Of a stretch of 64,000 nt of DNA, positions 1 to 64,000 are shown one piece after another. The stretch covers positions 61,828 through 125,827 of IMG/VR virus record IMGVR_UViG_3300032770_000007; one strand, written 5' to 3'. The DNA is from a virus. A model generated the notes under the pieces. That model searched no databases. It was not told where the DNA came from and saw only the letters and a program-made list of their open reading frames with translations. Position numbers and translations under genes: made by a program. Numbering within the stretch: the first letter of the stretch is position 1; each line of letters begins with the position of its first letter.

Positions 1-500
1 TTCAACGCTAAACTATGTTTTTGTTTAGATTCTTCACTAAGTGTCCAAGTTTTTCCAAGACAAGAATGATGACCTTTGCCGAACTGATTTCCCATCATTT
101 GAATTCTACGTTTTTCACGTATATCTAATCGTTGATTCATTTTAGCAGTTTGGGGTTTAGGTAATCCTTTATGACCCATACCAATTTTACGTTTATGTTC
201 TTCACTTTTAGGACCAGAAGTACCTTCTCCGCCATTAGTATGATTCAACAAAGGCCCTTGATCTAAATCTCTTCGCCCAAATATTGCTATTAGATCCTGT
301 TCAAACCAAAAAGCATCTGATTCAGAATCTACATAAGCGATTTCTATTAAATGATGTAATCCCATTTCATTTAGTATTCTAATACGACCTTGAACAAATT
401 TATTATGCGAACCAAGATCATATATCCGTTTACCTTGACCTTTACCAACATAAAAAGGAAGACGTGTTCTTGGATCAATGTATAGATACGTATAGAACAT
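1..500 (-). CDS. GIY-YIG homing endonuclease with NUMOD3-like tail (partial, runs off window start)
   Basis: Manual translation from ATG at 500: MFYTYLYIDPRTRLPFYVGKGQGKR...GPLLNHTNGGEGTSGPKSEEHKRKIG; YxY..YVG GIY-YIG variant plus SEEHKRKI motif. Confidence 0.8.
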   Translation of the reverse strand, partial: MFYTYLYIDPRTRLPFYVGKGQGKRIYDLGSHNKFVQGRIRILNEMGLHHLIEIAYVDSESDAFWFEQDLIAIFGRRDLDQGPLLNHTNGGEGTSGPKSEEHKRKIGMGHKGLPKPQTAKMNQRLDIREKRRIQMMGNQFGKGHHSCLGKTWTLSEESKQKHSLAL

Positions 501-524
501 TATATACTGAATATGTGAAAGAGT

Positions 525-944
525 TTAGGCTTTGAGTTTGCTTTCTGCTTCGAGAGCTCTTTGACGCCAGTAATCTCTTCTTCTATAGGCCATTGCTATC
601 ATTTGCTCAACACAGCTGGTGCCATCACCAGGCCAAGCAGGCACACTACCTTGATGTAATAAAGCATCTAGAATAGCAATCATGCAATCAGCACTATTAT
701 ATTCTATATCATAATCAGCTACCCAACAATCACCATTCCATCCTCTCCAAAGTGCCTGATACATTCCATGCTTATAATCATATTTTTCTTTAAACAACGC
801 ATCAAAGTTCTTACTAATTTTTCCCTCAGCCACAGCCTTATCATAGGCTGCTTCAATCTCAGGATTATATGTCTTTTTATAGTTTTCTAGAGTATCACTC
901 ATTTGCCACCCTTGGTAATATTTTTGGCAGTGTTTATTATCCAT
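525..944 (-). CDS. hypothetical protein (start probably at MSDTLE, 902)
   Basis: ORF in operon orientation; no recognisable motif. Confidence 0.6.
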   Translation of the reverse strand: MDNKHCQKYYQGWQMSDTLENYKKTYNPEIEAAYDKAVAEGKISKNFDALFKEKYDYKHGMYQALWRGWNGDCWVADYDIEYNSADCMIAILDALLHQGSVPAWPGDGTSCVEQMIAMAYRRRDYWRQRALEAESKLKA

Positions 945-1174
945 TGCTGGAGATTGGTAAGTTCTGTAGCATTTTCCTTGGCTATTTCATTGTTCTTTGT
1001 AGCTATAGATAATGCTGTCTTAGCATCAGTTCCAGCATCCCCAGGTATGGTTAATAGAGGCTTAGCAGGAACCATTATTTCTGCTGGAGGAGTGGGCATG
1101 TATGGAGTTTGTACTTCTACTCTGGTAGTGGTACAGCCAACCAATAATAGAGACAATAATATAAGTAATCTCAT
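899..1174 (-). CDS. outer-membrane spanin (Rz1-like lipoprotein)
   Basis: Signal peptide with lipobox LLVGC, Pro-rich periplasmic part; overlaps end of i-spanin. Confidence 0.85.
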   Translation of the reverse strand: MRLLILLSLLLVGCTTTRVEVQTPYMPTPPAEIMVPAKPLLTIPGDAGTDAKTALSIATKNNEIAKENATELTNLQQWIINTAKNITKGGK

Positions 1175-1563
1175 TTGGTTGCTCCTGTTACTGATTGATT
1201 ATACAAGTCTACCCATTCTTGACTTAGAGCACAAGAAGTAGTTCCATTTTGATTTGTAAGTATAGTCAATGAATTTGCTGCTATCTCAGCCAACTTCTTT
1301 TGAATAGCAGCATTTGAATCTTGTAAGGTTTTGATTTGACCTTGTAACTGATTCACTGAAGTCGCATCAACGACAGTCTGCGTTTTTTGAATATCAATAG
1401 TCTTGTTCTGATCTTTGATTATTTGAGCAGCCTGTTTAGCTTCTTCATGCTGTTCACCTTTTATCCAACCACCACAAAATGCTCCTCCTACGATCAGGAT
1501 TATTAGTCCTACTCGTATCAAAAGAGCATAAGGTTCTGGTATTAAACTTTCAATGAGATTCAT
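1171..1563 (-). CDS. inner-membrane spanin (Rz-like)
   Basis: N-terminal TM helix, coiled coil, C-terminal Cys; directly upstream of lipoprotein. Confidence 0.8.
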   Translation of the reverse strand: MNLIESLIPEPYALLIRVGLIILIVGGAFCGGWIKGEQHEEAKQAAQIIKDQNKTIDIQKTQTVVDATSVNQLQGQIKTLQDSNAAIQKKLAEIAANSLTILTNQNGTTSCALSQEWVDLYNQSVTGATK

Positions 1564-1578
1564 AATAAAAACTCCATA

Positions 1579-1866
1579 TTAGCCATTCTGGCTTGATGTA
1601 TTTTGTCCTGGCTCTGTATCCTGCTTAAGTTTGATAGTTACTCCAGCTGCACCCATGATCGTACCAAAACCAATAGACCAATTTATATAGTCAAATGGTA
1701 GACCCTTATGAAGGACATTCCAGGCTGTCATTGCTAGGTAAAATATTGAACCAAAGAACCAAGATACTCTGGCTAGATCATATGTCTGTCCATCAATACC
1801 AGTCAAACAATGCTTGATTAAAGTATCAAGCAACTTAGGAAGTTTAGGAAATTTTATTCTTCTCAT
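1579..1866 (-). CDS. putative holin
   Basis: 95 aa, two hydrophobic helices, basic N-terminus, located between endolysin and spanins. Confidence 0.65.
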   Translation of the reverse strand: MRRIKFPKLPKLLDTLIKHCLTGIDGQTYDLARVSWFFGSIFYLAMTAWNVLHKGLPFDYINWSIGFGTIMGAAGVTIKLKQDTEPGQNTSSQNG

Positions 1867-2351
1867 ATAGCCTGCCCATCAGTTACCCAATATTTGTAGT
1901 TGTGAAAAAACTGTCCCTGTGTTGCTGCTCCAAGAGGAGTGTTATAATATTCCTTGTAATAGTTCCAAAGACCATTCAAATCAGTGGCAGAAGGTAATGT
2001 ACCAGGTTTTCTGGCATAATGTACTCTGGCCATTGCGATGGCATATGGATCATTATTTATGAGAACTTCTGCGGTATTGTTTCCGCCTGCCAAATCTTTG
2101 ATTTGTCCTGATAGATCATCATGATATTTGAGATAATTTGTCCAGATATCATCATGGTCCTCTTTTTCCATTTGAAATATGCCTCTAGCAGGACCATTGC
2201 TCTGAACTCTAAATGTTCCAAAGGCACTTTCCTGCGCACAGGTAGCCAATAGAAGTTCTTCAGCATTTGAGCTGTAAAGATTTAGTGGTTTGAGAGTTGA
2301 TTCAATCAGATATCTTAAATTTGATGGAGTATATGGCAAATAGGTAGTCAC
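1863..2351 (-). CDS. putative endolysin (lysozyme/transglycosylase-like fold)
   Basis: LLLATCAQES (catalytic Glu-like), GPARGIFQME and YNT motifs; heads the lysis cassette. Confidence 0.7.
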   Translation of the reverse strand: MTTYLPYTPSNLRYLIESTLKPLNLYSSNAEELLLATCAQESAFGTFRVQSNGPARGIFQMEKEDHDDIWTNYLKYHDDLSGQIKDLAGGNNTAEVLINNDPYAIAMARVHYARKPGTLPSATDLNGLWNYYKEYYNTPLGAATQGQFFHNYKYWVTDGQAI

Positions 2352-2359
2352 TTCTCACC

Positions 2360-2563
2360 TCATAAATTATCACTTACCAATCCATTAACATTATATGGTG
2401 GCTTTGCTCTTTTCAAAAACTTTTTGGTTCTGTCTTTGAAGTTTTTCTTCATTTTCATCACTGGATCAAAACCAGCTACTGGACCAGCAGCAGGAGCAGC
2501 ATTGGTGAAGCCACCAGTACCAGCTGCCATTACAGCACCGCCATCTTCTTTGATTATCTTCAT
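2360..2563 (-). CDS. small protein carrying a copy of the major capsid protein N-arm
   Basis: AGTGGFTNAAPAAGPVAGFDPV vs gp23 AGTGGYATAATAAGPVAGFDPI; basic C-terminus. Confidence 0.75.
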   Translation of the reverse strand: MKIIKEDGGAVMAAGTGGFTNAAPAAGPVAGFDPVMKMKKNFKDRTKKFLKRAKPPYNVNGLVSDNL

Positions 2564-2946
2564 TTAAGTTCTTTCAAAACCTCTATGGCTTTTGGATCCA
2601 GATTATATTCATCCACTACTATATCTTGTCCATTCACTCCATAAACAACTGGAGGAGCAAAACCCAAATAATCTACAAATGGCAACAGTACCTCTAAATC
2701 TTTATGCTCTAACTTGAAGAATAATAATCTTGTCCCTTCTGGTCCAAATACATTATAGAATATTACCAAATGGTTCAAGATTAATCGTTCTTTCAAAATT
2801 CCTGTTGTATAATATTTCGTCAATAACCTCTTGATATATTGTATACGATTTATATCTTCTTCAAATTCATTCCAAACCGCATTTGGTTTGTCATATGCTT
2901 TTGCTGCTATCAATAAAAAGTTGTTCGCGGTAACATTATCTATCAC
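2560..2946 (-). CDS. conserved T4-like phage protein (DUF7207-like)
   Basis: NFLLIAAKAYDKP..EFEED..RIQYIKRL..LKERLILNH..NVFG pattern recalled from cyano/pelagi-myophages. Confidence 0.7.
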   Translation of the reverse strand: MIDNVTANNFLLIAAKAYDKPNAVWNEFEEDINRIQYIKRLLTKYYTTGILKERLILNHLVIFYNVFGPEGTRLLFFKLEHKDLEVLLPFVDYLGFAPPVVYGVNGQDIVVDEYNLDPKAIEVLKELK

Positions 2947-2950
2947 AATC

Positions 2951-3325
2951 TCACTCTATTTCTGCTTTGCGTGTCCTCAGGTGATGTTGCCCTTGCCAAA
3001 TCTGTTCTTCATCCCCACCCAGACTATCTAATATATCTAACTCTTCAGGTGTAGTCAGTGTTGCATATACATTATATTTAGCAGACACTTCTTCGTCCAA
3101 ATCAGTATCAAAAATGACATGTAGATAATAGGGAGGTTCTTCTATCCCATCAAATAAAATCTTGAAACATAATTCATCATCAAAGTTATCTATTACAGGA
3201 GCAGTTACTCCATGAGTTTCTAACTTGAGAGCAACAGCATGCCAGGCATCTGGAATGCTATCAAATGTTTGATCTGATAAAGTATCCAGATCATTGTTTA
3301 GATTATCTACATCAGCTTCTAACAT
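2951..3325 (-). CDS. acidic hypothetical protein
   Basis: ORF in operon. Confidence 0.6.
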   Translation of the reverse strand: MLEADVDNLNNDLDTLSDQTFDSIPDAWHAVALKLETHGVTAPVIDNFDDELCFKILFDGIEEPPYYLHVIFDTDLDEEVSAKYNVYATLTTPEELDILDSLGGDEEQIWQGQHHLRTRKAEIE

Positions 3326-3327
3326 AT

Positions 3328-3855
3328 CTAAAATCCATGTAGTTTGAGTTTTGAAATGGAATCTGCGGCCGAAGTATGGAGGATTCCTATACCTCTATTC
3401 TTCATCCATTCCTGAATATTTTGATTTGTATCATCAATAAGAATATTACTTATCACGTTTCTGTTCTCTATTTTGGTAGCATAGTTCTGTTTATGTTCTC
3501 TAAAGACAGCATGAAAATGATCTTTAGGTATACCAAGATACTTTTCACACCAAATCCATTTACCTTCACGAGCATATCTTTGAGAACTTTCTGATGGTGG
3601 TTCACCATTGATCCCTCTAGGAACTGCTGTCAAAATATGTGGCTCATAAGGAACAACATAGTTCCATAGAGTATGAAAGTCTCTAGTTGGTGGTAGATTT
3701 TCCCAAAAGTTAGGACATTCAAATACTCTATGATTTCTGGCTAACTTTTCTTGCCTCGAAACAGGAGCATTCCAATCTATTCCGGTTAGTAGTTTTACTC
3801 CTCTTACAAAATCAACCAGGACCCCATCCATATCAACATATAGCGTAGCACGCAT
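3328..3855 (-). CDS. HAD-family 5'(3')-deoxyribonucleotidase-like phosphatase
   Basis: YVDMDGVLVDF motif I, ILTA motif II, K, ILIDD motif IV. Confidence 0.85.
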   Translation of the reverse strand: MRATLYVDMDGVLVDFVRGVKLLTGIDWNAPVSRQEKLARNHRVFECPNFWENLPPTRDFHTLWNYVVPYEPHILTAVPRGINGEPPSESSQRYAREGKWIWCEKYLGIPKDHFHAVFREHKQNYATKIENRNVISNILIDDTNQNIQEWMKNRGIGILHTSAADSISKLKLHGF

Positions 3856-5462
3856 TATCTACCTCTATTTCCTAATGCTGATATTGCTTTGCTCTTGTTT
3901 AGTTTCAAAGTTGGTTTAGTATCAATAGGATTTGCTTTTGAACCAGTAGCAGTATAGCCACGGAACTGACCCAAGAACTTCTTGCGCTTACCTTCATCAA
4001 TAATCATATCTTCTTTGAGTGTCTTAGCGCGATCCTTTCTAACTATATGAAACTCTCCAGCATCATCCCTAATATGTAGTTCAGTTTTGAAAGGAACCAA
4101 TTGGCTGAAGGTATGTTCACGATGAACACTATGAACAGTCCCTGTTTTGTAACTATTTGTCTCAGGATGAAAATATTTCACTTTTTTACCAACCCAAGGA
4201 TGATTATTGATTTGACCTGCTTTGGTTATTCTACCTTCATCAATGATCATATCTTCATTCAATTCAAAATGAGAAATAGTTGACAGTTTTTCAGGAGTTG
4301 GATGACCAACTAAAGCATGATGATATAACTTGACATTTTTTACATTGTGTGCTTTTTCAACGTGAGTAATACGTTGAGCCATTGTCCATCCTGGAGAATG
4401 AGTAAAAGTATTATCATATGTCTTTTGAAGTTCCATACGAGTTGGTCCTGTATGTGCTTCTGTTATTCCATGCTGTTTACGCAATCTCATAATACCACCA
4501 TGAGCCACATTGCCTGGTGCTACATACTTATGAGCATCCTTGATGTGCTGAGCATGATAATGAGTACCGCCACCAGGTGTAGAATATTGTCTTTCAGAAG
4601 CATTTAGTTTATCAACAATACCCTTTGCTTCTGTTGGTGTATAGAGTTTTGGTTCATCACTTTTTGGCCAGGCATTCTGACGACCACGACCAGCATTACC
4701 TATCACTACATGAGTTGCTTCTTCTTCATTCATTATTGATTCAGCAATCCAACCACCTACATGCCAATGAGTCTTACCTTTATGAGCATGTAATGGTCCC
4801 CATTTCTTAGTATGATCTAAATGATAATCATGAATTTTATTTAGATCGGTATGTGGCGTCTGATGATGTTCAACTTTAGCACGGGATAGCTGAGTATCTT
4901 CATCATATGCACCACCTTCACCATGCTTAAAGCCGCTTCTATGAACATTATTGATATGATCTTGAACATGCTTTACGGTTGGAAATTTGTCAATAGGAAA
5001 GTTAGCATTATAATTATGTGCACCTTCTGTTAAAGATTCTTCTTTCAACTTTTTGTTAGCCAAAGCCACTCCCTTGGCTCTTTTGTCTGCCATCTTCTTA
5101 TGCTTTTCTGCACTAATGTTATCAATACCATATTGATTGGCATAATCTACAGCATGCTTGATTCCAGAGACCTGTGCTTTCCAACGATAGTTGTCAAGAG
5201 TTTTCTTTGAGATTTCTGTTATAGTTTCTTCATCCATGTCAGTATATCTTTTTCTTTCTTCATCATGATGTGCGGTCACTTCTGATTTGGCAACAGGATA
5301 GTTACTCAAACCATTGTTGATCAAAACGTGGGAACCAAAGTCTTGTTTCACGACTCCAAAACCACCCACATGCTTCACGCACGTGCCCACCCAATCAGAA
5401 GGATGGCCATCTTTCCAACCTTCTGTTAGTGTTTCTAATCTGATCTGTAGGAATGATTTCAT
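3855..5462 (-). CDS. His-rich modular internal head polyprotein (putative)
   Basis: CTS-like N-terminus MKSFLQIRLE; repeated (L/I)xE linkers; EDMIIDEG occurs twice. Confidence 0.6.
   Translation of the reverse strand: MKSFLQIRLETLTEGWKDGHPSDWVGTCVKHVGGFGVVKQDFGSHVLINNGLSNYPVAKSEVTAHHDEERKRYTDMDEETITEISKKTLDNYRWKAQVSGIKHAVDYANQYGIDNISAEKHKKMADKRAKGVALANKKLKEESLTEGAHNYNANFPIDKFPTVKHVQDHINNVHRSGFKHGEGGAYDEDTQLSRAKVEHHQTPHTDLNKIHDYHLDHTKKWGPLHAHKGKTHWHVGGWIAESIMNEEEATHVVIGNAGRGRQNAWPKSDEPKLYTPTEAKGIVDKLNASERQYSTPGGGTHYHAQHIKDAHKYVAPGNVAHGGIMRLRKQHGITEAHTGPTRMELQKTYDNTFTHSPGWTMAQRITHVEKAHNVKNVKLYHHALVGHPTPEKLSTISHFELNEDMIIDEGRITKAGQINNHPWVGKKVKYFHPETNSYKTGTVHSVHREHTFSQLVPFKTELHIRDDAGEFHIVRKDRAKTLKEDMIIDEGKRKKFLGQFRGYTATGSKANPIDTKPTLKLNKSKAISALGNRGR
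3989..4256. repeat. 25-bp direct repeat (1 mismatch) encoding linker EDMIIDEG, copies 243 bp apart
   Basis: taccttcatcaataatcatatcttc at 3989-4013 and taccttcatcaatgatcatatcttc at 4232-4256. Confidence 0.9.
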
Positions 5463-5920
5463 TACTTTGATCCTTGATCCTTTGCTTTGGTCCTCAATGC
5501 TGAATATTTCTGAGCAACACGACTCTGGGCTGGACCTATGTGAATAGGTTCTTTGTTCTTTTTATTATCAAGGAGATGAGTTCCCTTGAAATCTTCTCTA
5601 ACAGGATTCACTGGCTCAGCCGCTGCTGCTACCTGAGCAGTTCTCACTGTTCTGATTAGTTGATCATGAAGTTTGTGTTGAAATTCAGCAGCCTTCAAGT
5701 GAGCCTCAGCAGCACCCTTATAATCTCCTAGCATACCCAAACGAGTTGCCTCATTTGCATATTGTCTTGCTAGTTCACCACAATTTTCACCATCATAGGC
5801 ACCAGAACCAGAAATACTGATCTCCTCTGCCATGGCTGGATCAATCTTTGACTTTCTTGCCTCAGCATAAGCTTCTTTGAAACTCTGACTTACTTTATTA
5901 TCTTCTGAAAAAATACTCAT
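5462..5920 (-). CDS. hypothetical protein, possible head cargo
   Basis: Ala-rich helical ORF; SFKEAYAE CTS-like segment near the N-terminus. Confidence 0.6.
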   Translation of the reverse strand: MSIFSEDNKVSQSFKEAYAEARKSKIDPAMAEEISISGSGAYDGENCGELARQYANEATRLGMLGDYKGAAEAHLKAAEFQHKLHDQLIRTVRTAQVAAAAEPVNPVREDFKGTHLLDNKKNKEPIHIGPAQSRVAQKYSALRTKAKDQGSK

Positions 5921-5922
5921 GT

Positions 5923-8301
5923 TTACTTAGTCTCCCAGAACTTGATGTCTGTGGGCTTCAAACCCTCTTGTAATGTAATAGCACCTTTGCGTTCAAACTT
6001 CAAACAGGTTACATTGTCTCCATCTTTCACATAGACGTTATACTGCTTATTTGAACGAAATGGTTTATTAGTCTTTATGACTCTACCTTCATATATAGTC
6101 TCTTCACCTTCTACTCCCCAATCTTCATAGACTTCAGGAGTTGTATATGAAAGATCAGGTGATTTCAAAGAATAATCTTGACGAAAATCTTTGAATGATT
6201 TCTCTTCACTATTCATGCTCATGGTTGTAGAAATGCCCTGGTTACTACCATCAGCCTTTACAGAACTAGTTCTAAATGTCTTTACAGCTTTCTTTGGTTT
6301 ACCTGGTTTGACTGCTTCATCCATCCACCAAACCTTTGGTTTGATATGATGCCAAATATTTTTGTGTTTTTCATGGTGAGAATGAACAGCAGCAATCGCT
6401 TCTTCATATTCTGCCTGTCTTCCATGACCTTCAGCTTTACTTACTTCATGTGCAAGACGATTATGTTCCTTCTGGACATCGGCAATATGTGTTTTGAATT
6501 CCTTATGCTTTGTGCGCTTTGCTAGTTTTTCAAGTCTATCTTGTTCTCTTGATTTTTGTTTATTGGCCTTATTTTCAGCAGCCCATTGAGCAAATACTCC
6601 ATGACCTTCACCAATCGTGCCAACACCAGCCATGTCATCCCCTTGACGAGCATCAGTATGAGTTGCTGGAGCCTTGGCTGCTTTTCTAGGCTTATATTTT
6701 ACATTGGCCGTGCCTGGAGTTGCGGCCAATGGATTTGTTCCATTGGCACCTTGAGCAGCAAAAGCACCACCAACACTATCTGATGGACGGATTGTGCCAA
6801 GAGTTGAAGGAGCCTTCACAGGAGTTACACCTGATGGCTTATTTTGGTTACTAGTTTTCCAAAGAGTAGCCTCTGATGTAGAAGTTATTCCAGCACCAAT
6901 ATCAGCATGAAAAGTTGAGTTGCCAGGAATGGCTGTCCCTGGCAACTTTGTTACCTTGGTTTTACGAAACTTCTTGAAACCTGTTTCTTCTTTCAAACGA
7001 CTTGCACCAGTGCTAGAAGGATCATGGGGACCAGTAGCTATGACCTTTGGAGCATAGGGAACCTGGATAGTTGAAGCATTAGTTCTTAGTCTACCAGTCT
7101 TAGTATCTCTTACAAATCTGCTTGATTTATTATTTTTCTGATTAGGATTTTTAGGAGTTGGTTGTGAAGTGGTATTCGTTGATACTGATGTTCCTGGAGT
7201 TTCATTCAAAAACTCTGCTACTGTTTCATTGATAGATTTTTGACCAGTATAGAAACCAGTGATCAAATCATTTAGTTCATCAAACCATAGTTGTGTTTGT
7301 TCTGTTCTCAAAGGACTGCTATTATCAAAGATAGTAAACAGATTGAATTCATCATTCAGAACTTTAGCATTATATAAAGAACGAGTATATTTCTCTAATC
7401 TAACTTCTTCAGTGATAGTCTTGGCACCTAGTTTGATTCTTTGCTCATTTCTTGCCTGACTAACTTCATCAGTTGTGTAAACATATACACCAGCAGTTCT
7501 ATAGCCTACTGTCTCAAGCACTTTCTTGGTTAAAGTTATCTTCTTGAAATCATCAGCATTACCATTGACAATCAATGGCTCACCTTGATTGACTTCTGCA
7601 ACATTCTTTTGTTCATTGATAGCCTTGTAGAGTTTTTCTAGATTTATCTCAACCAGACTTTCATCATTGAGAACAGTTTCCCTTAGGAGAGCATCCTTGC
7701 CTGATCCTGGACCACCAATAAGGAACAAAGCAGTATACTGTTCAGCCTTTAGACCTTTTCTTGTTGCCATGTATAACTCTTTCGCATGTTGCTTGCTTGG
7801 AACTCCTTTACGGAAACTTTCAAAATCACCTTTTTGAGCATGCTCTCGCATCTTTGAAGCACTCATACCTTCAACACCTTCTGAATCAGGATCTCTATGA
7901 CCAGCTGAAACAACATGAATATTATCAAAGGTATATTCATGTCCATTATATTTATGAAGTAGGTTATGAAAGGACTTGACTCTGTCTTCACCCACAACCA
8001 TTGTAACTCTTTTATGTCCCATCTTTTGTAAATGCTTCATTGCATCCAATGGTGTCTTGATCTCAGCACCAGGATGAACATTTGTCCCTGGCAACATTGA
8101 TTGAATGAAATGAACTTTGTCTCTGTGGGTTAGAGGATTTTTCTTGTTGTCATGGGTACCAGAAACAAATACATAATGATTTGCCCCATGATGTCTAGCT
8201 AACTGTTTGACGTGGTTTATTAGTTTGGCATGTCCTGATGTTGGTGGGTTCATCCTACCGAACGTAAACACCGCCGCTTCTTTGACTTCTGGTTTTTCCA
8301 T
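5923..8301 (-). CDS. HxGH-type nucleotidyltransferase (cytidyltransferase-like) fused to P-loop kinase and a modular tail
   Basis: FGRMNPPTSGH, VGEDR, MSASKMR motifs; GGPGSGKD Walker A; low-complexity C-terminal modules. Confidence 0.85.
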   Translation of the reverse strand: MEKPEVKEAAVFTFGRMNPPTSGHAKLINHVKQLARHHGANHYVFVSGTHDNKKNPLTHRDKVHFIQSMLPGTNVHPGAEIKTPLDAMKHLQKMGHKRVTMVVGEDRVKSFHNLLHKYNGHEYTFDNIHVVSAGHRDPDSEGVEGMSASKMREHAQKGDFESFRKGVPSKQHAKELYMATRKGLKAEQYTALFLIGGPGSGKDALLRETVLNDESLVEINLEKLYKAINEQKNVAEVNQGEPLIVNGNADDFKKITLTKKVLETVGYRTAGVYVYTTDEVSQARNEQRIKLGAKTITEEVRLEKYTRSLYNAKVLNDEFNLFTIFDNSSPLRTEQTQLWFDELNDLITGFYTGQKSINETVAEFLNETPGTSVSTNTTSQPTPKNPNQKNNKSSRFVRDTKTGRLRTNASTIQVPYAPKVIATGPHDPSSTGASRLKEETGFKKFRKTKVTKLPGTAIPGNSTFHADIGAGITSTSEATLWKTSNQNKPSGVTPVKAPSTLGTIRPSDSVGGAFAAQGANGTNPLAATPGTANVKYKPRKAAKAPATHTDARQGDDMAGVGTIGEGHGVFAQWAAENKANKQKSREQDRLEKLAKRTKHKEFKTHIADVQKEHNRLAHEVSKAEGHGRQAEYEEAIAAVHSHHEKHKNIWHHIKPKVWWMDEAVKPGKPKKAVKTFRTSSVKADGSNQGISTTMSMNSEEKSFKDFRQDYSLKSPDLSYTTPEVYEDWGVEGEETIYEGRVIKTNKPFRSNKQYNVYVKDGDNVTCLKFERKGAITLQEGLKPTDIKFWETK

Positions 8302-8330
8302 CGCAAACTCTGTGTTGCCTGTATAATCAA

Positions 8331-9494
8331 CTATTTATGCTTTGAGAGATTTATTCTACTAAAGCCTTCTCTATTGACTAGTTTTGAAGGAAAACCATGA
8401 TGAATGGCCACAAATCCTTCTCCTGGACCTTCTCTACCATCAACACTGGTCACATAATGATTGGTCTTATCTAGAGCATCAATAAGAACATTCTTGGCTT
8501 GTTGTAAGTGATGATGTAGATCAAAGAGGCTTTGATATTTTTCATGGTGTTCATCCATGTGATTGAGATGAGACAGAAGTTGTTCTTTCTTCTTCAATCT
8601 ACCTGCCACAGTTTTCAACTTATCAGCCTCTTGTTTGTAATAGTTTGTAATAGAAGCCTTTAGACCAATGGCTGTAGGTTTCTCACCATTTCTTACAGTA
8701 TCATTGATATATTTCTTGATGAAGTTAGCATGACCTACTGTTTCTTTGAATGTCTCTGGATGAGCCTTTAGATAGGTCTTTTCAGCATCAGTTATATGTT
8801 TGGTGAAATTATTATCAAAATCTTCTCCACCCAAAGATTTATCCAAATGGAAATTAGGATCAATCAAATGAACTGATCTGCTACCACGAAAGTTGTGCAA
8901 ATCTGGTTCAAATCCAGCCGTCATTGATCCTAAATCTTTCCCATGATATTTGGTATGGACTACTATACCTATTTGAGCATGCTTAATCTTTTCTGCTTCT
9001 GGATCTTTCTTTTTGATACTATACATCAAGGTATTTGGAGTGAAATGATATGCCTTATCATCCTCATGTATAGTATCTTTATTGTACATGAAATCACCCT
9101 GATAAACTCCTGTATGAGGAACTACTCTTACCAAATGTTCTCTAGCTGATTTTAGTTTGGCTGCTAACTCTGGTCTATCAGAATAATGCTTTTCAATATC
9201 AGCTTCTGTGAAGTTTAAAGTTGGTTTGTCAGAAAGAACAGCCTTGGTGCCAACAAAGAACTTACCAGTCTTAGGATCATGCCCAAAGACGATAGAAGGA
9301 CTACCATCAAACTTTGTAGTGATTTTTGTAGTGGATGGTTTGCCTAAAATACGATCATGAACAGAATGAAGGAGGTCTTTGACATGTTGGTACCCACGAG
9401 CATCATCCTGCAAAATATGATCTTCTACATGCTCTAAGTGTTTCAGTTTTCCAAAAGAATCTAAACTCTCTGCAATATATTGTTTGAAACTCAC
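8331..9494 (-). CDS. DUF6267-like protein with ligase/covalent nucleotidyltransferase motifs
   Basis: KHLEHVED, TTKFDGSP (KxDG), YQGDFM, GEGFV, SKLVNR; N-terminus MSFKQYIAE resembles the T4 capsid targeting sequence. Confidence 0.75.
   Translation of the reverse strand: MSFKQYIAESLDSFGKLKHLEHVEDHILQDDARGYQHVKDLLHSVHDRILGKPSTTKITTKFDGSPSIVFGHDPKTGKFFVGTKAVLSDKPTLNFTEADIEKHYSDRPELAAKLKSAREHLVRVVPHTGVYQGDFMYNKDTIHEDDKAYHFTPNTLMYSIKKKDPEAEKIKHAQIGIVVHTKYHGKDLGSMTAGFEPDLHNFRGSRSVHLIDPNFHLDKSLGGEDFDNNFTKHITDAEKTYLKAHPETFKETVGHANFIKKYINDTVRNGEKPTAIGLKASITNYYKQEADKLKTVAGRLKKKEQLLSHLNHMDEHHEKYQSLFDLHHHLQQAKNVLIDALDKTNHYVTSVDGREGPGEGFVAIHHGFPSKLVNREGFSRINLSKHK
8332..8338 (-). promoter_or_regulatory. 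T4-type late promoter (ATAAATA)
   Basis: (C/A)TAAATA recurs upstream of late genes (also 26936, 49405, 52266, 53144, 56543, 60612, 60938); gp55 sigma is encoded. Confidence 0.6.
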
Positions 9495-9676
9495 TCTATC
9501 TCCGTTATCTTATCTTTCTTGATTAATGTTAAAATCGTTTCAGTCAAAGCAATCTCATGTCTAACATAATTCATTTCTATCAATAACTTATCCAAACATT
9601 CTTGATAATAGGCCAACTCTTTTTCCTTTCGTTTCTTTAGATCCAAGACGTCTTTGAGTAAAATAATTTGACCCAT
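9491..9676 (-). CDS. small coiled-coil hypothetical protein
   Basis: Start refined to MGQIILL; ORF in operon. Confidence 0.6.
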   Translation of the reverse strand: MGQIILLKDVLDLKKRKEKELAYYQECLDKLLIEMNYVRHEIALTETILTLIKKDKITEIE

Positions 9677-9680
9677 AAGC

Positions 9681-10559
9681 TTATGCGAGCAAAGTATTGT
9701 ATAGGTTCTCTCCCAAATATTTAGCATTATAGCCAAGTGATGTAAGTTTGTCTATGTTCATGTAGAAAGATTTGATTTGCACCAGATCATGGAACTCTTT
9801 TGGTTTGATGAATTTGATCATACTTTTTGAACCAAGTACTCTTCTAGCATAGTAAAGAATATCTGCAAAATACCAAGATTGGCCATTACCAATGTTATAA
9901 ATCTCATCATATTTGCCTTGATCTATGACAAGATTTATTGCATTTACGCAATCTTCAATATGGATATAATCTCTATAAAACCTACCATCATTATATACCT
10001 CAATGTCCCTCTCTGCCTTGATCTCATTGATGAGATATTGTAATGCATTCTTCTTTTGGGATACTTTCTTGTCTCCTGGACCCACAACATTAGCAAGTCT
10101 AAGAATACGATAGTTTAATCCAAAGGTTTCACAATAAGAAATCAATAACTGTTCAGCACATCGCTTGGTTATGCTATAAAATCCTTTTGGATCACAAATA
10201 GCATCCTCTTTTACATCCTCTGGTACTTGTTGATTGCCATATACGAACCAGGAAGAGATTAGATTATATACACAATCAGCAGATTTGACATTACGCGCGA
10301 ACTTACGCCAGTTATCCAAAGTGGTCATCAATACATTCAGATTTGTATCTATGTCTAAATGAGAGTTATCAAAAATATTGTAGTTGTGAACTGTTGAAAT
10401 AAAGTTGATAACATTGGGTGTATAGATTTCATAGTCATCACGATGATTTCTACTTGACCAGTTAGGATCATGGGTACTCGCATCCAGACTATTCCAATAA
10501 TGACTCCCTACAAAACCAAAACCACCCAGAACAGTTATTGCTTTCATACTGGATCCCAA
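9681..10559 (-). CDS. NAD-dependent epimerase/reductase (extended SDR)
   Basis: GGFGFVG, SSWFVYG, YSITK (YxxxK), RLANVVGP, RDYIHIED. Confidence 0.9.
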   Translation of the reverse strand: MGSSMKAITVLGGFGFVGSHYWNSLDASTHDPNWSSRNHRDDYEIYTPNVINFISTVHNYNIFDNSHLDIDTNLNVLMTTLDNWRKFARNVKSADCVYNLISSWFVYGNQQVPEDVKEDAICDPKGFYSITKRCAEQLLISYCETFGLNYRILRLANVVGPGDKKVSQKKNALQYLINEIKAERDIEVYNDGRFYRDYIHIEDCVNAINLVIDQGKYDEIYNIGNGQSWYFADILYYARRVLGSKSMIKFIKPKEFHDLVQIKSFYMNIDKLTSLGYNAKYLGENLYNTLLA

Positions 10560-11884
10560 GAAGCAAATACCTCTCCAATATATTTGATAATTTGATCATT
10601 ATAGAAAGGAGGGCACCCAATAAAGAATACATGGGATAATGCCATGTTAGCATTTGGAAACTTAGTAGCATCACCTAAATGCTTATATCCAGGATGGACC
10701 AAAATGTTCCCAGCAAAATAGTTTCTAGTTTGAACCTTATTTGCTTCTAAATGATTGACTAAAGATTGTTTGGTTTCTGGATCATTGCAAATAATAGGCA
10801 CCCCAAACCAAGAAGGTTCAGATATTATTTTAGTATTATATATTGATTCAAAAGGTATTGCTGTTCTAATGCCATCATAATAGTTAACAATCTCTTCTAA
10901 CTTCAAGAAGTTTTCTTTTCTTTTACGTTCAATTTCTGGCCATTTTTCCAGTTGGGCCAAACCAATGGCTCCCTGAAGATCAAGAGGCTTAAGATTATAG
11001 CCCATGTTCTCAAATATGTATTTGTGATCCATGACCACATCCACACCTTCATCCTCAAGCCATTTTGAAAATCTGGTGCCACAGGTTCCACAGGCCAAAA
11101 GATTGGCCTGACCTACACAATGACAGGCTCTACCCCACCAAGATACACTACGAGCAGTCTTCATCAGTTCTTCATCATCAGAACACACCATACCACCTTC
11201 ACCTGTAGTGATATGATGAGCAGGATAGAATGAAGTAGTCCAAGCAGTATAAAAGTCTGTAATAAGTTTACCATTCCATTTTGAACCCAGACTGTCGCAG
11301 TTATCACCAATCAACATTACTCCATATCTCTTTGAAATATCGAGTAGCTTGTCCATGTTTGGAGGATTGCCAAGCACAGGACTTACAAAAATAGCCTTGG
11401 TTTTCTCTGTCAATGCTGAGCGTATATCTCCAACATTAAAGTTCAAAGTAGCCATTTCAATATCAACAAAGACTGGCTTCAGACCATTTTGAACAATAGG
11501 AGCAATGGTTGTAGGAAATCCAACAGGAGATACTATGATCTCATCTCCATCTACCCAACCAAATCTTTTCTTCAGAGCAGTAATTAAAACGAGATTAGCA
11601 GAACTACCACTATTGACCATGTGGGAATGTTTGACATTGAACACTTTAGAGAATATATTCTGGAATCTAAAAACATATGTTCCAGTAGTCAACCAAGAAC
11701 CAGTTAGAAAAGCTTCCATGGCCATTTCAAGTTCCCTATGATCCCAATAAGGACCAGAATAAGGAATCAATGTCTTGCCTGGAACAAAATCTTTCATTCC
11801 ATGAAGATACTTTGGCTTGGCTAATCTAGCCAATTTTTCTATGTGGTGATAGATAGTATGAGTATCTACTCTTTCTATATTCAC
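10544..11884 (-). CDS. rfbH: RfbH/DdhC-like NDP-4-keto-6-deoxyglucose 3-dehydratase (PMP, Fe-S)
   Basis: NSGSSANL; SFYPAHHITTGEGG with His replacing the Schiff-base Lys; WGRACHC..CGTC Cys cluster; TRNYFAGN. Confidence 0.85.
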   Translation of the reverse strand: MNIERVDTHTIYHHIEKLARLAKPKYLHGMKDFVPGKTLIPYSGPYWDHRELEMAMEAFLTGSWLTTGTYVFRFQNIFSKVFNVKHSHMVNSGSSANLVLITALKKRFGWVDGDEIIVSPVGFPTTIAPIVQNGLKPVFVDIEMATLNFNVGDIRSALTEKTKAIFVSPVLGNPPNMDKLLDISKRYGVMLIGDNCDSLGSKWNGKLITDFYTAWTTSFYPAHHITTGEGGMVCSDDEELMKTARSVSWWGRACHCVGQANLLACGTCGTRFSKWLEDEGVDVVMDHKYIFENMGYNLKPLDLQGAIGLAQLEKWPEIERKRKENFLKLEEIVNYYDGIRTAIPFESIYNTKIISEPSWFGVPIICNDPETKQSLVNHLEANKVQTRNYFAGNILVHPGYKHLGDATKFPNANMALSHVFFIGCPPFYNDQIIKYIGEVFASWDPV

Positions 11885-12891
11885 TTCTTTGCTCCTAGTT
11901 TATATCGCTCTATCTGCTGCTGACTTTTATACCAGTTGATTGTCTTCCTCAATCCTTCTACTAATGGTGTTTGCGCAGGTAGTTCTCCCAATGAACGTAA
12001 TTTTTCTGTTTCTACTCTATATTTCAAATCATGACCCAATCTATCATTTACCATTTCAATATCAACTGTAGAATCCATCATATTCAAAATCAAATCAACC
12101 AAATCTAGATTATTGATGTCTGGTCCAGGACCACCAATATTATATTTTTCTCCAACCATCCCTTCTTTGATTATAAGATCAAGTGCCTTACAAACATCAG
12201 TTACATATACCCAATCCCTTTCATTCAGTCCACTTCCATATATAGGAATATTTTTGCCATTTAAGGCATTTGTAATAGTTTTAGCAATAAATTTTTCTAC
12301 ATGCTGTCTTGGTCCATAGGTATTGGAGCCATTTGTAATGGTATATGGCACCTGATAAGTAGATCCCCAGGCTATGACAAAACATTCAGCTGCAGCCTTA
12401 GAAGCAGCATATGGAGAGTTTGGATGAAATGGATCATGCTCCATGAATGGAGCTGGACCATCAGGATCTCTACCAAGAGGCAAACTACCATATACCTCAT
12501 CAGTTGAAATATGAATTAGTTTTGATTTATGTTTAGCTATTCTAAGAGCCTCTAAAAGATGGATAGTACCATTGATATTTGTTTTGATGAATGGAGCTTT
12601 ATCATTGATAGAGTTATCTACATGGGTCTCAGCAGCAAAATGAACAGTATGTTGTGGTTTATATTCATCAATAATATTTGCTATACTCTCAATATTCCAA
12701 TCCCAAACAAGATCACAATAAGCATAATGTTTATATCTAGTAGTATCTATACCAAACAAATTGTGGTTATGGGCCGCATAAGTCATTTTGTCTATGTTGA
12801 GGATGAACAAATCTTGATATTTGCTCATCATATAATGAATAAAATTAGAACCAATAAAGCCACAACCACCCGTAACTAACATATATTTCAT
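11881..12891 (-). CDS. rfbB: dTDP-glucose 4,6-dehydratase
   Basis: GGCGFIGSNF, DKMTYA, HFAAETHVD, STDEVYG, PYAASKA, DRLGHD. Confidence 0.93.
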   Translation of the reverse strand: MKYMLVTGGCGFIGSNFIHYMMSKYQDLFILNIDKMTYAAHNHNLFGIDTTRYKHYAYCDLVWDWNIESIANIIDEYKPQHTVHFAAETHVDNSINDKAPFIKTNINGTIHLLEALRIAKHKSKLIHISTDEVYGSLPLGRDPDGPAPFMEHDPFHPNSPYAASKAAAECFVIAWGSTYQVPYTITNGSNTYGPRQHVEKFIAKTITNALNGKNIPIYGSGLNERDWVYVTDVCKALDLIIKEGMVGEKYNIGGPGPDINNLDLVDLILNMMDSTVDIEMVNDRLGHDLKYRVETEKLRSLGELPAQTPLVEGLRKTINWYKSQQQIERYKLGAKK

Positions 12892-12908
12892 AATATAAAT
12901 CCTTTATT

Positions 12909-14186
12909 TTACTTGTTCATTCTAAATGATATTTTCTTTAGTCCTGGCATACCAGCATTAGCATTGTATTCAAATCGAAAATCTGAACTATCGAAATCTT
13001 TGACCAAATATTCTACAGTCTTGAGAGTCTTGTTGATCTTCATAAAAATCTGGGTCACTTTGATTTTCTTGGCTGCATCATTTAGCACACTTAAATAGGT
13101 GTTATTTTTATTTAGTTCATCAATCAAATGATAACCTAGAGGAGATATTATTAATCCCCATCTCTTGGCCTTGTTCTTGACTATTCTATCTGCTATTTCA
13201 TCTGATGCTCTTCTGTTTGCTGACTGATAGAATCCTTCTAGATCACTCAATATGGCTCTGAATGTTCTATATCCACTCAACGCATTTTCGCAATCTTGAG
13301 CAGTAAAATCTTTTTTGAAAAAATGTTTCTTTAGCCAAAGATAACCAGGAGTACCAATATCTCTTGAAGCAGAAATAATACCATCAACCACACTATTATC
13401 TTTGATGGCTATCACTGCCTTTCGAGCATTTTCTTTTTGACCACTAAACTTCATCTTTTCTAATTCATTAGCAATAGTATCTATACTAGGTGGGGCACCT
13501 TCATTGGCTTTGGCTGATATAGATATCTTTTCATTCTTATCAACATTAGCAATGTAGTCTACCAATCTTTGATTTGATGCTATAGGATAAGTTATGGATT
13601 GTACTTTTGGTTTATATACTACCATGAACCATAATGCTCCAGACACTTCACCAAAATCTTTTGCTATTACATTCAAATCTGAATCACTAATAGTTTCTAT
13701 GGCCTTGGATTGAATTTTACCAGATCCCAAAGAGGCTTGTAAAAGATCACCAAGAAATTTCTTCACATTATCATCTACAGACCTGATATTATGAATACAG
13801 TTTATCGCCTTGTTTAGAAATTGGTTTCTATCTAGTGTCTGTCCACCCAATCCTAGTTTATCAGGAGTGAGATCCTTTGGTCTAATAGATCCAGTTGATC
13901 TTGTAGCCAGAACAAAGTAAATCTTGTCACCTTTTTTAGCACCTTGTATATCTTGAAGTATGGTTAGTTCTTTAGTAGGATATGAACCAGAAATCTTTTG
14001 ACTGCTATCTTGTAAGTTAGAAGGTAAGATTGAATTTAGGAGTTTCGCTACATCACCTTTATAGCTAATACGGAGGTGTGGACCACCTCTGGATGATTTA
14101 ATCGGTTCAATGCCTTTCTTTTCTAGATGATATTTGAAATAGTTTATGATAGATATTTGATTTTCTTTTTTCGTAACTACCGTCAT
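12909..14186 (-). CDS. basic protein, possible PD-(D/E)xK nuclease
   Basis: DFGEVSG...LVDY...ISISAK pattern; Lys-rich; own late promoter; start refined using SD AAAGGA. Confidence 0.5.
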   Translation of the reverse strand: MTVVTKKENQISIINYFKYHLEKKGIEPIKSSRGGPHLRISYKGDVAKLLNSILPSNLQDSSQKISGSYPTKELTILQDIQGAKKGDKIYFVLATRSTGSIRPKDLTPDKLGLGGQTLDRNQFLNKAINCIHNIRSVDDNVKKFLGDLLQASLGSGKIQSKAIETISDSDLNVIAKDFGEVSGALWFMVVYKPKVQSITYPIASNQRLVDYIANVDKNEKISISAKANEGAPPSIDTIANELEKMKFSGQKENARKAVIAIKDNSVVDGIISASRDIGTPGYLWLKKHFFKKDFTAQDCENALSGYRTFRAILSDLEGFYQSANRRASDEIADRIVKNKAKRWGLIISPLGYHLIDELNKNNTYLSVLNDAAKKIKVTQIFMKINKTLKTVEYLVKDFDSSDFRFEYNANAGMPGLKKISFRMNK

Positions 14187-14236
14187 GACAAGTCCTTTTT
14201 TTGAAAGAAATATCATATATGTCAATGATTTAGTGT

Positions 14237-14244
14237 TATTTATA
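14237..14244 (-). promoter_or_regulatory. T4 late promoter TATAAATA
   Basis: Exact T4 late consensus in an intergenic gap. Confidence 0.65.
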
Positions 14245-14269
14245 AAGATTCTCGTATCAAATATAAAAT

Positions 14270-15682
14270 TTATACTATTCCATCAAACTTTTTCTTAGAA
14301 AGATCAGTTATCGTCTTCATAACTTCTACAATATCAGTATTTTTTATAAAATCATCTGGGTCTGGTGTTTGATGAGCATCCTGAATGTTTTGTTGTTTAT
14401 CATCAACATCATAAAGTCTTTGTTTATCTCTATCTACTCCAACTACAAATCGTTTGTTTCTAGTCACATCAGCATATCTTGATTTGATTTGTTTCACGAC
14501 CAATTGATTGAGTTTTTCTAGTTCTTCTGAATTGATCATCACTACCATCCAGTCTGCAGTGGCTGGTAAACCAAAGCTTTCAGCCACATCAGTCATATCT
14601 GGATCAGAACTAGAGAACCCATCCCTGGTAAGCTGAGTGGCTGTCAATATTGGTAGATCAGTTTCTACAGCCAATCCTCTGAATTCTTCAGCAATGGCCT
14701 TGATATAGGTGTAACTATTGATATTAGAACCAGGCTTGATTCTGCTTGAACAACAGATATTGATATAGTCAATGATGACAATATCCGGATAAAACTTCTT
14801 CTTCAACTTACATTCATTCAGGAGTGCTTTGAAATGATGGGCCCCAGCTGAGGCTGTAGGATATTCTTTGACGATTAGCTTGCCTTTGATATTCTGTTTA
14901 AGCTTACCAATCTTGCGATCATAATCTTCTTTGGTAATGCTTTCTATATCATCCAAACCAATATTCAAAAGATTAGCATCAATCCTTTGTGCTATCCTCT
15001 CTTGTGCCATTTCTAGGGTGATATAGAGAACATTAAGATTTTGAGCCAAGTAAGAAGAGGCCATGTGACAAAGAGCAAGTGTTTTGCCAACATTCACTCC
15101 ACCAAGCAAAACATTTAGTGTCTTCTTAGGCAACCCACCCTTGGTTATCTTATTGAACATTGTTAGATCAAATGGAACTCTTTGCTCTATATGATGATAG
15201 TATTCATAACGACTATTAGCATCCTCAAGATAATCATGTCCCACATTTGGATCGAAGGAAATAGCCAAGGCATCAGAAAGAATCTTTGGAATCATCCCTT
15301 TGCCTTTGTTCTTATCTTGACCATCCATGATGTGAATACTGTCAAGGATAGCATTATGAAGAGCTCGTTCCTGGCAGAACTTCTCTGTTTCATCTATTAG
15401 CCACTTTAGGTCTTTTGTTTCTGCTGGCTTTGATACTTCTTTTATTAGATTAGAAACAGATTTGAAATCCGTCTCACTAATCTTATCCTTTCCATTGAAG
15501 ATAACAGAAAGTGCCTCACTGGTTGGAGGCATGTTATATTTGGTTATGTAAGAATGAATTTCCTCAAATAAAAGTTTTTCTGCATTGTCTCCAAAAAATT
15601 CACTCTTCAGATACGGAATTACTTTTCTTATGTAAGGCTCTGTTTGTATCAGGTTCTTCAAAATAAGTGTTTCGATCTTCAC
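14270..15682 (-). CDS. gp41: replicative DNA helicase (DnaB-like)
   Basis: GGVNVGKT Walker A, ITLEMA, IIDYINI, TATQ, ESFGLPATAD; GTG start after GAGGA. Confidence 0.97.
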   Translation of the reverse strand: MKIETLILKNLIQTEPYIRKVIPYLKSEFFGDNAEKLLFEEIHSYITKYNMPPTSEALSVIFNGKDKISETDFKSVSNLIKEVSKPAETKDLKWLIDETEKFCQERALHNAILDSIHIMDGQDKNKGKGMIPKILSDALAISFDPNVGHDYLEDANSRYEYYHHIEQRVPFDLTMFNKITKGGLPKKTLNVLLGGVNVGKTLALCHMASSYLAQNLNVLYITLEMAQERIAQRIDANLLNIGLDDIESITKEDYDRKIGKLKQNIKGKLIVKEYPTASAGAHHFKALLNECKLKKKFYPDIVIIDYINICCSSRIKPGSNINSYTYIKAIAEEFRGLAVETDLPILTATQLTRDGFSSSDPDMTDVAESFGLPATADWMVVMINSEELEKLNQLVVKQIKSRYADVTRNKRFVVGVDRDKQRLYDVDDKQQNIQDAHQTPDPDDFIKNTDIVEVMKTITDLSKKKFDGIV

Positions 15683-16109
15683 AATATTCCTCACCAGGCT
15701 TTATACCCATTTGAATAGTTTCTTCATCACTATATAATCGCTCTAATATATCTAAGAGTATATGATGAGCAATCTTGCGAAATTTTTTATGGTTGATTTG
15801 TCTAATAGTCAAATATGAATATATAGCTGTTTCAAATCTAATGCTGTGTTTTCTTATAGAAACTTTGGTAAAATAGAAAGTAATGCCTTTGAATTTACCC
15901 CTCAATATTCTCCAAACCTGGACTGGTGCTCTATCTCTCAATCCTGAGTTTTCTGGCGGATAATGAATACATTCAGGACGATAATATCTTCCCTGGGCAT
16001 AATACCAATGATCAAACTTCTGTTTCATCAACAGGAACATTTTCACCTTCTCCATATTTGAATAGCTTACCAGCAGCCACATCAATAGCATCAAGAACAG
16101 ACTTATCAA
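15600..16109 (-). CDS. hypothetical protein in the gp40 position (start uncertain)
   Basis: Lies between uvsX and gp41 as T4 gp40 does; positional evidence only. Confidence 0.5.
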   Translation of the reverse strand: MISLFLMLLMWLLVSYSNMEKVKMFLLMKQKFDHWYYAQGRYYRPECIHYPPENSGLRDRAPVQVWRILRGKFKGITFYFTKVSIRKHSIRFETAIYSYLTIRQINHKKFRKIAHHILLDILERLYSDEETIQMGIKPGEEYCEDRNTYFEEPDTNRALHKKSNSVSEE

Positions 16110-17073
16110 ACCACTTCTCAGGTTCTCTATAGATTACACTTTCAAATCCAGACTTACCATTTGGAAACTTATACTTGGTGCTGATCTTTTCTACCACACC
16201 ACCCTGTTCAGCAATATCAAGTAAACCATAATATCTGTCTAAACCTCTTGTATGATCAAATAGAGTAATGATCTTCTTTTCTTCACGAGTAAATCTGGAC
16301 TTATCTATCTTTACAGATATTAGAGCACCTGTAACCTGGTTGTCTGTATCCTTCTTCTTTGATTTGCTAAGATAGGTAATAATAGAAGCAGCATACTTCA
16401 GGCCACCACCACCAGACATTTCCTTTGTTGGTACATAGGACCCAACAACCTCATATGTATGATTGGTTACGATCATTGGTACTTTAGCTCTATTCAACTT
16501 CAACGTGATTGCTCTGAAAGCACCACGAATAAGTTGAGTTCTGGTCATGTCTCTGGTATCTTTACCTTCAGCCATGTCATTGACTTCTTTATTAGTAGAA
16601 ACATTACCAAGGCTATCTAAAATGATTAGTAATGGTTTTCTATCTGATTCAGGAGTACTCAAATAATCATTCAAGACTTTGATGGCCTGAGTTCTAAACT
16701 CTTGAATGGTGATGACAGGTAAAATAAAGAATCTTTCTGTATCTATTGATCTAGCCTTGAGCAAATCTGTTGTTTGTTTGCTATTATCCAAAGCACCTTC
16801 ACTTTCAAAACAAATCACTGCTCCATCTTCATACATTTCTTGAAAGTGTCGAGCAATGGATAAGGCATAGAAACTTTTGCCTGTGCTTTCTTCACCAGCC
16901 AGAGCAGTTACCTTATTGTTCGGCATACCGCCATAGATAGTACCAGATAAAAGAGCATTCAAAGCATAAGAACCAGTATCAACAAACTGAGCTACATTTT
17001 CTAAACCTTCAGAAACTTTATGAGCAAACTCATTACCTGCTTTTTGTACTAACTGTTCAAAGAACTTTGGCAT
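16012..17073 (-). CDS. uvsX: RecA-like recombinase
   Basis: DTGSYALN, AGEESTGKS, LDSLG, RDMTR, NHTY, GGGGLKYAAS. Confidence 0.97.
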   Translation of the reverse strand: MPKFFEQLVQKAGNEFAHKVSEGLENVAQFVDTGSYALNALLSGTIYGGMPNNKVTALAGEESTGKSFYALSIARHFQEMYEDGAVICFESEGALDNSKQTTDLLKARSIDTERFFILPVITIQEFRTQAIKVLNDYLSTPESDRKPLLIILDSLGNVSTNKEVNDMAEGKDTRDMTRTQLIRGAFRAITLKLNRAKVPMIVTNHTYEVVGSYVPTKEMSGGGGLKYAASIITYLSKSKKKDTDNQVTGALISVKIDKSRFTREEKKIITLFDHTRGLDRYYGLLDIAEQGGVVEKISTKYKFPNGKSGFESVIYREPEKWFDKSVLDAIDVAAGKLFKYGEGENVPVDETEV

Positions 17074-17440
17074 TTGATTTCTTACCTTCTATCACATAAA
17101 CAATCTTTGGTGGATCTCTTAGACCTTTTAGAACTCTTATAGCTTCACTCTTACCAGTTACTTGGACTACTTCTCTCCAGTCATTATCCCACCATTCTTT
17201 ACCTCTACCATAAACTTTTTTCCTTAAAACTGGTGGCCAATATTTTTGCACTGACCAGGTATCTGCTGGTAATGGTACTGTTGTACCATCACGCCATATT
17301 GTTGGTACTGTTCCGCAAGTTATATTTGTCTTATGATAAAATGCAGTAACAATAGATACTAAACGATAACCTTGTTCCCAATCATCTGGTCGTTTAGGTT
17401 CTGGAGGATCTATTGAAGCTTTTCTATTAAACCAAATCAT
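17057..17440 (-). CDS. hypothetical protein
   Basis: ORF in operon. Confidence 0.6.
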   Translation of the reverse strand: MIWFNRKASIDPPEPKRPDDWEQGYRLVSIVTAFYHKTNITCGTVPTIWRDGTTVPLPADTWSVQKYWPPVLRKKVYGRGKEWWDNDWREVVQVTGKSEAIRVLKGLRDPPKIVYVIEGKKSNAKVL

Positions 17441-17600
17441 GATTTACCTTTTTACCTTTATCAAGACCAACATAATATCCAGATATGTAACTACCCAATA
17501 GACAACCCATTATTATCCAATACTGAAGTGTATTTGTTACGTCTACGATAGTGAAACAAGCAATCGAAAGAAAAACAAAATAAAGTATATACGCAATCAT
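17427..17600 (-). CDS. small membrane protein (57 aa, not in ORF track)
   Basis: MIAYILYFVFLSIACFTIV...WIIMGCLLGSYISGYYVG; ATGA overlap with the gp43 stop. Confidence 0.55.
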   Translation of the reverse strand: MIAYILYFVFLSIACFTIVDVTNTLQYWIIMGCLLGSYISGYYVGLDKGKKVNHDLV

Positions 17601-20149
17601 GAGAAAAAATCCTCTAAACTATCTGTTTCTTCTAACTGCCAACCAATAGCATCCAAAATAATCATCAAAGGTTGAATGAATGTCTTATTGAATTGGGCTT
17701 CATAATCAATATATTTCTCTAATCCAAATTCATCTGGAATTTGGTCTAAGAAAGCAATCACCTTGGATTGAAATGGATTGGGCTCTTTCAATAAGATATA
17801 TTTGATCTTATCTCTTGCCTTGATCAACTCATATTTCTTATCCAAACCAAAATATTGAATATAGTGATTGAAAACCAATGCACCTTTCACATGGATAGGA
17901 GTGCCTGTTCTATATATAGTCTTTTTGTCTGTATAGTCATCCAACAAGTCACTCATTCCAGTAGGTGAGGCTATCTTAATCATGGGCTGTATTTTGAATT
18001 CTTTTCTAAAACTTTCAACAAAGGTTATGAGTTTGACTTTGTCTTTGTGAGATAGAATAAAACTCACAGCCTCTTTCAACTTATCTCTACAAAATTTTGG
18101 TCTATCAGTTCTAACTGCAGCCCAACCAGTAATCTTGATATCTGGTTTATCATATTCAACACCTTCATTATTATAGACACTAAGAATATAGTTCTTCTTG
18201 GCGGCCCAAATGGCTTGGTCTGCTATGGCCTCTCTCTTCATGATCATTTTTTGATCATAGGCATTCACATAGGTAGCCAGGTCTATATAAGATTGATCTA
18301 TGAATGGTCTAATCTTTTGTTCACAAATTCTATCAATCGTTGCTACTATCTCTTTTGGATCTTTGTCTTCTATACCCAACTTCTTAATCAAAGGAGCCAA
18401 AGACAAATATACAGAATCAGTATCAGAAGCTAGAACATAATCTGTATTAGAAGTACCAAGAACTTTGTTAAGATATTGATTGATAGATTTCTGGATCCAA
18501 CGAATAGACAGCTGCCCAGAAAGTGTAACAGCCTCTGCTATTCTTACATCAAAGAAGCGAAAGTATTTGTTAGCAATAGAACCATAGGCACTATTCAGAG
18601 TAACCTTGAGTGCCATTTGAAGTGACTTATATCTCCCTGCAAGAGCCTTTAGCCTGACTTTCTCATTAGGGTCTGTAGTATGCTCTATTTCCTTCTTTGT
18701 TTCTATTTCTAAGTTTTTATATCTGGCTCTTTCTTTGAACATTTCCTCCATGATTTCCCCAAGAAAACCTCTCTTATCAGTTCTAAACAACTGACCATTT
18801 GGAGTCAAAGTAAGCTTCTTAGAAGTCAACCAAGAAAGATCAGGTTGTCTATTCAAAAGAGTATCTACATTGATTGGGTTTACTCTCATCCATTCTTTTA
18901 TATCTTCATCATAATCATCAGGCTGAACTAAAGTTTCTGGTGATAGATTGTACATCATTATCAAATGTGGATACAGAGAAGTCAAGTCAAAACTCACTAA
19001 CCAGTTATACCAACCAGGTCTGGGTTCTTTTACATAGGCACCTTCAATGGCCTGCCATTTAGCACCATCAGTAGAAGGAGGAACTATTATAGAACGTTCT
19101 TTAAGCTTGTTATAAATCCTAGCATCCCAAATACGACCCTGGGATAACACATCATCAATATTGACTTTGTTCATATAGGCCAGTGTCATGGCCAGATTAA
19201 CCAAACGCAATTTGTCTTCTATTCCAACAACCAACTCAACATCATTGATGTTATATTCTATGAATAGTTGATGGTTTTGAGTTCTGAGCTGATGGAGATC
19301 CTTGTAACCCAAAGAACGATAATCAACCTTATGCTTCCCTAGCTCTACTGTTGCTATGTTCTCCAACATATAAGATTCTTGATTGGGTTGAGGAGCATAT
19401 TTCTTATACAAAGCAATATAATCTAAAGAGTTTATGCCTTGGAGAGTATATGTTTGAAACTCTCTATTACCCAATCTTTGAGACCAAGTATTAATGTTAT
19501 TCCAGGGAGATAGTTTTGCTGCTGTAGCTGCTCCTAATAGTTTTGTAATCCTATTAACCAAATATGGAATATCAAAGATTTCAGTATTCCAACCAGTCAG
19601 AACATCAGGACAACAGCCATTCCAAAGAGCCAGAAATTTCTGAATAAGGTCTATTTCATCCTTACATTGAAAGTATTTGATATCATTCCTCTTTGAAACA
19701 AAAGGTTCATAACCAAATACAAAGTAAGTATCCATCAAATGAACTGTAATGGCTGTGATCTGTTGATCTGCCTTTTCAGGCATAGGGAAACCATTAGAAC
19801 TATCTACTTCAATATCAATGATGCCTGTTGTTATTTTGCTAGCATCAAAGTCAATAATGCCTGGAAAATTGTCTGCTATGAAAGCATATTGCCAGCGCTG
19901 ATTACCATAGATTTTGAAGTTAGAAACACCTTCATATTGTTTTACAAATGCTCTAGCATCCCAAATGGTCTGGAACTGTTTCTCTTCAAGATTGAAACCT
20001 TCTAAAGAAGTCCATTTGGTAAGCCTGTTTGTATTTACATACAACTTAGGCTTGTAAGTTATCTTCTTCTTGACTTTTTGGCCATCCTGAATTCCCCGAT
20101 ACAGAATATCCTTGCCATCCAAGACAACTGAAGTGTAAAAATCAGACAT
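17597..20149 (-). CDS. gp43: family B DNA polymerase
   Basis: DIEV exo I, SFDLTSLYPH, KVTLNSAYG, SDTDS, KKNY; C-terminal clamp-binding LEDFF. Confidence 0.98.
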   Translation of the reverse strand: MSDFYTSVVLDGKDILYRGIQDGQKVKKKITYKPKLYVNTNRLTKWTSLEGFNLEEKQFQTIWDARAFVKQYEGVSNFKIYGNQRWQYAFIADNFPGIIDFDASKITTGIIDIEVDSSNGFPMPEKADQQITAITVHLMDTYFVFGYEPFVSKRNDIKYFQCKDEIDLIQKFLALWNGCCPDVLTGWNTEIFDIPYLVNRITKLLGAATAAKLSPWNNINTWSQRLGNREFQTYTLQGINSLDYIALYKKYAPQPNQESYMLENIATVELGKHKVDYRSLGYKDLHQLRTQNHQLFIEYNINDVELVVGIEDKLRLVNLAMTLAYMNKVNIDDVLSQGRIWDARIYNKLKERSIIVPPSTDGAKWQAIEGAYVKEPRPGWYNWLVSFDLTSLYPHLIMMYNLSPETLVQPDDYDEDIKEWMRVNPINVDTLLNRQPDLSWLTSKKLTLTPNGQLFRTDKRGFLGEIMEEMFKERARYKNLEIETKKEIEHTTDPNEKVRLKALAGRYKSLQMALKVTLNSAYGSIANKYFRFFDVRIAEAVTLSGQLSIRWIQKSINQYLNKVLGTSNTDYVLASDTDSVYLSLAPLIKKLGIEDKDPKEIVATIDRICEQKIRPFIDQSYIDLATYVNAYDQKMIMKREAIADQAIWAAKKNYILSVYNNEGVEYDKPDIKITGWAAVRTDRPKFCRDKLKEAVSFILSHKDKVKLITFVESFRKEFKIQPMIKIASPTGMSDLLDDYTDKKTIYRTGTPIHVKGALVFNHYIQYFGLDKKYELIKARDKIKYILLKEPNPFQSKVIAFLDQIPDEFGLEKYIDYEAQFNKTFIQPLMIILDAIGWQLEETDSLEDFFS

Positions 20150-20152
20150 TCT

Positions 20153-20467
20153 TTAACCAGTAATAAGTTGCTTGCTTGGTGTTACTAGATTGCTTGTTTG
20201 TTGTTTGTAAACAGAGGTGAGTTGTTCTGTTGGTCTGGCATAATAAACGATATGAGTTCTTTGAAACTCTTTCATTTTTCCAGACAAGGGATTATAGGGT
20301 AACAAACCATATCCAATCCTCTTGGTATCTTGATCTAACTGATAAACAATAGTAAGGATATTATCTAAATGAATTTCTTTATCATTTATTAATTTTACAA
20401 GTCCAATAAGTTCTTCACCTGTAATCAATTTGATTACGGCAACATCATCAATTTTAAATTCTATCAT
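20153..20467 (-). CDS. conserved small protein (Sm-like fold, KLITGEELIG)
   Basis: Motif and position upstream of gp43 as in cyanophage-like T4s. Confidence 0.6.
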   Translation of the reverse strand: MIEFKIDDVAVIKLITGEELIGLVKLINDKEIHLDNILTIVYQLDQDTKRIGYGLLPYNPLSGKMKEFQRTHIVYYARPTEQLTSVYKQQTSNLVTPSKQLITG

Positions 20468-20697
20468 ATAACCTCATTATTTGCTGTGAGTGCTTCCTGC
20501 GTCGCATCATCCACTACTTCACCAGATCCAAATTTGGCTCTCATCTTTTTATTTCTAACTTCAATCTCATTGCAATGAGCAGAAATAAATATCCGTCTAA
20601 TCTCGCCATCTCTATGAGGATCACCAGTACTAGATAGTGATAACATTCTCTTAAATCTACGAGGCAACTTTGCCTGGTAGTCTGATCTATTCGCCAT
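20464..20697 (-). CDS. hypothetical protein
   Basis: Basic 77-aa ORF in operon. Confidence 0.6.
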   Translation of the reverse strand: MANRSDYQAKLPRRFKRMLSLSSTGDPHRDGEIRRIFISAHCNEIEVRNKKMRAKFGSGEVVDDATQEALTANNEVI

Positions 20698-21430
20698 TTA
20701 CTTTCACCAAATCCTTACCCATAGTCAATACTTCTTCACATTTTGTTTTGAACCGATCAAACTGACCTTCATGGAAACTCTGGAACATATGCCACACCAT
20801 ATCTTCTCCACCAACAGGAAACCCATAGGTCGTGCCAATTCCATAATGATATTCTGGTTGTTCATCCTTCAATGGCCAATAAGGCCTGGTATCAGTTTCC
20901 CAGGCCATCCGAAATGGAGGAGCATCAAAACGTTTTGGCATTATTAATGCTACTGGCACACCAGCTTCTTCTGCTTTAAATGTCCATTCTTCTGCTACAT
21001 CCCCCCTGGCTGTGGGTCTGGCTGATGGCTTGCCAATCTTGAGAAAAGTATCTATTGACAATGCTACAGCAGGAGATCCAGCATATATGTGCTGATTGTT
21101 CTGTATATGATTGGATCTCTGAGCATTACCAACTATATTACCTTGTTTTGCTGTAAGAATATACTCATCCATTGCAGCAGGATGTAGAGGGATACAGTCT
21201 ATATCCATGAACATTACCACATCAGGAGAACCAAGCTTTTGTGTAATATCATTCTTAGGATCAATACAAGCATTCATCACAAAATCCATGGAGCTTCCAT
21301 GATCTGATTGTGTCTGAATATAAAAGAACTTGTAATTTTTCTGATTGAATTTTTGATTTACTTTAGCATGAAGTTCCAACATTTCTCTGGGTATGTTGGA
21401 CATATAAAATGCGATAATTGCTGCGTTCAT
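20687..21430 (-). CDS. glycosyltransferase-like protein (GT-A)
   Basis: VMFMDIDCIP DxD motif, GDVAEE, late His (VWHMFQ). Confidence 0.65.
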   Translation of the reverse strand: MNAAIIAFYMSNIPREMLELHAKVNQKFNQKNYKFFYIQTQSDHGSSMDFVMNACIDPKNDITQKLGSPDVVMFMDIDCIPLHPAAMDEYILTAKQGNIVGNAQRSNHIQNNQHIYAGSPAVALSIDTFLKIGKPSARPTARGDVAEEWTFKAEEAGVPVALIMPKRFDAPPFRMAWETDTRPYWPLKDEQPEYHYGIGTTYGFPVGGEDMVWHMFQSFHEGQFDRFKTKCEEVLTMGKDLVKVNGE

Positions 21431-21978
21431 ATATTTTTCCGTTTTGGTTTCTTCATAGATTGTTTTACGATACTAGATCGACCACGTTCATAACCACCAC
21501 AAGGGATTTCACCTTTCTTTATTCTGATTTCTTCTACACCATTCGTTATCCACATAGTATCATAATGCGGATGTTCACCTGGTTTATAAGTCTTACCAAA
21601 CATAGGATTATTTTTACCAGAAAAATCTGCATGATATTTCTTCAAATTTTCTCTATGATCCAAAGACTTGGGTTTACGCATCTTCTGTTTAGTTGCGGCA
21701 GATTTCTTTATACCAGTTGTTGATTTTGAAATCTTTCTTTTTATTTCATCTGACATAGGATGACTATTAGCTATTTTAGCGGCCAAGATTATAGCTTCAG
21801 CACGTCCTATTTGACCACTCAATGTTTTCCAAGCAATCCAATCTTTGGCATCCTTCATTATAATAGCGCGATTTCTATGAGCTAATGCGTGTTGAATGAT
21901 AGTTAGTGGATAAAGATTTTCTTTATCATTTGTGCCACCCGCATGCTTGGGTATAATATGATGATTATGTAATATCAT
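21427..21978 (-). CDS. HNH homing endonuclease
   Basis: HNHHIIPKHAGGTNDKENL..HALAH; NUMOD3-like MSDEIKRKIS; KNNPMFGK; WITNG tail. Confidence 0.85.
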   Translation of the reverse strand: MILHNHHIIPKHAGGTNDKENLYPLTIIQHALAHRNRAIIMKDAKDWIAWKTLSGQIGRAEAIILAAKIANSHPMSDEIKRKISKSTTGIKKSAATKQKMRKPKSLDHRENLKKYHADFSGKNNPMFGKTYKPGEHPHYDTMWITNGVEEIRIKKGEIPCGGYERGRSSIVKQSMKKPKRKNI

Positions 21979-22605
21979 TTACAGCGGTTTTATCCATACA
22001 AATTTTTCACCTTTTTTCATATAACCAGGAACCATTTCTGCTGCAGCAGTAGCAACAGGACCATAGTTGATATCATCACCTATTAGAACACCACCTGGTC
22101 TCAAAATGGGTAACCAGTTCTTTAGATCCAATTTAACTGATTCATAATCATGAGCAGCATCAATATAAATGATGTCTGCTAGAATCTGTGCTCTTTTTAT
22201 AACTACAGCAGCATTTATTGAATCAATAGGGAAAGGAGTAATAATGTTCTGTAAACCAGTCTGAATAATATTAGAAAGAAACTGCCTATAAACATTTGGT
22301 CTTCCATTTTCAAAAATAACCATGGGAGCTGCCCCACCACGCCAATGCTCTTCTGAACCCAAGAAGGTATCAACACAAACTACTTCTACATTAGGATTTT
22401 GCATTATAGCCAGGTTAGCCATGTGACGAGCACTTGCGCCCATCCAGGTGCCAACTTCTATAATAAGTTCTGGTTTTATAATGTTGATATATTCAGCAAA
22501 AACTACAGAATGTGATGCCCAACCATGAGCATTCAATGGCAAAATAGGTTCAGGATTTAGATATGGATCATGCGTCCCAAATAGATACTGTCTTACTTTA
22601 CCCAA
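21979..22605 (-). CDS. class I SAM-dependent methyltransferase (Methyltransf_24-like)
   Basis: IIEVGTWMGAS, CVDTF, IYIDAAHDY, LRPGGVLIGDD. Confidence 0.9.
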   Translation of the reverse strand: MGKVRQYLFGTHDPYLNPEPILPLNAHGWASHSVVFAEYINIIKPELIIEVGTWMGASARHMANLAIMQNPNVEVVCVDTFLGSEEHWRGGAAPMVIFENGRPNVYRQFLSNIIQTGLQNIITPFPIDSINAAVVIKRAQILADIIYIDAAHDYESVKLDLKNWLPILRPGGVLIGDDINYGPVATAAAEMVPGYMKKGEKFVWIKPL

Positions 22606-23327
22606 GGGAGTTTTCCATTATATTTTTGTAGCATAGCTTCATTACCTCTAGAGAAGAAATCTGCTTTGACAGATAGAGCAGAGTTTCCCACAGTATAATT
22701 CACTGTGTATTTATGGCTGCTATGACATTGGGATCCAACTTTATCTAAACCATATTTCATTGCTCTATCTACTTCCATTTGGCCAGGTTCTCTAAACTTG
22801 CGATGCATTAGAGGAGTGATAGCCAAAGCAAGAACCTTTGGTAAGAAATAACAATTCATATCTACAAAATAGTCATTAGGGTTTAGAATAGAAGGCCATT
22901 CACCCAGACTCTCACAGTTATCCTGACATAGAAAAGTTCCAGATTGATCTATTATATTTCTAAATGAATAAACCCAATGCATTCCCCATGGAAACTCTTT
23001 CAATCTATCAAAACAAGATTGAATGTGATCTGGTGTGAAAGTGTTATCATCATCCAAAAAACAAACAATATCACCTTTGGCCAAATATACACCAGCCGCC
23101 AGATTGCGATGACCATTATATCTATCTTTACCAGTAGAATAGGGTAAAGCCACTATGCTGATTTCCTTTGGTTGATCTGGTAAAGCAGCAAGAACCATGT
23201 TATGATATGGTGACCCATCAACAACCAACAAATGCTGAATATCTGAATAAGTTTGATTTTGTACAGATTGAAGACAGTTTTTCAACAGAGGACTACCCAC
23301 TGTTGATGTAATCACAGTTACTTTCAT
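22593..23327 (-). CDS. GT2-family glycosyltransferase
   Basis: VTVITST, SVQNQTY, VVDG, FLDDDN. Confidence 0.9.
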   Translation of the reverse strand: MKVTVITSTVGSPLLKNCLQSVQNQTYSDIQHLLVVDGSPYHNMVLAALPDQPKEISIVALPYSTGKDRYNGHRNLAAGVYLAKGDIVCFLDDDNTFTPDHIQSCFDRLKEFPWGMHWVYSFRNIIDQSGTFLCQDNCESLGEWPSILNPNDYFVDMNCYFLPKVLALAITPLMHRKFREPGQMEVDRAMKYGLDKVGSQCHSSHKYTVNYTVGNSALSVKADFFSRGNEAMLQKYNGKLPWVK

Positions 23328-23328
23328 A

Positions 23329-23424
23329 TTACTTCTTCTTATTCTTCCAACGTTTCAATCTCTTCTTACTACCTATTTTAGCACGACCCTTACCACGTCT
23401 ATTCAACCCCACACCACTACCCAT
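23329..23424 (-). CDS. 31-aa highly basic peptide (not in ORF track)
   Basis: MGSGVGLNRRGKGRAKIGSKKRLKRWKNKKK; strong SD GAGGAG; fills the intergenic gap exactly. Confidence 0.7.
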   Translation of the reverse strand: MGSGVGLNRRGKGRAKIGSKKRLKRWKNKKK

Positions 23425-23434
23425 TTATTTCTCC

Positions 23435-23737
23435 TCACCCAATACGATAATATTTTGTATTTCCTGAAAATATAGTATTGCCTGAATATGATATTGTAAC
23501 AGAAGCAACCTTTTCATAGTTTTGATCCCAATAATAAGCAGTTAGTGGTTCCTTTATCAATAACTCACCACCAGATACCATGCCCAATTGTGGTATACCT
23601 GCATCATATCCTATTTTGATAGAATATGGTTCACAGGTATACTTTAGTCCTTTTTCAGTAAGTTCTGTAATGGTAAGTATTCTATTAGAATGCTTTTCTA
23701 GAAACTTATCACCAACTTTTACATTATCAAAAATCAT
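23435..23737 (-). CDS. hypothetical protein
   Basis: ORF in operon. Confidence 0.6.
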   Translation of the reverse strand: MIFDNVKVGDKFLEKHSNRILTITELTEKGLKYTCEPYSIKIGYDAGIPQLGMVSGGELLIKEPLTAYYWDQNYEKVASVTISYSGNTIFSGNTKYYRIG

Positions 23738-24510
23738 AAAGTTGTTTTACTTTCTGTATTTGATGTTCCTTTGATTGATGTATTTGACATTCCAGCAATC
23801 ATTTCACGGTCTTCTGCTGTAAAGTTCAATGCACCAGCAGTAGCAATTGCGCCCCTAGCAGAACGATACATTTTCACCTTTTCACCCAAAGTGGTATAGG
23901 TGCCACCAACAGAAGCAGCATCACAAGTATATTGGGCTGATGAGTTAAAATTAAATCCCATAGCAACACCTTCAGCAATAGCATCCATGTTAGCACCCAG
24001 GAACAAAAATCCCCAAGAATAAACACTCTGTTGATGCTTTATCATTTCTTGGATTTTGGCCTTAGTAAATCTTGTAGAAGCATTCTCTTGACCATCAGTA
24101 ATAACCACAAAAAGAACCTTAGCTGGTCTGACAGCTTCTGGCATTTCAGCCAACTTGGCTCCAGTCTTTAAAATAGCATCACCAATACTATCAAGTAATG
24201 GGGTGCTGCCACCAGGGACAAATGTTTTATCTGATAGAGGCTCAACGACCTGAATATTACTAAAATCATTTAAAATAGTAATGGGATTGTGAATATAAGG
24301 GACCACAGGCATTGCAATCCCACTCCAGGCACCAGCTCCTGGAGTAAATTTACCTGAACTAAAATGGATCTGAGTTAGAGTTGCCTTGCCAGGTGCCTCT
24401 TGCTGCTGCTTCAAAAATGTATTGAAACCACCAATAGTATCTTCTCTAATATTAGCCATAGAGCCTGAACTGTCTAGAACGACAGTGATATGTGTATAAT
24501 CTTGGTTCAT
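23734..24510 (-). CDS. vWA-domain protein
   Basis: MIDAS DSSGS...T(PLLD)...ITDGQENAS. Confidence 0.9.
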   Translation of the reverse strand: MNQDYTHITVVLDSSGSMANIREDTIGGFNTFLKQQQEAPGKATLTQIHFSSGKFTPGAGAWSGIAMPVVPYIHNPITILNDFSNIQVVEPLSDKTFVPGGSTPLLDSIGDAILKTGAKLAEMPEAVRPAKVLFVVITDGQENASTRFTKAKIQEMIKHQQSVYSWGFLFLGANMDAIAEGVAMGFNFNSSAQYTCDAASVGGTYTTLGEKVKMYRSARGAIATAGALNFTAEDREMIAGMSNTSIKGTSNTESKTTL

Positions 24511-25313
24511 TATTCTACCTCTATTTCAAAATATTTGTTACAATCAAAGTTTGGATTTTCATTACCATAACCATGAGGATTACATAGAACTCTACATTCG
24601 CCAATCATGTAATCCATACTATCATGAGTGTGTCCATGCACCCAATACTTTATAACAGGGTTATTTATGATGAAATCTTCTAGTTGGGTATTGTGAAATG
24701 CATAGTTAATCTGATTATCTTCGCCACCCCATTTTGGATGAGAAGATTTCATTGATGGAGTATGATGCGTCATTATAATAAACTTTTCATTTGGTTCTGT
24801 AGAGTCAATACACTCCTTCAGAAAAGTTGTATGTTCTCTATTGAGCACCCAGGCATCATCTGGAGTGAAAGCTTTATCACCATTTCTAATAGCCTGATGA
24901 TCATTCATTCCCCAATGAGCTGCAGCCATAGCTTCTGAGTCACTATTATTATAATCTGTCCATAATGAACTCATTAATAACGTCCAATCTTTAGCCAATG
25001 ATATACTAAAATCATTATGAAGATTGAAGAATGGATATTCCTCAACTCTATCTAATAGATTATCAAAACTAGTTTGAATATTCCCACCATAATATTCATG
25101 ATTGCCTGGGATCATGAAAACTTGTTTGTATTTGCTAAATTCATGTTCCATGAGTTCAAAGAACTTATGAGCCTCACCACGTCTTACAAGACTATTGATG
25201 ACAACTATATCTCCAGCAAGCAATAGAACATCACCACCAGGAAGAGTAAAGTTCTTCCTTAGTCCATGTTCGCAATGGAGATCAGAAACATAACTTATTT
25301 TCATACTACGCAT
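24510..25313 (-). CDS. calcineurin-like metallophosphoesterase
   Basis: SDLH, AGD, GNHEYY, THH, HGHTH. Confidence 0.92.
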   Translation of the reverse strand: MRSMKISYVSDLHCEHGLRKNFTLPGGDVLLLAGDIVVINSLVRRGEAHKFFELMEHEFSKYKQVFMIPGNHEYYGGNIQTSFDNLLDRVEEYPFFNLHNDFSISLAKDWTLLMSSLWTDYNNSDSEAMAAAHWGMNDHQAIRNGDKAFTPDDAWVLNREHTTFLKECIDSTEPNEKFIIMTHHTPSMKSSHPKWGGEDNQINYAFHNTQLEDFIINNPVIKYWVHGHTHDSMDYMIGECRVLCNPHGYGNENPNFDCNKYFEIEVE

Positions 25314-25843
25314 GGTATATAATTTGTATTAATAGCAGCAACTGGTCTATCACCAGGGATTATCCATGGCCATGGAATAGTTGTTCTCAAAACACCAGCC
25401 TCTTTGAACATGACTCCAGCATAATTCAAATCATAATGAACGCCTTTACCTATGCCAGCAAAAGTAACATCAGGCCCAATGACTTCAATAATACCTGATT
25501 GGATGAATGCTCTGGAACAGGCTTCACAAGGAGAAGGATCCCAGTTCAAATAGGCTCTAGCTCCTCTGAGTTGAATACCTTTTCTAGCAGCATTATAGCA
25601 AGCATTTCTCTCAGCATGCTCTACCCAAGAGTATTTCTGAGGACGTTCCCAACGATCAAACTTATAGAGAGTATCACACCAATGGCCTTCAATCTCAATC
25701 ACTCCTCGAGGGAAACCATTGAAACCAATACTAAGCACAACGTTGTCTTCATCAACTATAACACAACCAACTTTGGTTGATGGGTCTTTAGATTTCTGTG
25801 CTACCATGATTGCCATCGTAATAAAATATTCATCCCAATTCAT
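25301..25843 (-). CDS. cd: dCMP deaminase
   Basis: SKDPSTKVG, GFNG, HAERNA, PCEAC. Confidence 0.92.
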   Translation of the reverse strand: MNWDEYFITMAIMVAQKSKDPSTKVGCVIVDEDNVVLSIGFNGFPRGVIEIEGHWCDTLYKFDRWERPQKYSWVEHAERNACYNAARKGIQLRGARAYLNWDPSPCEACSRAFIQSGIIEVIGPDVTFAGIGKGVHYDLNYAGVMFKEAGVLRTTIPWPWIIPGDRPVAAINTNYIPCVV

Positions 25844-26408
25844 TATTTTTCCTCATCATATCTAGATATACATCATGCTGATACCAAATCCCAGTCTTTG
25901 GATCAGGTACAAATCCCCAATCCATGTTGTGGGTTTTTCCTCTGGTAAAGAGAGTCCAGGTCTCTCCAGGATTTGGAACTTCTACCCAATGGAGATCCTG
26001 TGGCACAGTAATCTTATCAGGCATGCCATTAAGATAAGAGACCCATTTACCACCTCTAACAAATCTTGAATGCCCAGGACCACGCCAATGAGTACCCCAG
26101 GGAGTATGCTCCCAGTAACCACCTTTCAAAATGATGGAGTGATACCAAAACCATGGATGATTATGAAAGACTGGATCATCAGAACGCAAAAACCTATGCA
26201 AAAAGGTATTGAATGGAATATCTTTGCGTTCACGCTTGACACTATCGGGCCAAACTAGATAATATCTTTCTAAGTATTCTTCTACATCATCTCGATCTTT
26301 GATGATGAGTTTTCTACCTTTCTTATCTAGTTGATTTAGAGCATATTTTACAAGAGATTTCATCATACCATTATATAAAGAATATCTGTAAGAGTCAATG
26401 AATTCCAA
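25830..26408 (-). CDS. cupin-fold conserved phage protein
   Basis: YLERYY, LHRFLRSD, HNHPW, GGYWEH, HWVE, WTLF, WGF metal-binding cupin pattern. Confidence 0.7.
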   Translation of the reverse strand: MEFIDSYRYSLYNGMMKSLVKYALNQLDKKGRKLIIKDRDDVEEYLERYYLVWPDSVKRERKDIPFNTFLHRFLRSDDPVFHNHPWFWYHSIILKGGYWEHTPWGTHWRGPGHSRFVRGGKWVSYLNGMPDKITVPQDLHWVEVPNPGETWTLFTRGKTHNMDWGFVPDPKTGIWYQHDVYLDMMRKNNELG

Positions 26409-26515
26409 CTATTCTGAGTATCAACCAATACAAAAACCATAATGTAAGTGTTATCCCTGCTCCGATCCCAGCAATGAATATACACATTGCCAAGAGAAGG
26501 GACATAAATCACCCA

Positions 26516-26914
26516 TTAATTTTTGTTATTTCCGATAGAATATTTAGCCACTAGTGTCCAGTTACCCTTGTCTTTGAAAGGGATTATTTTAATCTGAGAC
26601 ATATTAATCTGTTCTTTGATGCTTTCTGGATTGACCACAGTTATCAAACCCCACTGCTGCAATAGATCACAAATCTTGTTTCTGCGAGCAATGTCATTAT
26701 CATCCAAAGAACTAGGTTTGCCATCAAGCAAAAACATTTCTTTGAAATGTACGAGATAGTAATTGCCTCTTTTATGGAGTATATGACAAGATTGATATAG
26801 AGTATTGGCTTGTTTATTTGCCACACCTATTCTTGTCAATGTTTCTCGAACTTTGAGGAAGTCATCATCATTAGCCAACTTTATTTCTACACCCACATCC
26901 ATGACAGTCTCCAA
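26516..26914 (-). CDS. regA: translational repressor RegA
   Basis: DDFLKVRETLTRIG, LYQSCHILHKRG.YY.VHFKE. Confidence 0.97.
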   Translation of the reverse strand: METVMDVGVEIKLANDDDFLKVRETLTRIGVANKQANTLYQSCHILHKRGNYYLVHFKEMFLLDGKPSSLDDNDIARRNKICDLLQQWGLITVVNPESIKEQINMSQIKIIPFKDKGNWTLVAKYSIGNNKN

Positions 26915-26946
26915 TCTTATTGTTAGTCACTGTCATATTTATGGTA

Positions 26947-27327
26947 TTACAAATCCTGATATAACTTCCTGATGGAACTAAGTTGTTCTTCAGTAAGGAT
27001 ATTCAATGCCTGGAGAGCCTTGGTTTGAGAATAACCAAAATGCCTCATGACTAGTTTGATATCTTCATTATTCTGTTTCTTTGGCCAAGGTACAAAGTTT
27101 CTCTTGCGCGCTCGAATAGACTTCAAAAGATACTCATACTGAGCCTTCTTAGGCAAATGATAGAGCCCATTCATTTCATTAGCAAAGAATAAACAATCCT
27201 GATGAAGTGATAGGGCTCTATTGACCATGAAAGCATTATAGTCTTTCTCATCCAATTCATCTCGAATGAGATATTTCTTGGTTTCCATTATAGAAGGAAG
27301 CCATTCCTTGAAGAGATCAATTGCCAT
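26947..27327 (-). CDS. gp62: clamp loader small subunit
   Basis: YNAFMVNRALS..DC..ANEMN..QYEY; position between gp44 and regA. Confidence 0.93.
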   Translation of the reverse strand: MAIDLFKEWLPSIMETKKYLIRDELDEKDYNAFMVNRALSLHQDCLFFANEMNGLYHLPKKAQYEYLLKSIRARKRNFVPWPKKQNNEDIKLVMRHFGYSQTKALQALNILTEEQLSSIRKLYQDL

Positions 27328-27425
27328 TTTATTTGAAAATATAGATTATGGATGTGCAACTAGCCATCCCCAAAAACATCAATGTGAGACAAATCCAGGC
27401 TACTATTTGAACTCGTTCACTCATA

Positions 27426-27617
27426 TTATCTCTTTGGTAATGGAGTTACTGTGAGTTTATCATAGGTCTCCATAATCTTCTCAAGTTCTTCATGAGTTAG
27501 ATTACTAACAGAAGCGATTTCTGTAATAGACCAGGCTCTGATTTCTATGTTCCAGTTGATAAACACAGACCAGGTTCCATCATCATTCATTTCTAGTTTG
27601 ACTTTTCTCATAATCAA
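27426..27617 (-). CDS. hypothetical protein
   Basis: Small ORF in operon. Confidence 0.5.
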   Translation of the reverse strand: MIMRKVKLEMNDDGTWSVFINWNIEIRAWSITEIASVSNLTHEELEKIMETYDKLTVTPLPKR

Positions 27618-27789
27618 TCCTTATTGCGATTACCTTCTTTCACCATCATAAAAATGAAAAAAGAAAATACACCAATCATACACAATATTTGTACTACAAC
27701 TGGAGGTAAAAACATTATGGCTAATGCGGATAATCCCAGTGCAACCCACAATATGAGAATCCCTATCAAACCTGCTTTAGTCGATGTTT

Positions 27790-28008
27790 TCATGGTGTAT
27801 TACAGTTTGCTGTTGTTTCAGTCACGGTAACAGTATCATTCAATGTTCTGTCTACCTGATCCTGAAGCTCATTCATTTCATCTTCAGTCAGATTAACTGT
27901 TTCTAAAATAGAAGTCAGCCATTTGGCTGTATATTGTTTATCTCCAACAATCAATATTGTTGGCGTGTTATTTATTACGTCTGGAGGAGTGTATATAATC
28001 TTTCTCAT
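27790..28008 (-). CDS. hypothetical protein
   Basis: Small ORF; shares an NLTxEE-like segment with 27426..27617. Confidence 0.5.
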   Translation of the reverse strand: MRKIIYTPPDVINNTPTILIVGDKQYTAKWLTSILETVNLTEDEMNELQDQVDRTLNDTVTVTETTANCNTP

Positions 28009-28334
28009 TTACCTTTACCTTCAACCTGATCTGTATGAGTACCTTCAACTGCAAAAACTGAATAGATAGCTATTGATGCCATTGTTACAAAAAATGAAAG
28101 AAATATCCACATCGTTACATTAGGAAAATAGACTATCCCTGATATAAATGCTAAGAGAAATAACCAAAGTCCAATAACCGCAATAATACCTCTCATATAA
28201 AGTGCTACAGAAATCCATAAAAAGACACATATGCCCAAAGCACTCCAAAAACTCAAAAATATAAACAATGTTATATGGGTGCCTATTATGGCCCAAAATA
28301 GAAGAATGTATAATATTGCTTTTAGGCGACTCAT
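28005..28334 (-). CDS. membrane protein (about 4 TM)
   Basis: Almost entirely hydrophobic. Confidence 0.65.
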   Translation of the reverse strand: MSRLKAILYILLFWAIIGTHITLFIFLSFWSALGICVFLWISVALYMRGIIAVIGLWLFLLAFISGIVYFPNVTMWIFLSFFVTMASIAIYSVFAVEGTHTDQVEGKGK

Positions 28335-29275
28335 TCTTTCATCTCACACTGTAGCATTATTTCACTAAACAAAGCCATTAGATTGATTTCTTTATCAGAG
28401 CAGAATGCTCCTCGGTACATGTACTGACCAAGCAATACAACAGCAGCAGGGACAAACTCTGGTTTGATAGCATCACCCAAATGGTCATAAACCTCACGCA
28501 TTATCTTATCAGTATCATTATCAGAGTGCTGTCCGACCCATTTTCTCAACTGACGAAAATCTTTTCTCTTCAACAAACTCATAACTTCTGTAATATTGCT
28601 GTTTGTTAGATTAGTAAGAATACCAACATCAATCTTTCCAGAAACAGAATATCTTTGTAACTCATTCAATACCCGACGAAAGTCAGGAAAGAACTTCATT
28701 ATCAACTGAGCAACTGTATTGGTATCATATTCAACATTTTCTTGAGCCAATATCTGCTTTACTCGTTTGAAAAACAAAGCAGCCAGACTTTGTTTCTGTT
28801 CTGATGTGATACTAAAGTCTATCACAGCACAACGAGAATGGAGAGGTGGAATCAAACGGTTTTTATAGTTACAAGTAAAGACAAAAGAACAGTTTCCAGC
28901 AAATTCTTCTATTACTCCACGAAAGGCTGGTTGCGTGCTATTAGGATTAAGGTAATCTGCCTCATCAATAATAACAACCTTACGACCACCAGTCAAAGAT
29001 ACCGCACTAGCATAGCCAACTATCTTGCCTCTAAGGGTATCTATATTACTTTCATTACTACCATTGATCATTATATGATCTAGACCAAGTTCATCGCAAA
29101 GAGCCTTGGCTACAGTAGTTTTGCCCATGCCTGATCCTCCAGCCAGGATCATATTAGGGATTTCATTCTTGGTTACATAGGTCTGGAAAGTTTGTTTCAA
29201 GTCATCAGGAAGGATACAATCCGCAATCAAATGTGGTCTGTACTTTTCAACCCAAAGCAAATGTTCATCAATCAT
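28331..29275 (-). CDS. gp44: clamp loader large subunit
   Basis: LWVEKYRP, GGSGMGKTT, IIDEAD, SRC motif. Confidence 0.97.
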   Translation of the reverse strand: MIDEHLLWVEKYRPHLIADCILPDDLKQTFQTYVTKNEIPNMILAGGSGMGKTTVAKALCDELGLDHIMINGSNESNIDTLRGKIVGYASAVSLTGGRKVVIIDEADYLNPNSTQPAFRGVIEEFAGNCSFVFTCNYKNRLIPPLHSRCAVIDFSITSEQKQSLAALFFKRVKQILAQENVEYDTNTVAQLIMKFFPDFRRVLNELQRYSVSGKIDVGILTNLTNSNITEVMSLLKRKDFRQLRKWVGQHSDNDTDKIMREVYDHLGDAIKPEFVPAAVVLLGQYMYRGAFCSDKEINLMALFSEIMLQCEMKE

Positions 29276-29382
29276 ATATTACCTTGTACTTAGCGGACCA
29301 TACTGTAAACCATACCACCAGCCACCACCCAAATAGAAGTAGGGAACAAAATAACTAGAATCACTTGGTACAGTTGTGCCCA

Positions 29383-30072
29383 TTAGGCTGCTTCCGCATT
29401 AGATTGACCAAACTCACTAAGATTCTTTTCAACAGCAACCCAATAGGTAACATTCTTTGAAGAGAACTTAGAAATACCCTTGGAAGCGATTTCAACTGTA
29501 TAGTCACCAGGCAGCAATCTAAGATTTTCTACCTTCAATACAAACTTGAAATCCTGTCCTGAAGTATTCTCTCCAATGAACAAAGTGCTATCATCAACAC
29601 CTTCTCCCTTGGCATCAGCAGCAGAGATCACAACATTCTTACCATCATTCTGAATGATGACATGGGGACACTTCAATACTGAACCTGTTTCCTCAATCCA
29701 TTTCAAATCCCTTTCTGATAGATTGATCTTGACATCAAAAGTAGCAATATTGATCTGCTTATCTGGGGGTACAATGATCACCTTCACATCAGAATAACGA
29801 ACACGTGATCTTCTTGAACCAGCACTTGATAGTACAAGATACTCTTCAGCAAAATCTACTTCAGGATTTTCATGAAGTGATAGAACTCCAAGAACCTTAT
29901 TCAGATCATAGATACCAAACTCTTTGGGAAAATCTTCTGTAACTTCTGCTTGAGCAAGAACAGCCTTATTTGTAGAAATTGTTCTAAGAATATTGCCTGG
30001 CTTTACTACAAGTCCAGGATTAATACTCGAAAAGTTCTTTAAGATTTCTATCGTAGATTCACTAAGTTTCAT
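29383..30072 (-). CDS. gp45: sliding clamp
   Basis: MKLSESTIEILKNFSSIN, FGIYDL, ENLRLLPGDY, YWVAVE. Confidence 0.96.
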   Translation of the reverse strand: MKLSESTIEILKNFSSINPGLVVKPGNILRTISTNKAVLAQAEVTEDFPKEFGIYDLNKVLGVLSLHENPEVDFAEEYLVLSSAGSRRSRVRYSDVKVIIVPPDKQINIATFDVKINLSERDLKWIEETGSVLKCPHVIIQNDGKNVVISAADAKGEGVDDSTLFIGENTSGQDFKFVLKVENLRLLPGDYTVEIASKGISKFSSKNVTYWVAVEKNLSEFGQSNAEAA

Positions 30073-30100
30073 AATAACATTACCTCACATTTGATACTAT

Positions 30101-30129
30101 ATTATCCTCTGAATATCTCTAATAGTCAA
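30101..30129 (-). promoter_or_regulatory. sigma70-type promoter TTGACT-N17-GATAAT upstream of gp45
   Basis: 17-bp spacer; the same CTTGACTATTA start occurs upstream of uvsY. Confidence 0.7.
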
Positions 30130-30392
30130 GGCAACATAGTTCTATTCCAGTCAACTACTCTAAAACATGTTTTCCTATTATCATTATAATGATATTCTCT
30201 ACCCATGTCTATTGATGCATCATATTCATAAGTACTCAATAATCTGCCATCTTCATCATATAAAAATATAATACCCATATCCAGTAATGCAACAGTAATA
30301 TAGGTTTGATCTGTACCTATTCGATCAACATTAGCTAGAATGCCATACAATGTGAAAAGCTCTCTCAAAACAGAAAGCGTATTATCATTCAT
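30126..30392 (-). CDS. small hypothetical protein (paralogue family)
   Basis: Pattern shared with ORFs at 61057, 61302 and 63365. Confidence 0.6.
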   Translation of the reverse strand: MNDNTLSVLRELFTLYGILANVDRIGTDQTYITVALLDMGIIFLYDEDGRLLSTYEYDASIDMGREYHYNDNRKTCFRVVDWNRTMLP

Positions 30393-31018
30393 TTAAAAAA
30401 TTCAACTACTTTGGCAACTATAGATTTCAGACTATCCAGTGAATAATCATTTTTGATAACCATTTCTACATGACTATTACACCAATCCCATTCTGAAATA
30501 TGAGGAAGTTGTTTGAAAATATGTTCTCGTATTTCTGGTAGATATCTATTTTGTTTATACATAATAGCCATCTGCATCCATTCTGGATCTGGTCCTCTTT
30601 TGACTCTGACAATATGCGCGCCTGCTATCTTATTGAGAGCATAGATTTCATTTTCAAATCTAACATCAGTGATTACATAATTTTTCTTTAGGTCAAGTCT
30701 ATTGATCAGACTTGAAGTCCAAAGATTATTACCAAAGATTTGTCTACCTGCTTCTGTTCCCATCCATTGTAAGGCCAAGCGAGGAGTGAATTCTGGTTTA
30801 TTAAGTTCCTTGGCCCAATAATCATCAACGGTATCTCGCCATCTTCTTGACTCATCCGTATCACCTTCAAGAAGCTTTCTATCCCAACCAAAAATGATCG
30901 AAACTGCATCTTTTAATGGTTTGGCAAAAGCCTCTGGAGTAAAACCATGATCTTTCTTAAGTAACTCTCCAACAGTGCTTTTACCAGAACCAATTAAGCC
31001 TATCAAACCAATAATCAT
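30389..31018 (-). CDS. gp1: deoxynucleoside monophosphate kinase
   Basis: GLIGSGKST, FAKPLKD, PRLALQWMGTE, ITDVRFENE, HISE. Confidence 0.93.
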   Translation of the reverse strand: MIIGLIGLIGSGKSTVGELLKKDHGFTPEAFAKPLKDAVSIIFGWDRKLLEGDTDESRRWRDTVDDYWAKELNKPEFTPRLALQWMGTEAGRQIFGNNLWTSSLINRLDLKKNYVITDVRFENEIYALNKIAGAHIVRVKRGPDPEWMQMAIMYKQNRYLPEIREHIFKQLPHISEWDWCNSHVEMVIKNDYSLDSLKSIVAKVVEFFK

Positions 31019-31021
31019 AGT

Positions 31022-31423
31022 TTATAATCCATAATATGTTTTAGTAATCTCTTCAATAATATATCTTTTTTTATTTTGTAAAAAGTTTTCAAAATCTTCT
31101 ACTATTTGATCTGAAGCGATTTGATCTGAAGCGAGATCATATCCATATTCATATTGTACATTTATAGGATAACGAAAATGTCCTCCGTATCTTGTTATTT
31201 TATTGACTTCTATACAATCATAAGGATGTATGTATGGGACAGAAGGAGTCAAAAATTCTGAATGATTTAACCATTTCCAATGACACCAAAGAGTTACTAG
31301 ATTAACTGATCCCATCATGACAATGTATTGTTCATAAGATATAGAAGGAATATATGGTCTCAATATTCCTTCAATTTCTGATACAGAAGCAAAGACGTGC
31401 TTCTGAAGAAGTTGTTCCATCAT
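31022..31423 (-). CDS. hypothetical protein
   Basis: ORF in operon. Confidence 0.55.
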   Translation of the reverse strand: MMEQLLQKHVFASVSEIEGILRPYIPSISYEQYIVMMGSVNLVTLWCHWKWLNHSEFLTPSVPYIHPYDCIEVNKITRYGGHFRYPINVQYEYGYDLASDQIASDQIVEDFENFLQNKKRYIIEEITKTYYGL

Positions 31424-31435
31424 AGAAAAAGATTT

Positions 31436-32350
31436 TTATAGCTTTCCTAAATGATTGGCTACAGCTGGCATGTCACCAGTAAATGCATAGGTACCAATGT
31501 GGTGCGTACGCATCCAAGGACACAACCAAACTTTACCACCCATGTTGCGCCAGTTCTGACAGAATGTATAATCTTCTGAAAGATAGCGATCAGAACCACC
31601 AACTTCCTTGGCTACTCCATCTACATTAATTGATCTCTTGCGATCAATCAAGCAATCAAAGAAAGCATGAATATAACGACTGCCATCAAAATGAGCCTGT
31701 CCAATATGGTCTGGCTTATAACGATATTCAGGATACTGGACCATGTATCTTTCAAATACTTCTTTCTTGACCATCATGTAACCAGTACCAATTTCCATGA
31801 CTTCAATAGGTTCGCCAATATTGAATTGACCTGTACCAGCCACAGCATTGAATACATAATCACCAACCAGCTTTTCTAGTTCTTCTGGTTTGATAGAGTT
31901 TTCTTCTGCGGATTTAGCCAGGTCAGCTGGTGTTGGGTTGCTGCCCTGAGCCAACTCAGTAACTCCTTTCCAGTTCAAACTACGTACAATGGCTTCTTTG
32001 ATAGCCCACCATTTGATTGACTTCTTTGGATATGGAGCACCAACGATATCCTTATCCATGGCTAAGAGAGTTAGAACGTCTCTTGGATCAAAATGAATAT
32101 CAGCATCGATGAAAAGTAAATGAGAATATCCTGATCTTAGAAATTCATCACAAAGATAGTTTCTGGCTCTAGTGATTAAGCTCTCATTGAAGATAAAAGA
32201 AAATCTGCTTTCAATACCAAACTGTTGGCACATGCCTTGAAGATCAAGACAAGACTTGGCATACATACCATGAGAAAATCCACCATACATGGGAGTAGCA
32301 ATAAACAGTTTTCTACTGGCGAGTTGTTCTCTTGTTATTTCTAAATTCAT
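31436..32350 (-). CDS. GT-A fold glycosyltransferase-like protein
   Basis: FIATPMYGG, ESLITRARN, FIDADI (DxD), GTGYMM, LSEDYTFC, H.G. Confidence 0.8.
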   Translation of the reverse strand: MNLEITREQLASRKLFIATPMYGGFSHGMYAKSCLDLQGMCQQFGIESRFSFIFNESLITRARNYLCDEFLRSGYSHLLFIDADIHFDPRDVLTLLAMDKDIVGAPYPKKSIKWWAIKEAIVRSLNWKGVTELAQGSNPTPADLAKSAEENSIKPEELEKLVGDYVFNAVAGTGQFNIGEPIEVMEIGTGYMMVKKEVFERYMVQYPEYRYKPDHIGQAHFDGSRYIHAFFDCLIDRKRSINVDGVAKEVGGSDRYLSEDYTFCQNWRNMGGKVWLCPWMRTHHIGTYAFTGDMPAVANHLGKL

Positions 32351-32360
32351 ATTATACCCT

Positions 32361-32939
32361 CTATATCAATTCAACCACTTCATCGGTGTCATGTAGTTCA
32401 AGACGCAACCAATTCACAATATCGACTAAATCAGCCTCATTATTATTGGTCATTTCAGTTATATAGTCCATCAAAACAAAGGATGAACTAATGTTGCTGT
32501 ATTTAGTATCCCTGCCCTTGATAAACTTCTCAGATTGAGTATCTTTTCTATCTATATGTCTTCTTTCTAAAATCATTGGATCTGTATGTATTAATAATAT
32601 TTTAAGATCCAATTTTCCTTCATCAACCAGTTCTGCAGCCTTTTCTAAAAATGAAGCAGTGAATAATCTATCACCTTCAAATAAGATATTGCCTGGACAC
32701 TCTTTCAAAAACATTATGGCTTCAGGCTGAACTGCCATGGATAGTTTATCAGTACCAGCAAACTGTTCATTCAAATCTGAGTAGTCTCCCAATATGTAAA
32801 GCTGATACTTGGGATCATACATTGTTTTGACGAGTTTTCTGGGTTCCTTGACTTCTAGTTCTCTATCAGCCAGGAACCTCTTCATAATACTTGTTTTGCC
32901 TGTAGCTGGCAGACCACCAATAGCTATCATTTTTTTCAT
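32361..32939 (-). CDS. P-loop kinase associated with base-modification operons
   Basis: GGLPATGKTS, FAGTDKLSM, EGDRL; adjacent to the aGPT-Pplase2-like gene. Confidence 0.8.
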   Translation of the reverse strand: MKKMIAIGGLPATGKTSIMKRFLADRELEVKEPRKLVKTMYDPKYQLYILGDYSDLNEQFAGTDKLSMAVQPEAIMFLKECPGNILFEGDRLFTASFLEKAAELVDEGKLDLKILLIHTDPMILERRHIDRKDTQSEKFIKGRDTKYSNISSSFVLMDYITEMTNNNEADLVDIVNWLRLELHDTDEVVELI

Positions 32940-34042
32940 TCAAACACCAATTCATTCACATTATGATAATACTTACTATTGAAACTATTTTCAAATACTG
33001 GAAAATCCTGATCCATCATTATCACTTCACCAGTCAATCTAAAATGATTTTGTTTCTCTTTTGATAGACCTGTTTGTTTGTGAGTAGGATCAGATGGATT
33101 ATCTTCTACTCGTAAGTATATAGGCAGAGTATCTTTACGTAGTTCGCGTTGATTATCAAATCTAAATCCCCAACGTTCTTCTGCCTTTTGGATCCTCTTA
33201 TAATGCATATCCAAATATACACCAGGATATCGGCGATCCTTTCTAAACCAGGATTTGTAACAACACATTGTACTTTCTAGTGTAAAGTAGGAATTATCTG
33301 GATGTGGATATTGTTCTGAACATTCTTTCAGAAGTCGTTCTCCTTCTTGTTCTAGCCAAGGAAGAACTTTGCTATAATCTCCATTGAAACCTGGATTCAA
33401 TGTTTCATGCCAATCCAAATCATCCCTGCCCAATATTTTACACAATCCATTTCTATGTGATTTGCTGCCATTTATATCATCCAAAAATAGACTATCACAA
33501 TCAATAGGCAGACCAGCAATCCTTAAATATTCCAAATAAGAAAAGGTGGATAATCTACCAAATAGAAAAAACTTTTCCATCACGTAGTTCCATAATCTAC
33601 GGAACCGGATATAGTTATCTCCATCAGTACCACAAACAGATTCAAAAAACTTGGATTGTGTCTGGCCATCAAGATTTGTAAGATATGATAAAACAATATC
33701 ACCAATCTTTGATTTGGTATATTTCCTATCCATGTCCCATTCTAGTTTGTGCCAATGTCTCATTACAAAACTATGAAGTTGATCTGCCTCATTCTTGGTA
33801 GGCAAATCTGGAAAATACCTAAGCAAAGTTTCTGTAGTTACTATGTTTTGACAAACCCCATTTAGAAAACAGGCCCAGAGTAATCGTTCTTTAGACCAAG
33901 CAAATCTATTAGCCAAATAAGGAAAAGCAGCATAAACAAAGCCTGGATGTGCTTTGTGCTTATTATGAAAATAGTAGAATCGTTTAAAGACTTCTCGACG
34001 ATTGATGGGTAAACGATAATCTTGATTAGCTAATAAAATCAT
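32936..34042 (-). CDS. amino acid:DNA transferase (aGPT-Pplase2-like, HhH glycosylase fold)
   Basis: HPGFVY, DMDRKY, FGRLSTFSYLEYL, GSKSHRNGL, TLESTMCCYK, RRYPGVYLD. Confidence 0.8.
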   Translation of the reverse strand: MILLANQDYRLPINRREVFKRFYYFHNKHKAHPGFVYAAFPYLANRFAWSKERLLWACFLNGVCQNIVTTETLLRYFPDLPTKNEADQLHSFVMRHWHKLEWDMDRKYTKSKIGDIVLSYLTNLDGQTQSKFFESVCGTDGDNYIRFRRLWNYVMEKFFLFGRLSTFSYLEYLRIAGLPIDCDSLFLDDINGSKSHRNGLCKILGRDDLDWHETLNPGFNGDYSKVLPWLEQEGERLLKECSEQYPHPDNSYFTLESTMCCYKSWFRKDRRYPGVYLDMHYKRIQKAEERWGFRFDNQRELRKDTLPIYLRVEDNPSDPTHKQTGLSKEKQNHFRLTGEVIMMDQDFPVFENSFNSKYYHNVNELVFE

Positions 34043-35031
34043 CCAACCTTGCCTCCTATAATCCAAAACATAGATTTACTCTTGTTTATATGAGCAAATA
34101 AATGAGAATGATCTAGCATAAAGTTCCATGCCTTGGACTCATAACGAGGATGAAAATCTATATTTTCATATTGTGCTTCTACTAGTTCATTATAAGTGCT
34201 ATAGCCATCTTTACAATATGAACAACTCTTTTCACCACAACCATTTTGAGCATCAAAGTGTTCTATTTGAATATCTTTTTTATACAAACTATTGATGAAA
34301 CTAAAATCAAAGATAAAGTCTGGATCATAACTATGCACTTTACCAATAGTGACTAATCTATCTCTAACATAAATTGGATTATTAGAACCAAGATTACCTA
34401 CACCAATCATTACAACTCTTTTTATATTTCTTGGATTGAGTGCCAGGCCATGAAGAACACTTACAATGCTGTTACAAGAACCAGCGGAGATAATCAATGT
34501 ATCAACTTCATCAGGTATGTTTGATACCTGAAAGGCACTCACACTATGAAACTTGGCTATGTACTCTGCTTCACCTGTTACTGTAATATTTGTTTCTAAA
34601 TGAAAGAGTTCTGGTGTTACGAGACCTTCAGCCTTGGCTTCTAATGTTTTGGCATAACCCACATTAGACACAACGAACTCAGCACCAAACTTTTGAGCCA
34701 TTTCAAGCATGGGATAGTTTATAATAGTTTGAGTTCCTGTTACATCAATATCTTTGAGACCATAATGATTACAAATAGCAGCAACCATTGGGTGTTGAGG
34801 AGAACCAGAAACAGCTCCATGAACAACTCCTGTCTTACCTTCTTTCACAGCCTTTTCATGGATTAGCCAAATACATTGTCGGCATTTGGTGCCATTGATG
34901 GAATTTGGACCAAGAGGAGCAAAGAAATCTTCCCTCTTGAACCACATATGACCAACTTTTTCTACTGGAGTTAGATCATACAAATGCTGATGCCAAGCAT
35001 CAGTCCATGGGGTCAATACAGATCGTGTCAC
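34039..35031 (-). CDS. fold-type II PLP-dependent enzyme
   Basis: LTPVE..WFKRED..NGTKCRQ (PLP Lys), SPQ, AGSCNS, HPRYESK, FWIIG. Confidence 0.85.
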   Translation of the reverse strand: MTRSVLTPWTDAWHQHLYDLTPVEKVGHMWFKREDFFAPLGPNSINGTKCRQCIWLIHEKAVKEGKTGVVHGAVSGSPQHPMVAAICNHYGLKDIDVTGTQTIINYPMLEMAQKFGAEFVVSNVGYAKTLEAKAEGLVTPELFHLETNITVTGEAEYIAKFHSVSAFQVSNIPDEVDTLIISAGSCNSIVSVLHGLALNPRNIKRVVMIGVGNLGSNNPIYVRDRLVTIGKVHSYDPDFIFDFSFINSLYKKDIQIEHFDAQNGCGEKSCSYCKDGYSTYNELVEAQYENIDFHPRYESKAWNFMLDHSHLFAHINKSKSMFWIIGGKVG

Positions 35032-35051
35032 AGAGCAGCTCTCCTTCCCTT

Positions 35052-35228
35052 CTATACCAAGTCAAATGGATATAGGTGGTCTCGTCGAAAGATTCTATCT
35101 AATATTCTTTGTGAGTAAACTCTTTCACAAAATGGGCATTTCCATTCCATGGTTTCAGGAAATTGTAAGAGTAAATAGGGAGGAGGGGATTGATAAGAGC
35201 AAGGAGCTTCAATACAGGTATATCTCAT
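35052..35228 (-). CDS. 58-aa putative Zn-ribbon protein (not in ORF track)
   Basis: MRYTCIEAPC...WKCPFCERVY; ATGA overlap with the dioxygenase stop. Confidence 0.55.
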   Translation of the reverse strand: MRYTCIEAPCSYQSPPPYLLLQFPETMEWKCPFCERVYSQRILDRIFRRDHLYPFDLV

Positions 35229-36496
35229 TCAAAAAGTTCCTCTAAGGTTGTGTAAGATTTAGTTTTTGTAATCAAATGTTCTTGATGTCTAGATCTTAAG
35301 AAGTCATACCATTCTTTAGTCTCAAACATAGACTGACTAACACCATTCCAACCATCTCTAGCCAGTACATGATTTGGATCTTTGCGTCTGTGTTCTACGA
35401 AATCATATCTGGCATCTTCGTATTCTTTTGTGCCCAATTCTAGCATATCCTCACGAAAGTAACACACAAGACTTATTCTCTCATGATCATCACCAGTTAT
35501 AGGAGTATTACCATGGATATACTCATGATTGTTGACCAGGAGCAGATCACCTGGTCTCAAATTCACAGCAGCTCTGATTTCTGGAAGTATTAGATATCCT
35601 CCCTGATAGTTTTTGTTCTTAGCCACAACAGAAAGATTACTAAATCCAGAGTTCAAATCTCCAGCATCTCTGTGAGCAGCTGTTCTGAAGTTTTTATTAA
35701 CAGTTATTGTAGTGAACACAGTACCTGGAATAACAAACTCTGGATCTAGTTTTTTAGCACACTCTAGTTGATTGGCAAATCTATTAGGTAACATTTCATA
35801 GAAACTTAGACTTAGTTTTTGTAAGAATGGAAAAGACAATTGGAACTTATCATAGTTGTGAGCAGTGTAACTAGTTGCTCTACCATAAGGAATACGAGGA
35901 TAGCGTCCAAAGTATCCAGCCACCCCACTTTCTACTGGATTGGCATAAGAGGTATCACTTATGAAAGTGTCTAATACCCATTTGGCTGCTTTTCTAATAT
36001 CTTCTGGTTCTGTGAAAGTAACTACTGCTCGTAGCCATCTGTTCCAATCAAAGTCATGCTTCTTGGTTTCAGAAGTCAACCAAACTTCTCCACGACATTC
36101 TGGATCCTTCTTTGCTCTGGCTCGTAAAGTTTCAATATCCTGTGGAATAGGTAATGTTTCAACTTTGCTTAAGAATTTGAGAATTTCTCTTTGTTCTGGA
36201 GTAAGCCATTCCCTCCCTTGAAGTTTCTTTCCCTTCGGACCAGCAGCCACTCCTCTATTTTGAGATTGTTTGGCTGCTTCTTTCAAACCATCATAGGCTC
36301 CAATCTGGTCTGCATCACTGAACCAATTCTTACGGAACTTCAGAATAATATTCTCTTCATCAGCTCTTTTATTATCAAATGGATCTTTGCGGTAAACATC
36401 ACAATCTTCTTCTAATAAAACATCGTAATGTTTTTCATCTAGGAATGTTTGAAGGAGATGCTCGCAATCAATCTTAGACAAGAATAGTGTTTTCAT
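35225..36496 (-). CDS. TET/JBP-family 2OG-Fe(II) dioxygenase
   Basis: FTTITVNKNFRTAAHRDAGD (HxD), HGNT, RISLVCYFRE; C-terminal LEELF clamp-binding-like peptide. Confidence 0.85.
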   Translation of the reverse strand: MKTLFLSKIDCEHLLQTFLDEKHYDVLLEEDCDVYRKDPFDNKRADEENIILKFRKNWFSDADQIGAYDGLKEAAKQSQNRGVAAGPKGKKLQGREWLTPEQREILKFLSKVETLPIPQDIETLRARAKKDPECRGEVWLTSETKKHDFDWNRWLRAVVTFTEPEDIRKAAKWVLDTFISDTSYANPVESGVAGYFGRYPRIPYGRATSYTAHNYDKFQLSFPFLQKLSLSFYEMLPNRFANQLECAKKLDPEFVIPGTVFTTITVNKNFRTAAHRDAGDLNSGFSNLSVVAKNKNYQGGYLILPEIRAAVNLRPGDLLLVNNHEYIHGNTPITGDDHERISLVCYFREDMLELGTKEYEDARYDFVEHRRKDPNHVLARDGWNGVSQSMFETKEWYDFLRSRHQEHLITKTKSYTTLEELFE

Positions 36497-36534
36497 ATTT
36501 TCTCTTAGATAACCCACCCACACTATATAGACAA

Positions 36535-36563
36535 AATAAAAATGGGGTCACAAAAGTGACCCC
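36535..36563 (-). terminator. Rho-independent terminator
   Basis: GGGGTCAC-TTTT-GTGACCCC followed by ATTTTTATTTT on the minus strand. Confidence 0.85.
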
Positions 36564-36647
36564 GAAGTGAGGCTTGCGCCTCTTGCGCGTCCAGGAGACG
36601 TTTGGACTGCGCTTATCCGTTGCGACTGCTACGGGTTCCTTGATGTT
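36535..36647 (-). ncRNA. candidate structured small RNA of about 110 nt
   Basis: GC-rich with three hairpins (one with a GCAA tetraloop), own promoter and terminator, no credible ORF on this strand. Confidence 0.65.
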
Positions 36648-36653
36648 AGATAT

Positions 36654-36682
36654 ATTCTACCTTCAATATCCGTAAGAGTCAA
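36654..36682 (-). promoter_or_regulatory. sigma70-type promoter TTGACT-N17-TAGAAT
   Basis: Near-consensus with a 17-bp spacer, directly upstream of the hairpin cluster. Confidence 0.8.
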
Positions 36683-36691
36683 ATGTCAGCA

Positions 36692-36829
36692 TCATTTCTT
36701 CTCATCCCAGGACTTACAAGCTAAGACAAGCATGAGGAAACTAACTCCAAATCCTAACAAGGATAGTCTAGTTTCAACATGGCTTGTTATGAACAATGAG
36801 CCCAAGCACCACAGTACATTTTTGTTCAT
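36692..36829 (-). CDS. 45-aa membrane peptide (not in ORF track)
   Basis: MNKNVLWCLGSLFITS...LLGFGVSFLMLVLAC; TAATG overlap with the CobS-like stop. Confidence 0.45.
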   Translation of the reverse strand: MNKNVLWCLGSLFITSHVETRLSLLGFGVSFLMLVLACKSWDEKK

Positions 36830-38229
36830 TAGATTGTCGTCCCACCAACCATGTTGTTTTCCACCAGCCGACGCACCATGTCCTCAAACTGATTTACCTG
36901 CGTTGGACTGGGCATTTGGGTCAAAGGCCTAAATGACTTGTTGCCATGTGAGTAGACTGAGAGGTGTTCTGTGCCATTGATGAGTTCATTCTTGATAATG
37001 ACTGCCTTCTTGTAGGCATGGGTCAATTTACCACTCAGAGGTACATACTCAATGTCTGTGGTGGCAGCCGTCTGCTGAACAGTTTCTGGCTTTGCTTCTT
37101 GTGGGCTAGGATCCACATCCAGCTTATCATACAGGTCCAGAAAACCCTTAGCAACCTCTGCATCAAATCGATTCAGGCACAGCTTGATGGCCTTCTTCTT
37201 GTTCTTGAAGATGGCATATGCCTTGGCAATGTGAACCAGGCGGCGAGTACTGATGACTTCATCAACAGCATCATCCTGATAAGAACGGCGGATCTGGTCA
37301 GCCCACTCCACCAGAACTTTGATGAACCGGTCAATACCTTCCTCACCATCCAAACCAAGCTGCTTGAAGTTCTTTTGAAGAATCTTGGTCTCTGTGTCAG
37401 CGTTAGGATATTCCTGTTCTACCGTGATGGCAAATCGCTCCAGGAATGCCTCATTCAGAACATTGGCACCGATGAACCGACCATCACTTGAACCCTTACC
37501 CTTGGTGTTGGCTGTGGCAATGACCTGGAAGCCTGGTTGTGGATAGACAACCGTGTTAGTCTTCTTATCCAGGAATGGCTTGCCCTCCAGCACTGGCTGG
37601 AGGCACAGGAGATGCTCTGAACCATAGTCCGTCTCATCCAGAAGGAGGATGGCGCCACGACGCATGGCAGTCAGCACCGGACCTTCGCGGCGAACAGTAT
37701 TACCATTCACGAGCTCATAGGCACCGAAGAGATCAAGCTCATCAGTATTCTTGGTAATGTTCACGCGCACCACTTCACGACCCAGGCAAGCAGCCACCTG
37801 AAGTGCCATGAGTGTTTTTCCATTACCACTCAGGCCTGTGATGTAGATGGGATAGAAAATCTTGGAGTTGATGATATTCTTCAGATCAGTGTAGAAACCG
37901 AAGGGCACATAAGTGGGATCCTTCGGTGGCACAAAAGAATCAGAAATGATCATTTCTGTCTCTGGTGTTACAGCCAAATGAACTGCTGCTGGCACAGGGA
38001 CGGATACTGATGCTGGAGTAATGACTGGATTGGTTCCCTTGCAGCGATACTTGCCCCAGCCTGCGCTCCTTGACTTGTTGTAGGTCAGGAAGTAGGGATA
38101 GGGTAGACCATTGGCCTTGCAGAATTCATTGATCTGCTTGTTGGTGACCACATCAGTCTTGAAGTGTTCTGAAATCCGATTACAGAACTCTTCCTGGCTG
38201 GCGCTATCAGGATAGTTAGGCTTTCGCAT
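36829..38229 (-). CDS. cobS: CobS-like MoxR-type AAA+ ATPase
   Basis: GLSGNGKT, LLLDETD, TANTKGKGSSDGRF, LNEAFLERF, ISTRRLVHI. Confidence 0.9.
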   Translation of the reverse strand: MRKPNYPDSASQEEFCNRISEHFKTDVVTNKQINEFCKANGLPYPYFLTYNKSRSAGWGKYRCKGTNPVITPASVSVPVPAAVHLAVTPETEMIISDSFVPPKDPTYVPFGFYTDLKNIINSKIFYPIYITGLSGNGKTLMALQVAACLGREVVRVNITKNTDELDLFGAYELVNGNTVRREGPVLTAMRRGAILLLDETDYGSEHLLCLQPVLEGKPFLDKKTNTVVYPQPGFQVIATANTKGKGSSDGRFIGANVLNEAFLERFAITVEQEYPNADTETKILQKNFKQLGLDGEEGIDRFIKVLVEWADQIRRSYQDDAVDEVISTRRLVHIAKAYAIFKNKKKAIKLCLNRFDAEVAKGFLDLYDKLDVDPSPQEAKPETVQQTAATTDIEYVPLSGKLTHAYKKAVIIKNELINGTEHLSVYSHGNKSFRPLTQMPSPTQVNQFEDMVRRLVENNMVGGTTI

Positions 38230-38270
38230 CGATTTGTCTCCGACTCACAAAATGTTATTCAACAGAGGGT

Positions 38271-38330
38271 ATTTTACCACAAGTCAACCACAAAGTAAAG
38301 CACTATAATTTATCAGTTATCAATCACTTA
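38271..38330 (-). promoter_or_regulatory. early promoter TTATAGTGC-TTTACT-N17-TAAAAT with upstream IHF-consensus box
   Basis: One of three copies with identical spacing; TATCAATCACTTA at 38318-38330. Confidence 0.8.
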
Positions 38331-40605
38331 GACGGTCCTCAAGACCATCAATAGTGGATATATCCTGGGCAAACTGGCTCAGGATGATCCTGGATGCCTT
38401 CTTCATCTGTTGATGATTTGTGAATGCCTTTTGAAGGACATCCTGACCCTTTTTGGTCTGTGTGTTCTCAAACTTACGAGAAGTGAAGTCATCCTCATAA
38501 CCCATGAACTTGGTGCTCACGTAATAATAGTTATCAAACCCAAGAACAGGCATGGCTACAAAACCATATTCCTTCAGATTCTTCATTTTCTCTCTATTGC
38601 TCTGCTCATCCTTAGTAGAAGTTCGATTGCGGATCTGAGCCTCAATCTCATTGGAACTGCAAATGTAGTATCCAATATGACGACACCCAGTGATCTGCTT
38701 GACCAACTCAGTCAAAGAAGCTTGAAGTGTCACGTAGTCATAAGCATCTGACGATACAAACTGGCCAGTGATAGGATCAGTGATGATTACTTTCGTCAGA
38801 TTCTTTTGACAAGTTTCTGACCTTACTGCTGAAGGCAGGTTAATGCCATTACCAGCACCATCAGTCAGGTAGATCACATTTACAATGTCTACCTTGGTAT
38901 TCATTTTGAACTCTTCAATCATCGTCCTTGATGTCATAACTGCCTCACTCAGAGGAGTGCCAGACATTGAAAGACCAGTCGTCGTTGAGTGACTGAATCC
39001 CTCCAATCCTTTTTGTACCACTTGATATTCTTCTGATTGGGGATCCATTCCAGCAGATAAAGAATGCACCGCCGCAAAGAAGGACAGCATTTTGTATGCT
39101 CGTCTTTGAAGACTGGCTGGAATGTTAGAAGACATCAGATGCCTCAAATGAAAGCCTGGACTATGAACAGGCAGATCACGCGGCATTGAGCTGAACTTGG
39201 CACCACCTTTGCGTGTAGGCATTGAACCATAGTCATTCCGGTCAGCAAAACCATAAACGTCGAAGGGGATTTTGACTTTCTGACAAAAAGCAGTCAGGAT
39301 GATGATCTGCTCTATTGAATGGAACATGTAGTCTCCATTCATTGAACCAGACATATCCAGAAACATAATCATGCCATGGCTTTTGCCCTTTGGCACTTCT
39401 GTGATGCGGCGGAACACATCAGACGTGAACTTGTACTGAGACAACCGGCGCATGTCCAGTTCACCAGAGCGATGAGTCTGTGCGCGGTAATATTGCCGCG
39501 CATCCTTCTTCATTTCAAACTCTTTGACCAACACGTTGATGTGATCTCTGTGCTTTTTCATGAAATAACTCAACAGCATTTCACTGCGATTGTGATATTC
39601 AGGCAACTTGCTTTGAATGGCTGCTTCAAAAAAACTCACAACATTATTGACATCATAGATCATTTTGTTGTGGTTGACACGAGGTAGAGTGACATTAGCA
39701 ACTGAGTGGCTGCTAGTGTCCATCAACTCTTTTTCCTTTTGACGGAAAATCTTGTCTGTAACAGCAGTTGGCTTAACTTTGGACTTGCCATGATCTGGAC
39801 TACCCTGTTCCGCATCAACTACATTTGATGACTTTTGGTCTTCTCCATCATTCTGTTCATTAGGATCCTGGCCTTCAGCATCAGAGCTTTGGCCATCTTG
39901 AGCCTCGCCTTCTTCACCATCCTGGCCATCACCACGCTCACGCTTGCCCTTTTTGGTGCCATCCTTAGCAGCAGCCAGGTCATCAAGATTCTGAATGGCT
40001 CCCCTTTCCTGCTGGCAGGCCACATAGATTTCACGAGCCAGTTTGAGCACTTGCTCAAATGTGTCTGCCTCATCCAACCGACGAACGAAATCTTTTTCCT
40101 TCTTATTGAACTGAACACCAACCAGTGCACCAATCTTGAAATAGAGATTGATGCGGTCAATCAGATTAAGTTCATTCAGGTCAATGTCCTTGACACCAAA
40201 AAAATCACGATCAAAAAGTTCTTTGTAACCCTGTACAAAGGATTTACGAAGGCCAGGAAACTTATTCTTGATTTTCTTTTCAATCCTGGCATCCTCACAG
40301 ACGTTCAGGAAAAACTTGAAGTTTTCATCAAAGCATGAAGCATCATGCGCATGATTTTCTTTGCATTGCATTATTGCATCATGCCAACCTTCTGCTGGAG
40401 TGTTGAGAGCATGACCCACTTCATGACCCATGAGGAGATCATAAAGTTCGGGTGATGTGTCTTTCCAGTCAGGGACATGAAGGACGCGCTCTTTCATATC
40501 AAAGAATGCGGTCCTGATGCCTTCATGAAACACCTGGATATTCTCTGCGGCCATTAGCTTGGCAAGCAGAGATTTGGTGGTTACTAAACTGGTCTTTCTA
40601 GCCAA
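38320..40605 (-). CDS. CobT-like protein: HExxH metallopeptidase-like domain, acidic linker and vWA domain
   Basis: GHEVGHAL, NVCEDARIE, LDMSGSM, GTPL, LTDG; partner of the CobS-like ATPase; TTG start after AGGAG. Confidence 0.88.
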   Translation of the reverse strand: MARKTSLVTTKSLLAKLMAAENIQVFHEGIRTAFFDMKERVLHVPDWKDTSPELYDLLMGHEVGHALNTPAEGWHDAIMQCKENHAHDASCFDENFKFFLNVCEDARIEKKIKNKFPGLRKSFVQGYKELFDRDFFGVKDIDLNELNLIDRINLYFKIGALVGVQFNKKEKDFVRRLDEADTFEQVLKLAREIYVACQQERGAIQNLDDLAAAKDGTKKGKRERGDGQDGEEGEAQDGQSSDAEGQDPNEQNDGEDQKSSNVVDAEQGSPDHGKSKVKPTAVTDKIFRQKEKELMDTSSHSVANVTLPRVNHNKMIYDVNNVVSFFEAAIQSKLPEYHNRSEMLLSYFMKKHRDHINVLVKEFEMKKDARQYYRAQTHRSGELDMRRLSQYKFTSDVFRRITEVPKGKSHGMIMFLDMSGSMNGDYMFHSIEQIIILTAFCQKVKIPFDVYGFADRNDYGSMPTRKGGAKFSSMPRDLPVHSPGFHLRHLMSSNIPASLQRRAYKMLSFFAAVHSLSAGMDPQSEEYQVVQKGLEGFSHSTTTGLSMSGTPLSEAVMTSRTMIEEFKMNTKVDIVNVIYLTDGAGNGINLPSAVRSETCQKNLTKVIITDPITGQFVSSDAYDYVTLQASLTELVKQITGCRHIGYYICSSNEIEAQIRNRTSTKDEQSNREKMKNLKEYGFVAMPVLGFDNYYYVSTKFMGYEDDFTSRKFENTQTKKGQDVLQKAFTNHQQMKKASRIILSQFAQDISTIDGLEDRLSD

Positions 40606-40627
40606 GGCAGTCTCCTATTTACAGGCT

Positions 40628-40687
40628 ATCATACTCTCTATTAAGAAAGAAGTAAAGCACTATAAATGATTTAGAATCAACCATTTA
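40628..40687 (-). promoter_or_regulatory. early promoter TTTACT-N17-TATGAT with IHF-consensus box
   Basis: Second copy; AATCAACCATTTA at 40675-40687; overlapped by a 13-bp inverted repeat (40656-40694). Confidence 0.8.
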
Positions 40688-40750
40688 TAGTGCTAGGCGG
40701 GATTATTTCTTCTTGGAACCTTGAAAGCTTGTTTTCCATTTCAGCCCGCT

Positions 40751-40810
40751 ATTGTAGTGTATTTACCTTCAGAAGTAAAGCACTATAACTTATATGATAT
40801 CAACCACTTA
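40751..40810 (-). promoter_or_regulatory. early promoter TTTACT-N17-TACAAT with IHF-consensus box
   Basis: Third copy; TATCAACCACTTA at 40798-40810. Confidence 0.8.
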
Positions 40811-41642
40811 GATTGCCTTCAGGAATGGAAATAACTAGCTTTTCTGCCTTTGGTTGTTCCACAGGTTTATTCATAACCATAGTTTTAGCCTTTTCCTTTT
40901 GCTGTTGCTGCATTACTTTTTTTATTCGACGCAGATTGGCCTTCACTTTGCCTTTAGCATGAGTGATTTCAGATTTGCTCAAATAGCTCGTATATCTTAT
41001 GCCCATCAAATGATCATACTCATGAAGGAAAACTCGAGCAGTCAAACCATCAAATGATTTGTTTTGAAATTGACCATTGATATTATAATAGCAAACATCC
41101 ACATGCTGTGGTCTCTTGACCTTCAAAAATAAACCAGGATAACTCAAACAACCTTCATTTTCTTTTGTTTCTGCTCCTGATACATTAAGGATTCTAGGAT
41201 TGATGATTGGTTCTACATATTGACCCGAACCCATGACAAAAATCTTATAACGCAAACCAACCTGATTGGCTGCTAATCCTAATCCCAACTTTCTCATCAT
41301 TGTTTCTATCATACTCATAACAATATAAGAAATATCACCTGGAGGATTTCTAAAGTCCCAAGGAATGGCTGGCAAGTCAAGAATACTATTATATTCATCA
41401 ACTACATTGAATATTTCATATTCATAGGTGATGTTGTTTATTATCTTGACTATTCTTTTTTCACTAGGAACAAATTTTGGTGCAGGTTCTGATGAAGATT
41501 TTTCTGGAGTCAAGCCTATATCATCCAAAAATATTGGAGGCTCTGACATCCACTCTAATGGAGTAATGGGAGCATTCATGAGATCCCGCATAGTATCAAT
41601 CATTACACCTTCAGGATTACTATTAAAGCTTGGTTCTGTCAT
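40800..41642 (-). CDS. def: peptide deformylase with N- and C-terminal extensions
   Basis: GLGLAANQVG, EGCLS, HEYDHLMG. Confidence 0.93.
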   Translation of the reverse strand: MTEPSFNSNPEGVMIDTMRDLMNAPITPLEWMSEPPIFLDDIGLTPEKSSSEPAPKFVPSEKRIVKIINNITYEYEIFNVVDEYNSILDLPAIPWDFRNPPGDISYIVMSMIETMMRKLGLGLAANQVGLRYKIFVMGSGQYVEPIINPRILNVSGAETKENEGCLSYPGLFLKVKRPQHVDVCYYNINGQFQNKSFDGLTARVFLHEYDHLMGIRYTSYLSKSEITHAKGKVKANLRRIKKVMQQQQKEKAKTMVMNKPVEQPKAEKLVISIPEGNLSG

Positions 41643-43348
41643 ACTAAAATCTCCGAAAAATTGCCCACCAATTCAAAACGAATAATATTGTTAAACTTAT
41701 CAGCCAAAATCTCTCCTCGATGACTAATCAAGAAAGTATTGGTCTCATTACCAAACGTGTTTAACAATCGCATAAATTCATCCATTCCATCAGCATCCAA
41801 AGAACCATCCAATATTTCATCTAAAATCAATAGATTGGTGTTGACTGAGTTTTTTACCTTGGCTACTGCTCTCCAGGTAAATAACAAACTCAAATCAATA
41901 CGTCTCTTCTGTCCTTCTGAAAAGTTCTCATAAGAAAACTTATCTCTATGTCTTGATCTAATCGTTTCATTGAACTCTTCATCAATATTGAAGTTGACAA
42001 AGAAATCCATGGCCGAAAGATACTTATTGATCATTTTATTTATCACAGGCAGATATTGTTTGATGATCTTGGCTTTGATGCCATTATCTTTTAACAACAA
42101 TGCTGCTGTATCTAAGTATGTCTTATTATCAATAGCCTCTTTGCGTTGATTGTTCTGTTGTTCTAAATCTGAATATAACTGTTTAGACACTTCCAACAAA
42201 TCATCACTAATAGGCTTCTTATTTGAAAGATCATTTATTTCCACTAATAATAATCCTACATATCTTTGAATTTCTGAGATTTGTGATTGTAGTTTAGTTA
42301 GTTCAGATTGATGCGCAGTAATCTTCAGCTGTATTTGCTTGATCTTTTCTAATCTGGTTTCTAGCTTCTGTTGATGTAGTTCTAGATCAGACAGACCAGC
42401 TGAAAATTCCTGGATCTTGATATTACACTCTCCTATGACCTGCTCTTTGTTGTCTATGTCTTGATGACAACGAGGACAAGTTTCATTTTCATTGAAGAAA
42501 GTGATTTCTCTATTCAACTTTTCTAAATTGTTGGTTATTTGAATATTGTATTTCTCTAGTTTAGTAATACGTTCTAATACGCTAGGATTATCAGCTATTT
42601 GAGCCTGAAGACTATCTACATGCTTTTGTACTAACTTAGCATCATTGGTTAGAGTATTAATCCTGGTTTGCCATTCTTCTAAATCAGCCTGCTTCTTAGT
42701 TATTTGTTCTATTGTGATCTTTTTACTATCATTGATATGACGTTTTTGTAGTTCTATCTTCTCCAATATGGTAGATATTTGGGCTTTGATCTTATATAGC
42801 AATTCATCCAAAGATTTGATTTTGGTTTTGATAACCTTATTCATTGTGCTAAAGATTTCTATGTCTAGCAAATCTTCAATAATAGCTCGGCGATCTTGGG
42901 GAACCAATCTCATAAATGGAGTGAATGAAGTGCTACCTACCACAACAATCTGAGTGAAGGACTTCATGTTGAAGCCTAAAATTTGTTTTTCTAAATGCTT
43001 TTGATAGTCTCTATTTGCTGCTTCTTGATTTAGTAAAACATCATTTTGATAGATTTGGAATATAGAAGGTTTCATACCTCTAATAACTTTGTAATGGGTG
43101 CTGCCTACTCTGAACTCTACTTCAACACAAGTTCCAGCATCATTGATTGAGTTTATTAGACCAGGTAGATTGATATCTCGATAGGGTCTACCAAACAAAC
43201 CATAACAAAGAGCATCAATAATAGTACTCTTGCCCGCACCATTCTTACCAATGATCAAAGTCATTGGGTTTTGGTCAAGCTTTATTTCAATCCAGGCATT
43301 ACCTGTAGAAAGAAAATTCATCCATTTTACAGAGTTGAAAATGATCAA
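41639..43348 (-). CDS. gp46: recombination ATPase (Rad50/SbcC-like)
   Basis: NFLSTGN, GKNGAGKST, CPRC zinc hook, FSEGQ, LILDE, ISH. Confidence 0.97.
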   Translation of the reverse strand: MIIFNSVKWMNFLSTGNAWIEIKLDQNPMTLIIGKNGAGKSTIIDALCYGLFGRPYRDINLPGLINSINDAGTCVEVEFRVGSTHYKVIRGMKPSIFQIYQNDVLLNQEAANRDYQKHLEKQILGFNMKSFTQIVVVGSTSFTPFMRLVPQDRRAIIEDLLDIEIFSTMNKVIKTKIKSLDELLYKIKAQISTILEKIELQKRHINDSKKITIEQITKKQADLEEWQTRINTLTNDAKLVQKHVDSLQAQIADNPSVLERITKLEKYNIQITNNLEKLNREITFFNENETCPRCHQDIDNKEQVIGECNIKIQEFSAGLSDLELHQQKLETRLEKIKQIQLKITAHQSELTKLQSQISEIQRYVGLLLVEINDLSNKKPISDDLLEVSKQLYSDLEQQNNQRKEAIDNKTYLDTAALLLKDNGIKAKIIKQYLPVINKMINKYLSAMDFFVNFNIDEEFNETIRSRHRDKFSYENFSEGQKRRIDLSLLFTWRAVAKVKNSVNTNLLILDEILDGSLDADGMDEFMRLLNTFGNETNTFLISHRGEILADKFNNIIRFELVGNFSEILV

Positions 43349-44437
43349 GTAATGTCTCTTATATTATCAAAATTCAAAGCATCAAGATAGATATCTCTCA
43401 TTATTCCCTTGAGTTTGTCTTTATCCAGACTAGTATCTACACCATCAATAACTTTAGAAATAATAGTGATAGTATCATCAGCTTGGTCTATCACATCATC
43501 ATCAGAGATATTAGTATCACTGAAATCTTCAACTATAGATATATCAACTGGCTGTGCTATAGATAAACTATCCATGAAAGCATCAAATAACACAGGATTG
43601 TTCTTTTGTTGAATGATTACCTTTACAATATTATTAGCATACAGACTATAGTCTGCTGAAGTGATATTCTCTAGGGTTTCATTTGTGTCATCATAGATAA
43701 TCTTGTGATGGATACGGAAAGGATTCTCTATAAACTCTAACTCTCTGGTAGAAGTATCAAATATATGAAAGCCTCTTGTATCATCATAATCAGCCCAGGT
43801 CATTTCACCAGGAGAGCCTACATAGAAGATATGTCCATCAGTTGAACGATGATGAAAATGACCAGATATCACCATTTCATATTTGTTGAGTTCTCCTCTA
43901 GTCATACCCTCTACACAGGTATGACCTCTCTCCATTTCAAATCCTTGTATTTGAAAATGTCCAAAGCAAATCTCTGATTTACTATTCTGAATGAACTGTT
44001 TGATTTGTTGTTCATTATCAGGACAGATCCAGGGAATAAAATCTATGGGGATTTCATCGAATGTAATGGTGGTAGGAGTATTATAAAAGTTGATGAAACC
44101 ATGAGAAATATATTCTTTCAAAAGAAGATTGATTGAGTTTACTTCAAGAGTATTCCTGTAATAGATATCATGATTACCAGGATAAGTATGAAGTTTAAGT
44201 GGTTTGAATGGTTTTGAAAATTCATTAAAGAAATATTCTTTGCTTAGGTGAAGTGTATTGAAGTTGACAAACTTTCTACGATCAAATAGATCACCAGTTT
44301 GTATGACTTCTGTAATATCATTGTCCCATAGATATGGAAAGAAAACTTGCTCATAAAACTTTCGATAATAGTCATGAAAAGCAAGTTTATCACTACGCAT
44401 TCCGAAAGTGGGTGTCGCCCAAGATAGCAATCTTCAT
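43345..44437 (-). CDS. gp47: recombination nuclease (Mre11/SbcD-like); needs a +1 frameshift near 44405
   Basis: MKIAILGDTH from ATG 44437 is out of frame with FGMRSD..GDLFDRRK..GNHD..SGHFH. Confidence 0.92.
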
Positions 44438-45078
44438 GGTTGACCCTCCTTGCCTTTTGGCCGTTGAAAAGTTCTACCCCAAACCCAACCATTGGGTAAA
44501 GGTGTATTAGAAAAAATCATTTTAGACTTGGTACCGTCAGTAATCCAACGCATCCCTTTATTAGATCCATAAACATTTCCTGGTTTGAATTCTGTTGATG
44601 GAGAAGAATGTTGGCCTTTATGAGATAAACTTAGTTTTTCAATATGTTCTTCTGATAGAGTTTTATTAGTATTCCAAGGTTTAATCCCTTTACGTTTTTT
44701 GCTCCATTCCTGTTTCGTTTTTTCAGAATGTTTATAGCCTTTATGTGAACCTATGGGAGGACTTCCACCACCAGGACACAAATTATAGTTGCTATTTGAT
44801 TTTACATATTCTTCAGTAACTATATCTGCTTCTGCTTTCTTTGCTTCTTCTATTGTTTCAAAAATCTGTAAATCTACTCTATAAAAATGTTCTTTACCGT
44901 GCAATTTGATTGCTTCTTTTAGAGATTGTTTATCTGGATTGATAGATTTTGCCTTGATTTTATTTATTTCAGATTTCCAATCTCCACTACCAAGATATCC
45001 TGGAGTATTGTTATTTGTAATACCATGGTATGTTTTACCATTAATACTACAAGTTGTTACATAAAGTACATAACTCAT
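44434..45078 (-). CDS. GIY-YIG (Seg-like) homing endonuclease
   Basis: YVLYVTT..GKTYHG, YLGSG, YNLCPGG, HSEKTK and LSEEHIEKLS NUMOD3-like repeats. Confidence 0.8.
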   Translation of the reverse strand: MSYVLYVTTCSINGKTYHGITNNNTPGYLGSGDWKSEINKIKAKSINPDKQSLKEAIKLHGKEHFYRVDLQIFETIEEAKKAEADIVTEEYVKSNSNYNLCPGGGSPPIGSHKGYKHSEKTKQEWSKKRKGIKPWNTNKTLSEEHIEKLSLSHKGQHSSPSTEFKPGNVYGSNKGMRWITDGTKSKMIFSNTPLPNGWVWGRTFQRPKGKEGQP

Positions 45079-45632
45079 TCGTCTACGAACCTTTCTACAC
45101 CTTTCTTGGCTTTGGCTGTCTTGGCTTTTGCTTTATCTAAGTTCTTTTCAAACTTACCAATGAACTCACTAATGTTATCATATAGCTGTCCTTGCTGGAT
45201 ATTATCTTCGCCATTTTCTTCTAGTTCTGCTACTTCAGCATCATCCAGAACACCTGATTGTTGGGCCATTTTGTATTTGGTGTATAGTTCTTTCTTTTCA
45301 AGCCAAATACGTCTACTGAATGCATAGATACAATATTGGGTGAAATATCCAAAAGGATTTTTTGATGGATGATTGGGGTCAAAGTTATCAAAGTAACGAA
45401 TACAGTTTTCTATAGCATCACTTACCATTATATCACGAAAGGTATAGTTGCTATAGCAAGGTTTTCTAGCCACATTTTCTGCTATTAACATCAAACAATT
45501 TGCTATGTAATCTGAAATCTTAGGCTTTGGCTTCTTGGCCTTGGCTGCTTTCTTACACTTGGCTTTGTATGCTATTATTGCTTCTAAAAATGCTTTTTTA
45601 TCTATGTAGTTTACAGTAGTTTTGTTTACCAT
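45075..45632 (-). CDS. gp55: late transcription sigma factor
   Basis: NYIDKKAFL, YSNYTFRDIMVSDAIENC, NPFGYFTQ..AFSRRI..EK. Confidence 0.95.
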   Translation of the reverse strand: MVNKTTVNYIDKKAFLEAIIAYKAKCKKAAKAKKPKPKISDYIANCLMLIAENVARKPCYSNYTFRDIMVSDAIENCIRYFDNFDPNHPSKNPFGYFTQYCIYAFSRRIWLEKKELYTKYKMAQQSGVLDDAEVAELEENGEDNIQQGQLYDNISEFIGKFEKNLDKAKAKTAKAKKGVERFVDE

Positions 45633-46036
45633 TAATTGATTTTTTTCTTTGGTCCGAAAACACTCTCCAAACGCTTTAGTGCTTTTTCCATCGATGTTTC
45701 TGAACTATCTACTCCTTCTGTAGGAGTTTCTTTATTATTGAAAGTATATAGACGCTTGGCGTACTGTTCCAGACTATTGGCAACCTTTTCTATGATGGGA
45801 ACAGTATATAGTATTTGTTTACTTTCAACAACCACGTCTTGAGCATCAGTGCATAATACAGGCAACCAGGGATACAGGATTAGCTCTGGTCCTTTGTCTG
45901 TTTTATCCACGATGACCTGTAGAGGCAAACGTAACTCTGTAAATCCAGGATTTCCCTCATGAACATCAGCCACGATGTTATCCCCATTAATAAATCTAAT
46001 ATAACGAAAATTTCTTTTACTCATTTCAACCTCCAA
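45632..46036 (-). CDS. conserved hypothetical protein (Sm-like) between uvsW and gp55
   Basis: IRFINGDNIV..PL..LYPWLP; conserved position. Confidence 0.6.
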   Translation of the reverse strand: MEVEMSKRNFRYIRFINGDNIVADVHEGNPGFTELRLPLQVIVDKTDKGPELILYPWLPVLCTDAQDVVVESKQILYTVPIIEKVANSLEQYAKRLYTFNNKETPTEGVDSSETSMEKALKRLESVFGPKKKIN

Positions 46037-47504
46037 GGTTGATATTGTATACTTTAACTTTGAACTGTTCTCTTTGATATAGTTTCATTCTTTCAACATA
46101 ATGTAGGAGAGTATAGTTAGTATCTCCTCCTGTCCTCAAATCATCAGCAATATCAAATAAAATAGCTTCTGACTTTGTTTCAGAAACTCTTAAGCCTCTA
46201 CCAATAGACTGTAAGACTCTAATCTTAGACTTACTTGGTGATGCAAATATTATACTATGAATATTCCTAATAGATACGCCTTCTTGATAAACTCCATAAC
46301 TTGCTATAATGATAGCATTTGTTTCTTTTTCTATAATCTTTCTGTAACTCTCTCTAATCTCTACATCAGTGTAACCATAGATAAAATAGATTGGTCTGCC
46401 AGAATCTTTGAGTAGATTATAAAGCAATTTGCCATGCTTCTCGACTAACTGGAATAATATAAGAGTATTACCTTTAAGACTTAGAGCAAGATTTTTAATG
46501 AAGTTATTTCTCTTTTGATGCTGAACCAAAAACTCTAACTCTTCATAATAGTCTGTTGGAATGACAAGTCGGCATTCTTTTTCAGGATATTTCAATACCA
46601 GACATTTGATTGTCAAATCACTACTGATACCTTTCTCAATCATTTCCTTATTTGTGGCGATTTTGACAATAGGACCAAAATATCCTTCAAGAGTTAGACG
46701 AGGTATGTTCCCATCTTGCACAGATCCAGTAGTACCAATCCTGTATTTGGCATTTACCAATTGACCCATGATTTTGATTAGAGATTTAGATTGAAAGTGG
46801 TGAGCCTCATCTCCTATTACATAATCAAATTGCTTAAACCACATTTCATCATCCAAATCATAGACACTTTGCCAGGTAGAGATAACAATAGGCTTTCCTG
46901 TATATTTCTCTTGTCCTGAATAGATTTTATTTACCAGTCCATCAGCATCCCACTTATTGACAGTGCTATATTCTTTGAAATCATTATAGAGTTGTTCTAC
47001 CAGACCCACATTAGGAACAATAATAAGTCCTCTGAGGTTTTTCTGTTGAAGGTATCTACAGATAGCATATATTATATAAGACTTACCAGAGTTTGTTGCT
47101 GACTCAAGTATGCAGCGTTTATATCTAAGAGATTTTGTAATGCCGAGGAGTTGGTGTTCATGTGGTTCTAATAGTTTACCATTAGACCAAATCTTCAAAT
47201 CAGAACACAGATTTTGAGCATCCACTAAAGCGAAGTTATCGGCTAGATATTGATAACCTTCTATTACATGGTTTCTTTCTTTAGCAAAAATATGCACATG
47301 CCTAAGAAGACCAGCTGGTAGTCTCTTACTTCGTTTGTTATATAATCTTATGAAACCATCCCATTTGCGATCTCGATAGAGAGGAGAATGCCAGGCATCT
47401 GGGACTTTGAAAGAGAAAAATTCCCAAAGTTCATGCTGAATATCAGGATCAGAATGAACTTTTATATAAGCATCATTTAGTTTCTCGATTAGTATTTTAC
47501 TCAT
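46026..47504 (-). CDS. uvsW: SF2 helicase
   Basis: WDGFIRL, SATNSGKS, STWQS, GDEAH, QSIGRGLR. Confidence 0.96.
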   Translation of the reverse strand: MSKILIEKLNDAYIKVHSDPDIQHELWEFFSFKVPDAWHSPLYRDRKWDGFIRLYNKRSKRLPAGLLRHVHIFAKERNHVIEGYQYLADNFALVDAQNLCSDLKIWSNGKLLEPHEHQLLGITKSLRYKRCILESATNSGKSYIIYAICRYLQQKNLRGLIIVPNVGLVEQLYNDFKEYSTVNKWDADGLVNKIYSGQEKYTGKPIVISTWQSVYDLDDEMWFKQFDYVIGDEAHHFQSKSLIKIMGQLVNAKYRIGTTGSVQDGNIPRLTLEGYFGPIVKIATNKEMIEKGISSDLTIKCLVLKYPEKECRLVIPTDYYEELEFLVQHQKRNNFIKNLALSLKGNTLILFQLVEKHGKLLYNLLKDSGRPIYFIYGYTDVEIRESYRKIIEKETNAIIIASYGVYQEGVSIRNIHSIIFASPSKSKIRVLQSIGRGLRVSETKSEAILFDIADDLRTGGDTNYTLLHYVERMKLYQREQFKVKVYNINLGG

Positions 47505-47565
47505 TTAATATGCTAGAAATATTATAGATAATATTTGAGGGGTTTTCATCACTTGTTAAGGCTTC

Positions 47566-47829
47566 TTAGATCTTTTCTAGTTTTCGATTAGGACCAGTAT
47601 TATAGATACATTTCCAAAAGTTATTAGCTGCTTCTGGTTCTTTACCAAGTTGTAATATCTCAACTGTGCCATCTTTTGTATCTATATCTACTATGGGGCC
47701 ATTGGCTCCATAGATAATAAGATGCGAAGCTCGTGATAAAGAATCATTAAGTGTTATTACATTATTTTGTTCCATATTTATTGTCCTGCTATGAACCGCT
47801 CCCACTCCATGTATGATCTCAGCTGCCAC
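47566..47829 (-). CDS. hypothetical protein (start probably at MEQNNV)
   Basis: ORF between uvsY and uvsW. Confidence 0.5.
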   Translation of the reverse strand: MAAEIIHGVGAVHSRTINMEQNNVITLNDSLSRASHLIIYGANGPIVDIDTKDGTVEILQLGKEPEAANNFWKCIYNTGPNRKLEKI

Positions 47830-48227
47830 GTCCTGGCATTCAACTCTTTCAAAATACTTTCACAGACCCTAACAAGTTCATCATGGACAGCTTTCTTTTT
47901 GACTAGAACCATGATTTCATTATCAGCATCCACATATTCTTTTATCTCACCCTTGAGAACAAACTTGAATGGAGTTAGACCATATTTTTCTAACTCTTTC
48001 TGATCCATTTTACCACCATAATAATCATACTTACGTTTCCTAAGAGCAATCAAATCTTGATCAATCTTTCTAGACAACAATGAATGCTTACTCAAAACAC
48101 GTACATATTTGGCATGTAGTCTTGGAATATTGATGAGTTCTTTACCAGGTTCAGTGCTATCTAAAATAGCATCCTGATCCCAGGTATTCAAAAGTTCTGT
48201 GATTGGGTCAATGACTTCACTCATCAC
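47778..48227 (-). CDS. uvsY: recombination mediator
   Basis: W..D, IPRLHAKY, YYGGK, PFKFVLK, RTWQLRSYMEW.RF.AG. Confidence 0.93.
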   Translation of the reverse strand: MMSEVIDPITELLNTWDQDAILDSTEPGKELINIPRLHAKYVRVLSKHSLLSRKIDQDLIALRKRKYDYYGGKMDQKELEKYGLTPFKFVLKGEIKEYVDADNEIMVLVKKKAVHDELVRVCESILKELNARTWQLRSYMEWERFIAGQ

Positions 48228-48230
48228 AAC

Positions 48231-48259
48231 ATTATAATATCAATATTTGTAATAGTCAA
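48231..48259 (-). promoter_or_regulatory. sigma70-type promoter TTGACT-N17-TATAAT
   Basis: Near-consensus directly upstream of uvsY; probably yields a leaderless or short-leader mRNA. Confidence 0.8.
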
Positions 48260-48807
48260 GCAGTCAGATTATTGTCAATATTCGTAAATGTATAATAAGA
48301 ATAAACAAATGAAGCTGATACTGTTAGAATAGCATCAGCTGATACTTCTGTATCCATCTCAACAGGACCAAGATTAACAGGAAAACAATCCAGAAAAGCA
48401 AATTTGATTTCTTGATTATTCTTGGCGGTATAGATAGATAACTGAGCATCAGAGTATGGTGGTCTGATACCTGTAGAAGGAGGACCACCAGAACCCAAAG
48501 GAGGAGCATTATTTGCCAGCTCACGATATTGAGCAGCTGATACTGGTCTACCAATACCCATCATCCAGTTGAAAATATTATACCAGGCATTCATTTCAGC
48601 ATCAACTAAGAAAGTAACAGTCAATGGTTCATATTGAACTTTGGTTCCTGGAACCTTAAGATTAACAAATGGGGTTGGTTGGGTTGCTGTGCCTAGCATA
48701 ATGCCTGGTACTGCTACCTTTGTACAATAAAAAACTGTGTTGGCTATTCTATCAAATGAAAGACTAAATTTAGTCTTTTGTAAGAGATTTTGAGATAGAT
48801 TTGTCAT
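48256..48807 (-). CDS. gp3: tail tube terminator / tail completion protein
   Basis: NLLQ..KF, VPGI.LG, PG..VQYEPL..FLVD..IFNWM, YSDA.L, F.DCFP; position after gp23. Confidence 0.88.
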   Translation of the reverse strand: MTNLSQNLLQKTKFSLSFDRIANTVFYCTKVAVPGIMLGTATQPTPFVNLKVPGTKVQYEPLTVTFLVDAEMNAWYNIFNWMMGIGRPVSAAQYRELANNAPPLGSGGPPSTGIRPPYSDAQLSIYTAKNNQEIKFAFLDCFPVNLGPVEMDTEVSADAILTVSASFVYSYYTFTNIDNNLTA

Positions 48808-49361
48808 GCTATTATCCAAGAACCACCAACCCAACGTTTCCCTTTATTATGAGCTGGTTTATTGCGTTTATATGGAGCAAATGGTGACAGAAATACTCTA
48901 CCTCTCCAATAACCTTCTGGTGGTATTTTATCCTTATGCACTTTAATATTTATGGTGCCATTTGTATACCAATATTGATTTCTGCTATACTGATTTCCTT
49001 TAGAATGTAATAATGGTTTACCTTTCTTTGATTTACTAATATTTGCAGCTTTTTCTGGAGTACAAGGTCCTCCATCTCCTCCAGGAGTCATATTATAACC
49101 TTTACCATATGTTTGATATTCTTTGATAAAATATGGTTCCATTATATTTTTGGTATGGTTTTCATCTTTAGACATATAAATTTCTTGAACTTCAAATGCT
49201 TCCCAACCATGTTTGCGAATAGCTTGATGAAGATTATACATAGAACCCCTTTTGGCATTTGATCTATGTTCAGCTATCCGTTTATCAATAGAACAAGAAG
49301 TAAAACCTATGTATTGTTTACCATTCTTCTTATTCTTTATCAAATATATTGTACAAAACAT
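48804..49361 (-). CDS. GIY-YIG (Seg-like) homing endonuclease
   Basis: TIYLIKNKKNGKQYIGFT..R..EH, AIRKHG, GYNMTPGGDG. Confidence 0.9.
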   Translation of the reverse strand: MFCTIYLIKNKKNGKQYIGFTSCSIDKRIAEHRSNAKRGSMYNLHQAIRKHGWEAFEVQEIYMSKDENHTKNIMEPYFIKEYQTYGKGYNMTPGGDGGPCTPEKAANISKSKKGKPLLHSKGNQYSRNQYWYTNGTINIKVHKDKIPPEGYWRGRVFLSPFAPYKRNKPAHNKGKRWVGGSWIIA

Positions 49362-49374
49362 TTTAAATATTATA

Positions 49375-49403
49375 TAAAAGAAAGACCATCATATGATGGT
49401 CTT
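49375..49403 (-). terminator. palindromic hairpin/terminator next to a late promoter
   Basis: AAGACCATCA-TA-TGATGGTCTT then TCTTTT; CTAAATA at 49405-49411. Confidence 0.6.
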
Positions 49404-49415
49404 ATATTTAGGTTT

Positions 49416-49495
49416 GGCCATATAGTTCAATGAGCTAGAACGTTCTATAATTAGTCCGAAAGATGTCTAGTGCAAATCTAGACTATGGCCTTCCA
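49416..49495 (+). tRNA. degenerate tRNA-like element (pseudo-tRNA), antisense to the genes
   Basis: GGCCATA/TATGGCC acceptor, GTTC/GAAC D-stem, GTCTAG-TGCAAAT-CTAGAC T-arm, 3' TTCCA; anticodon arm does not pair. Confidence 0.5.
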
Positions 49496-49513
49496 TTTAG
49501 TTACACAGAATAC

Positions 49514-49537
49514 AAAAGAGGGATGTTTCCATCCCTC
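49514..49537 (-). terminator. terminator after gp23
   Basis: GAGGGATG-GAAA-CATCCCTC-TTTT on the minus strand. Confidence 0.85.
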
Positions 49538-49580
49538 CTTCATTTGGCCTTTTAGGCTCTTGTTGGTATAAGAACAAATC

Positions 49581-50993
49581 TCATTTTAGATTGCTTACAA
49601 TAGCCTTACGGTAGTATAGGTTACTGTTGGCAGTTAGAGCTCCTAGTCCCTGTGTGTAACCCTGTGCGAATGGGTTAGCAACCAAGCCATAACGGGTCTT
49701 GAAACCAATCTTAGGCTGATAGGTGTTAGGATCAATTGCACGTACCATCTGCAATGGAACATAAGGACAGTAGAACAAACCTGCATCGTAGGCATTTGAT
49801 CCACGGTATCCAGCAACATAGTAGTCTGCGCCTGATACTGAGTAAGGATCAACGAATACCTTCACCTTACCATTTAGGATGCCAAGGAATGTGCCTCTCT
49901 CATAGTCATCAGGCATTGCAACACCACCAGTAAGTTTATCGAACTTGCTTAGGTAGTCAAGCATTCCTGACATAGCCAGAGCCGATCCCACGTCTGAAGA
50001 GACGATAAGGATATTGCCCTTTCCTCTACGAGTATCCTTCTCGATTCTGTTACATTCTCTTTCAATCTGGAATACCAGACCCTTATAAGCTTCAACTGCC
50101 CATCTACCATATGAGTCACCAGTGAATGATGAACCAGTAAATGGTGTCAAGTTGAATGTACCTACAGAGGTTGATGTCTGAGCACCAACTGATGAGGTAA
50201 TGTAAATATTACGGATAACTTCACGATTGATTTCAGCCAACAGTTCTGTTGAAAGAATGTTAGCCAATTCTGTCTCAGCATCAAGACCATGAATGGCCTT
50301 CAAATCCTGTGCCAGTTCAAGGGTGTATCCAGCCTGCAAGCCACGGCCATTTGCTGTAACCGTAACTTTTTCGATTGAGAAACCCATGTTCTGCAAAGTT
50401 GTACCGCCACCCAAATCTTCTAGGTTAGCAGTTGGCCAGCCACCACCAGCACCATAGGCTGTGTTGCTACCACCAGGATTAGCATTCTGAGCTGAAGCAT
50501 TTGAAAGAGGACCAACAAATGCTAGTGATAGATTACCACCATAATTGTTAGCTTCCTGATACAGAGCTTCATTGTTTACACCATTGATCTGTGCGTTTGA
50601 TGTAGCATATACAGAACGCATTGCGAAGATCAAACCAGTAGGACCGGTCATAGGCTGAACACCGCAGACATCATAGCCCATCAAAACAGGCATGTTTCTA
50701 CGGATCAAACTAATCAGGATTGGGTCAAAACCAGCAACTGGACCAGCTGCTGTTGCGGCAGTAGCATAACCACCTGTACCAGCAAAATTGACTGGAAGTG
50801 TTTCTGTGATCATTCCACCACCAACGAAACCACCTTCAACCAACTGACGACGCTCTTCAGCTAATGAACGCTCTGTGTTTTCCAACAGCACGGCGCAATG
50901 TAGTCTACGAGTAGCATCCTTGATCTTTGGAAGGTCTTCGTGATCCAATACTGGACCCCACTTCTTCAATAGTTCATCGTTATTATATCTCAT
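49581..50993 (-). CDS. gp23: major capsid protein
   Basis: KWGPVLDH, GPVAGFDPILISLIRR, CGVQPMTGPTGLIFAMR, ELAQDLKAIHGLDAE, YCPYVPLQ, IGFKTRYG. Confidence 0.99.
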   Translation of the reverse strand: MRYNNDELLKKWGPVLDHEDLPKIKDATRRLHCAVLLENTERSLAEERRQLVEGGFVGGGMITETLPVNFAGTGGYATAATAAGPVAGFDPILISLIRRNMPVLMGYDVCGVQPMTGPTGLIFAMRSVYATSNAQINGVNNEALYQEANNYGGNLSLAFVGPLSNASAQNANPGGSNTAYGAGGGWPTANLEDLGGGTTLQNMGFSIEKVTVTANGRGLQAGYTLELAQDLKAIHGLDAETELANILSTELLAEINREVIRNIYITSSVGAQTSTSVGTFNLTPFTGSSFTGDSYGRWAVEAYKGLVFQIERECNRIEKDTRRGKGNILIVSSDVGSALAMSGMLDYLSKFDKLTGGVAMPDDYERGTFLGILNGKVKVFVDPYSVSGADYYVAGYRGSNAYDAGLFYCPYVPLQMVRAIDPNTYQPKIGFKTRYGLVANPFAQGYTQGLGALTANSNLYYRKAIVSNLK

Positions 50994-51022
50994 CGTTGTC
51001 TCCTGGACTCAAACAGATTGTG

Positions 51023-52240
51023 TTATGATCTTGCGACCTGTCTACTAATACCTTCAACATATCTTGCCATTGCACCACTTACTTCTTTCGTTTCAACTGG
51101 GGTTTCCAGTGATTCTGCCAAAGCAATTTGTGATTGTGGCTTCTTATTCACCTGGTTGTTAGAGAAATACTGACCACGTATAATGTTCAACTTTTCTCTA
51201 TATTCACCTTCTGTGGTGAACTCAACACTCTCTGTGAGCGTCCTGAATTTTTCTACTTGTGTGGCGGTGAGCCCTTCACAAACAGCAGAGATTAATTCGG
51301 TTTTCTTAGCTTCATTAATCTTTTTATTCAGTTCTACATTTGTATTTAGCGTTTCATTAATTTGAGCCTGTAGTTCCTCTACTTTAGCAGTCAAGGCTTC
51401 TACAACATCAACCTTCTCTTCTGGAATGTTCATGTTGTGCTCAACAAACAAATTACGCAAATCTTCAATAAACTCTTCAGTGATTTCGCTCTTTAGACCT
51501 GATGTAACAGCAACTTCATTCTTTGACATCCATTGCTCAACCATGTGGTCCAAATAACTATCAACCTGACTTTCTAGTTCTTCTTTGATTTCTTCTACTG
51601 CTTGTTCTGAAGCTTCAAGGATTTCCTTTTCAAGCTTTTCAACTACCATTACAGCACGTGTAATGACAGCAGCTTCAAATATAGTCTTTGCTTTTGTCTT
51701 GAAATCTTCTGATAGTTCAAAACCAGCAAACATTGCGGCCATGTCTTCTTCAACGGATAGAGACTTCATAGTCTCGCGAATACCTTCTAGACGAGCAACT
51801 CTTGCTGCTTCAATCTCTTCTGCTGTTGGAACAGTTTCTTCTTTATAAAGAGTATCAGCTGCTTCACCAGTTCCTGGAGCAGTATCAGCATTACCACTTT
51901 GTGTAGCTAGTGGTGGTTCTGCATCTGGTTCGCCTCTATTTGCGGCACCATCAGTATCATCCTTTTCTGGACCCTTGTGCATTGGTTCACCAGCAACAGC
52001 TGGTCCTTTTGGAGCAGCAGCCTGTGAACGATGTGCAGCAGTTACCTGACCAATATTTGTACCTTCAGGCTTTGTGGTTGTAGCACCACCCAAGTCTACA
52101 ACAGCACCTGCGGCTGCAACAGCACCAGGATCACTGCCACGCTCTGGCCCTCTATGCATTGGTTCTTGACCAGCCTTAGCAGAAGCCTGTAGGACGTCTA
52201 CGGCTGCTTCTGATAATGTTTTTCTTTTGGTGGTTGTCAT
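51023..52240 (-). CDS. gp22: prohead core scaffold protein
   Basis: LSEDFKTKAKTIFEAA, VDSYLD..VEQW, MARY; position. Confidence 0.93.
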   Translation of the reverse strand: MTTTKRKTLSEAAVDVLQASAKAGQEPMHRGPERGSDPGAVAAAGAVVDLGGATTTKPEGTNIGQVTAAHRSQAAAPKGPAVAGEPMHKGPEKDDTDGAANRGEPDAEPPLATQSGNADTAPGTGEAADTLYKEETVPTAEEIEAARVARLEGIRETMKSLSVEEDMAAMFAGFELSEDFKTKAKTIFEAAVITRAVMVVEKLEKEILEASEQAVEEIKEELESQVDSYLDHMVEQWMSKNEVAVTSGLKSEITEEFIEDLRNLFVEHNMNIPEEKVDVVEALTAKVEELQAQINETLNTNVELNKKINEAKKTELISAVCEGLTATQVEKFRTLTESVEFTTEGEYREKLNIIRGQYFSNNQVNKKPQSQIALAESLETPVETKEVSGAMARYVEGISRQVARS

Positions 52241-52284
52241 ATCAAATCCTCTATGAGATCTCAGTTATTTATGTATTCTCTTTT

Positions 52285-52929
52285 TTACAACTTGTTGATA
52301 AAATGGCTAAATGCTTTGAGTGTTGTTTCTTCCAAATTCTTACTCTTAGCATTCTTTACTTCTTGGTAGATAGCATGAATATCTGCTTCTTGAATTAGAC
52401 CATTATTCCAGACCCATTCCCTTTGTTCCATTAGTCCACGAACAAATGCATCAGGTGCTGAAGGATCGGCAACTATATCTGCACCAGTAGAAAGGTGATA
52501 GTCATCCTGGACCATGTTTATACCTTCTACCATTTTCAAAGAACCAACACCTCTTGAAGAAACACCAATTTGACCACCATCCTCAATGAGTGCTCTAACT
52601 GTATTTCCCATAGGTGTTTCTAATATTCTTGCTTTACCTATCCAGTTATTACCTTCTGATTTCAAATTAACAATACGATGAGAAGCACGATCAAGATTGA
52701 TAGTTGGACTTTCTGGATGACCTAGTTCGCCCCAGGCACAGTTACGATCAACTTTTTCCTTTAGATAACGTGCTACTTCACGTTCAAGAATAGCTCTTGG
52801 ATAGATACGGCTATTGCGATTTTTTTGTTCAGCCTGTAAGAAAACTCCCTCAATATAAAGGGATTTCTTACCTTCCTTTTCCTCAGTTAGGTAGCGAACG
52901 TCTTCTATTTGTTCAATCAATAAACGCAT
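52285..52929 (-). CDS. gp21: prohead protease
   Basis: IEGVFLQ..KNRNSRIYP, GELGHP, GVSSRGVGS, DIVADPSAPDAFV. Confidence 0.97.
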   Translation of the reverse strand: MRLLIEQIEDVRYLTEEKEGKKSLYIEGVFLQAEQKNRNSRIYPRAILEREVARYLKEKVDRNCAWGELGHPESPTINLDRASHRIVNLKSEGNNWIGKARILETPMGNTVRALIEDGGQIGVSSRGVGSLKMVEGINMVQDDYHLSTGADIVADPSAPDAFVRGLMEQREWVWNNGLIQEADIHAIYQEVKNAKSKNLEETTLKAFSHFINKL

Positions 52930-53108
52930 TATAGTTTGTTAACTGTATTTGATACTGAATTGACTACGCCTTGAACTGTATTTGCTACGCCTGTTGCCTT
53001 TGCTTCAACTGAGGTAACTTGTTTCTTTACCCAATTATATACAGCAGGAACAACTACGCAAACAACACAACCTGCAACAAAACCTACAACTAGTGATACT
53101 AGATCCAT
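52929..53108 (-). CDS. small membrane protein
   Basis: MDLVSLVVGFVAGCVVCVVVPAVY single TM; late promoter at 53144. Confidence 0.6.
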   Translation of the reverse strand: MDLVSLVVGFVAGCVVCVVVPAVYNWVKKQVTSVEAKATGVANTVQGVVNSVSNTVNKL

Positions 53109-53192
53109 GTGATGTACTCCGAAAGCAATGATTCCAATAAGAGTATTTAGTACATTCCAAATAGTTAGAATAAGTGTTAACATATGATCCTC

Positions 53193-53468
53193 TTACAGTC
53201 CTAGACTGTGTCTCCTACGCATACTTCTGGCTCTTTTCATCAATATTCTCGCTCTTTTTGACTTGAGTTTGAATTTTGCTCTTCTGGCTCCTCTCTTACG
53301 ATGAAGCTTTTCAGAAGCACTCATTCTTACAAGTTTTCCATGAGATAATCTAAATCCCTTTACATTAGAGATTTTGACATTTCTCTGAACTTTACCACCA
53401 CGTATTCTTATTCTTACCCTCTTTATTCTTGGACCTACTTCTGTTAGAAAGGTCGCAAAACTACCCAT
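53193..53468 (-). CDS. gp68: basic prohead core protein (gp68-like)
   Basis: MGSFATFLTE then very Arg/Lys-rich (VRMSASEK..RKRGAR..RSMRRR..LGL); position. Confidence 0.7.
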   Translation of the reverse strand: MGSFATFLTEVGPRIKRVRIRIRGGKVQRNVKISNVKGFRLSHGKLVRMSASEKLHRKRGARRAKFKLKSKRARILMKRARSMRRRHSLGL

Positions 53469-53469
53469 T

Positions 53470-53943
53470 TTAGACGTAACCAAATGGTGGCTGATTTTCT
53501 ACATTTGCCCAAGCACCACAAAGGGTATTGGCTTTAAAGTTGACTATCAATGTATAAGTATCATTAGCATCCACATTGCTAACAAATAGATTGATATCTC
53601 CAGTAGCATTAGCACCAAGAGTATTTGGTATATAAACTTCAAAATCACCTGATTGATATTTACCCATGGTAACTATAGTCTGATTAGCATTAGCTCCAGA
53701 TGACTGAGCACTTGCATATTCTAATGATAAAAAACCATTAGCTATACCACAAGCAAAGGCTATTCTAGTTAATTCAATGATACAGTTACCAACTGAAGCA
53801 TTCGCGCCAGGTAATGTATTTGCAACAATAATCTTATTATTAGAAACTGCAGTTGTAGTGTTATATTGGCCAGTAACCTTGAATGTTGAAGTATAATCTT
53901 TGGTCCAAAGCTTTGTTGTAACTGGTGCATTGAATGTTGCCAT
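53470..53943 (-). CDS. putative virion structural protein, Ala-Asn rich
   Basis: Beta-rich composition, GANATGDI motif, located in the head module. Confidence 0.6.
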   Translation of the reverse strand: MATFNAPVTTKLWTKDYTSTFKVTGQYNTTTAVSNNKIIVANTLPGANASVGNCIIELTRIAFACGIANGFLSLEYASAQSSGANANQTIVTMGKYQSGDFEVYIPNTLGANATGDINLFVSNVDANDTYTLIVNFKANTLCGAWANVENQPPFGYV

Positions 53944-53944
53944 A

Positions 53945-54601
53945 TTATTTTTTCGCCTCTTTATTGACTAAATCACTGGCGAACTTCGCCACTTTCACTA
54001 ATCCCTCTGGACTACTATTTATCAATTCACTAAGTTTCATTTTATTTGAACTATTAACCTTGTGCCAGAGATCATGAACAGCCTTAGCAGTGACTGGATG
54101 AACTCTTGATGTTGCTCCATTATGGAATAGAACTTCATCCTCTTCACCTTTCCTAAGAATAGTATTTATTCGATGCATTGGTGTTTCTTGTAATACTTCT
54201 TCTTTCACATTTCCCTGTCCATAGTCATGAGACCAGGTACCTACCACTTGATCTCCATTATAAGCAATAGTGTGGCCTTTTGATTTACCAGCATAACCCA
54301 ATGGAGCACGATGACGTTGAATAGTTGTTGCTCCTTTTGATTTTACTTCATCTTCCCATTCACCGTACAAACGATGAGGAGCATTTTCTTTGATTGGTAA
54401 CATATTTGATGGTTTTAGTTTGCCCGTTGTATAATCATAAGGAATAGCGATAGAGATTGATAACTGAGGATTTGTATAAAGAGCTACTCTTTCTCCATTA
54501 GGATAGTTTCTAATAGCCATCCTTCTCATTTGTAATAACATTGGAGGATCAGCGGTTTCTAAAACCATATTTTCATGAATAAAGTTTCTAAAAGTTTTCA
54601 T
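53945..54601 (-). CDS. putative internal head protein
   Basis: CTS-like MKTFRNFIHE; DPPMLLQMRR..IR.YP.G.RVALY module; IKE, VKEE and LQE linkers. Confidence 0.65.
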   Translation of the reverse strand: MKTFRNFIHENMVLETADPPMLLQMRRMAIRNYPNGERVALYTNPQLSISIAIPYDYTTGKLKPSNMLPIKENAPHRLYGEWEDEVKSKGATTIQRHRAPLGYAGKSKGHTIAYNGDQVVGTWSHDYGQGNVKEEVLQETPMHRINTILRKGEEDEVLFHNGATSRVHPVTAKAVHDLWHKVNSSNKMKLSELINSSPEGLVKVAKFASDLVNKEAKK

Positions 54602-55214
54602 TTGATATACTCTTACATTTATCAAAATGCCAACGTTTCATAACATTATATTGACCAATTTTGCCACAATGAATACATTCTATCTTTTTTCTAGCTAAAG
54701 AAACCTTTCTAAGTTTTTCTCTAACTTTTGGACGTTTGATCGGACTATTATCACCTCTAAACTTATTTGCTATTTCTTTATTGAACATAGGATTATCAGA
54801 AATCATCATTTCAGTATGACGTTTCATATATTCAATATTTGTATGTAAATGATGATTTGCCCCAGATTTTTTCAAAATAACTTCTGGTCGATACATAGGA
54901 TTATCTGTTTTCAAATATTGAACAAACTTTCTTTTCAACCAACCAAATTCTTTGTTATTTACTCGTTGTCCATATTTATCCCAACTCATTACTTTTACAG
55001 CCCATAATAATGATTTATTTCCTGGATATATCTTTACTAATAGTTGATGCGCGACATAGTGTTCTTCTGGTGTAAGAAATGCAATATTGTCCTTGGTGTA
55101 TTTGCCTCCTAAGCAACCAGGAACTATTCGATGTCGTTCAAAGTAACCAGTTTTTGGTTTTGTCTTTGGAGCACGATTTATAAGTTTGTCATAATGATAT
55201 TGATAGTTCATCAT
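54588..55214 (-). CDS. HNH (Mob-like) homing endonuclease
   Basis: NYQYHYDKLI, ERHRIVPGCLGG..DNIAFLTPEEHYVAHQLL; DNPM repeats; C-terminal CIHC..RWHFDKC. Confidence 0.88.
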   Translation of the reverse strand: MMNYQYHYDKLINRAPKTKPKTGYFERHRIVPGCLGGKYTKDNIAFLTPEEHYVAHQLLVKIYPGNKSLLWAVKVMSWDKYGQRVNNKEFGWLKRKFVQYLKTDNPMYRPEVILKKSGANHHLHTNIEYMKRHTEMMISDNPMFNKEIANKFRGDNSPIKRPKVREKLRKVSLARKKIECIHCGKIGQYNVMKRWHFDKCKSISNENF

Positions 55215-55963
55215 TACTTCTTGTGCTTTGAGAAATAAGCACCTAGCGCACGGCGAATGCGTTGTTTCTTGCTATCACCTTTAAACATTTTATTCTTTGA
55301 ATGAACAAAGTCATCAATATAGGTAGAAGCAGAAGCATTAGGAGAAAGAACTTCATTGATCTTGTTCAATCTAATAGTATCTTCTTTCAAACGTCTAGGA
55401 TTGCTTGGATCATGTGGCCATAAATGCTTCACAAAATATCCGTGCATTTTCATCATATGGTCTCGATTAGTTCCCTTCTTAGCCAAAGCATGTTCTTCTG
55501 GAGTTCCAAAATGCTTTGCCATAAGTATAGCATTCTTATCATGGAAGTTTTCATCTTCATTCTTGCGATACTGACGGATTAAAGCTTTGTGATTTATAGT
55601 CTCATTCACAACTTCTTCAGCAGCAATATTATCAATATTTTTGGTTCTTAGACCATCAATATTTTGCTTAGCATTTTCAACCGCAGACTTCTTGATTTTT
55701 GGAGTTGCTTCTTCTTTAGCAAGTTTTTTAGCAGCTAATCTAACACCAGCCAAACGTTTATTAGCAGTACGCTTTGCTGAAGAATCGTTTGGTGTTTGAG
55801 CAAGTTGATTCGGTGTTAATGTTGAAGCCTGATGTACTCTCATAGCATGATGTACTGCGGCATGCATCATAGCAGAGCTAGCAGCCTTATCAATATATCC
55901 GGCTAATGTCTTCTTATTGAGTTCAGTTATAACTGTTCTTATTGTTGATAGGGTCTTAGACAT
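55214..55963 (-). CDS. putative modular internal head protein
   Basis: ITE, AKEE, VNE, LKE and INE linkers; first module similar to one in 3855..5462. Confidence 0.6.
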   Translation of the reverse strand: MSKTLSTIRTVITELNKKTLAGYIDKAASSAMMHAAVHHAMRVHQASTLTPNQLAQTPNDSSAKRTANKRLAGVRLAAKKLAKEEATPKIKKSAVENAKQNIDGLRTKNIDNIAAEEVVNETINHKALIRQYRKNEDENFHDKNAILMAKHFGTPEEHALAKKGTNRDHMMKMHGYFVKHLWPHDPSNPRRLKEDTIRLNKINEVLSPNASASTYIDDFVHSKNKMFKGDSKKQRIRRALGAYFSKHKK

Positions 55964-56503
55964 TTATTTCACGTGTCCAAAGTTGCGAGCAAAGTTTGCC
56001 ATTTTAGCAGCATGACCACCAGCAGCCAAACCTTTTTCAATATCAGCATGAGTAATAGGTTGATCCTCAGACTTACCCAACCAACGATGGAAGGCACCTT
56101 TTGCTATGTGGCCTACCTTTTCATCGATGGCTTCCCCACCAGCAGCTGGAAAAACTTCCTCTACACAAATGTGGCCTTCATTTCTCTCATTATACCAACG
56201 ACCCAGTTCCTCACCAGCACTTAATGCTACAAGGCAGTTTGGTTCCTGTGAATGAGCAGTTACTGCATCAGCACCATGCTCAGAAGCAGCCTGCTGCCAA
56301 GAATCAAAGTTATCAAACTTCATTTCGCCACCACCAGCAGATTCTGCTTCAGCATCAGCAACTTCATCTTCAAACAGTTTGCTGGCTATTTCTGCCTTCT
56401 TGGCTTCTAATGCCAAACCGATCTTTTCTCCAAGCACAGTTTCTAAATGTGTTTGAAAGTTGTGTGCCTGTTTTTGGTCTGCCATGTCTACAAATCTATT
56501 CAT
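55964..56503 (-). CDS. gp67: prohead core protein gp67-like with appended modules
   Basis: KIGLALEAKKAEIASKLFE followed by an acidic tract; directly after the portal. Confidence 0.65.
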   Translation of the reverse strand: MNRFVDMADQKQAHNFQTHLETVLGEKIGLALEAKKAEIASKLFEDEVADAEAESAGGGEMKFDNFDSWQQAASEHGADAVTAHSQEPNCLVALSAGEELGRWYNERNEGHICVEEVFPAAGGEAIDEKVGHIAKGAFHRWLGKSEDQPITHADIEKGLAAGGHAAKMANFARNFGHVK

Positions 56504-56545
56504 TTGAGTTTCCTCTTATTCTAACTGCTTGGAGTTCTAAACTAT

Positions 56546-58201
56546 TTAGGATTTTGGTTGTTTCAAGAACTTCTGGGTAATATCATTCAAATCTGGAGTT
56601 TTTTGAGTAGGTTCAACCTCTTCTCCAGGCTTTTGTTCTGATCCTTCAACAGGTATTGGGGCACCAGGAGGCATTACAGGTGGCCAACCAGCCAATGGTG
56701 GATGTCCTGCCGCTTCTGCGTCTTTGAACTCTTGATCCATTTGCACCTGCATTTCTTCTATTTCATCATCAGATAGTCTAAGAATATTCTTCCAAACCCA
56801 AGTCTTTGAAAAGAATGTTCCCATGTAAGGCTGGATCACATTTAGTGTGTTTAGTCTTACAGTTAGGATTTCTACATCCTTCAGTTCAGCAAAGTTATTG
56901 TCTTCATGGTATTGATAGAAAATGTCCTGTTTGAACTGGTTCCATTCTTCTACTGTGCAAACACCTTTGAGTGCTAACTGTCTTTCCATGAGACTATCAA
57001 ACAATTCAGAGAACTTTGAACGCATTCTGTGAATGTACTTGTCAAACTTCACTTCATCTCTAGTGATCTCACCTGGTCTACCAATACCAAAAATTCCTTG
57101 TGGTTGCTCAATACGAGATTGTGGCAAACCAAGAGCTCTATACAACTGCTTCTGGAAATACAAAACATCATCCATTTGAGATAGATTTTGTCCTGCTGGA
57201 AGTGTTGTTATTTCTGTTGTTTGCTTACCATCACGTCTTGGCATCCAGAAATCTTCTAACATAGCAAAATGCTTTCTATCATCCCTTATTTCACCAGTAG
57301 AACTATCATAGGTAAGTTTGTTACGATAGTTGGTCATCATATTCTTTAAATACTGTTCAGCCTTCTGCTTATTCATTCCACCAACATCAATATAGAACAC
57401 TCTTCTTTCTGGTGCTCTGGTTACGCGATAGATAACAGTGGCATCTTCTACGAATCTCAGCTGATTGAGTGGTCTAATAGCCTTGTGAAGATAACTCAAA
57501 ATAGTATTCTTGATTGGATCAAAGATACCTGATGTGATCTGAACAACACTATCTTTTGATAGACGAACACCAGCAGCTACTGAAGTTTGAAATAGAGGAT
57601 TACCACTATTTGGATTAGTCATTAAAAGTTTATCATTATAGATATAGAACTCTTCTACTCCAGTGATAACTTCTGCTCCTTGAGCATTCTTTTCTTTTGT
57701 GACCTGACGAACTTTCTTGATCTTTCTACTATCAATATAGACTAATGTCTGAATGCCTTTTCTTGGATCATTGTCATCAATCACGACATTGTAATAAAGT
57801 CTGCCATCAATATACCATTTACGGAATATATCATCACCATGGTTATTGAAATCTAAGAGCTTGATGACATTATCAAACTCTTCTCTGATTAGTTGCTTGA
57901 TCTTGTCTGGTTCTTTTAGTTTATCAGTGTTGATCTTGACAATCTGTCCAGAATCTGTATCATGGACAATAGCCTCATCAATAATATCATTGATAGCATT
58001 CTCCATTTCTGGTTGAAGTGCCATCTGACGGTATTTGTGAATGAGATCAAGTTCAGAACGATAAGAAGCATCCAAATCAACATAGATACCACTAACTGGT
58101 GCTTCAACTATAATGGCGCCATCATCACCTTGTGGCGTGATTACAGTTTGAGGAATCTCATCCTCGTCTTCTCTTTTAATCTCAAAGCCAAAAAGTTTAA
58201 T
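56546..58201 (-). CDS. gp20: portal protein, probable AUU start at 58201
   Basis: KLFGFEIK N-terminus in frame upstream of the track ORF; WYIDGR, SYLHKAI, IYRVTRAPERRVFYIDVG, LEDFWMPRR. Confidence 0.97.
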   Translation of the reverse strand: MKLFGFEIKREDEDEIPQTVITPQGDDGAIIVEAPVSGIYVDLDASYRSELDLIHKYRQMALQPEMENAINDIIDEAIVHDTDSGQIVKINTDKLKEPDKIKQLIREEFDNVIKLLDFNNHGDDIFRKWYIDGRLYYNVVIDDNDPRKGIQTLVYIDSRKIKKVRQVTKEKNAQGAEVITGVEEFYIYNDKLLMTNPNSGNPLFQTSVAAGVRLSKDSVVQITSGIFDPIKNTILSYLHKAIRPLNQLRFVEDATVIYRVTRAPERRVFYIDVGGMNKQKAEQYLKNMMTNYRNKLTYDSSTGEIRDDRKHFAMLEDFWMPRRDGKQTTEITTLPAGQNLSQMDDVLYFQKQLYRALGLPQSRIEQPQGIFGIGRPGEITRDEVKFDKYIHRMRSKFSELFDSLMERQLALKGVCTVEEWNQFKQDIFYQYHEDNNFAELKDVEILTVRLNTLNVIQPYMGTFFSKTWVWKNILRLSDDEIEEMQVQMDQEFKDAEAAGHPPLAGWPPVMPPGAPIPVEGSEQKPGEEVEPTQKTPDLNDITQKFLKQPKS

Positions 58202-58225
58202 GTTCGCTACTCCTTAACCATCACA

Positions 58226-58258
58226 AATAAAAAGGGCACTATTATACTTAGTGCCCTT
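58226..58258 (-). terminator. terminator between gp19 and gp20
   Basis: AAGGGCACTA-N7-TAGTGCCCTT followed by a U-rich tract on the minus strand. Confidence 0.8.
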
Positions 58259-58282
58259 CTAAACCCAACCAAAAACAATGAT

Positions 58283-58840
58283 TTAGGCTGTAAGATCAGA
58301 TAGTGTTGGATCACCATAATCATTGACAGCGAAGGTCATTGCAAACTCTTCAATCGTATCATTTGCGCCCCAATCCAAATCAATAGGAGCAATATCCATT
58401 GGCCAAATGCCTCTGAATAGATAAGTCTTGATTACATTGCCAGCCTTACCATATTGATTAACAACTGCATCAACACCATAACCACCATCCAAAACTAGGG
58501 CATTAGGATTACGGATATTATTAGCAGGATCATTGATACCATTGAACCATAGTTCCATAGCATTTCTGATCAAGAAATCTTCATCATTGATAACCTGTAT
58601 TGACCAGTCCTGATATGTTCTATTACCAGCCAGTTTAACTTCACGACCAAAATAGAACAAAGGAGCCAAACCAACTGTTGAACCAGGTAGCTGAGCAGCC
58701 TTGCAAAGGAATGTCACTTTAGGTAGTGCAATACCCCCAAGTGTTACCCAGGTTGGAAATGCTAGAGTAACATCAAATAGATTTGGTCTTGCGCCATCTG
58801 ACTGAAGTTGTGATCTAAAATCATTTACATTAAATGCCAT
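58283..58840 (-). CDS. gp19: tail tube protein
   Basis: GARPNLF, FLCKAAQLPGS, GREVKLAGNRT..DW..NDEDF, IEEF. Confidence 0.97.
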   Translation of the reverse strand: MAFNVNDFRSQLQSDGARPNLFDVTLAFPTWVTLGGIALPKVTFLCKAAQLPGSTVGLAPLFYFGREVKLAGNRTYQDWSIQVINDEDFLIRNAMELWFNGINDPANNIRNPNALVLDGGYGVDAVVNQYGKAGNVIKTYLFRGIWPMDIAPIDLDWGANDTIEEFAMTFAVNDYGDPTLSDLTA

Positions 58841-58842
58841 TC

Positions 58843-60567
58843 TTATGCTCCGACTGAACCTACTATGTAGTTGAAGTTTACACCATTGTCCACAGCAATA
58901 AAGTTCAAAAGTATATAGTTGATTGACTGGTTAGGTATGATGTAAATATCACCAACAAACTGATTAGCATTTATTACTGCTGGAGTATTGTTCGTGTCAT
59001 CGCAAACAACTCTAAAGCTGCTGATACCACGACGTCCCTGAACCTGACGTAGGAATGGTGTAACCAGGTTTACAAAAGTTGCTTGTGTAAAGGCATCATT
59101 GAACTCAAATAGTTCAGCCTGTGCTGCCTGTGACAGAGTCTTTTCAAGGACAATAAACAAACGACGAACATTAATGCGACTGAACACAGAAGCATAGTTA
59201 ATGAATGTCTTGTCTCCATATAGCACAGTACCCTGACCAGGGAATGTGACAACAGGATTTATAGCCTGTTGGTATAGACTGTTACGATCAACCAATCCTG
59301 GATTATAAGCCAGATTGATTACATTCAATAGCTGACCTCTACGGAAACCAGCTGGTGACCACCATGGGTCATTGGTATTGTCTGTACGAGCACACAAACC
59401 AGCGACGTCACCATTCAATGGATTCCAACGATACACATTGTTGTATGGATCATATTGATACTTCCAACCTGAGTCAATAAAGGCATAGGTTGAACGTGTA
59501 AGACCCGTTGTGTAGTTTATAATAGAAGCTGGTATGCCTGATGGAGCAGTCACATTAGCAAAAGGAGGAGAAGCAAATACTACAATGTCCTTACGATTGA
59601 TTGCAAGAGCAATTGCACCATTTGTTTCTATCTGACCACCACCACCAACCATGAATAGACTAATGTCTGTGGTAACAGGATCACTGAAGATGTTCTGTGC
59701 TGCTGTTGTATTACCTGATACGATTGTTCCATCAAATCCACCAGACAATGATGAGATATTAGCATTAGCATCAGAAGCTGCTGCAAGATTAACACCATTA
59801 GCTGTCTGGATTGTGACATCCCAACCATTTGCATTAGCATTAGGAATACCAAGATTGTAAATCCACTGAGAGTTCTGGTACAGATATTCCTTGTAATAGT
59901 TACTGATACCAGTTGGACCAATACAGTTGCTCAAACGACTCAGTGAAGGCCATCTCTCAAGAATAGAGTTTGCTGTACCAGTTATCTGACCCAATTTGTC
60001 AACAACAAGCACATGAAGCTCATCACCAGTTACTGTTCCATTAGTTACCTTTGTAACATAAGGAGAAGTATTTGGTGCAAAGCTGAATTGGTTAGCAAAG
60101 TTGTAAAGAGGATCAGAAGTATTTCCTGCATTTGCTGTCCAGGCTGTGCCATTAGCAAATACGATAACTTCAAGAGTATTACCTAGAGCTCCAGCATATC
60201 TTGCAGCAAATCTGTTTGATAGTGTACTTGGATAAACATTGTTGAAGTAATCTGTGGTATTCATGATCAACATTCCAGTGCCATTTGATGTAGCATTGAA
60301 TGTATTTGAACCCAAAGCACGAACTACTTCAAGGTCTTGTGAATACTGTAAGAAGTTCCAGGCTGTGAAGAAACTATTTGCTGTATTAGCATCAGGAGTT
60401 CCAAATATAGAACTCAACTGAGTTGTTGATGTGATCTCTGTAATCTGTAGAATAGGACCCCAGTTAAAGGTTCCTACCAAGGCACCCGTAGAAACACTAA
60501 CAGCAGGAACACCTGTTGTTGTATCTATTTCTGTGGTATATACGCCTGGTGATGTTGGGAATACCAT
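58843..60567 (-). CDS. gp18: tail sheath protein
   Basis: SPGVYTTEID, FNWGP, DSGWKYQYD, PWWSPAG..RG, RINVRRLF, LFEFND. Confidence 0.97.
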   Translation of the reverse strand: MVFPTSPGVYTTEIDTTTGVPAVSVSTGALVGTFNWGPILQITEITSTTQLSSIFGTPDANTANSFFTAWNFLQYSQDLEVVRALGSNTFNATSNGTGMLIMNTTDYFNNVYPSTLSNRFAARYAGALGNTLEVIVFANGTAWTANAGNTSDPLYNFANQFSFAPNTSPYVTKVTNGTVTGDELHVLVVDKLGQITGTANSILERWPSLSRLSNCIGPTGISNYYKEYLYQNSQWIYNLGIPNANANGWDVTIQTANGVNLAAASDANANISSLSGGFDGTIVSGNTTAAQNIFSDPVTTDISLFMVGGGGQIETNGAIALAINRKDIVVFASPPFANVTAPSGIPASIINYTTGLTRSTYAFIDSGWKYQYDPYNNVYRWNPLNGDVAGLCARTDNTNDPWWSPAGFRRGQLLNVINLAYNPGLVDRNSLYQQAINPVVTFPGQGTVLYGDKTFINYASVFSRINVRRLFIVLEKTLSQAAQAELFEFNDAFTQATFVNLVTPFLRQVQGRRGISSFRVVCDDTNNTPAVINANQFVGDIYIIPNQSINYILLNFIAVDNGVNFNYIVGSVGA

Positions 60568-60611
60568 GCTAACTGTCTCCGGATATTATGTGTTTAGTTA
60601 TCAATCATGAT

Positions 60612-60618
60612 TATTTAG
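60612..60618 (-). promoter_or_regulatory. late promoter (CTAAATA) for gp18
   Basis: Recurrent late motif in an intergenic gap. Confidence 0.6.
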
Positions 60619-60647
60619 GGTTATTGATATTTGTCAAATATTTGTTA

Positions 60648-60914
60648 TTAGTGACCATTTCCGCCTATCCACCAGGTCTGAATGATGTGCCAAACACTTG
60701 CTATTACACCAGCAGCTCCCATGGCCAACCATTTTACTTTCTTCTGTGAGTCTTCTAACTTTGCGATGCGTTGTTCTGTTTCTTTATTGTCATCAGACAA
60801 ACTTTCAAGTTTATCACTGACTGAATTGATTGTGGAGTCTATGGAACCAAGCCTCTCTTTGATCTCTAAGAGAGAGTTTAGAACGAGGTCTTGTTTTTCC
60901 ATGGGTCTATTCAT
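60648..60914 (-). CDS. coiled-coil protein with C-terminal TM helix (XhlA/holin-like architecture)
   Basis: Heptad pattern then WLAMGAAGVIASVW; late promoter at 60938. Confidence 0.6.
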   Translation of the reverse strand: MNRPMEKQDLVLNSLLEIKERLGSIDSTINSVSDKLESLSDDNKETEQRIAKLEDSQKKVKWLAMGAAGVIASVWHIIQTWWIGGNGH

Positions 60915-60957
60915 CTCTTATTCTTTCCAAGGCCATCTATTTAGCATTTCTCACAGA

Positions 60958-60989
60958 TAAAAGAAAACACCTGGCTCTCACCAGGTGTT
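60958..60989 (-). terminator. terminator closing the early ORF block
   Basis: AACACCTGG-N6-CCAGGTGTT then TTCTTTT on the minus strand. Confidence 0.8.
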
Positions 60990-61056
60990 CTCTTAAGGGC
61001 AGCAGGTTGCTGCCTCCACCAGCCAGTTTAGGATCTGGCAACCATTCTATTTATTT

Positions 61057-61305
61057 TCAATCTTCAAGTCGTCCTTTTTTAGTATATCGATATTTGAGAT
61101 AAGAGGAAGTCTTCATATTTTTCGTTTCTGTTATATATTGTTCGTAAGAAGCGATTAAGGCTCCTGATCCTTTATCATACACCAAAGAATGTTCTGGGAA
61201 ACGAAATACCCATACATCATCATATTCCTTATGTTGATCTACCATAATCCATTCACAATCAGATTGGTTCAATCTGAATTTTATTTCTTCTAGATTATAA
61301 TTCAT
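61057..61305 (-). CDS. small hypothetical protein (paralogue family)
   Basis: LEEIK..YDKGSGALIAS pattern. Confidence 0.6.
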   Translation of the reverse strand: MNYNLEEIKFRLNQSDCEWIMVDQHKEYDDVWVFRFPEHSLVYDKGSGALIASYEQYITETKNMKTSSYLKYRYTKKGRLED

Positions 61306-61595
61306 TTTACCCCAAACATGTTGTTTTTAAGAGCAACAGGATCAATCAATCCAATAGATTTAAGTCCATGAAAAATACGTAGACCATTTTCATAATAATA
61401 TTCAGAACAGAACTTTTCATTTGACCCAGATTTCTCATCCTTCTCTAAAGAATACTGCAATACTCCATTTTTGAAAGCCAAAGCAAAACCAGCAAAAATG
61501 ATTATCAAATAATCATTAGAAGTAGTGAAAATATGAAAATCTGGTACTTCACCACCATAAAGTTCTAAAATATCTCTCAACTCTTCTAACTTCAT
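61302..61595 (-). CDS. small hypothetical protein (paralogue family)
   Basis: LEELRDILELYG..FKNGVLQYS pattern. Confidence 0.6.
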   Translation of the reverse strand: MKLEELRDILELYGGEVPDFHIFTTSNDYLIIIFAGFALAFKNGVLQYSLEKDEKSGSNEKFCSEYYYENGLRIFHGLKSIGLIDPVALKNNMFGVK

Positions 61596-61598
61596 ACT

Positions 61599-62558
61599 CT
61601 ATACTCTCCTCTTGTTCTTGCCCCAACGAGGCAAAAGATTTCTATTGATGAAAACTTTATATGGAGCAAAGTCAATCCTGATGTCCTGACAAAGTTTCTT
61701 AAATCCATCAATAGCCTGTTGTGGCCGAATCATTTGCAACTCATGATCTGTAATCAATGCTACATTAGTTACATCTCCACGATGCATTCTGTTTTTAACC
61801 CATTTCACATAGGCCATGAGAAACTGTATTTGTAGTTTTTGTTCTTCCCAGGTAGGAGTCATCTCAAAGAAACGAAATTCAAAAGTATTGAGATGAAAAC
61901 AAGACCTGAACATATAATCTTTAGACCAGTCCATGAGTCCAATTATATCACAAGTAGGTGATATCTTAACTTTGACTGGATCAGTATTATAAATCAGTGA
62001 TAGTAAAACTCGAAATAACCCAGGTGAATAGAAGACTACGTCTCTATCAAGATTATCCTCTTCCAATAAGAGGTCTCTCATATATGTTTTCTTATTGATC
62101 AAAACATTCATGGAGTCAACTTCATCCTTCTCACCAAATACCCAGGGCAAGAATGGACGCATTATCAAATCCTTGGCCAATGCTACCTTCAAATATTTGT
62201 CTTTGATCCCCAAGTGAATGTGTGCTCCACCATCCACAGTTTCTGGATGTTTGGGATAACAATCATAAAAATTAAAAATATCACGTACAGCAATACACCA
62301 AGATTCTGCTTCTTGCATTGTGTATAGTTTTGGTGATGATACTTCTATACAATGTACATCATGATGACACGTATAATATTTGATATTTTTATTCTTGAGT
62401 TCTGTTTCAATCAAATCTGTTTTCTCTAATAATAGTACATCCATTTCCTGAGAATGTTGTTCATATAATTCATTGTATGGAGAAGGATTGAAATATTTTT
62501 CCTTGAACTCTGCCGGGACTCCTGTCAACTCAATACCCATGGGATAAGGCAAACGCAT
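61599..62558 (-). CDS. putative amidoligase (COOH-NH2 ligase, Amidoligase_2-like)
   Basis: GIEL, IEVSSP, GGAHIH, TFEFRFF motifs of the GS/GCS-like fold. Confidence 0.7.
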   Translation of the reverse strand: MRLPYPMGIELTGVPAEFKEKYFNPSPYNELYEQHSQEMDVLLLEKTDLIETELKNKNIKYYTCHHDVHCIEVSSPKLYTMQEAESWCIAVRDIFNFYDCYPKHPETVDGGAHIHLGIKDKYLKVALAKDLIMRPFLPWVFGEKDEVDSMNVLINKKTYMRDLLLEEDNLDRDVVFYSPGLFRVLLSLIYNTDPVKVKISPTCDIIGLMDWSKDYMFRSCFHLNTFEFRFFEMTPTWEEQKLQIQFLMAYVKWVKNRMHRGDVTNVALITDHELQMIRPQQAIDGFKKLCQDIRIDFAPYKVFINRNLLPRWGKNKRRV

Positions 62559-62565
62559 AAATCAC

Positions 62566-62826
62566 TCAATGATCAGCACCAGTCTGATGAAGAAAAACGT
62601 TTTTGACTCTTTCAAAGTCAAAATCTAATGAAATAGTTAAAAACCCCTCTTTCCGTAGATTTGCCAAAGCACATGTTATGGAAGCATTGGCTGATGGTTT
62701 GCTATTGGCCCCACTATAATAACGTAAAGCTTCATTTAGAATAGAAAGTTCAACTCTATTGAGTCTTCTGGGATTTTGTGCCATTCTTTGACTCCTGTAC
62801 TCTTTTCCAATTTCTATAGTTGACAA
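62566..62826 (-). CDS. hypothetical protein (start probably at MAQNP)
   Basis: ORF in early block. Confidence 0.5.
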   Translation of the reverse strand: MSTIEIGKEYRSQRMAQNPRRLNRVELSILNEALRYYSGANSKPSANASITCALANLRKEGFLTISLDFDFERVKNVFLHQTGADH

Positions 62827-62980
62827 CTATTTCATCCAGCCACCAATTATTGACTAATGGCTTATCATTCTCTATAACAATACCATAACGTTCCCGGTTC
62901 TTGATTGCCCAGGCCACGAAATCAGAAGGATCAAAATCAGATAGCTCTGCTACCTTATGGAGTTTGTGCCAAAATGCCAT
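62756..62980 (-). CDS. hypothetical protein
   Basis: ORF in early block. Confidence 0.55.
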   Translation of the reverse strand: MAFWHKLHKVAELSDFDPSDFVAWAIKNRERYGIVIENDKPLVNNWWLDEIVVNYRNWKRVQESKNGTKSQKTQ

Positions 62981-63280
62981 TCAACCTTCTCTATAGTCCC
63001 AATTATCACAGTCAATATTATACGTTTTCATGAGTTGCTTGATATGTTCAACAGCATCTCTTAGGCTACAGTTTGTTGCTTCTCTATATGCTTTGATAGC
63101 CTTAATTTTGGTGCCTTTAGTAATAGTTGCATTTGGTCCACCAAGCATGTCTATCAATATCGTATCAGTTGACTCACGACCATTCGCAATACCTTCCTGA
63201 TAGCCACGCATGAAGTCAGCATCATTCTCCAGTTCCTGGATAAGTCTACCAACCAAAACACCTATCCGTCTAGTATTCAT
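62981..63280 (-). CDS. protein with ribosomal bL12 (L7/L12) C-terminal-like domain
   Basis: KIKAIKAYREATNCSLRDAVEHI resembles bL12 [23 protein letters not shown]. Confidence 0.65.
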   Translation of the reverse strand: MNTRRIGVLVGRLIQELENDADFMRGYQEGIANGRESTDTILIDMLGGPNATITKGTKIKAIKAYREATNCSLRDAVEHIKQLMKTYNIDCDNWDYREG

Positions 63281-63364
63281 TATCTCATCATTCCTGTAAT
63301 GGTTTCTATTGTATATTACTGTTTCCAGTATTCTGCCAAAAGTGGTCTATTCATATAAAGTCCA

Positions 63365-63547
63365 TTATTTTTTGATTCCAACAATTTCTTCTATATGAGG
63401 AGATATCAACTTTCCTTCTGAATTATATCTCAACAAAAAATGATAATCTGAAAAATGTATGGAAAGACCATAATGGTCTCCATATATTATAACTTTTATC
63501 CCTTCATCATGAAAGTAGCGTCTCAAAGATTCTATTGATTTGATCAT
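63365..63547 (-). CDS. small hypothetical protein (paralogue family)
   Basis: IESLRRYF..G..YNSEGKLIS pattern. Confidence 0.55.
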   Translation of the reverse strand: MIKSIESLRRYFHDEGIKVIIYGDHYGLSIHFSDYHFLLRYNSEGKLISPHIEEIVGIKK

Positions 63548-63753
63548 AGATAATCAGCAACATTCCTAATGATGTCTTCTGGAGGAACGCAAAAAACTCC
63601 AAATCCCTTAGTGATAATACTGACTCCCTCTTCTGTGGTTTCCATGACTTTTCCAATCATGATCCCATCCCACATTTTGAACTCAACTAAAGGTCCAACC
63701 ACGACATCAAATTGTTCAAGTGTCATTTTGACGTCCTGTGAAAAGTAAACCAC
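63544..63753 (-). CDS. small SH3-like hypothetical protein
   Basis: VEFK..GKVME..GVSI..GVFCVPPEDI beta-barrel pattern. Confidence 0.5.
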   Translation of the reverse strand: MVYFSQDVKMTLEQFDVVVGPLVEFKMWDGIMIGKVMETTEEGVSIITKGFGVFCVPPEDIIRNVADYL

Positions 63754-64000
63754 TGAACATAACCATATGGCTTACCCTGTTTGGTCACCTTGATCTGAAC
63801 CCCAAGTGCCCAGCATGGTAACCAAAGAGGCATGAGAAGCAGCATGAATAACAGTTTCATAGTTTCACCTTAACATAACAACCAACATGGCTATAGACTA
63901 TTTCAATATCTTGTGGTGTTAGTTTATACTTTTCCTGAAACTGTTTTATGAGTTCCTCAAGTCTATCACCCAAAACAACTTTATCATTCCATAATTCATT

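Follow-up and report, generated by a model that had tools for sequence, protein, structure and literature searches.

A small protein of a T4-like phage carries a free copy of the start of processed gp23 and resembles T4 gp61.1 in build

The window analysed here comprises the 64,000 nt at the end of an IMG/VR virus record of 125,827 b, itself 69% complete. It comes from a T4-like myovirus whose major capsid protein, gp23, is 54–62% identical to the gp23s of cyanomyoviruses. The inspection of the minus strand showed the gene for a 67-aa protein to be present exactly where it was first described, immediately after a gene coding for a DUF7207 protein (Table 1). The two genes overlap in the sequence ATGA, which holds both the start codon of the small ORF and the TGA stop of the DUF7207 gene. 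DUF7207 is present in 507 phage records, which include cyanophages and phages of Stenotrophomonas, Sinorhizobium, Caulobacter, Pelagibacter and Methylophilales; it was also sought in T4, where it was not found. Its structure model is all-alpha and confident (pLDDT 87.8). A comparison of this model with the PDB gave no match at E ≤ 0.001, and its matches in BFVD were uncharacterised phage proteins only. A complex prediction for DUF7207 and the 67-aa protein scored 0.00, a result that is neutral on whether they pair. Two late-promoter-like words occurred at or below the frequency given by chance: TATAAATA matched once and ATAAATA 18 times. Of the sequencing runs listed as containing the stretch, none was of RNA; one, a DNA run of a wetland metagenome, may be its source.

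Table 1. Coordinates of the small ORF, its upstream partner and the head genes discussed in the text
Feature	Position in window	Strand	Basis or remarks
Whole 67-aa ORF including stop: leader, N-fist copy, Lys/Arg-rich tail, L-x-S-D-N end	2360..2563	-	
Six-residue leader MKIIKE, ending I-K-E, putative prohead-protease site	2546..2563	-	
N-fist copy, residues 7–36	2456..2545	-	
Core 22-aa match to gp23, residues 14–35	nt 2459–2524	-	
Lys/Arg-rich tail, residues 37–54	2402..2455	-	
DUF7207 gene (PF23837, phrog_407), conserved upstream partner of the small ORF	2560..2946	-	Pfam; synteny
Major capsid protein gp23	49581..50993	-	470 aa; Pfam Gp23 E 7e-118
gp23 residues 65–92, after I-T-E(64), equivalent of the T4 N-fist	50718..50801	-	Alignment to T4 gp23
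22-aa match inside gp23, residues 71–92	nt 50718–50783	-	Pairwise alignment
gp22-type scaffolding protein	51023..52240	-	Pfam T4_CASP E 2e-65
gp21-type prohead protease	52285..52929	-	Pfam Peptidase_S77 E 4.8e-40; phrog_207

A probable lysis cassette lies directly downstream of the small ORF (window positions 899–2351, minus strand). Its 162-aa protein resembles lytic transglycosylases/endolysins of Vibrio and Pseudoalteromonas phages (153 records). After the gene for this protein come a small membrane-type ORF and then two overlapping ORFs, the second of which has a lipoprotein-like LLVGC start and is spanin-like by eye. The content of the cassette suggests a Gram-negative, non-cyanobacterial host. 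A 535-aa His/Lys-rich protein with a leader ending in L-E is encoded at 3855–5462 (minus strand), in the co-directional run to which the small ORF belongs.

No gp24 gene follows gp23, as the original prediction had pointed out; the next ORFs code for a GIY-YIG-looking protein and then for a tail-tube-like protein. A search for a second Gp23-family gene or gp24 paralogue found none in the 69%-complete record, which holds one Gp23-family gene only. Two ORFs, at 48804–49361 and 3–500 (both on the minus strand), have N-termini that resemble, by eye, those of GIY-YIG homing endonucleases. One of them sits between gp23 and the tail-tube-like gene, the position taken by gene 24 in T4. A 96-aa ORF of the head module (53193–53483, minus strand), located immediately upstream of the gene for the protease, is extremely rich in Arg and Lys and has an F-L-T-E site near its N-terminus, which makes it a candidate internal or core protein.

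Residues 14–35 of the 67-aa protein align without gaps to residues 71–92 of gp23, and 17 of the 22 positions are identical. The two genes use synonymous codons at seven of these 17 identical residues and the same codon at the other ten. Both segments are preceded by an I-x-E site: in the small protein I-K-E (residues 4–6) lies seven residues before the match, and in gp23 I-T-E (residues 62–64) lies six residues before it. The end of the small protein is basic, with 10 K/R after the match; the putative mature peptide (pI 10.1) has four D/E in total. The original prediction had correctly read the 17 identities, the synonymous codon differences, the two I-x-E sites and the Lys/Arg-rich tail from the letters of the DNA.

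The likeness between the two proteins exceeds what their composition yields by chance. The Smith-Waterman score of the pair was 96, while that of shuffled sequences averaged 29.7 (sd 4.4, maximum 59; z 15), and none of 2000 shuffles reached the observed value. A HMMER-scored search of the phage's own 125.8-kb record found the match to gp23 with an E of 1.1e-7. The match between the small protein and gp23 was missed by composition-adjusted BLASTP (the best piece reached 14.2 bits, E 1.2), because the segment is rich in Ala and Gly. The 67-aa protein also matched phrog_696 over residues 10–48 (E 5.5e-13). Comparison with Pfam gave no family, and no match to the Gp23 domain; a blastn search of phage genomes with the region was negative, and a PDB sequence search with the protein gave 0 matches at E ≤ 10. 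The small ORF is a real stand-alone copy of the start of processed gp23, and only the ~30 residues that follow the cleavage site are common to the two proteins.

The alignment to T4 gp23 sets residues 65–92 of the window gp23 opposite the start of the mature T4 protein. The T4 literature, cited here and below from excerpts of the papers, names this part of the molecule the N-fist (residues 66–91, the ~26 first residues after cleavage; PMC7136217). Before expansion the N-fist region is disordered and lies inside the prohead, facing the scaffold core (PMC9958956, PMC9546572, PMC7136217). After cleavage and expansion it is found on the outer surface of the capsid (PMC9958956, PMC9546572), in contact with four subunits, two in its own capsomer and two in the adjacent one (PMC9958956, PMC9546572, PMC7136217), and it helps to form the site for Soc (PMC9546572). 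Disorder is also described for the five portal-facing fists (PMC9958956, PMC9546572, PMC7136217), which have no partner capsomer (PMC7136217). Given the T4 alignment and this definition of the N-fist, the ORF is a free copy of the maturation junction and N-fist, not of the longer N-arm named originally.

Relatives of the 67-aa protein were detected by tblastn in 346 phage records, all with cyanophage-type names; long forms (T4-GC 426, phrog_696) occur in 294 records. In IMG/VR, 21 of the 80 loci kept were stand-alone genes, and the remaining 59 were gp23 genes or fragments that share the motif. When a profile was built from ten short forms, it recovered at least 3429 clusters of proteins of 33–133 aa (E ≤ 1e-3, among 8000 candidates scored). 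Among the 120 clusters listed there was no Pfam domain, and every name given by the source was 'hypothetical protein'. The copy is conserved and stand-alone, as had been proposed, with relatives across hundreds of cyanomyovirus genomes and in metagenomic clusters. By these comparisons of sequence, the 67-aa ORF belongs to a widespread, unnamed family of small proteins of T4-like phages.

The family has two forms. The short forms, of 60–85 aa, consist of a leader, the copy and a basic tail; the L-x-S-D-N sequence at the C-terminal end of the 67-aa ORF is conserved. The long forms span 120–290 aa, and most of the cyanophage members are long forms of 180–290 aa. They mostly begin at the motif, without a leader, and the copy is followed in them by a small alpha/beta domain and then by a long helix. 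In one such protein and its relatives (record L016, positions 2989–3567; cyanophage T4-GC 426) the domain is confidently modelled as ~48 residues of beta-beta-alpha-alpha-beta, and the helix spans ~85 residues. A fold search with a long-form model returned coiled-coil matches only, all to the long helix, which left the small domain effectively uncovered. RefSeq and PHROGs give the cyanophage T4-GC 426 forms the name 'major head protein' (in records L093, L095 and L100, for example). When the Gp23 domain (PF07068, HK97 fold) was sought in the long forms, Pfam gave no match. This label is thus misleading, since the N-terminal motif is all that these proteins share with the capsid protein.

The homologues lie at one syntenic place, directly after DUF7207 (T4-GC 198) and mostly with the ATGA overlap. 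The order DUF7207-then-copy is common to cyanophages and to the Sinorhizobium phage phiM7. At the sensitivity used, no stand-alone copy was found in three complete IMG/VR genomes of 236–285 kb, nor in Stenotrophomonas phage DLP_6 when its own fist was used for the search. The gene would therefore seem to be dispensable for some T4-like phages.

A site of the type [LIVFM]-x-E is located 15–23 residues before the GPxAG anchor in 127 of the 130 family proteins compared, a redundant set weighted toward the top of the search list; the other three begin at the motif. The P3 residue of these 127 sites is I in 106, L in 10, V in eight, M in two and F in one. The two proteins with Met at P3 have four-residue leaders and are doubtful. 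The Glu of the site is invariant in the ten short forms aligned. The leaders of the relatives are amphipathic, 9–17 residues long, and end in I-I-R-E or L-K-E, while that of the window protein has six residues. The motif recognized by T4 gp21 is given as L/I-X-E, with the cut after Glu, and short N-terminal propeptides are described as targeting T4 internal proteins to the core (excerpts of PMC9026906). The leader of the 67-aa protein would accordingly end at a putative prohead-protease site, and the gp21-type protease encoded in the window is the presumed processing enzyme. The basic character of the tail is general among the short forms: in 126 of 126, the 25 aa after the motif have a net charge of +5 to +10.

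When the T4 genome was searched with its own fist, a second place was found, gene 61.1. The gp61.1 protein has 54 aa, is annotated as a 'hypothetical protein' and belongs to phrog_1823, with long forms in other Straboviridae (phrog_2086). Its 10-residue leader, with I-K-E at the end, is followed by a T4 fist copy and then by four lysines. Aligned to T4 gp23 by BLASTP, it gave an E of 6e-9 (17 of 37 residues identical), and the alignment spans the cleavage site. Relatives of gp61.1 were found in 1432 phage records, and in T4-type phages the gene lies just upstream of the primase gene. This same location is seen for relatives of 158–163 aa in Acinetobacter phage Kimel, Vibrio phage V07 and a Klebsiella phage. 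In these three proteins an L-x-E-type site precedes the copy, which is close to the C-terminal end, and none of 2000 shuffles in each case matched the resemblance of the copy to the phage's own gp23.

Other candidates stand next to DUF7207. The 141-aa protein encoded right after DUF7207 in Sinorhizobium phage phiM7 has at its end a V-E site, a fist-like stretch and a basic tail, and its copy resembles the phage's own, very different, fist over a 35-aa segment (1 of 2000 shuffles). The candidates of Caulobacter phage Cr30 and Pelagibacter phage HTVC008M, chosen by eye among the ORFs near DUF7207, were marginal (53 and 98 of 2000 shuffles, respectively), and have head-targeting-like leaders. Around DUF7207 in HTVC008M (L139:1078–3361) and Cr30 (L127:1889–2502) there are small ORFs with MK(T/S)F-type leaders that end in Glu; some of them are extremely basic, and together they look like a cluster of head-targeted proteins.

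The N-terminal domain of the 158–163-aa proteins is homologous to that of the proteins that follow DUF7207 in phiM7 and HTVC008M (phrog_2086, phrog_18642; E down to 5.5e-22), which ties these lineages together independently of the copy. The direct comparison of the window branch with T4 gp61.1 by hhalign was weak (probability 41.9%, E 2.7e-4), extending over 14 columns that cover the leader, the site and the start of the fist. The gp61.1-type grouping used here spans phrog_1823, 2086, 18642, 696 and 3286. Judged by its build, gp61.1 is T4's own member of the family. In the literature searched, which included few subscription journals, neither the likeness of gp61.1 to gp23 nor a function for 61.1 was described, and the mentions found were from genome annotation only.

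The original prediction proposed that the peptide should co-vary with the gp23 of each phage. This holds across clades, where the signal is strong; within the cyanophages the effect is genuine but weak. For 22 cyanophage-type pairs, the 22 residues before the anchor have on average 9.27 identities with the phage's own gp23 versus 7.79 with those of others. Permutation of labels gave a p of about 5e-4, a value that overstates independence on account of the relatedness of the phages. The phage's own gp23 ranked first in one of the 22 phages and among the top five in 12. In seven of the 22, copy and gp23 belong to different fist types, a 'TLQTTGYTGG'-type gp23 being accompanied by an 'AGTGGFSGS'-type copy. 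In a 10 × 10 matrix of copies against fists, 2 of 200000 label permutations reached the sum of the diagonal; six of the ten rows peak on the diagonal, and the matrix is structured by clade. The N-fist type seen in a copy is that of its own clade.

Recent gene conversion was considered as the cause of this likeness and was rejected. Of 358 identical residues that copies share with their own gp23, 142 (0.40) have the same codon in both genes, and the corresponding share across genomes is 0.393 (n = 6863). Synonymous sites are thus randomised, which indicates that the likeness is kept at the level of the protein.

The one experimental hint as to location comes from a single phage, S-SCSM1, in which the homologue SSCSM1_97 is annotated as 'virion protein'. 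For this phage, 45 proteins were obtained by MS of CsCl-purified virions and marked in the genome figure (excerpt of PMC9602691). The fist peptide of SSCSM1_97 differs from that of the S-SCSM1 gp23, so a cross-assignment between the two is unlikely. The T4 cryo-EM papers, in the excerpts available (PMC9958956, PMC9546572, PMC7136217), make no mention of an extra fist-like peptide.

The best-supported reading of the 67-aa protein is that of a gp61.1-type small head-pathway protein resembling the cut end of the capsid protein. Members of the family share a modular build, with a leader or leader domain ending in (I/L/V)-x-E, a copy of the junction and N-fist of the phage's own gp23 (~25–30 residues) and a lysine-rich stretch. 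The protein would be taken into the prohead, where the gp21-type protease would trim it after Glu6. Such trimming would release a 61-aa product that begins like mature gp23, and this likeness might lead to its recognition by the partners of the N-terminal segment of gp23. Before expansion these partners could be the scaffold core or the protease, and afterwards, possibly, the surfaces on which fists dock; the gp22-type scaffold is a candidate for a partner common to the gp23 N-terminus and its copy. The product would then stay in the head as a minor component. This sequence of prohead entry, trimming and retention as a minor head protein through the partners of the gp23 N-terminus is the likeliest of the mechanisms considered, but it is put forward tentatively, as a possibility that falls a little short of probable.

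A role as a transient regulator of assembly is somewhat unlikely. Here the protein would act as a pseudo-substrate of the protease or as a competitor within the core, tune the timing of maturation or the size of the head, and then leave. The likeness of T4 gp61.1 to gp23 spans both sides of the scissile bond, and some long cyanophage forms, which start at the motif and have no leader, would be uncuttable there. Mutations that affect head length map to the N-terminal region of gp23, which faces the core before expansion (excerpt of PMC9546572), and small cleavage peptides are thought to escape from the prohead (excerpt of PMC9958956). However, the virion-protein annotation in S-SCSM1 speaks against a protein that leaves, and both the conserved Lys-rich tails and the C-terminal domains of the long forms would be superfluous in a simple competitor.

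The trimmed peptide might instead dock at sites of the gp23 lattice that lack a fist, around the portal or at vertices without gp24, and serve as a rivet or cement with its tail on the DNA; we regard this as unlikely. In its favour, the copy would stand first in the mature product, as in gp23*, and the co-variation of the copy with gp23, the virion-protein annotation of one homologue and the failure to find a gp24 paralogue in this record are all in keeping with it, as are the five portal-facing T4 fists that have no partner capsomer (PMC7136217). The geometry, however, is unfavourable. The fist of the expanded capsid is outside, and a peptide docked in its manner would miss the DNA unless it threaded the shell (excerpts of PMC9958956 and PMC9546572). 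Every gp23 has a tethered fist of its own, and the T4 papers, in the excerpts cited, describe no empty site. The original suggestion that the peptide fills vacant grooves at the portal with its tail on DNA consequently does not fit what is described for T4, where the fist ends on the outer surface. The end of the T4 tail is net acidic, and a net-basic, DNA-binding tail is therefore not universal. T4, moreover, has both a family member and gp24, so the gene is not a replacement for an absent gp24. A bolder form, in which the fist would dock during expansion wherever a tethered fist is missing or orphaned (the portal-proximal ring, or the vertices of heads without gp24) and the lysine tail would remain on the DNA within, riveting the genome to the shell, is distinctly unlikely. 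If true, it would define a new class of capsid accessory protein, based on self-mimicry and present in T4 itself.

It is highly improbable that the protein is an anti-defence decoy, a free segment of gp23 that distracts a host sensor of the capsid protein. The model for such a decoy is the Gol peptide of gp23, which is sensed by Lit, and mimicry of a capsid segment under protein-level selection would agree with it. The same build is, however, found in phages of cyanobacterial, SAR11, rhizobial, enteric, Acinetobacter and Vibrio hosts, which argues for a shared role in the head pathway rather than for one directed at a single host system; the protease-type site and the head-targeting-like leaders also point into the prohead. 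Finally, a chance low-complexity match or a decaying duplicate of gene 23, with no function, can hardly be entertained: the segment is Ala/Gly-rich and composition-corrected BLASTP misses the match, but no shuffle reached the observed score, thousands of intact homologues conserve leader, site and tail, and residues have been kept while synonymous sites were randomised.

The family spans T4-like phages of very different hosts and, with the unstudied gene 61.1, appears to include T4. The part of the capsid protein that has been copied is the one that is cut, moves outward and locks the capsomers together. The sorting of proteins into the T4 prohead core is called "mysterious" in a recent review (excerpt of PMC9958956). 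The existence of a T4 member means that T4 genetics and proteomics can address whether likeness to the N-terminus of the capsid protein provides entry to the head, slows maturation or serves as a structural plug. A further outcome of the analysis is the correction of the name 'major head protein', which hundreds of cyanophage genes bear and which misleads.

Among known proteins, T4 gp61.1 is similar in its small size and in the order of its parts, that is, a leader ending in I-K-E, a copy of the junction and N-fist of its own gp23 and a run of lysines. It differs from the window protein in the length of the leader (10 residues versus six), in its acidic tail end (pI 5.0 versus 10.1) and in location, 61.1 being directly upstream of the primase gene while the window gene follows DUF7207 and precedes lysis genes. 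The cyanomyovirus proteins T4-GC 426 and T4-GC 1363 (phrog_696) are clear homologues at the same place after DUF7207, but they are mostly long forms that start at the motif and have an extra domain and helix. The internal proteins IPI–IPIII of T4 are likewise small and have an N-terminal propeptide that ends in L/I-x-E and is removed by gp21; they are lysine-rich and packed with the DNA (excerpts of PMC9026906 and PMC3012670), whereas the packaging of the window protein is only putative. Copying of gp23 is not described for the internal proteins in these excerpts, and the leader of the window protein is shorter than their 10-aa targeting sequence. T4 Soc, compared by description only, is also a small accessory head protein, with a binding site formed in part by N-fists, and the excerpt describing it mentions no protease-type leader (PMC9546572). 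The capsid protein gp23 itself (PF07068) has the HK97-fold Gp23 domain, which neither the 67-aa protein nor the long forms contain. The segment copied corresponds to the N-fist of mature T4 gp23 (66–91), which starts right after the maturation cleavage. The gp23 fist remains attached to the HK97-fold body and docks between capsomers, whereas that of the window protein is free and joined to a basic tail.

Follow-up and report, generated by a model that had tools for sequence, protein, structure and literature searches.

A leader-bearing, modular gene of a T4-like phage as a candidate capsid-cargo polyprotein

The modular gene and its surroundings

The DNA analysed here (the window, meaning the whole stretch of 64,000 nucleotides) belongs to the record of a T4-like phage, of which 126 kb were recovered and which is estimated to be 69% complete. 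On its minus strand, positions 3855..5462 (stop codon 3855-3857) hold an open reading frame (ORF) of 535 aa, whose start overlaps the stop of an upstream 152-aa gene and whose stop overlaps the start of a downstream NT5C-like gene. The original prediction had placed a single ORF across this interval, which is confirmed, though it missed the strand: the plus strand is riddled with stops. The gene sits amid genes of nucleotide and sugar metabolism, 48 kb from the head cluster (49.6-58.1 kb), and the ip genes of T4 also lie outside the head cluster. Two positions upstream is an operon partner (5923..8301, minus strand) encoding a 792-aa protein made up of a cytidyltransferase-like domain, a P-loop kinase-like domain, a long extension and a conserved C-terminal domain. 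A weak late-promoter-like CATAAATA (8332..8339, minus strand) stands 38 nt upstream of the start of this partner gene, and the scaffold gene is preceded, at a distance of 33 nt, by the same variant. The window has a single exact TATAAATA, where chance predicts 6.15, and it is not close to the 535-aa gene. A link by eye between the 152-aa neighbour and P0062 failed confirmation by BLASTP and was dropped.

The 535-aa protein consists of a 14-residue leader, six modules of 63-95 aa and a 45-aa basic tail. The leader (residues 1-14, 5421..5462, minus strand) reads MKSFLQIRLE-TLTE, its first ten residues as predicted, and resembles the capsid-targeting sequences (CTS) of the T4 internal proteins in F4, I7, E10 and L-T-E14. 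Positions 4 and 7 are given as the targeting residues of a CTS in section 2.6 of PMC9026906; judged from sequence, the leader has the T4-type feature of hydrophobic residues at both positions and a hydrophobic-x-Glu end. In T4 (read from NC_000866; a slash marks the boundary here and below), IPII and IPIII begin MKTYQEFIAE/A and IPI begins MKTFKEF..ITE/A. An Asp at position 10 of the T4 CTS prevents processing while leaving targeting intact (PMC9026906). Within the present leader the first hydrophobic-x-E is degenerate, reading I-R-L-E where relatives have I-R-E, and the putative leader cut is placed at E14. A leader pattern drawn up after examples had been seen fits only 3 ORFs in the 126-kb record, the other two of which lie between portal and protease, and 57 of 95 relatives have [LIVM]-x-E near the N-terminus, with its end at residues 6-16, against 26 of the phage's own 187 ORFs (Fisher 3e-15).

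Downstream of the leader, and all on the minus strand, the modules follow one another in close order. M1 (residues 15-83, 5214..5420), which ends ..ETITE, is the core module, kept in a minimal 116-aa form of the gene; M2 (residues 84-146, 5025..5213) begins ISKKTL.. and ends LKEESLTE; M3 (residues 147-241, 4740..5024), of which 15.8% is His, ends GWIAE; M4 (residues 242-335, 4458..4739) ends QHGITE; and M5 (residues 336-409, 4236..4457) and M6 (residues 410-490, 3993..4235) end LNEDMIIDE and LKEDMIIDE, respectively. The tail, M7 (residues 491-535, 3858..3992), has a pI of 11.6, compared with 9.3 for the whole protein, 8.2% of which is His. This conserved basic C-terminal element had been overlooked earlier. 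Each of the linkers originally listed (TLTE, TITE, LKEESLTE, IAESIMNEEE, GITE, LNEDMIIDE and LKEDMIIDE) is present in the translation, and the modules are indeed mutually unrelated by BLASTP, the only similarity being the repeated linker that ends M5 and M6. The protein has 10 [LI]-x-E motifs (Glu at E14, 83, 141, 146, 241, 335, 403, 409, 484 and 490), which all fall in the leader or at module ends, with 0 in module cores. The whole-chain ESM Atlas model has a pTM of 0.24. M4 is predicted to fold alone, with unstructured ends (pLDDT 91.8, pTM 0.82), and its predicted fold is unchanged with M3 attached; in that two-module model M4 is confident and M3 has a pLDDT of 32-54 with only two relatives aligned, so the model says nothing about M3.

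Module shuffling and the conserved junction motif

A search of 1.84 billion representative proteins found 95 relatives, whose architecture is mosaic: each matches just one to four of the target modules, in differing orders and contexts, and the limits of these matches coincide with the proposed module boundaries. Owing to this mosaicism the relatives could not be aligned over their full length with MAFFT. At least two recognised modules are present in 23 relatives, module order differs in 5, and some modules also exist as stand-alone genes of ~100 aa. The most widespread is M4, found in 54 of 96 proteins (target counted), and its carriers include many such stand-alone genes with a leader of their own. 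M3 occurs in 7 relatives, where it always starts at ..(L/I)-x-E/G and always ends GW(I/L)AE, and in two relatives the natural end of the protein falls exactly at that boundary. M7 is present in 16 relatives and in every one of them forms the C-terminus. M2 has a relative in the N-terminal part of ORF 55214-55963, in the head cluster, and P0056, another relative, joins M2 to a domain like T4 gp67 (phrog_1064).

The gene also varies within a syntenic slot. Two syntenic loci, L001 and L002, have shorter forms of the gene at this position, of 116 and 376 aa, that keep its leader and tail; the minimal 116-aa form (P0042) is leader, M1 and tail. Elsewhere, at locus L007, a related polyprotein of 955 aa, beginning MKTFNQFVTE.. 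and comprising ~10 modules with M4 at 62% identity, is encoded between portal and protease, in the gp67/gp68 position between the portal and scaffold genes. The expectation that module content would vary among homologues while the linkers were conserved held: modules are shuffled among the relatives and the junction motif is kept.

An [LIVM]-x-E motif ends within 6 residues upstream of 89 of the 115 module starts in 88 other proteins (background 12%, p ~3e-58) and exactly at -1 in 39 of 115 (background 2%), the relatives being cluster representatives that are not fully independent and in which a motif may be carried along by its module. Where the module start is sharp, Glu is at -1 in 38 of 45 cases, and all 38 of these have L, I, V or M at -3, compared with 26% for all Glu (p 8e-23). 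The junction consensus is E-E-x-[LVI]-[DTN]-E/[GAL], with P6 and P5 mostly Glu; the P3 counts over 89 sites (L 46, V 22, I 17, M 4) are descriptive, since these sites were preselected by [LIVM]-x-E. The non-randomness of the junctions rests on comparison with relatives rather than on the number of motifs in the 535-aa protein alone, in which [LI]-x-E density is not above chance (1.9 per 100 aa, against 1.2 across 85 window ORFs) and a within-protein permutation over Glu positions against alignment termini was not significant (p = 0.125). Modules and junction motifs are found, moreover, in proteins that have no N-terminal leader, namely the 792-aa neighbour and its relative P0002, which carries M5 and M3, so junction motifs also occur without an evident targeting signal.

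Proposed packaging, processing and fate of the modules

As far as sequence can tell, the junction rule (hydrophobic at -3, Glu at -1) is the cutting rule of T4 gp21. That the phage encodes a protease of this family was borne out: the presumed processing enzyme is a prohead protease at 52285..52929 (minus strand; Peptidase_S77 E 4.8e-40, phrog_207 E 1.3e-78). In the major capsid protein (49581..50993, minus strand), I-T-E64/T aligns with L-T-E65/A of T4 gp23, from which maturation removes 65 residues (PMC9958956).

We consider it likely that the gene encodes a capsid-cargo polyprotein, in which the T4 internal-protein principle has been extended to a string of cargos per gene, and we infer that its modules would be packaged, cut and delivered with the DNA. 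The leader would bring the precursor into the prohead's scaffolding core, where the activated Peptidase_S77 protease would take off the leader and cleave each (E-E)-x-[L/I/V]-x-E junction after its final Glu, yielding within the head six folded modules of 7-11 kDa and a very basic 5-kDa tail peptide. The freed modules and tail would remain with the DNA and exit with it at infection. The junctions have nucleotide microhomology in common as well, by which recombination may exchange modules between cargo genes; M6, for one, is flanked by a 28-nt direct repeat (3989-4016 and 4232-4259, 243 nt apart) whose copies agree at 26 of 28 positions. The original prediction of a magazine of modules released by gp21 finds support in part, from the CTS-like leader, the autonomous, shuffled modules with conserved junctions, the gp21-family protease and the presence of related proteins in head-gene clusters or virions; its further proposal of an anti-defence or takeover role is unsupported, as searches linked none of the modules to a known family or fold.

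Among the alternatives, it seems improbable that the protein is packaged, loses its leader and otherwise stays uncut, as a 58-kDa beads-on-a-string internal protein in which the hydrophobic-x-E stretches are flexible linkers. The internal proteins of T4 do lose their propeptide only (PMC9958956), and the junction linkers are rich in Glu, a frequent trait of flexible linkers. An acidic linker, however, needs no hydrophobic residue at -3, and one is present at every Glu-ending sharp junction; the tripeptide type I/L-T-E is also that of the capsid protein's maturation site. The two relatives that end at the ..GW(I/L)AE boundary and the existence of modules as separate genes likewise count against an uncut protein, and a gp21-type site exposed amid active prohead protease would be expected to be cut.

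Distinctly improbable, in our judgement, is a sacrificial component of the prohead core or a counter-ion, loaded and cut like gp22, gp67 and gp68 and with no effector role in the next host, whose pieces would do no more than occupy the core, exit the head, or offset the charge of the DNA by means of the basic tail and Lys/His-rich modules. The fusion of M2 to a gp67-family domain in P0056, the gp67/gp68 slot held by the polyprotein of L007, the basicity of the tail and of the whole protein, and the lack of likeness between any module and a known inhibitor or enzyme all favour it. Set against these are the rapid variation in content at a fixed locus (116, 376 and 535 aa) and the large pool of shuffled modules, which look more like arms-race cargo than structural filler, as well as the conservation of M4, which is well folded by prediction and retained by many phages as a gene of its own. 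Ip1-3 of T4, moreover, share only a leader, yet all proved to be defence inhibitors (PMC12373910).

Searches for the function of the modules give an anti-defence role no preference over one as DNA counter-ion or core filler. The 535-aa protein had no match in Pfam or PHROGs, including any peptidase family and membership of T4_CASP, phrog_1064 or phrog_1049, and none in the PDB by sequence at E <= 1. Pfam gave one stray EF-hand match and nothing else on 21 members of M4, and PHROGs, run on ten relatives, gave matches for P0056 alone (none for P0019, P0020, P0042, P0009, P0010, P0004, P0024, P0072 or P0003). No match was returned by tblastn of the target, P0004, P0019 and ORF 55214-55963 against 50,697 phage records, and Foldseek of the M4 fold against the PDB and BFVD yielded nothing at E <= 1e-3. 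Candidate resemblances of M4 to ClpS (best Z 4.1 in a wide VIA-align comparison) and to a small anti-CRISPR-associated chain (Z 4.0) were below the meaningful level and were rejected, and the ESM Atlas offered only unnamed viral clusters and weak small-barrel look-alikes for M4 and M6.

Finally, a cytoplasmic multidomain protein unrelated to the capsid, with an ordinary conserved helix for an N-terminus and junctions that reflect domain-boundary composition, would suit a gene with metabolic neighbours that lies 48 kb from the head cluster and the modules and junction motifs of the leaderless 792-aa neighbour and P0002, but is very unlikely given a leader close to that of T4 IPI and to that of a virion-detected cyanophage protein (S-SCSM1 ORF91, below), the confinement of the genome's only other such leaders to ORFs between portal and protease, relatives within head modules, the recurrence of the neighbour's cytidyltransferase family in cyanophage virions (PMC9602691), and the position of T4's own ip genes.

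Known systems and wider meaning

The internal proteins of T4 are the model for phage proteins injected ahead of gene expression, and its three internal proteins inhibit distinct type IV restriction enzymes, all shown only recently. With IPI, IPII, IPIII and Alt the present protein shares a short leader that is hydrophobic at positions 4 and 7 and ends in hydrophobic-x-Glu, a Peptidase_S77 in the genome, cargos that have nothing but the leader in common, and a variable, non-essential-looking locus outside the head cluster. It differs in having one leader for seven modules, internal junction sites, a conserved basic tail and modules exchanged among many proteins, none of which matched any T4 IP in the tblastn search. 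The cores of T4 heads provide a second comparison, as gp22, gp67 and gp68 are cut at several gp21 sites; the gp67-family fusion of P0056 and the position of the L007 polyprotein point the same way, but the target has no similarity to these proteins and is not encoded between portal and scaffold genes.

Polyvalent proteins of phages and conjugative elements, as described by Iyer et al. 2017 (PMC5512222), likewise combine many unrelated domains in each polypeptide, and they are predicted to accompany the DNA and be set free by proteolysis. Typical of them are enzymatic domains and zincin-like peptidases embedded in the chain, whereas the modules here are of 5-11 kDa, no recognisable enzyme or peptidase was found among them, and any cutting would fall to the head-maturation protease, acting in trans at a T4-type motif. 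In the accounts given of the ejection and inner-body proteins of the giant phages phiKZ, 201phi2-1 and SPN3US (PMC5694885, PMC9026906), a gp21-related prohead protease cuts after Glu, often at several sites per protein, and the products are ejected with the DNA. The motifs reported there are A/S/G-x-E, with the extra sites mostly in long propeptides that are discarded (PMC5694885, PMC9026906), whereas P3 here is L, V or I (in sites chosen by [LIVM]-x-E), the sites separate conserved, folded and shuffled modules, and the phage is T4-like.

The closest link to a virion comes from Synechococcus phage S-SCSM1, whose ORF91, an NMNAT/cytidyltransferase-like protein, was detected by mass spectrometry in CsCl-purified virions (PMC9602691). 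ORF91 is 44% identical over 178 aa to the 792-aa partner, and its leader, MKSFLQFLKE/A, has 7 of 10 residues identical to that of the 535-aa protein; ORF91 differs in carrying an enzyme as cargo instead of a series of small modules. Neither leader nor processing of ORF91 is mentioned in PMC9602691, and the cargo-polyprotein reading would offer an explanation, absent from that paper, for the recurrence of nucleotidyltransferase-like enzymes in cyanophage virion proteomes. In a literature search that missed most subscription journals, we came across no paper that describes multi-module polyproteins led by a CTS in T4-like phages. If the cargo-polyprotein reading is true, environmental T4-like phages have scaled up the injected-protein principle, with one tag for many cargos, drawn from a large, shuffled and unannotated pool of modules and separated by the cut site of the head's own protease. 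Leader and junction motif together would then make a sequence rule by which metagenomes could be searched for injected proteins, candidate defence inhibitors would be gained in the form of hundreds of small folded domains, and nature would have supplied a design for filling T4-type capsids with several proteins.

A bolder extension, which we regard as possible but doubtful, is that the junction is dual-purpose, at once protease cut site and recombination joint, making the gene an integron-like cassette array at the protein level for injected defence-inhibitor mini-proteins like Ip1-3 of T4. Phages of the T4 type infecting uncultured hosts would, on this proposal, put together and reshuffle an arsenal of modules with the help of such joints, the single leader and the conserved basic tail. 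Two examples of joints can be cited: those of the ESLTEG type share 19-23 nt, and M6 lies between the two copies of its 28-nt repeat.

Module architecture and the mosaic of relatives

The minus strand at window positions 3855..5462 holds a single ORF of 535 aa, bearing out the original prediction of a modular reading frame at this place, and all the linkers named there were found in it. A 14-residue leader (MKSFLQIRLE-TLTE) precedes six small modules, M1 (residues 15-83), M2 (84-146), M3 (147-241), M4 (242-335), M5 (336-409) and M6 (410-490), and a basic C-terminal tail, M7 (491-535, pI 11.6). Module-versus-module comparison found no similarity among them, and sequence-family and fold searches returned no match permitting assignment of a function. 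Each of the ten [LI]-x-E motifs of the protein belongs either to the leader or to the end of a module, four junctions reading (L/I)-T-E. As neither the density of these motifs (1.9 versus 1.2 per 100 aa, taken alone) nor within-protein permutation of their positions (p = 0.125) was significant, the case rests on comparison with relatives.

A word-indexed search returned two partial relatives and no more; phmmer, run exhaustively on 1.84 billion representatives, returned 95, every one matching one to four modules, with match limits that coincide with the proposed module boundaries. Local profile searches per module on these 95 relatives and the protein itself (n=96) placed M1 in 7 proteins, M2 in 13, M3 in 8, M4 in 54, M5 in 9, M6 in 16 and M7 in 17; at least two modules occur in 24 proteins (our own counted), and module order is altered in five. 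M7 is the last element wherever present, and M4 is often a stand-alone gene of ~100 aa with its own short leader. In seven of seven relatives M3 starts at ..(L/I)-x-E|G and ends in GW(I/L)AE, and two relatives terminate at exactly the Glu that closes this motif. Furthermore, synteny with the window extends to two IMG/VR loci (58% and 42% identity for a DUF6267 protein, 46% and 43% for a 792-aa protein). The version at the same position is 116 aa long in one, made up of leader, M1 and tail, and 376 aa in the other, where two M1 copies and other modules stand between leader and tail; across the slot, content varies and leader and tail are constant. The original prediction had proposed comparing module content with linkers among homologues: modules are shuffled and slot content varies, while the junction motif is kept. 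M6 and one linker are flanked by a 28-nt direct repeat (26/28 identical, 243 nt apart), and ESLTEG-type joints have 19-23 nt in common at 83-84% identity; we infer that recombination at the joints would account for the shuffling.

M4 modelled alone gave a confident fold with loose ends (pLDDT 91.8, pTM 0.82), which was identical in an M3-M4 model that yielded nothing usable for M3; for the whole chain, the model in the ESM Atlas reaches a pTM of 0.24. Module shuffling, together with the model in the case of M4, thus excludes a single continuous fold, the outcome named beforehand as counting against a polyprotein.

M2-like sequence also occurs in a cultured T4-like phage: Caulobacter phage Cr30 gp064 (L012 3480-5528), a 682-aa hypothetical protein whose gene is the second one downstream of a cytidyltransferase gene, begins MRSKILAE|ISKKTL.. 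and has several repeats resembling M2, with Glu-ending joints between them, making it a possible laboratory model for cleavage.

Leader and junctions

In the T4 record, internal proteins IPII and IPIII start MKTYQEFIAE|A and IPI starts MKTFKEF...ITE|A; residues 4 and 7 of this capsid-targeting sequence (CTS) mainly govern targeting and residues 8 and 10 processing (PMC9026906). The leader here has F4, I7, E10 and L-T-E14, and close relatives begin MKSFKQIRE, MKTFEQIRAITE or MKTVKQIRE. A leader pattern, drawn up after viewing examples, matches three ORFs in the 126-kb record, namely this one and two between portal and protease. Of the 95 relatives, 57 have an N-terminal [LIVM]-x-E whose last residue falls at positions 6-16, compared with 26 of the phage's own 187 ORFs.

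Junctions were assessed on relatives only, over 115 module starts in 88 proteins. [LIVM]-x-E ends at most six residues upstream of 89 starts (background 12%, p ~3e-58) and exactly at -1 of 39 (background 2%). Four of the modules start sharply; for these, Glu stands at -1 in 38/45, and all 38 have L/I/V/M at -3, against 26% for all Glu of these proteins (p 8e-23). The consensus, E-E-x-[L/V/I]-[D/T/N]-E|[G/A/L], includes a hydrophobic P3, which the rule of the T4 prohead protease gp21 demands and for which a mere acidic linker would have no need. I-T-E64|T of the phage's capsid protein aligns with L-T-E65|A of T4 gp23, which loses 65 residues at that site (PMC9958956).

Links to the head and virion

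The source of the window is a T4-like myovirus, encoding sheath, tube, portal, Peptidase_S77 prohead protease, T4-type scaffold and gp23-type capsid protein at 49.6-60.6 kb; the best named relatives of the capsid protein are cyanophages (56% identity). Several relatives of the predicted polyprotein are tied to head genes. At IMG/VR locus L007 a 955-aa protein (N-terminus MKTFNQFVTE) combines M4 (62% identity) with about nine other modules through EE(V/A)EQIDE-type joints and sits between portal and prohead protease, where T4 has gp67/gp68. L009 has, between its scaffold gene and a protease fragment, a group of small genes that share a leader and include an M4 match. L008 5899-9054 is a tandem array of some ten small genes with near-identical 14-residue leaders (MKITKRQLRRIIKE type) and unrelated bodies, one of them M4, and appears to be the polyprotein's equivalent in multigene form. 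The beginning of a head-cluster ORF (window 55214-55963) shares 36% identity with M2, which in the relative P0056 is preceded by a T4 gp67-family domain (phrog_1064).

Between the window's portal and protease genes, small minus-strand ORFs (53945-54601, 53193-53468, 55214-55963 and 55964-56503) encode probable prohead-core or internal proteins. Leaders ending hydrophobic-x-E are seen among them: MKTFRNFIHE (read from a Met inside the longest ORF), MGSFATFLTE and MSKTLSTIRTVITE. A weak match (24% over 70 aa, pairwise E 1e-5) links the ORF at 55964-56503 to the gp67-like region of P0056, and a homing-endonuclease gene (phrog_655; 54588-55214, minus strand) is inserted among these head genes.

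The original prediction of a packaged polyprotein is partly supported, by mosaic modules, a gp21-type junction motif, a CTS-like leader and head- or virion-linked relatives, and the protein is probably loaded into the head and cut apart as proposed. By working principle it resembles the T4 CTS/internal-protein system, of which it would be a variation. T4 Ip1-3 have only the leader in common and each inhibits a distinct GmrSD enzyme (PMC12373910); in contrast, the present protein has many proposed cargos behind one leader, putative cut sites within the chain, a tail that is conserved, and modules exchanged as cassettes. Polyvalent proteins (PMC5512222) are alike in concept, but our protein lacks their enzymes and embedded peptidase. 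With giant-phage ejection proteins (PMC5694885) it would share Glu-specific multi-site processing, here predicted, but it has L/I/V at P3 and its pieces are kept as conserved modules. No published account of polyproteins of this kind from T4-like phages turned up in the literature searched, which leaves out most subscription journals.

Gene neighbourhood and expression signals

The gene order is ligase-like DUF6267 protein, 792-aa cytidyltransferase/kinase protein, 152-aa protein, putative polyprotein and NT5C-like nucleotidase, with the polyprotein gene translationally coupled to both neighbours. The 792-aa protein (5923-8301, minus strand) combines a cytidyltransferase-like domain and a P-loop kinase region resembling Zeta toxin; its low-complexity extension of ~400 residues includes the junction-like motifs EFLNE, RLKEE and TIGE, and its C-terminal domain is conserved. 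Like the relative P0002, it has modules and junction motifs and no leader. Over 178 aa it is 44% identical to ORF91 of Synechococcus phage S-SCSM1, which begins MKSFLQFLKE|A and which mass spectrometry detected in CsCl-purified virions; the study (PMC9602691) notes that such enzymes recur in cyanophage virion proteomes. Neither mention of the leader nor peptide data in the supplement was found in that paper.

Shuffled sequence would be expected to contain the T4 late-promoter core TATAAATA 6.15 times; the window contains it once. Three gene starts, the scaffold gene's among them, have the variant CATAAATA 29-38 nt upstream, and 4/17 minus-strand NATAAATA sites precede a gene start by 19-38 nt. 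The copy 38 nt before the 792-aa gene, which resembles the one at the scaffold gene, is a weak sign of possible late expression.

The DUF6267 protein (8331-9494, minus strand) contains a K-x-D-G stretch (TTKFDGSP), which we take to be akin to motif I of covalent nucleotidyltransferases/ligases. Ahead of its Pfam domain (match from residue 18) stands a CTS-like leader ending I-A-E, retained in the syntenic copies (MSFKKFISE, MSFRKFITE), and it may be another packaged enzyme; PHROG 455 unites the DUF6267 domain with a cytidyltransferase. A 67-aa ORF (2360-2563, minus strand) with a short N-terminal leader ending I-K-E matches S-SCSM1 ORF97, annotated 'virion protein', at 43% identity across 44 aa.

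What the first reader, a model, noticed from the sequence alone, without database searches (positions are those of the whole stretch)
30389..36496. DNA hypermodification operon coupling a TET/JBP dioxygenase to an amino-acid:DNA transferase, PLP enzyme, kinase and glycosyltransferase
Seen: the coupled order TET/JBP (HxD..H..R), 58-aa Cys4 ORF, PLP enzyme, aGPT-Pplase2-like transferase, P-loop kinase, GT-A, ORF, dNMP kinase, directly upstream of gp45. The dioxygenase ends in LEELFE, like the gp43 clamp-binding tail LEDFFS. Established: characterised thymidine hypermodification (ViI, M6) starts from 5hmdU incorporated during replication, then a 5hmdU DNA kinase, amino-acid transfer and PLP decarboxylation. 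Characterised phage TET/JBP enzymes mostly oxidise 5mC for glycosylation. Inference: a hybrid, fully post-replicative and clamp-coupled route (T or 5mC to hydroxymethyl, activation, amino-acid adduct, PLP processing, perhaps glycosylation) that may yield a new base. No aGPT-Pplase1 kinase, dUMP hydroxymethylase or C5-MTase is visible in the window, so the activation step is unexplained.
Basis: partly seen in the sequence, partly recalled or inferred. Interest (0 to 1): 0.8.

Follow-up and report, generated by a model that had tools for sequence, protein, structure and literature searches.

The report
Phage thymine-hypermodification cluster with clamp tails
An uncultured T4-like phage carries a gene set that most likely oxidises thymine in its finished DNA and then attaches a small amine to it; this kind of pathway is already described, but here the first enzyme ends in the same short peptide that the phage's DNA polymerase carries for holding the sliding clamp.

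Summary
On the minus strand, tightly packed, lie: a TET/JBP dioxygenase (HxD..H..R intact), a 58-aa Cys4 protein, a PLP enzyme, an amino-acid:DNA transferase (AADT), a P-loop kinase, a GT-A glycosyltransferase, an ORF, dNMP kinase, an ORF, gp45.

The "hybrid post-replicative route" is real but already in print. Lee 2021 describes metavirome clusters in which TET_JBP replaces dUMP hydroxymethylase. O'Toole 2026 shows phage thymine dioxygenases linked to AADTs and P-loop kinases. The module TET-PLP-AADT-kinase recurs in 48 of 80 related viral loci.

The PLP enzyme is 35% identical to ViI gp226, the O-seryl-thymidine decarboxylase, with its lysine kept. The record (69% complete) has ThyX but no ThyA-type hydroxymethylase, C5-methyltransferase, ParB or radical SAM gene. 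The cluster's own kinase (Ploopntkinase3 family) plausibly performs the "unexplained" activation.

The clamp idea gains support. All 79 of 79 orthologous dioxygenases in T4-like frames end in a gp43-like tail, and 0 of 42 short dioxygenases from other phage types do. A predicted gp45 complex gave only weak support, and binding is unmeasured. I found no paper reporting this. This scan has noted such tails before on other DNA (36 notes, at least 25 genomes).

The product is unknown. A ViI-like aminoethoxymethyl-uracil is my best guess.

The parts
35225..36523 (-). TET/JBP-family Fe(II)/2OG dioxygenase (5mYOX), predicted thymine dioxygenase. 432 aa as listed; the likely start is M10 at 36496.
   Evidence: Pfam Tet_JBP 3.5e-23. 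H284/D286/H337 invariant and R349 nearly so in 112 relatives. AF2 model pLDDT 94.8, pTM 0.91. Foldseek best hits TET2 2.3e-11, CcTet, NgTET1, CMD1. Profile against PDB: TET2 1.3e-7.
35228..35248 (-). C-terminal tail T426-E432 (TLEELFE) of the dioxygenase, a candidate gp45-binding epitope.
   Evidence: 79 of 79 orthologues end in the motif. Low-confidence linker followed by a terminal helix 427-431 in the model. Resembles the phage's own gp43 and gp55 tails. Predicted complex gave weak support only.
35052..35228 (-). 58-aa Cys4 (CxxxxC...CxxC) small protein, function unknown.
   Evidence: 4-nt overlap with the dioxygenase stop. Weak DUF4379 treble-clef hit 0.0062. A 59-aa homologue sits at the same position in L108 (41%, 1e-6). 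Found in 1 of the 80 set-2 loci and 0 of the 80 set-1 loci.
34039..35031 (-). Fold-type-II PLP enzyme, homologue of the ViI gp226 decarboxylase of amino-acid-thymidine adducts.
   Evidence: 35% identity to ViI gp226 (YP_004327553), E 7e-61; K49 aligns with gp226 K92. 34% to CBA120 orf228. K49 invariant in 36 relatives. phrog_3650 3.5e-67.
32936..34066 (-). Amino-acid:DNA transferase (AADT, formerly aGPT-Pplase2). The likely start is M9, near 34042.
   Evidence: Pfam ADDT 1.2e-16. 28% to ViI gp247 serine:DNA transferase, E 3e-20. 38% to gene 3 of mycobacteriophages, which lies next to a 'thymidine hydroxylase'. 70% to the L108 homologue.
32361..32939 (-). P-loop kinase (Ploopntkinase3 family), candidate 5hmU-DNA kinase for the activation step.
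   Evidence: Walker A GLPATGKT. Pfam Ploopntkinase3 1.7e-5 for this protein and 18 of 25 family members, best 2.1e-30. 4-nt overlap with the AADT. Homologues lie beside TET genes in Cr30, Melnitz and mycobacteriophage Prince.
31436..32350 (-). GT-A-fold glycosyltransferase. Membership of the pathway is uncertain.
   Evidence: Pfam Anp1 1.5e-6. Atlas neighbours are viral nucleotide-diphospho-sugar transferases. Conserved at 59-74% in 57 of 80 loci. Also found in Sinorhizobium phages with no dioxygenase hit. No tail motif in 0 of 49.
31022..31423 (-). 133-aa ORF with no known family.
   Evidence: No Pfam, PHROG or NCBIfam hit. No homologue in the 80 set-1 loci.
30389..31018 (-). dNMP kinase (T4 gp1-like), a general nucleotide-metabolism gene of the conserved frame.
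   Evidence: Pfam DNMK 6.1e-10, phrog_139 4.3e-45. Present whatever the cassette, in 49 of 80 loci.
30126..30392 (-). 88-aa ORF with no known family.
   Evidence: No family hit. No homologue in the 80 set-1 loci.
29383..30072 (-). gp45 sliding clamp, proposed docking platform.
   Evidence: Pfam gp45-slide_C 1.9e-11, phrog_223 2.6e-69.
17597..20149 (-). gp43 DNA polymerase, ending ..DSLEDFFS; the reference tail.
   Evidence: Pfam DNA_pol_B 3.4e-30. The last six residues are identical in the complete relative G001.
45075..45632 (-). gp55 late sigma factor, ending ..GVERFVDE; a second established class of clamp client with a related tail.
   Evidence: phrog_234 9.5e-51. The G001 orthologue ends ..GLEKFVDEDSNIG. 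T4 gp55 ends ..SLDFLYEAND.

Best explanation
This is a post-replicative thymidine-hypermodification cluster of an uncultured T4-like phage.

Proposed steps:
1. The phage makes ordinary dTMP with ThyX and incorporates T (inferred).
2. The TET/JBP dioxygenase oxidises T in DNA to 5-hydroxymethyluracil. This is inferred from the family, the intact active site and the absence of any C5-methyltransferase.
3. The adjacent Ploopntkinase3-type kinase phosphorylates the hydroxymethyl group (inferred from position only).
4. The AADT displaces the phosphate with an amino acid attached through its side chain. Serine is the nearest precedent; the actual donor is unknown.
5. The gp226-like PLP enzyme removes the carboxylate and leaves a primary amine. 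My best guess for the product is 5-(2-aminoethoxy)methyl-uracil or a close analogue.

The dioxygenase is probably held on newly made phage DNA by the gp45 sliding clamp through its C-terminal TLEELFE tail. In relatives the AADT and a GT-B glycosyltransferase probably dock the same way. The tail copies the tails of gp43 and gp55. This docking is inferred from sequence, and binding has not been measured. The GT-A and the dNMP kinase belong to the conserved gene frame, and neither is shown to belong to the pathway.
For: Family assignments:
- Dioxygenase.
- PLP enzyme: 35% identical to the biochemically characterised ViI gp226, with K49 aligned to K92 (gp226 function and K92 from PMC8989533 passages).
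- AADT: Pfam ADDT, and 28% identical to ViI gp247.
- Kinase family.

Genome content:
- The record (CheckV 69%) has ThyX at 8.2e-56.
- It has no ThyA family, C5-MTase, ParB_N, radical SAM, HMUD2 or HMUD1 gene.
- The 100%-complete relative G001 has no ThyA family gene or C5-MTase.

Recurrence:
- Of 80 viral loci found with the PLP profile, 75 hold an AADT, 61 a TET and 48 hold TET, PLP, AADT and kinase together. The median TET-PLP distance is 120 nt. One of the 80 holds a ThyA-family gene.
- L113, L114 and L115 show TET-PLP-AADT-kinase-GT-A-dNMP kinase in the same order as the window; L113 and L115 also hold gp45 and gp44 in frame.

Literature:
- TET_JBP in place of the hydroxymethylase beside T-hypermodification genes.
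- Phage T-dioxygenases shown in vivo and in vitro, linked to P-loop kinases and AADTs.

Tail (regex counts):
- Present in 79 of 79 set-1 dioxygenases and 20 of 20 GT-B.
- AADT: 34 of 53 by regex; 48 of 53 end GLE(A/V)(L/I)W in the table.
- Absent from neighbours: kinase 0 of 43, GT-A 0 of 49, dNMP kinase 0 of 44, gp45 0 of 42, gp44 0 of 20, CobS-like 0 of 55, GATase 0 of 56.
- Absent from 42 of 42 short dioxygenases from non-T4 contexts in set 2.
- In G000 the six-residue motif occurs 3 times in 37,523 positions, and all 3 are C-terminal (0.05 expected; the motif was defined after seeing the data).
- In DLP6, C48C1 and Melnitz the dioxygenase tail resembles that phage's own gp43 tail; in Cr30 less clearly.
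- T4 gp43 and gp55 tails were read. Their role as interchangeable clamp-binding epitopes is from PMC2988020 (passages).

Predicted complex (gp45 x3 with residues 400-432): weak support.
- Score 0.41, best of 3 controls 0.00.
- The mark was reached by 58 of 80 solved complexes and 2 of 110 mismatched pairs. At 0.60 or under, only 7 of those 80 solved complexes reached it, as did both of the mismatches that passed.
- The runs share at least 56% of contacts, and the partner's pLDDT is at least 45.
- I used my own alignments and a trimer-plus-peptide set-up, which differs from the calibration.
- An RB69 clamp-peptide complex is solved (PMC2988020), so the pass may reflect likeness only.
Against: - There is no chemistry or expression data for this phage.
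- The kinase is not in the characterised 5-hmdU DNA kinase families. It shows no BLAST similarity to ViI gp243, and only the P-loop aligns by hhalign (probability 17%).
- The AADT is only 28% identical to the serine transferase, so the donor is a guess.
- The record is 69% complete. A hydroxymethylase, methyltransferase or ParB could lie in the missing part. The complete relative G001 lacks the first two but carries a different cassette and a weak ParB_N hit inside it (4.5e-4, below cut-off).
- O'Toole et al. note that some ParB-less clade C1 enzymes showed no activity on T or 5mC in an earlier assay.
- Against the clamp idea:
  - The baseplate hub protein also ends ..GLEDFFT. Its G001 orthologue ends ..GILDFFE.
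  - This window's AADT tail (..NELVFE) is degenerate.
  - The PLP enzyme and the kinase lack tails.
  - 5 of 11 long dioxygenases in set 2 end ..GFESFA, outside the regex.
  - The complex prediction is weak.
  - The one claimed precedent, T4 alpha-glucosyltransferase with gp45, was not reproduced in a 2025 preprint that used C-terminally tagged enzymes.
Confidence: 0.7

Rival explanations
1. The shared C-terminal tail is not a clamp-binding epitope. It may serve another shared partner or a structural role, or it may be a family trait carried along by descent. In that case the enzymes find DNA on their own, like the ParB-independent phage T-dioxygenases.
For: - A baseplate hub protein of the same genome carries the motif, and its G001 orthologue keeps a similar end.
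- The complex prediction gave weak support only (score 0.41, best of 3 controls 0.00, with the counts given under the best explanation).
- The T4 alpha-GT-gp45 interaction was not reproduced.
- The 79 orthologues are 52-57% identical to the window's enzyme and 80% alike among themselves, so they are not independent.
- PMC2988020 notes that similarity of gp43, gp55 and gp33 tails is not conserved in all T4-family phages.
Against: - Three unrelated enzyme families (dioxygenase, AADT, GT-B) carry the tail, while six neighbouring families never do.
- It sits after a low-confidence linker, as described for gp55.
- It is absent from all 42 short dioxygenases of phage types without a T4 frame.
- Tails of divergent isolates resemble their own gp43.
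- C-termini are otherwise poorly conserved between G000 and G001: 28 of 52 orthologue pairs share 0 of the last 6 residues.
Confidence: 0.35
2. The GT-A is part of the pathway. The end product would then be a glycosylated base, either base-J-like glucosyl-hmU on part of the sites or a sugar on the amine adduct. That would be a base not yet described.
For: - The GT-A lies 10 nt downstream of the kinase in the same orientation.
- It is kept next to every cassette type in 55 fully covered loci.
- In DLP6 it lies 1.2 kb from the dioxygenase with no AADT or kinase between.
- GTs are the domains that most often co-occur with phage 5mYOX, at 31%.
Against: - Homologues at 45% identity occur in Sinorhizobium phages phiM12, phiM7 and phiN3, where the dioxygenase tblastn (13 records in all) found nothing.
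- It never carries the tail (0 of 49), unlike the GT-B of relatives.
- Its conservation (59-74%) matches that of core genes rather than the variable cassette.
- It has no homology to a characterised DNA glycosyltransferase.
Confidence: 0.25
3. The dioxygenase acts on 5-methylcytosine made by a methyltransferase that is not seen here (in the missing third of the genome, or of the host). The kinase-AADT-PLP steps would then decorate 5hmC.
For: - The record is 69% complete.
- In phage Melnitz, a homologue of this kinase (30%) lies two genes from a TET-like gene that directly follows an HhaI-type C5-MTase, so the kinase family can accompany a 5mC route.
- Characterised phage T-dioxygenases also oxidise 5mC in vitro (abstract).
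Against: - No C5-MTase is in the record or in the complete relative G001.
- None lies beside the dioxygenase here.
- AADT and gp226-type PLP enzymes are characterised only on thymidine derivatives.
- Phage 5mYOXs without a neighbouring C5-MT are classed as T-dioxygenases, and tested representatives bear this out.
Confidence: 0.07
4. The cluster marks only a small, sequence-specific subset of thymines and serves regulation or packaging. It would not give bulk protection against restriction.
For: O'Toole et al. report sequence preferences (YTY, NTR) and only about 1-35% global T oxidation in E. coli, and they raise this reading themselves.
Against: - Characterised AADT/PLP pathways modify up to half of thymidines and protect against endonucleases (abstract of PMC8989533).
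- A clamp tether would favour processive, genome-wide action (inference).
- Nothing in the sequence decides the extent.
Confidence: 0.2

Closest known systems
Metavirome thymidine-hypermodification clusters with TET_JBP in place of dUMP hydroxymethylase (Lee et al. 2021, NAR, PMC8989533, Fig. 2 sequences 22-25; passages seen, figure not)
   Same: A TET_JBP gene lies beside AADT (aGPT-Pplase2), P-loop kinase and PLP genes. There is no hydroxymethylase and no nearby 5mC-forming gene. The same inference of in-situ T to 5hmU is drawn.
   Different: I could not see which contigs or architectures the figure shows. The paper's passages do not mention T4-like frames, clamp tails or the Ploopntkinase3 family.
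Phage T-dioxygenases (5mYOX clades C1 and C2; O'Toole et al. 2026, PNAS, PMC13229309), for example the ParB - thymidine hydroxylase - AADT - kinase genes 1-4 of mycobacteriophage Prince
   Same: TET/JBP fold. Linkage to AADT and a P-loop kinase. The window's AADT is 38% identical to the mycobacteriophage gene 3 family. The kinase is 23% identical to gene 4 (E 1e-6), and the dioxygenase 28% to gene 2 (E 2e-8).
   Different: No ParB is in the record. The dioxygenase is about 100-170 residues longer, with an N-terminal region conserved only in the long family, and it ends in a gp43-like tail that the short enzymes lack (0 of 42). Clade membership could not be tested, because the sequences are in closed supplements.
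Salmonella phage ViI (Kuttervirus) 5-NeOmdU pathway: dUMP hydroxymethylase, 5-hmdU DNA kinases gp67/gp243, serine:DNA transferase gp247, PLP decarboxylase gp226
   Same: The PLP enzyme is 35% identical with the lysine kept. The AADT is 28% identical. The logic of phosphorylate, transfer an amino acid, then decarboxylate is the same. There is no radical SAM isomerase, as in ViI and unlike M6.
   Different: 5hmU would be made on DNA by a dioxygenase, not incorporated from hmdUTP. The kinase belongs to another P-loop family: ViI gp243 is Pfam HMUD2 at 5.6e-169, and the window's kinase shows no similarity to it beyond the P-loop. In the window the genes are contiguous; in ViI they are spread over about 12 kb.
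C-terminal sliding-clamp-binding epitopes of T4/RB69 gp43, gp55 and gp33 (Geiduschek and Kassavetis 2010, PMC2988020)
   Same: A short hydrophobic and acidic peptide at the very C-terminus, after a variable linker. T4 gp43 ends ..ASLDFLFG and T4 gp55 ..SLDFLYEAND. This clade has gp43 ..SLEDFFS and dioxygenase ..STLEDLFG / ..TTLEELFE.
   Different: Here it sits on DNA-base-modifying enzymes, which are not among the clients named in that review. Binding has not been measured.
Base J synthesis in kinetoplastids (JBP1/2 thymidine hydroxylases plus a glucosyltransferase)
   Same: Post-replicative T to 5hmU by a TET/JBP enzyme, followed by decoration of the hydroxymethyl group.
   Different: The decoration here is predicted to run through phosphate activation and amino-acid transfer. 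The GT-A is not shown to act on DNA, and no J-binding domain was found.

Membership tests
TET/JBP (5mYOX) dioxygenases | Pfam PF12851 match over the curated cut-off | tested here: met
   82.1 bits against a cut-off of 34.9, E 3.5e-23.
TET/JBP (5mYOX) dioxygenases | HxD...H iron triad and a 2OG-binding Arg | tested here: met
   H284, D286 and H337 invariant, R349 in at least 90% of 112 relatives. Assigning these residues to iron and 2OG binding rests on family knowledge (recalled).
TET/JBP (5mYOX) dioxygenases | TET-type jelly-roll fold | tested here: met
   Model pLDDT 94.8. Foldseek TET2 2.3e-11, then CcTet, NgTET1, CMD1.
Phage thymine dioxygenase (as against 5mC dioxygenase) | No cognate C5-methyltransferase | tested here: met
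   PF00145 is absent from the record (69% complete) and from the complete relative G001. The search control matched in 9 of 14 named control genomes.
Phage thymine dioxygenase (as against 5mC dioxygenase) | Oxidation of T in DNA | not testable with these tools
   Needs an enzyme assay or LC-MS.
ParB-dependent 5mYOX subclass (O'Toole 2026) | A co-located ParB homologue | tested here: not met
   No PF02195 match in the record, and none among the cluster ORFs. Some relatives carry a 443-445-aa gene with a weak ParB_N hit (4.5e-4, below cut-off).
ParB-dependent 5mYOX subclass (O'Toole 2026) | Placement in clade C1 of the published tree or sequence network | not testable with these tools
Amino-acid:DNA transferase (AADT, aGPT-Pplase2) | Pfam PF18724 match over the cut-off | tested here: met
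   61.6 bits against 26.2. 28% to ViI gp247, E 3e-20.
Amino-acid:DNA transferase (AADT, aGPT-Pplase2) | Identity of the amino-acid donor | not testable with these tools
   Characterised members use Gly, Ser or putrescine. At 28% identity the donor cannot be read from sequence.
gp226/gp52-type PLP decarboxylase of nucleobase-amino-acid adducts | Full-length homology to a characterised member, with the Schiff-base lysine | tested here: met
   35% over residues 13-328, E 7e-61. K49 aligns with ViI gp226 K92, the residue named in PMC8989533. K49 is invariant in 36 relatives.
5-hmdU DNA kinase (HMUD1/HMUD2 families) | Match to PF18748 or PF18747 | tested here: not met
   No match in the record. The HMUD2 model itself works: ViI gp243 scores 5.6e-169. 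The window's kinase is Ploopntkinase3-like instead.
5-hmdU DNA kinase (function) | Phosphorylation of 5hmU in DNA | not testable with these tools
   Inferred only from the Walker A motif and from its position next to the AADT.
ViI/M6-type pre-replicative pathway | dUMP hydroxymethylase (ThyA family) | tested here: not met
   PF00303 is absent from the record and from G001. ThyX is present.
T4-type gp45-binding C-terminal epitope | Hydrophobic and acidic peptide at the extreme C-terminus after a variable linker, similar to the phage's own gp43 and gp55 tails | tested here: met
T4-type gp45-binding C-terminal epitope | Binding to gp45 | tested here: inconclusive
   Predicted complex gave weak support: score 0.41, best of 3 controls 0.00. 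The mark was reached by 58 of 80 solved complexes and 2 of 110 mismatched pairs; at 0.60 or under, by only 7 of those 80 solved complexes and by both mismatches that passed. No measurement exists.

The most novel reading that the evidence does not exclude
In T4-like phages the replication clamp gp45 takes the place that ParB, itself a DNA-sliding clamp, holds in other phages. The thymine dioxygenase, the AADT and (in relatives) a GT-B glycosyltransferase would dock on gp45 through polymerase-like tails. Hypermodification would then run just behind the fork and be confined to phage DNA, because only phage DNA carries gp45. That would be a third, clamp-tethered subclass of phage T-dioxygenase beside the ParB-dependent and ParB-independent ones. 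It would also explain how a post-replicative pathway can tell phage DNA from host DNA.
Probability: 0.4. Interest if true: 0.75.

Novelty: new variant of a known kind. Interest (0 to 1): 0.5.

Why it matters
The pathway type itself is published, so this cluster mainly adds a well-resolved member in a T4-like frame. It also shows that TET-PLP-AADT-kinase is a recurrent four-gene module.

What goes beyond the papers I could read is the polymerase-like tail on the DNA-acting enzymes.
- If it binds gp45, it gives a concrete mechanism for coupling base modification to replication and for restricting it to phage DNA.
- It would also suggest that ParB and gp45 are alternative DNA-clamp platforms for the same enzyme family.
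- O'Toole et al. call the rationale for post-replicative hypermodification 'a mystery', so the idea bears on an open question.
- It can be tested directly with a peptide and a purified clamp.

The enzymes may also be useful as tools for site-directed T oxidation and DNA labelling.

Tried and rejected
- Nucleotide search of the cluster against 50,697 phage records found no match.
- The first AF2 model, from 19 close homologues, was poor (pLDDT 48.8). It was replaced by a model from 112 sequences.
- The PLP enzyme, AADT and GT-A gave no useful PDB sequence hits. NCBIfam added nothing.
- A single-protein pattern scan for the PLP gene found no relative. A profile scan then found 80. This corrected my interim reading, that the PLP cassette was unique (0 of 80 loci found through the dioxygenase). 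That sample was simply not exhaustive.
- The promoter-like scan did not exceed shuffles: 34 found against 30.3 +/- 5.4.
- Rfam on 36300-37000 gave only a chance-level hit (E 0.27).
- The DLP6 paper: the held text names an 18-enzyme restriction panel but does not state its outcome. It gives no evidence on modification.
- PMC7029224 matched my search terms only in its reference list.
- I considered and rejected an N-terminal ParB fusion in the 432-aa protein. The whole chain aligns with the TET2 catalytic domain, and PF02195 finds nothing.
- I considered a radical-SAM (M6-type) route. No rSAM gene is in the record.
- Not in print, as far as these searches go:
  - '5myox' + 'sliding clamp' gave 1 paper, which uses the term for ParB.
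  - 'jbp' + 'gp45' + 'phage' gave 1 paper, on RB69 arabinosylation (listing only).
  - 'sliding clamp' + 'gp45' + 'glucosyltransferase' gave 7 papers.
  - Supplements of PMC13229309 and PMC8989533 (sequence lists, Dataset S10, SI figures) were closed and may bear on novelty and on clade placement.
- Recalled and not seen: Iyer et al. 2013 (naming of aGPT-Pplase and P-loop kinase clades), Sommer et al. 2004 (alpha-GT with gp45), Shamoo and Steitz 1999 (RB69 clamp-peptide structure).

Full report
WHAT IS THERE

The window is the right-hand 64 kb of a 125,827-base IMG/VR virus record that CheckV rates 69% complete. It is a T4-like phage with no close cultured relative. Its gp43 is at most about 45% identical to cyanophage polymerases, and the cluster has no nucleotide match among 50,697 phage records.

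Between a CobT-like/CobS-like gene pair and gp45/gp44, all on the minus strand, lie ten tightly packed genes:
- a 432-aa TET/JBP dioxygenase (35225-36523; the conserved start is M10 at 36496);
- a 58-aa Cys4 protein;
- a 330-aa PLP enzyme;
- a 376-aa amino-acid:DNA transferase (AADT);
- a 192-aa P-loop kinase;
- a 304-aa GT-A glycosyltransferase;
- a 133-aa ORF;
- a dNMP kinase;
- an 88-aa ORF;
- gp45.

The 88-aa ORF is the only omission.

THE INDIVIDUAL ENZYMES

Dioxygenase. It scores 82 bits against Pfam Tet_JBP. It keeps H284-x-D286, H337 and R349 across 112 relatives. With that alignment it folds at pLDDT 94.8, and its best solved neighbours are TET2, CcTet, NgTET1 and CMD1. The family is large: 1,634 50%-identity representatives at E <= 0.001.

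PLP enzyme. It hits Pfam PALP only weakly. However, it is 35% identical over its whole length to ViI gp226 (E 7e-61), and its K49 aligns with gp226 K92. Lee et al. 2021 showed that gp226 decarboxylates O-seryl-thymidine in DNA, and they named K92 as the likely Schiff-base lysine (PMC8989533, passages).

AADT. It scores over the Pfam ADDT cut-off. It is 28% identical to the ViI serine:DNA transferase gp247. It is 38% identical to gene 3 of a group of mycobacteriophages, where that gene lies between a 'thymidine hydroxylase' and a kinase, with a ParB-like gene in front.

Kinase. It has a Walker A motif and belongs to Pfam Ploopntkinase3 (18 of 25 family members, best 2.1e-30). It does not belong to the characterised 5-hmdU DNA kinase families. 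ViI gp243 is HMUD2 at 5.6e-169, and it shares only the P-loop with the window's kinase.

GT-A. It has a DAD motif and viral nucleotide-sugar-transferase neighbours.

THE REST OF THE GENOME

- The record has a ThyX thymidylate synthase just left of the window (G000:C1:59273-59872, 8.2e-56).
- It has no ThyA-family enzyme, the family of dUMP and dCMP hydroxymethylases.
- It has no C5-methyltransferase, no ParB, no radical SAM enzyme and no HMUD1 or HMUD2 kinase.
- Because a third of the genome is missing, I repeated two of these searches on a relative rated 100% complete (G001, 172,991 bases). It has no ThyA family gene and no C5-methyltransferase.

So the phage most likely incorporates ordinary T and oxidises it on the polymer. 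The only candidate for activating the hydroxymethyl group is the kinase inside the cluster. The kinase's substrate is still inferred from position alone.

HOW COMMON IS THE ARRANGEMENT

A scan of IMG/VR with the dioxygenase returned 80 loci at 52-57% identity. They share one frame: CobT, CobS, dioxygenase, a variable cassette, GT-A, dNMP kinase, gp45, gp44.

In the 55 loci that cover the cassette completely, it takes these forms:
- a GT-B glycosyltransferase alone (19 loci);
- the same plus a GIY-YIG endonuclease (1);
- GATase - unknown protein - GNAT - AADT - kinase (14);
- GATase - GNAT - AADT - kinase (12);
- the 14-locus form plus a 443-aa protein with a weak ParB_N hit (8);
- an unknown 261-aa protein - AADT - kinase (1).

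None of these 80 loci had the PLP gene. That sample was not exhaustive. A scan with a profile of PLP homologues returned 80 further loci:
- 75 hold an AADT;
- 61 hold a TET-type gene;
- 48 hold dioxygenase, PLP enzyme, AADT and kinase together;
- only 1 holds a ThyA-family gene;
- 5 hold a ParB.

L108 is the closest relative (dioxygenase 59%, PLP 55%, AADT 70%). It also has a 59-aa homologue of the Cys4 protein in the same place. L113, L114 and L115 show dioxygenase-PLP-AADT-kinase-GT-A-dNMP kinase in the window's order; L113 and L115 also hold gp45 and gp44 in frame.

So TET-PLP-AADT-kinase is a widespread four-gene module. It occurs with long dioxygenases in T4-like frames and with short ones (250-340 aa) in other phages.

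COMPARISON WITH THE LITERATURE

Lee et al. [quoted passage not shown] They infer T to 5hmU in DNA.

O'Toole et al. 2026 demonstrate phage thymine dioxygenases in vivo and in vitro. They divide them into ParB-dependent and ParB-independent subclasses. They link the former to GATases, P-loop kinases and AADTs, and they find a C5-methyltransferase in only 6% of mined pathways.

The premise that phage TET enzymes mostly act on 5mC is out of date.

MOST LIKELY MECHANISM

The steps are T to 5hmU (dioxygenase), phosphorylation (kinase), amino-acid transfer (AADT), then decarboxylation (PLP enzyme).
- A gp226-type decarboxylase needs a free alpha-amine and carboxylate.
- No radical SAM isomerase of the M6 type is present.
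- The amino acid should therefore be attached through its side chain, as serine is in ViI.
- My best guess for the product is 5-(2-aminoethoxy)methyl-uracil or an analogue, at roughly one chance in three. The donor cannot be read from a 28% match.

The GT-A may or may not take part.
- For: it is kept beside every cassette type.
- Against: it is conserved like a core gene, never carries the tail described below, and has 45%-identical homologues in Sinorhizobium phages in which the dioxygenase search found nothing.

THE CLAMP-LIKE TAIL

The window's dioxygenase ends ..TTLEELFE and its gp43 ends ..DSLEDFFS.

Counts with one fixed pattern:
- All 79 orthologous dioxygenases with an intact end in the first set finish in (S/T)-(T/S/G)-L-(E/D)-(D/N)-(L/M/F)-F-x.
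- 20 of 20 GT-B enzymes carry it.
- 34 of 53 AADTs carry it. By the table, 48 of 53 AADTs end GLE(A/V)(L/I)W.
- None of the neighbouring families carries it: kinase 0 of 43, GT-A 0 of 49, dNMP kinase 0 of 44, gp45 0 of 42, gp44 0 of 20, CobS-like 0 of 55, GATase 0 of 56.
- In the second set, 6 of 11 long dioxygenases match. The other 5 are copies of one sequence ending ..GFESFA.
- None of the 42 short dioxygenases from non-T4 contexts matches.

Other observations:
- In the window's proteome the six-residue motif occurs three times, always at a C-terminus: gp43, the dioxygenase and a baseplate hub protein. In G001 three of five occurrences are terminal: gp43, dioxygenase and AADT. The motif was written after seeing the data, so the expected value of 0.05 flatters the result.
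- The gp55 late sigma factor (phrog_234) ends ..GVERFVDE here and ..GLEKFVDEDSNIG in G001.
- T4 gp43 ends ..ASLDFLFG and T4 gp55 ends ..SLDFLYEAND. According to Geiduschek and Kassavetis 2010 these are interchangeable sliding-clamp-binding epitopes that sit after a variable linker (PMC2988020, passages).
- In the AF2 model the last twenty residues are of low confidence and end in a short helix.
- In DLP6, C48C1 and Melnitz the dioxygenase tail resembles that phage's own gp43 tail; in Cr30 less clearly.

CAUTIONS ON THE CLAMP IDEA

- The baseplate hub protein shows that the motif is not exclusive to clamp clients.
- The window's own AADT tail (..NELVFE) is degenerate.
- The orthologues are related, so the counts are not independent events.
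- The predicted complex of a gp45 trimer with residues 400-432 gave weak support only:
  - Score 0.41, best of 3 controls 0.00.
  - The mark was reached by 58 of 80 solved complexes and 2 of 110 mismatched pairs. At 0.60 or under, only 7 of those 80 solved complexes reached it, as did both mismatches that passed.
  - The runs share at least 56% of contacts, and the partner's pLDDT is at least 45.
  - The set-up differed from the calibration.
  - A similar RB69 complex is solved, so the pass may reflect likeness.
- The old report that T4 alpha-glucosyltransferase binds gp45 was not reproduced in a 2025 preprint, which used C-terminally tagged enzymes.

I put clamp binding at a little over one in two.

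NOVELTY

I found no paper that reports polymerase-like tails on phage TET or AADT enzymes (searches; supplements closed).

Within this scan the same idea has been noted many times on other DNA, for dioxygenase-glycosyltransferase pairs (36 notes in at least 25 genomes). I reached it here from the window's own data.

This window adds four things:
- the amino-acid (ViI-type) cassette in the same frame;
- tails on AADTs;
- the negative control of 42 short dioxygenases, a few of them ParB-associated;
- the suggestion that gp45 and ParB are alternative DNA-clamp platforms for one enzyme family.

VERDICT

The cluster is a member of a published kind of pathway, with a plausible and testable clamp-tethering variant. 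The product and the binding remain to be measured.

Noticed in passing
window 36544-36682 (- strand): Between the CobS-like gene and the dioxygenase lie a promoter-like site (TTGACT-17-TAGAAT, 36682-36654) and a strong terminator-like hairpin (36563-36544; 8 pairs, 6 G-C, then a T run). No Rfam family matches: the only hit has E 0.27. This could be a short transcript or a read-through control point. Another first-stage note (e1-6160016) reads it as a small RNA.
   Followed up: partly
L021:11405-12736, also L007 and L012 (relatives): Eight of 55 related cassettes hold a 443-445-aa gene between the GNAT and the AADT. It has a weak ParB_N hit (4.5e-4, below cut-off) and no Pfam or PHROG family. 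These phages may therefore have both a ParB-like protein and clamp-tailed enzymes.
   Followed up: partly
window 36829-40605: The CobS-like AAA+ gene (phrog_249) and the 761-aa CobT/vWA-like gene (phrog_459) have 44-45% G+C, against 35-37% for their neighbours. They are part of the conserved frame upstream of the dioxygenase.
   Followed up: no
L085:9596-10315 (G000:C1:9596-10315): The baseplate hub protein (Pfam T4_baseplate 3.8e-49) ends ..GLEDFFT, nearly the gp43 tail. Its G001 orthologue ends ..GILDFFE. The reason is unknown. It is a caution for motif-based prediction of clamp clients.
   Followed up: partly
L090:3451-7531 (Methylophilales phage Melnitz): Directly downstream of gp43 lie, in order, an HhaI-type C5-methyltransferase, a TET-like gene (ending ..GNLNDFLGE), a 427-aa unknown and a homologue of the window's kinase (30%). 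The Ploopntkinase3-type kinase therefore also accompanies a likely 5mC route.
   Followed up: no
L108:9022-9597; L079:6862-7527; window 44434-45078: Homing-endonuclease-like genes are inserted inside or beside the modification cassettes: between PLP and AADT in L108, and a GIY-YIG/NUMOD3 gene between dioxygenase and GT-B in L079. In the window one lies between gp47 and gp55 (phrog_314).
   Followed up: no
L153 (relative): Here the kinase also ends in a tail of the same type (..PNDLSSFF), beside a dioxygenase ending ..TNLESFF. It is the only kinase I noticed with such a tail.
   Followed up: no
window 34039-35031: The identical PLP protein is on record from a contig of 155,938 bases. A more complete copy of this genome probably exists. 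The tool that would fetch it was closed.
   Followed up: no
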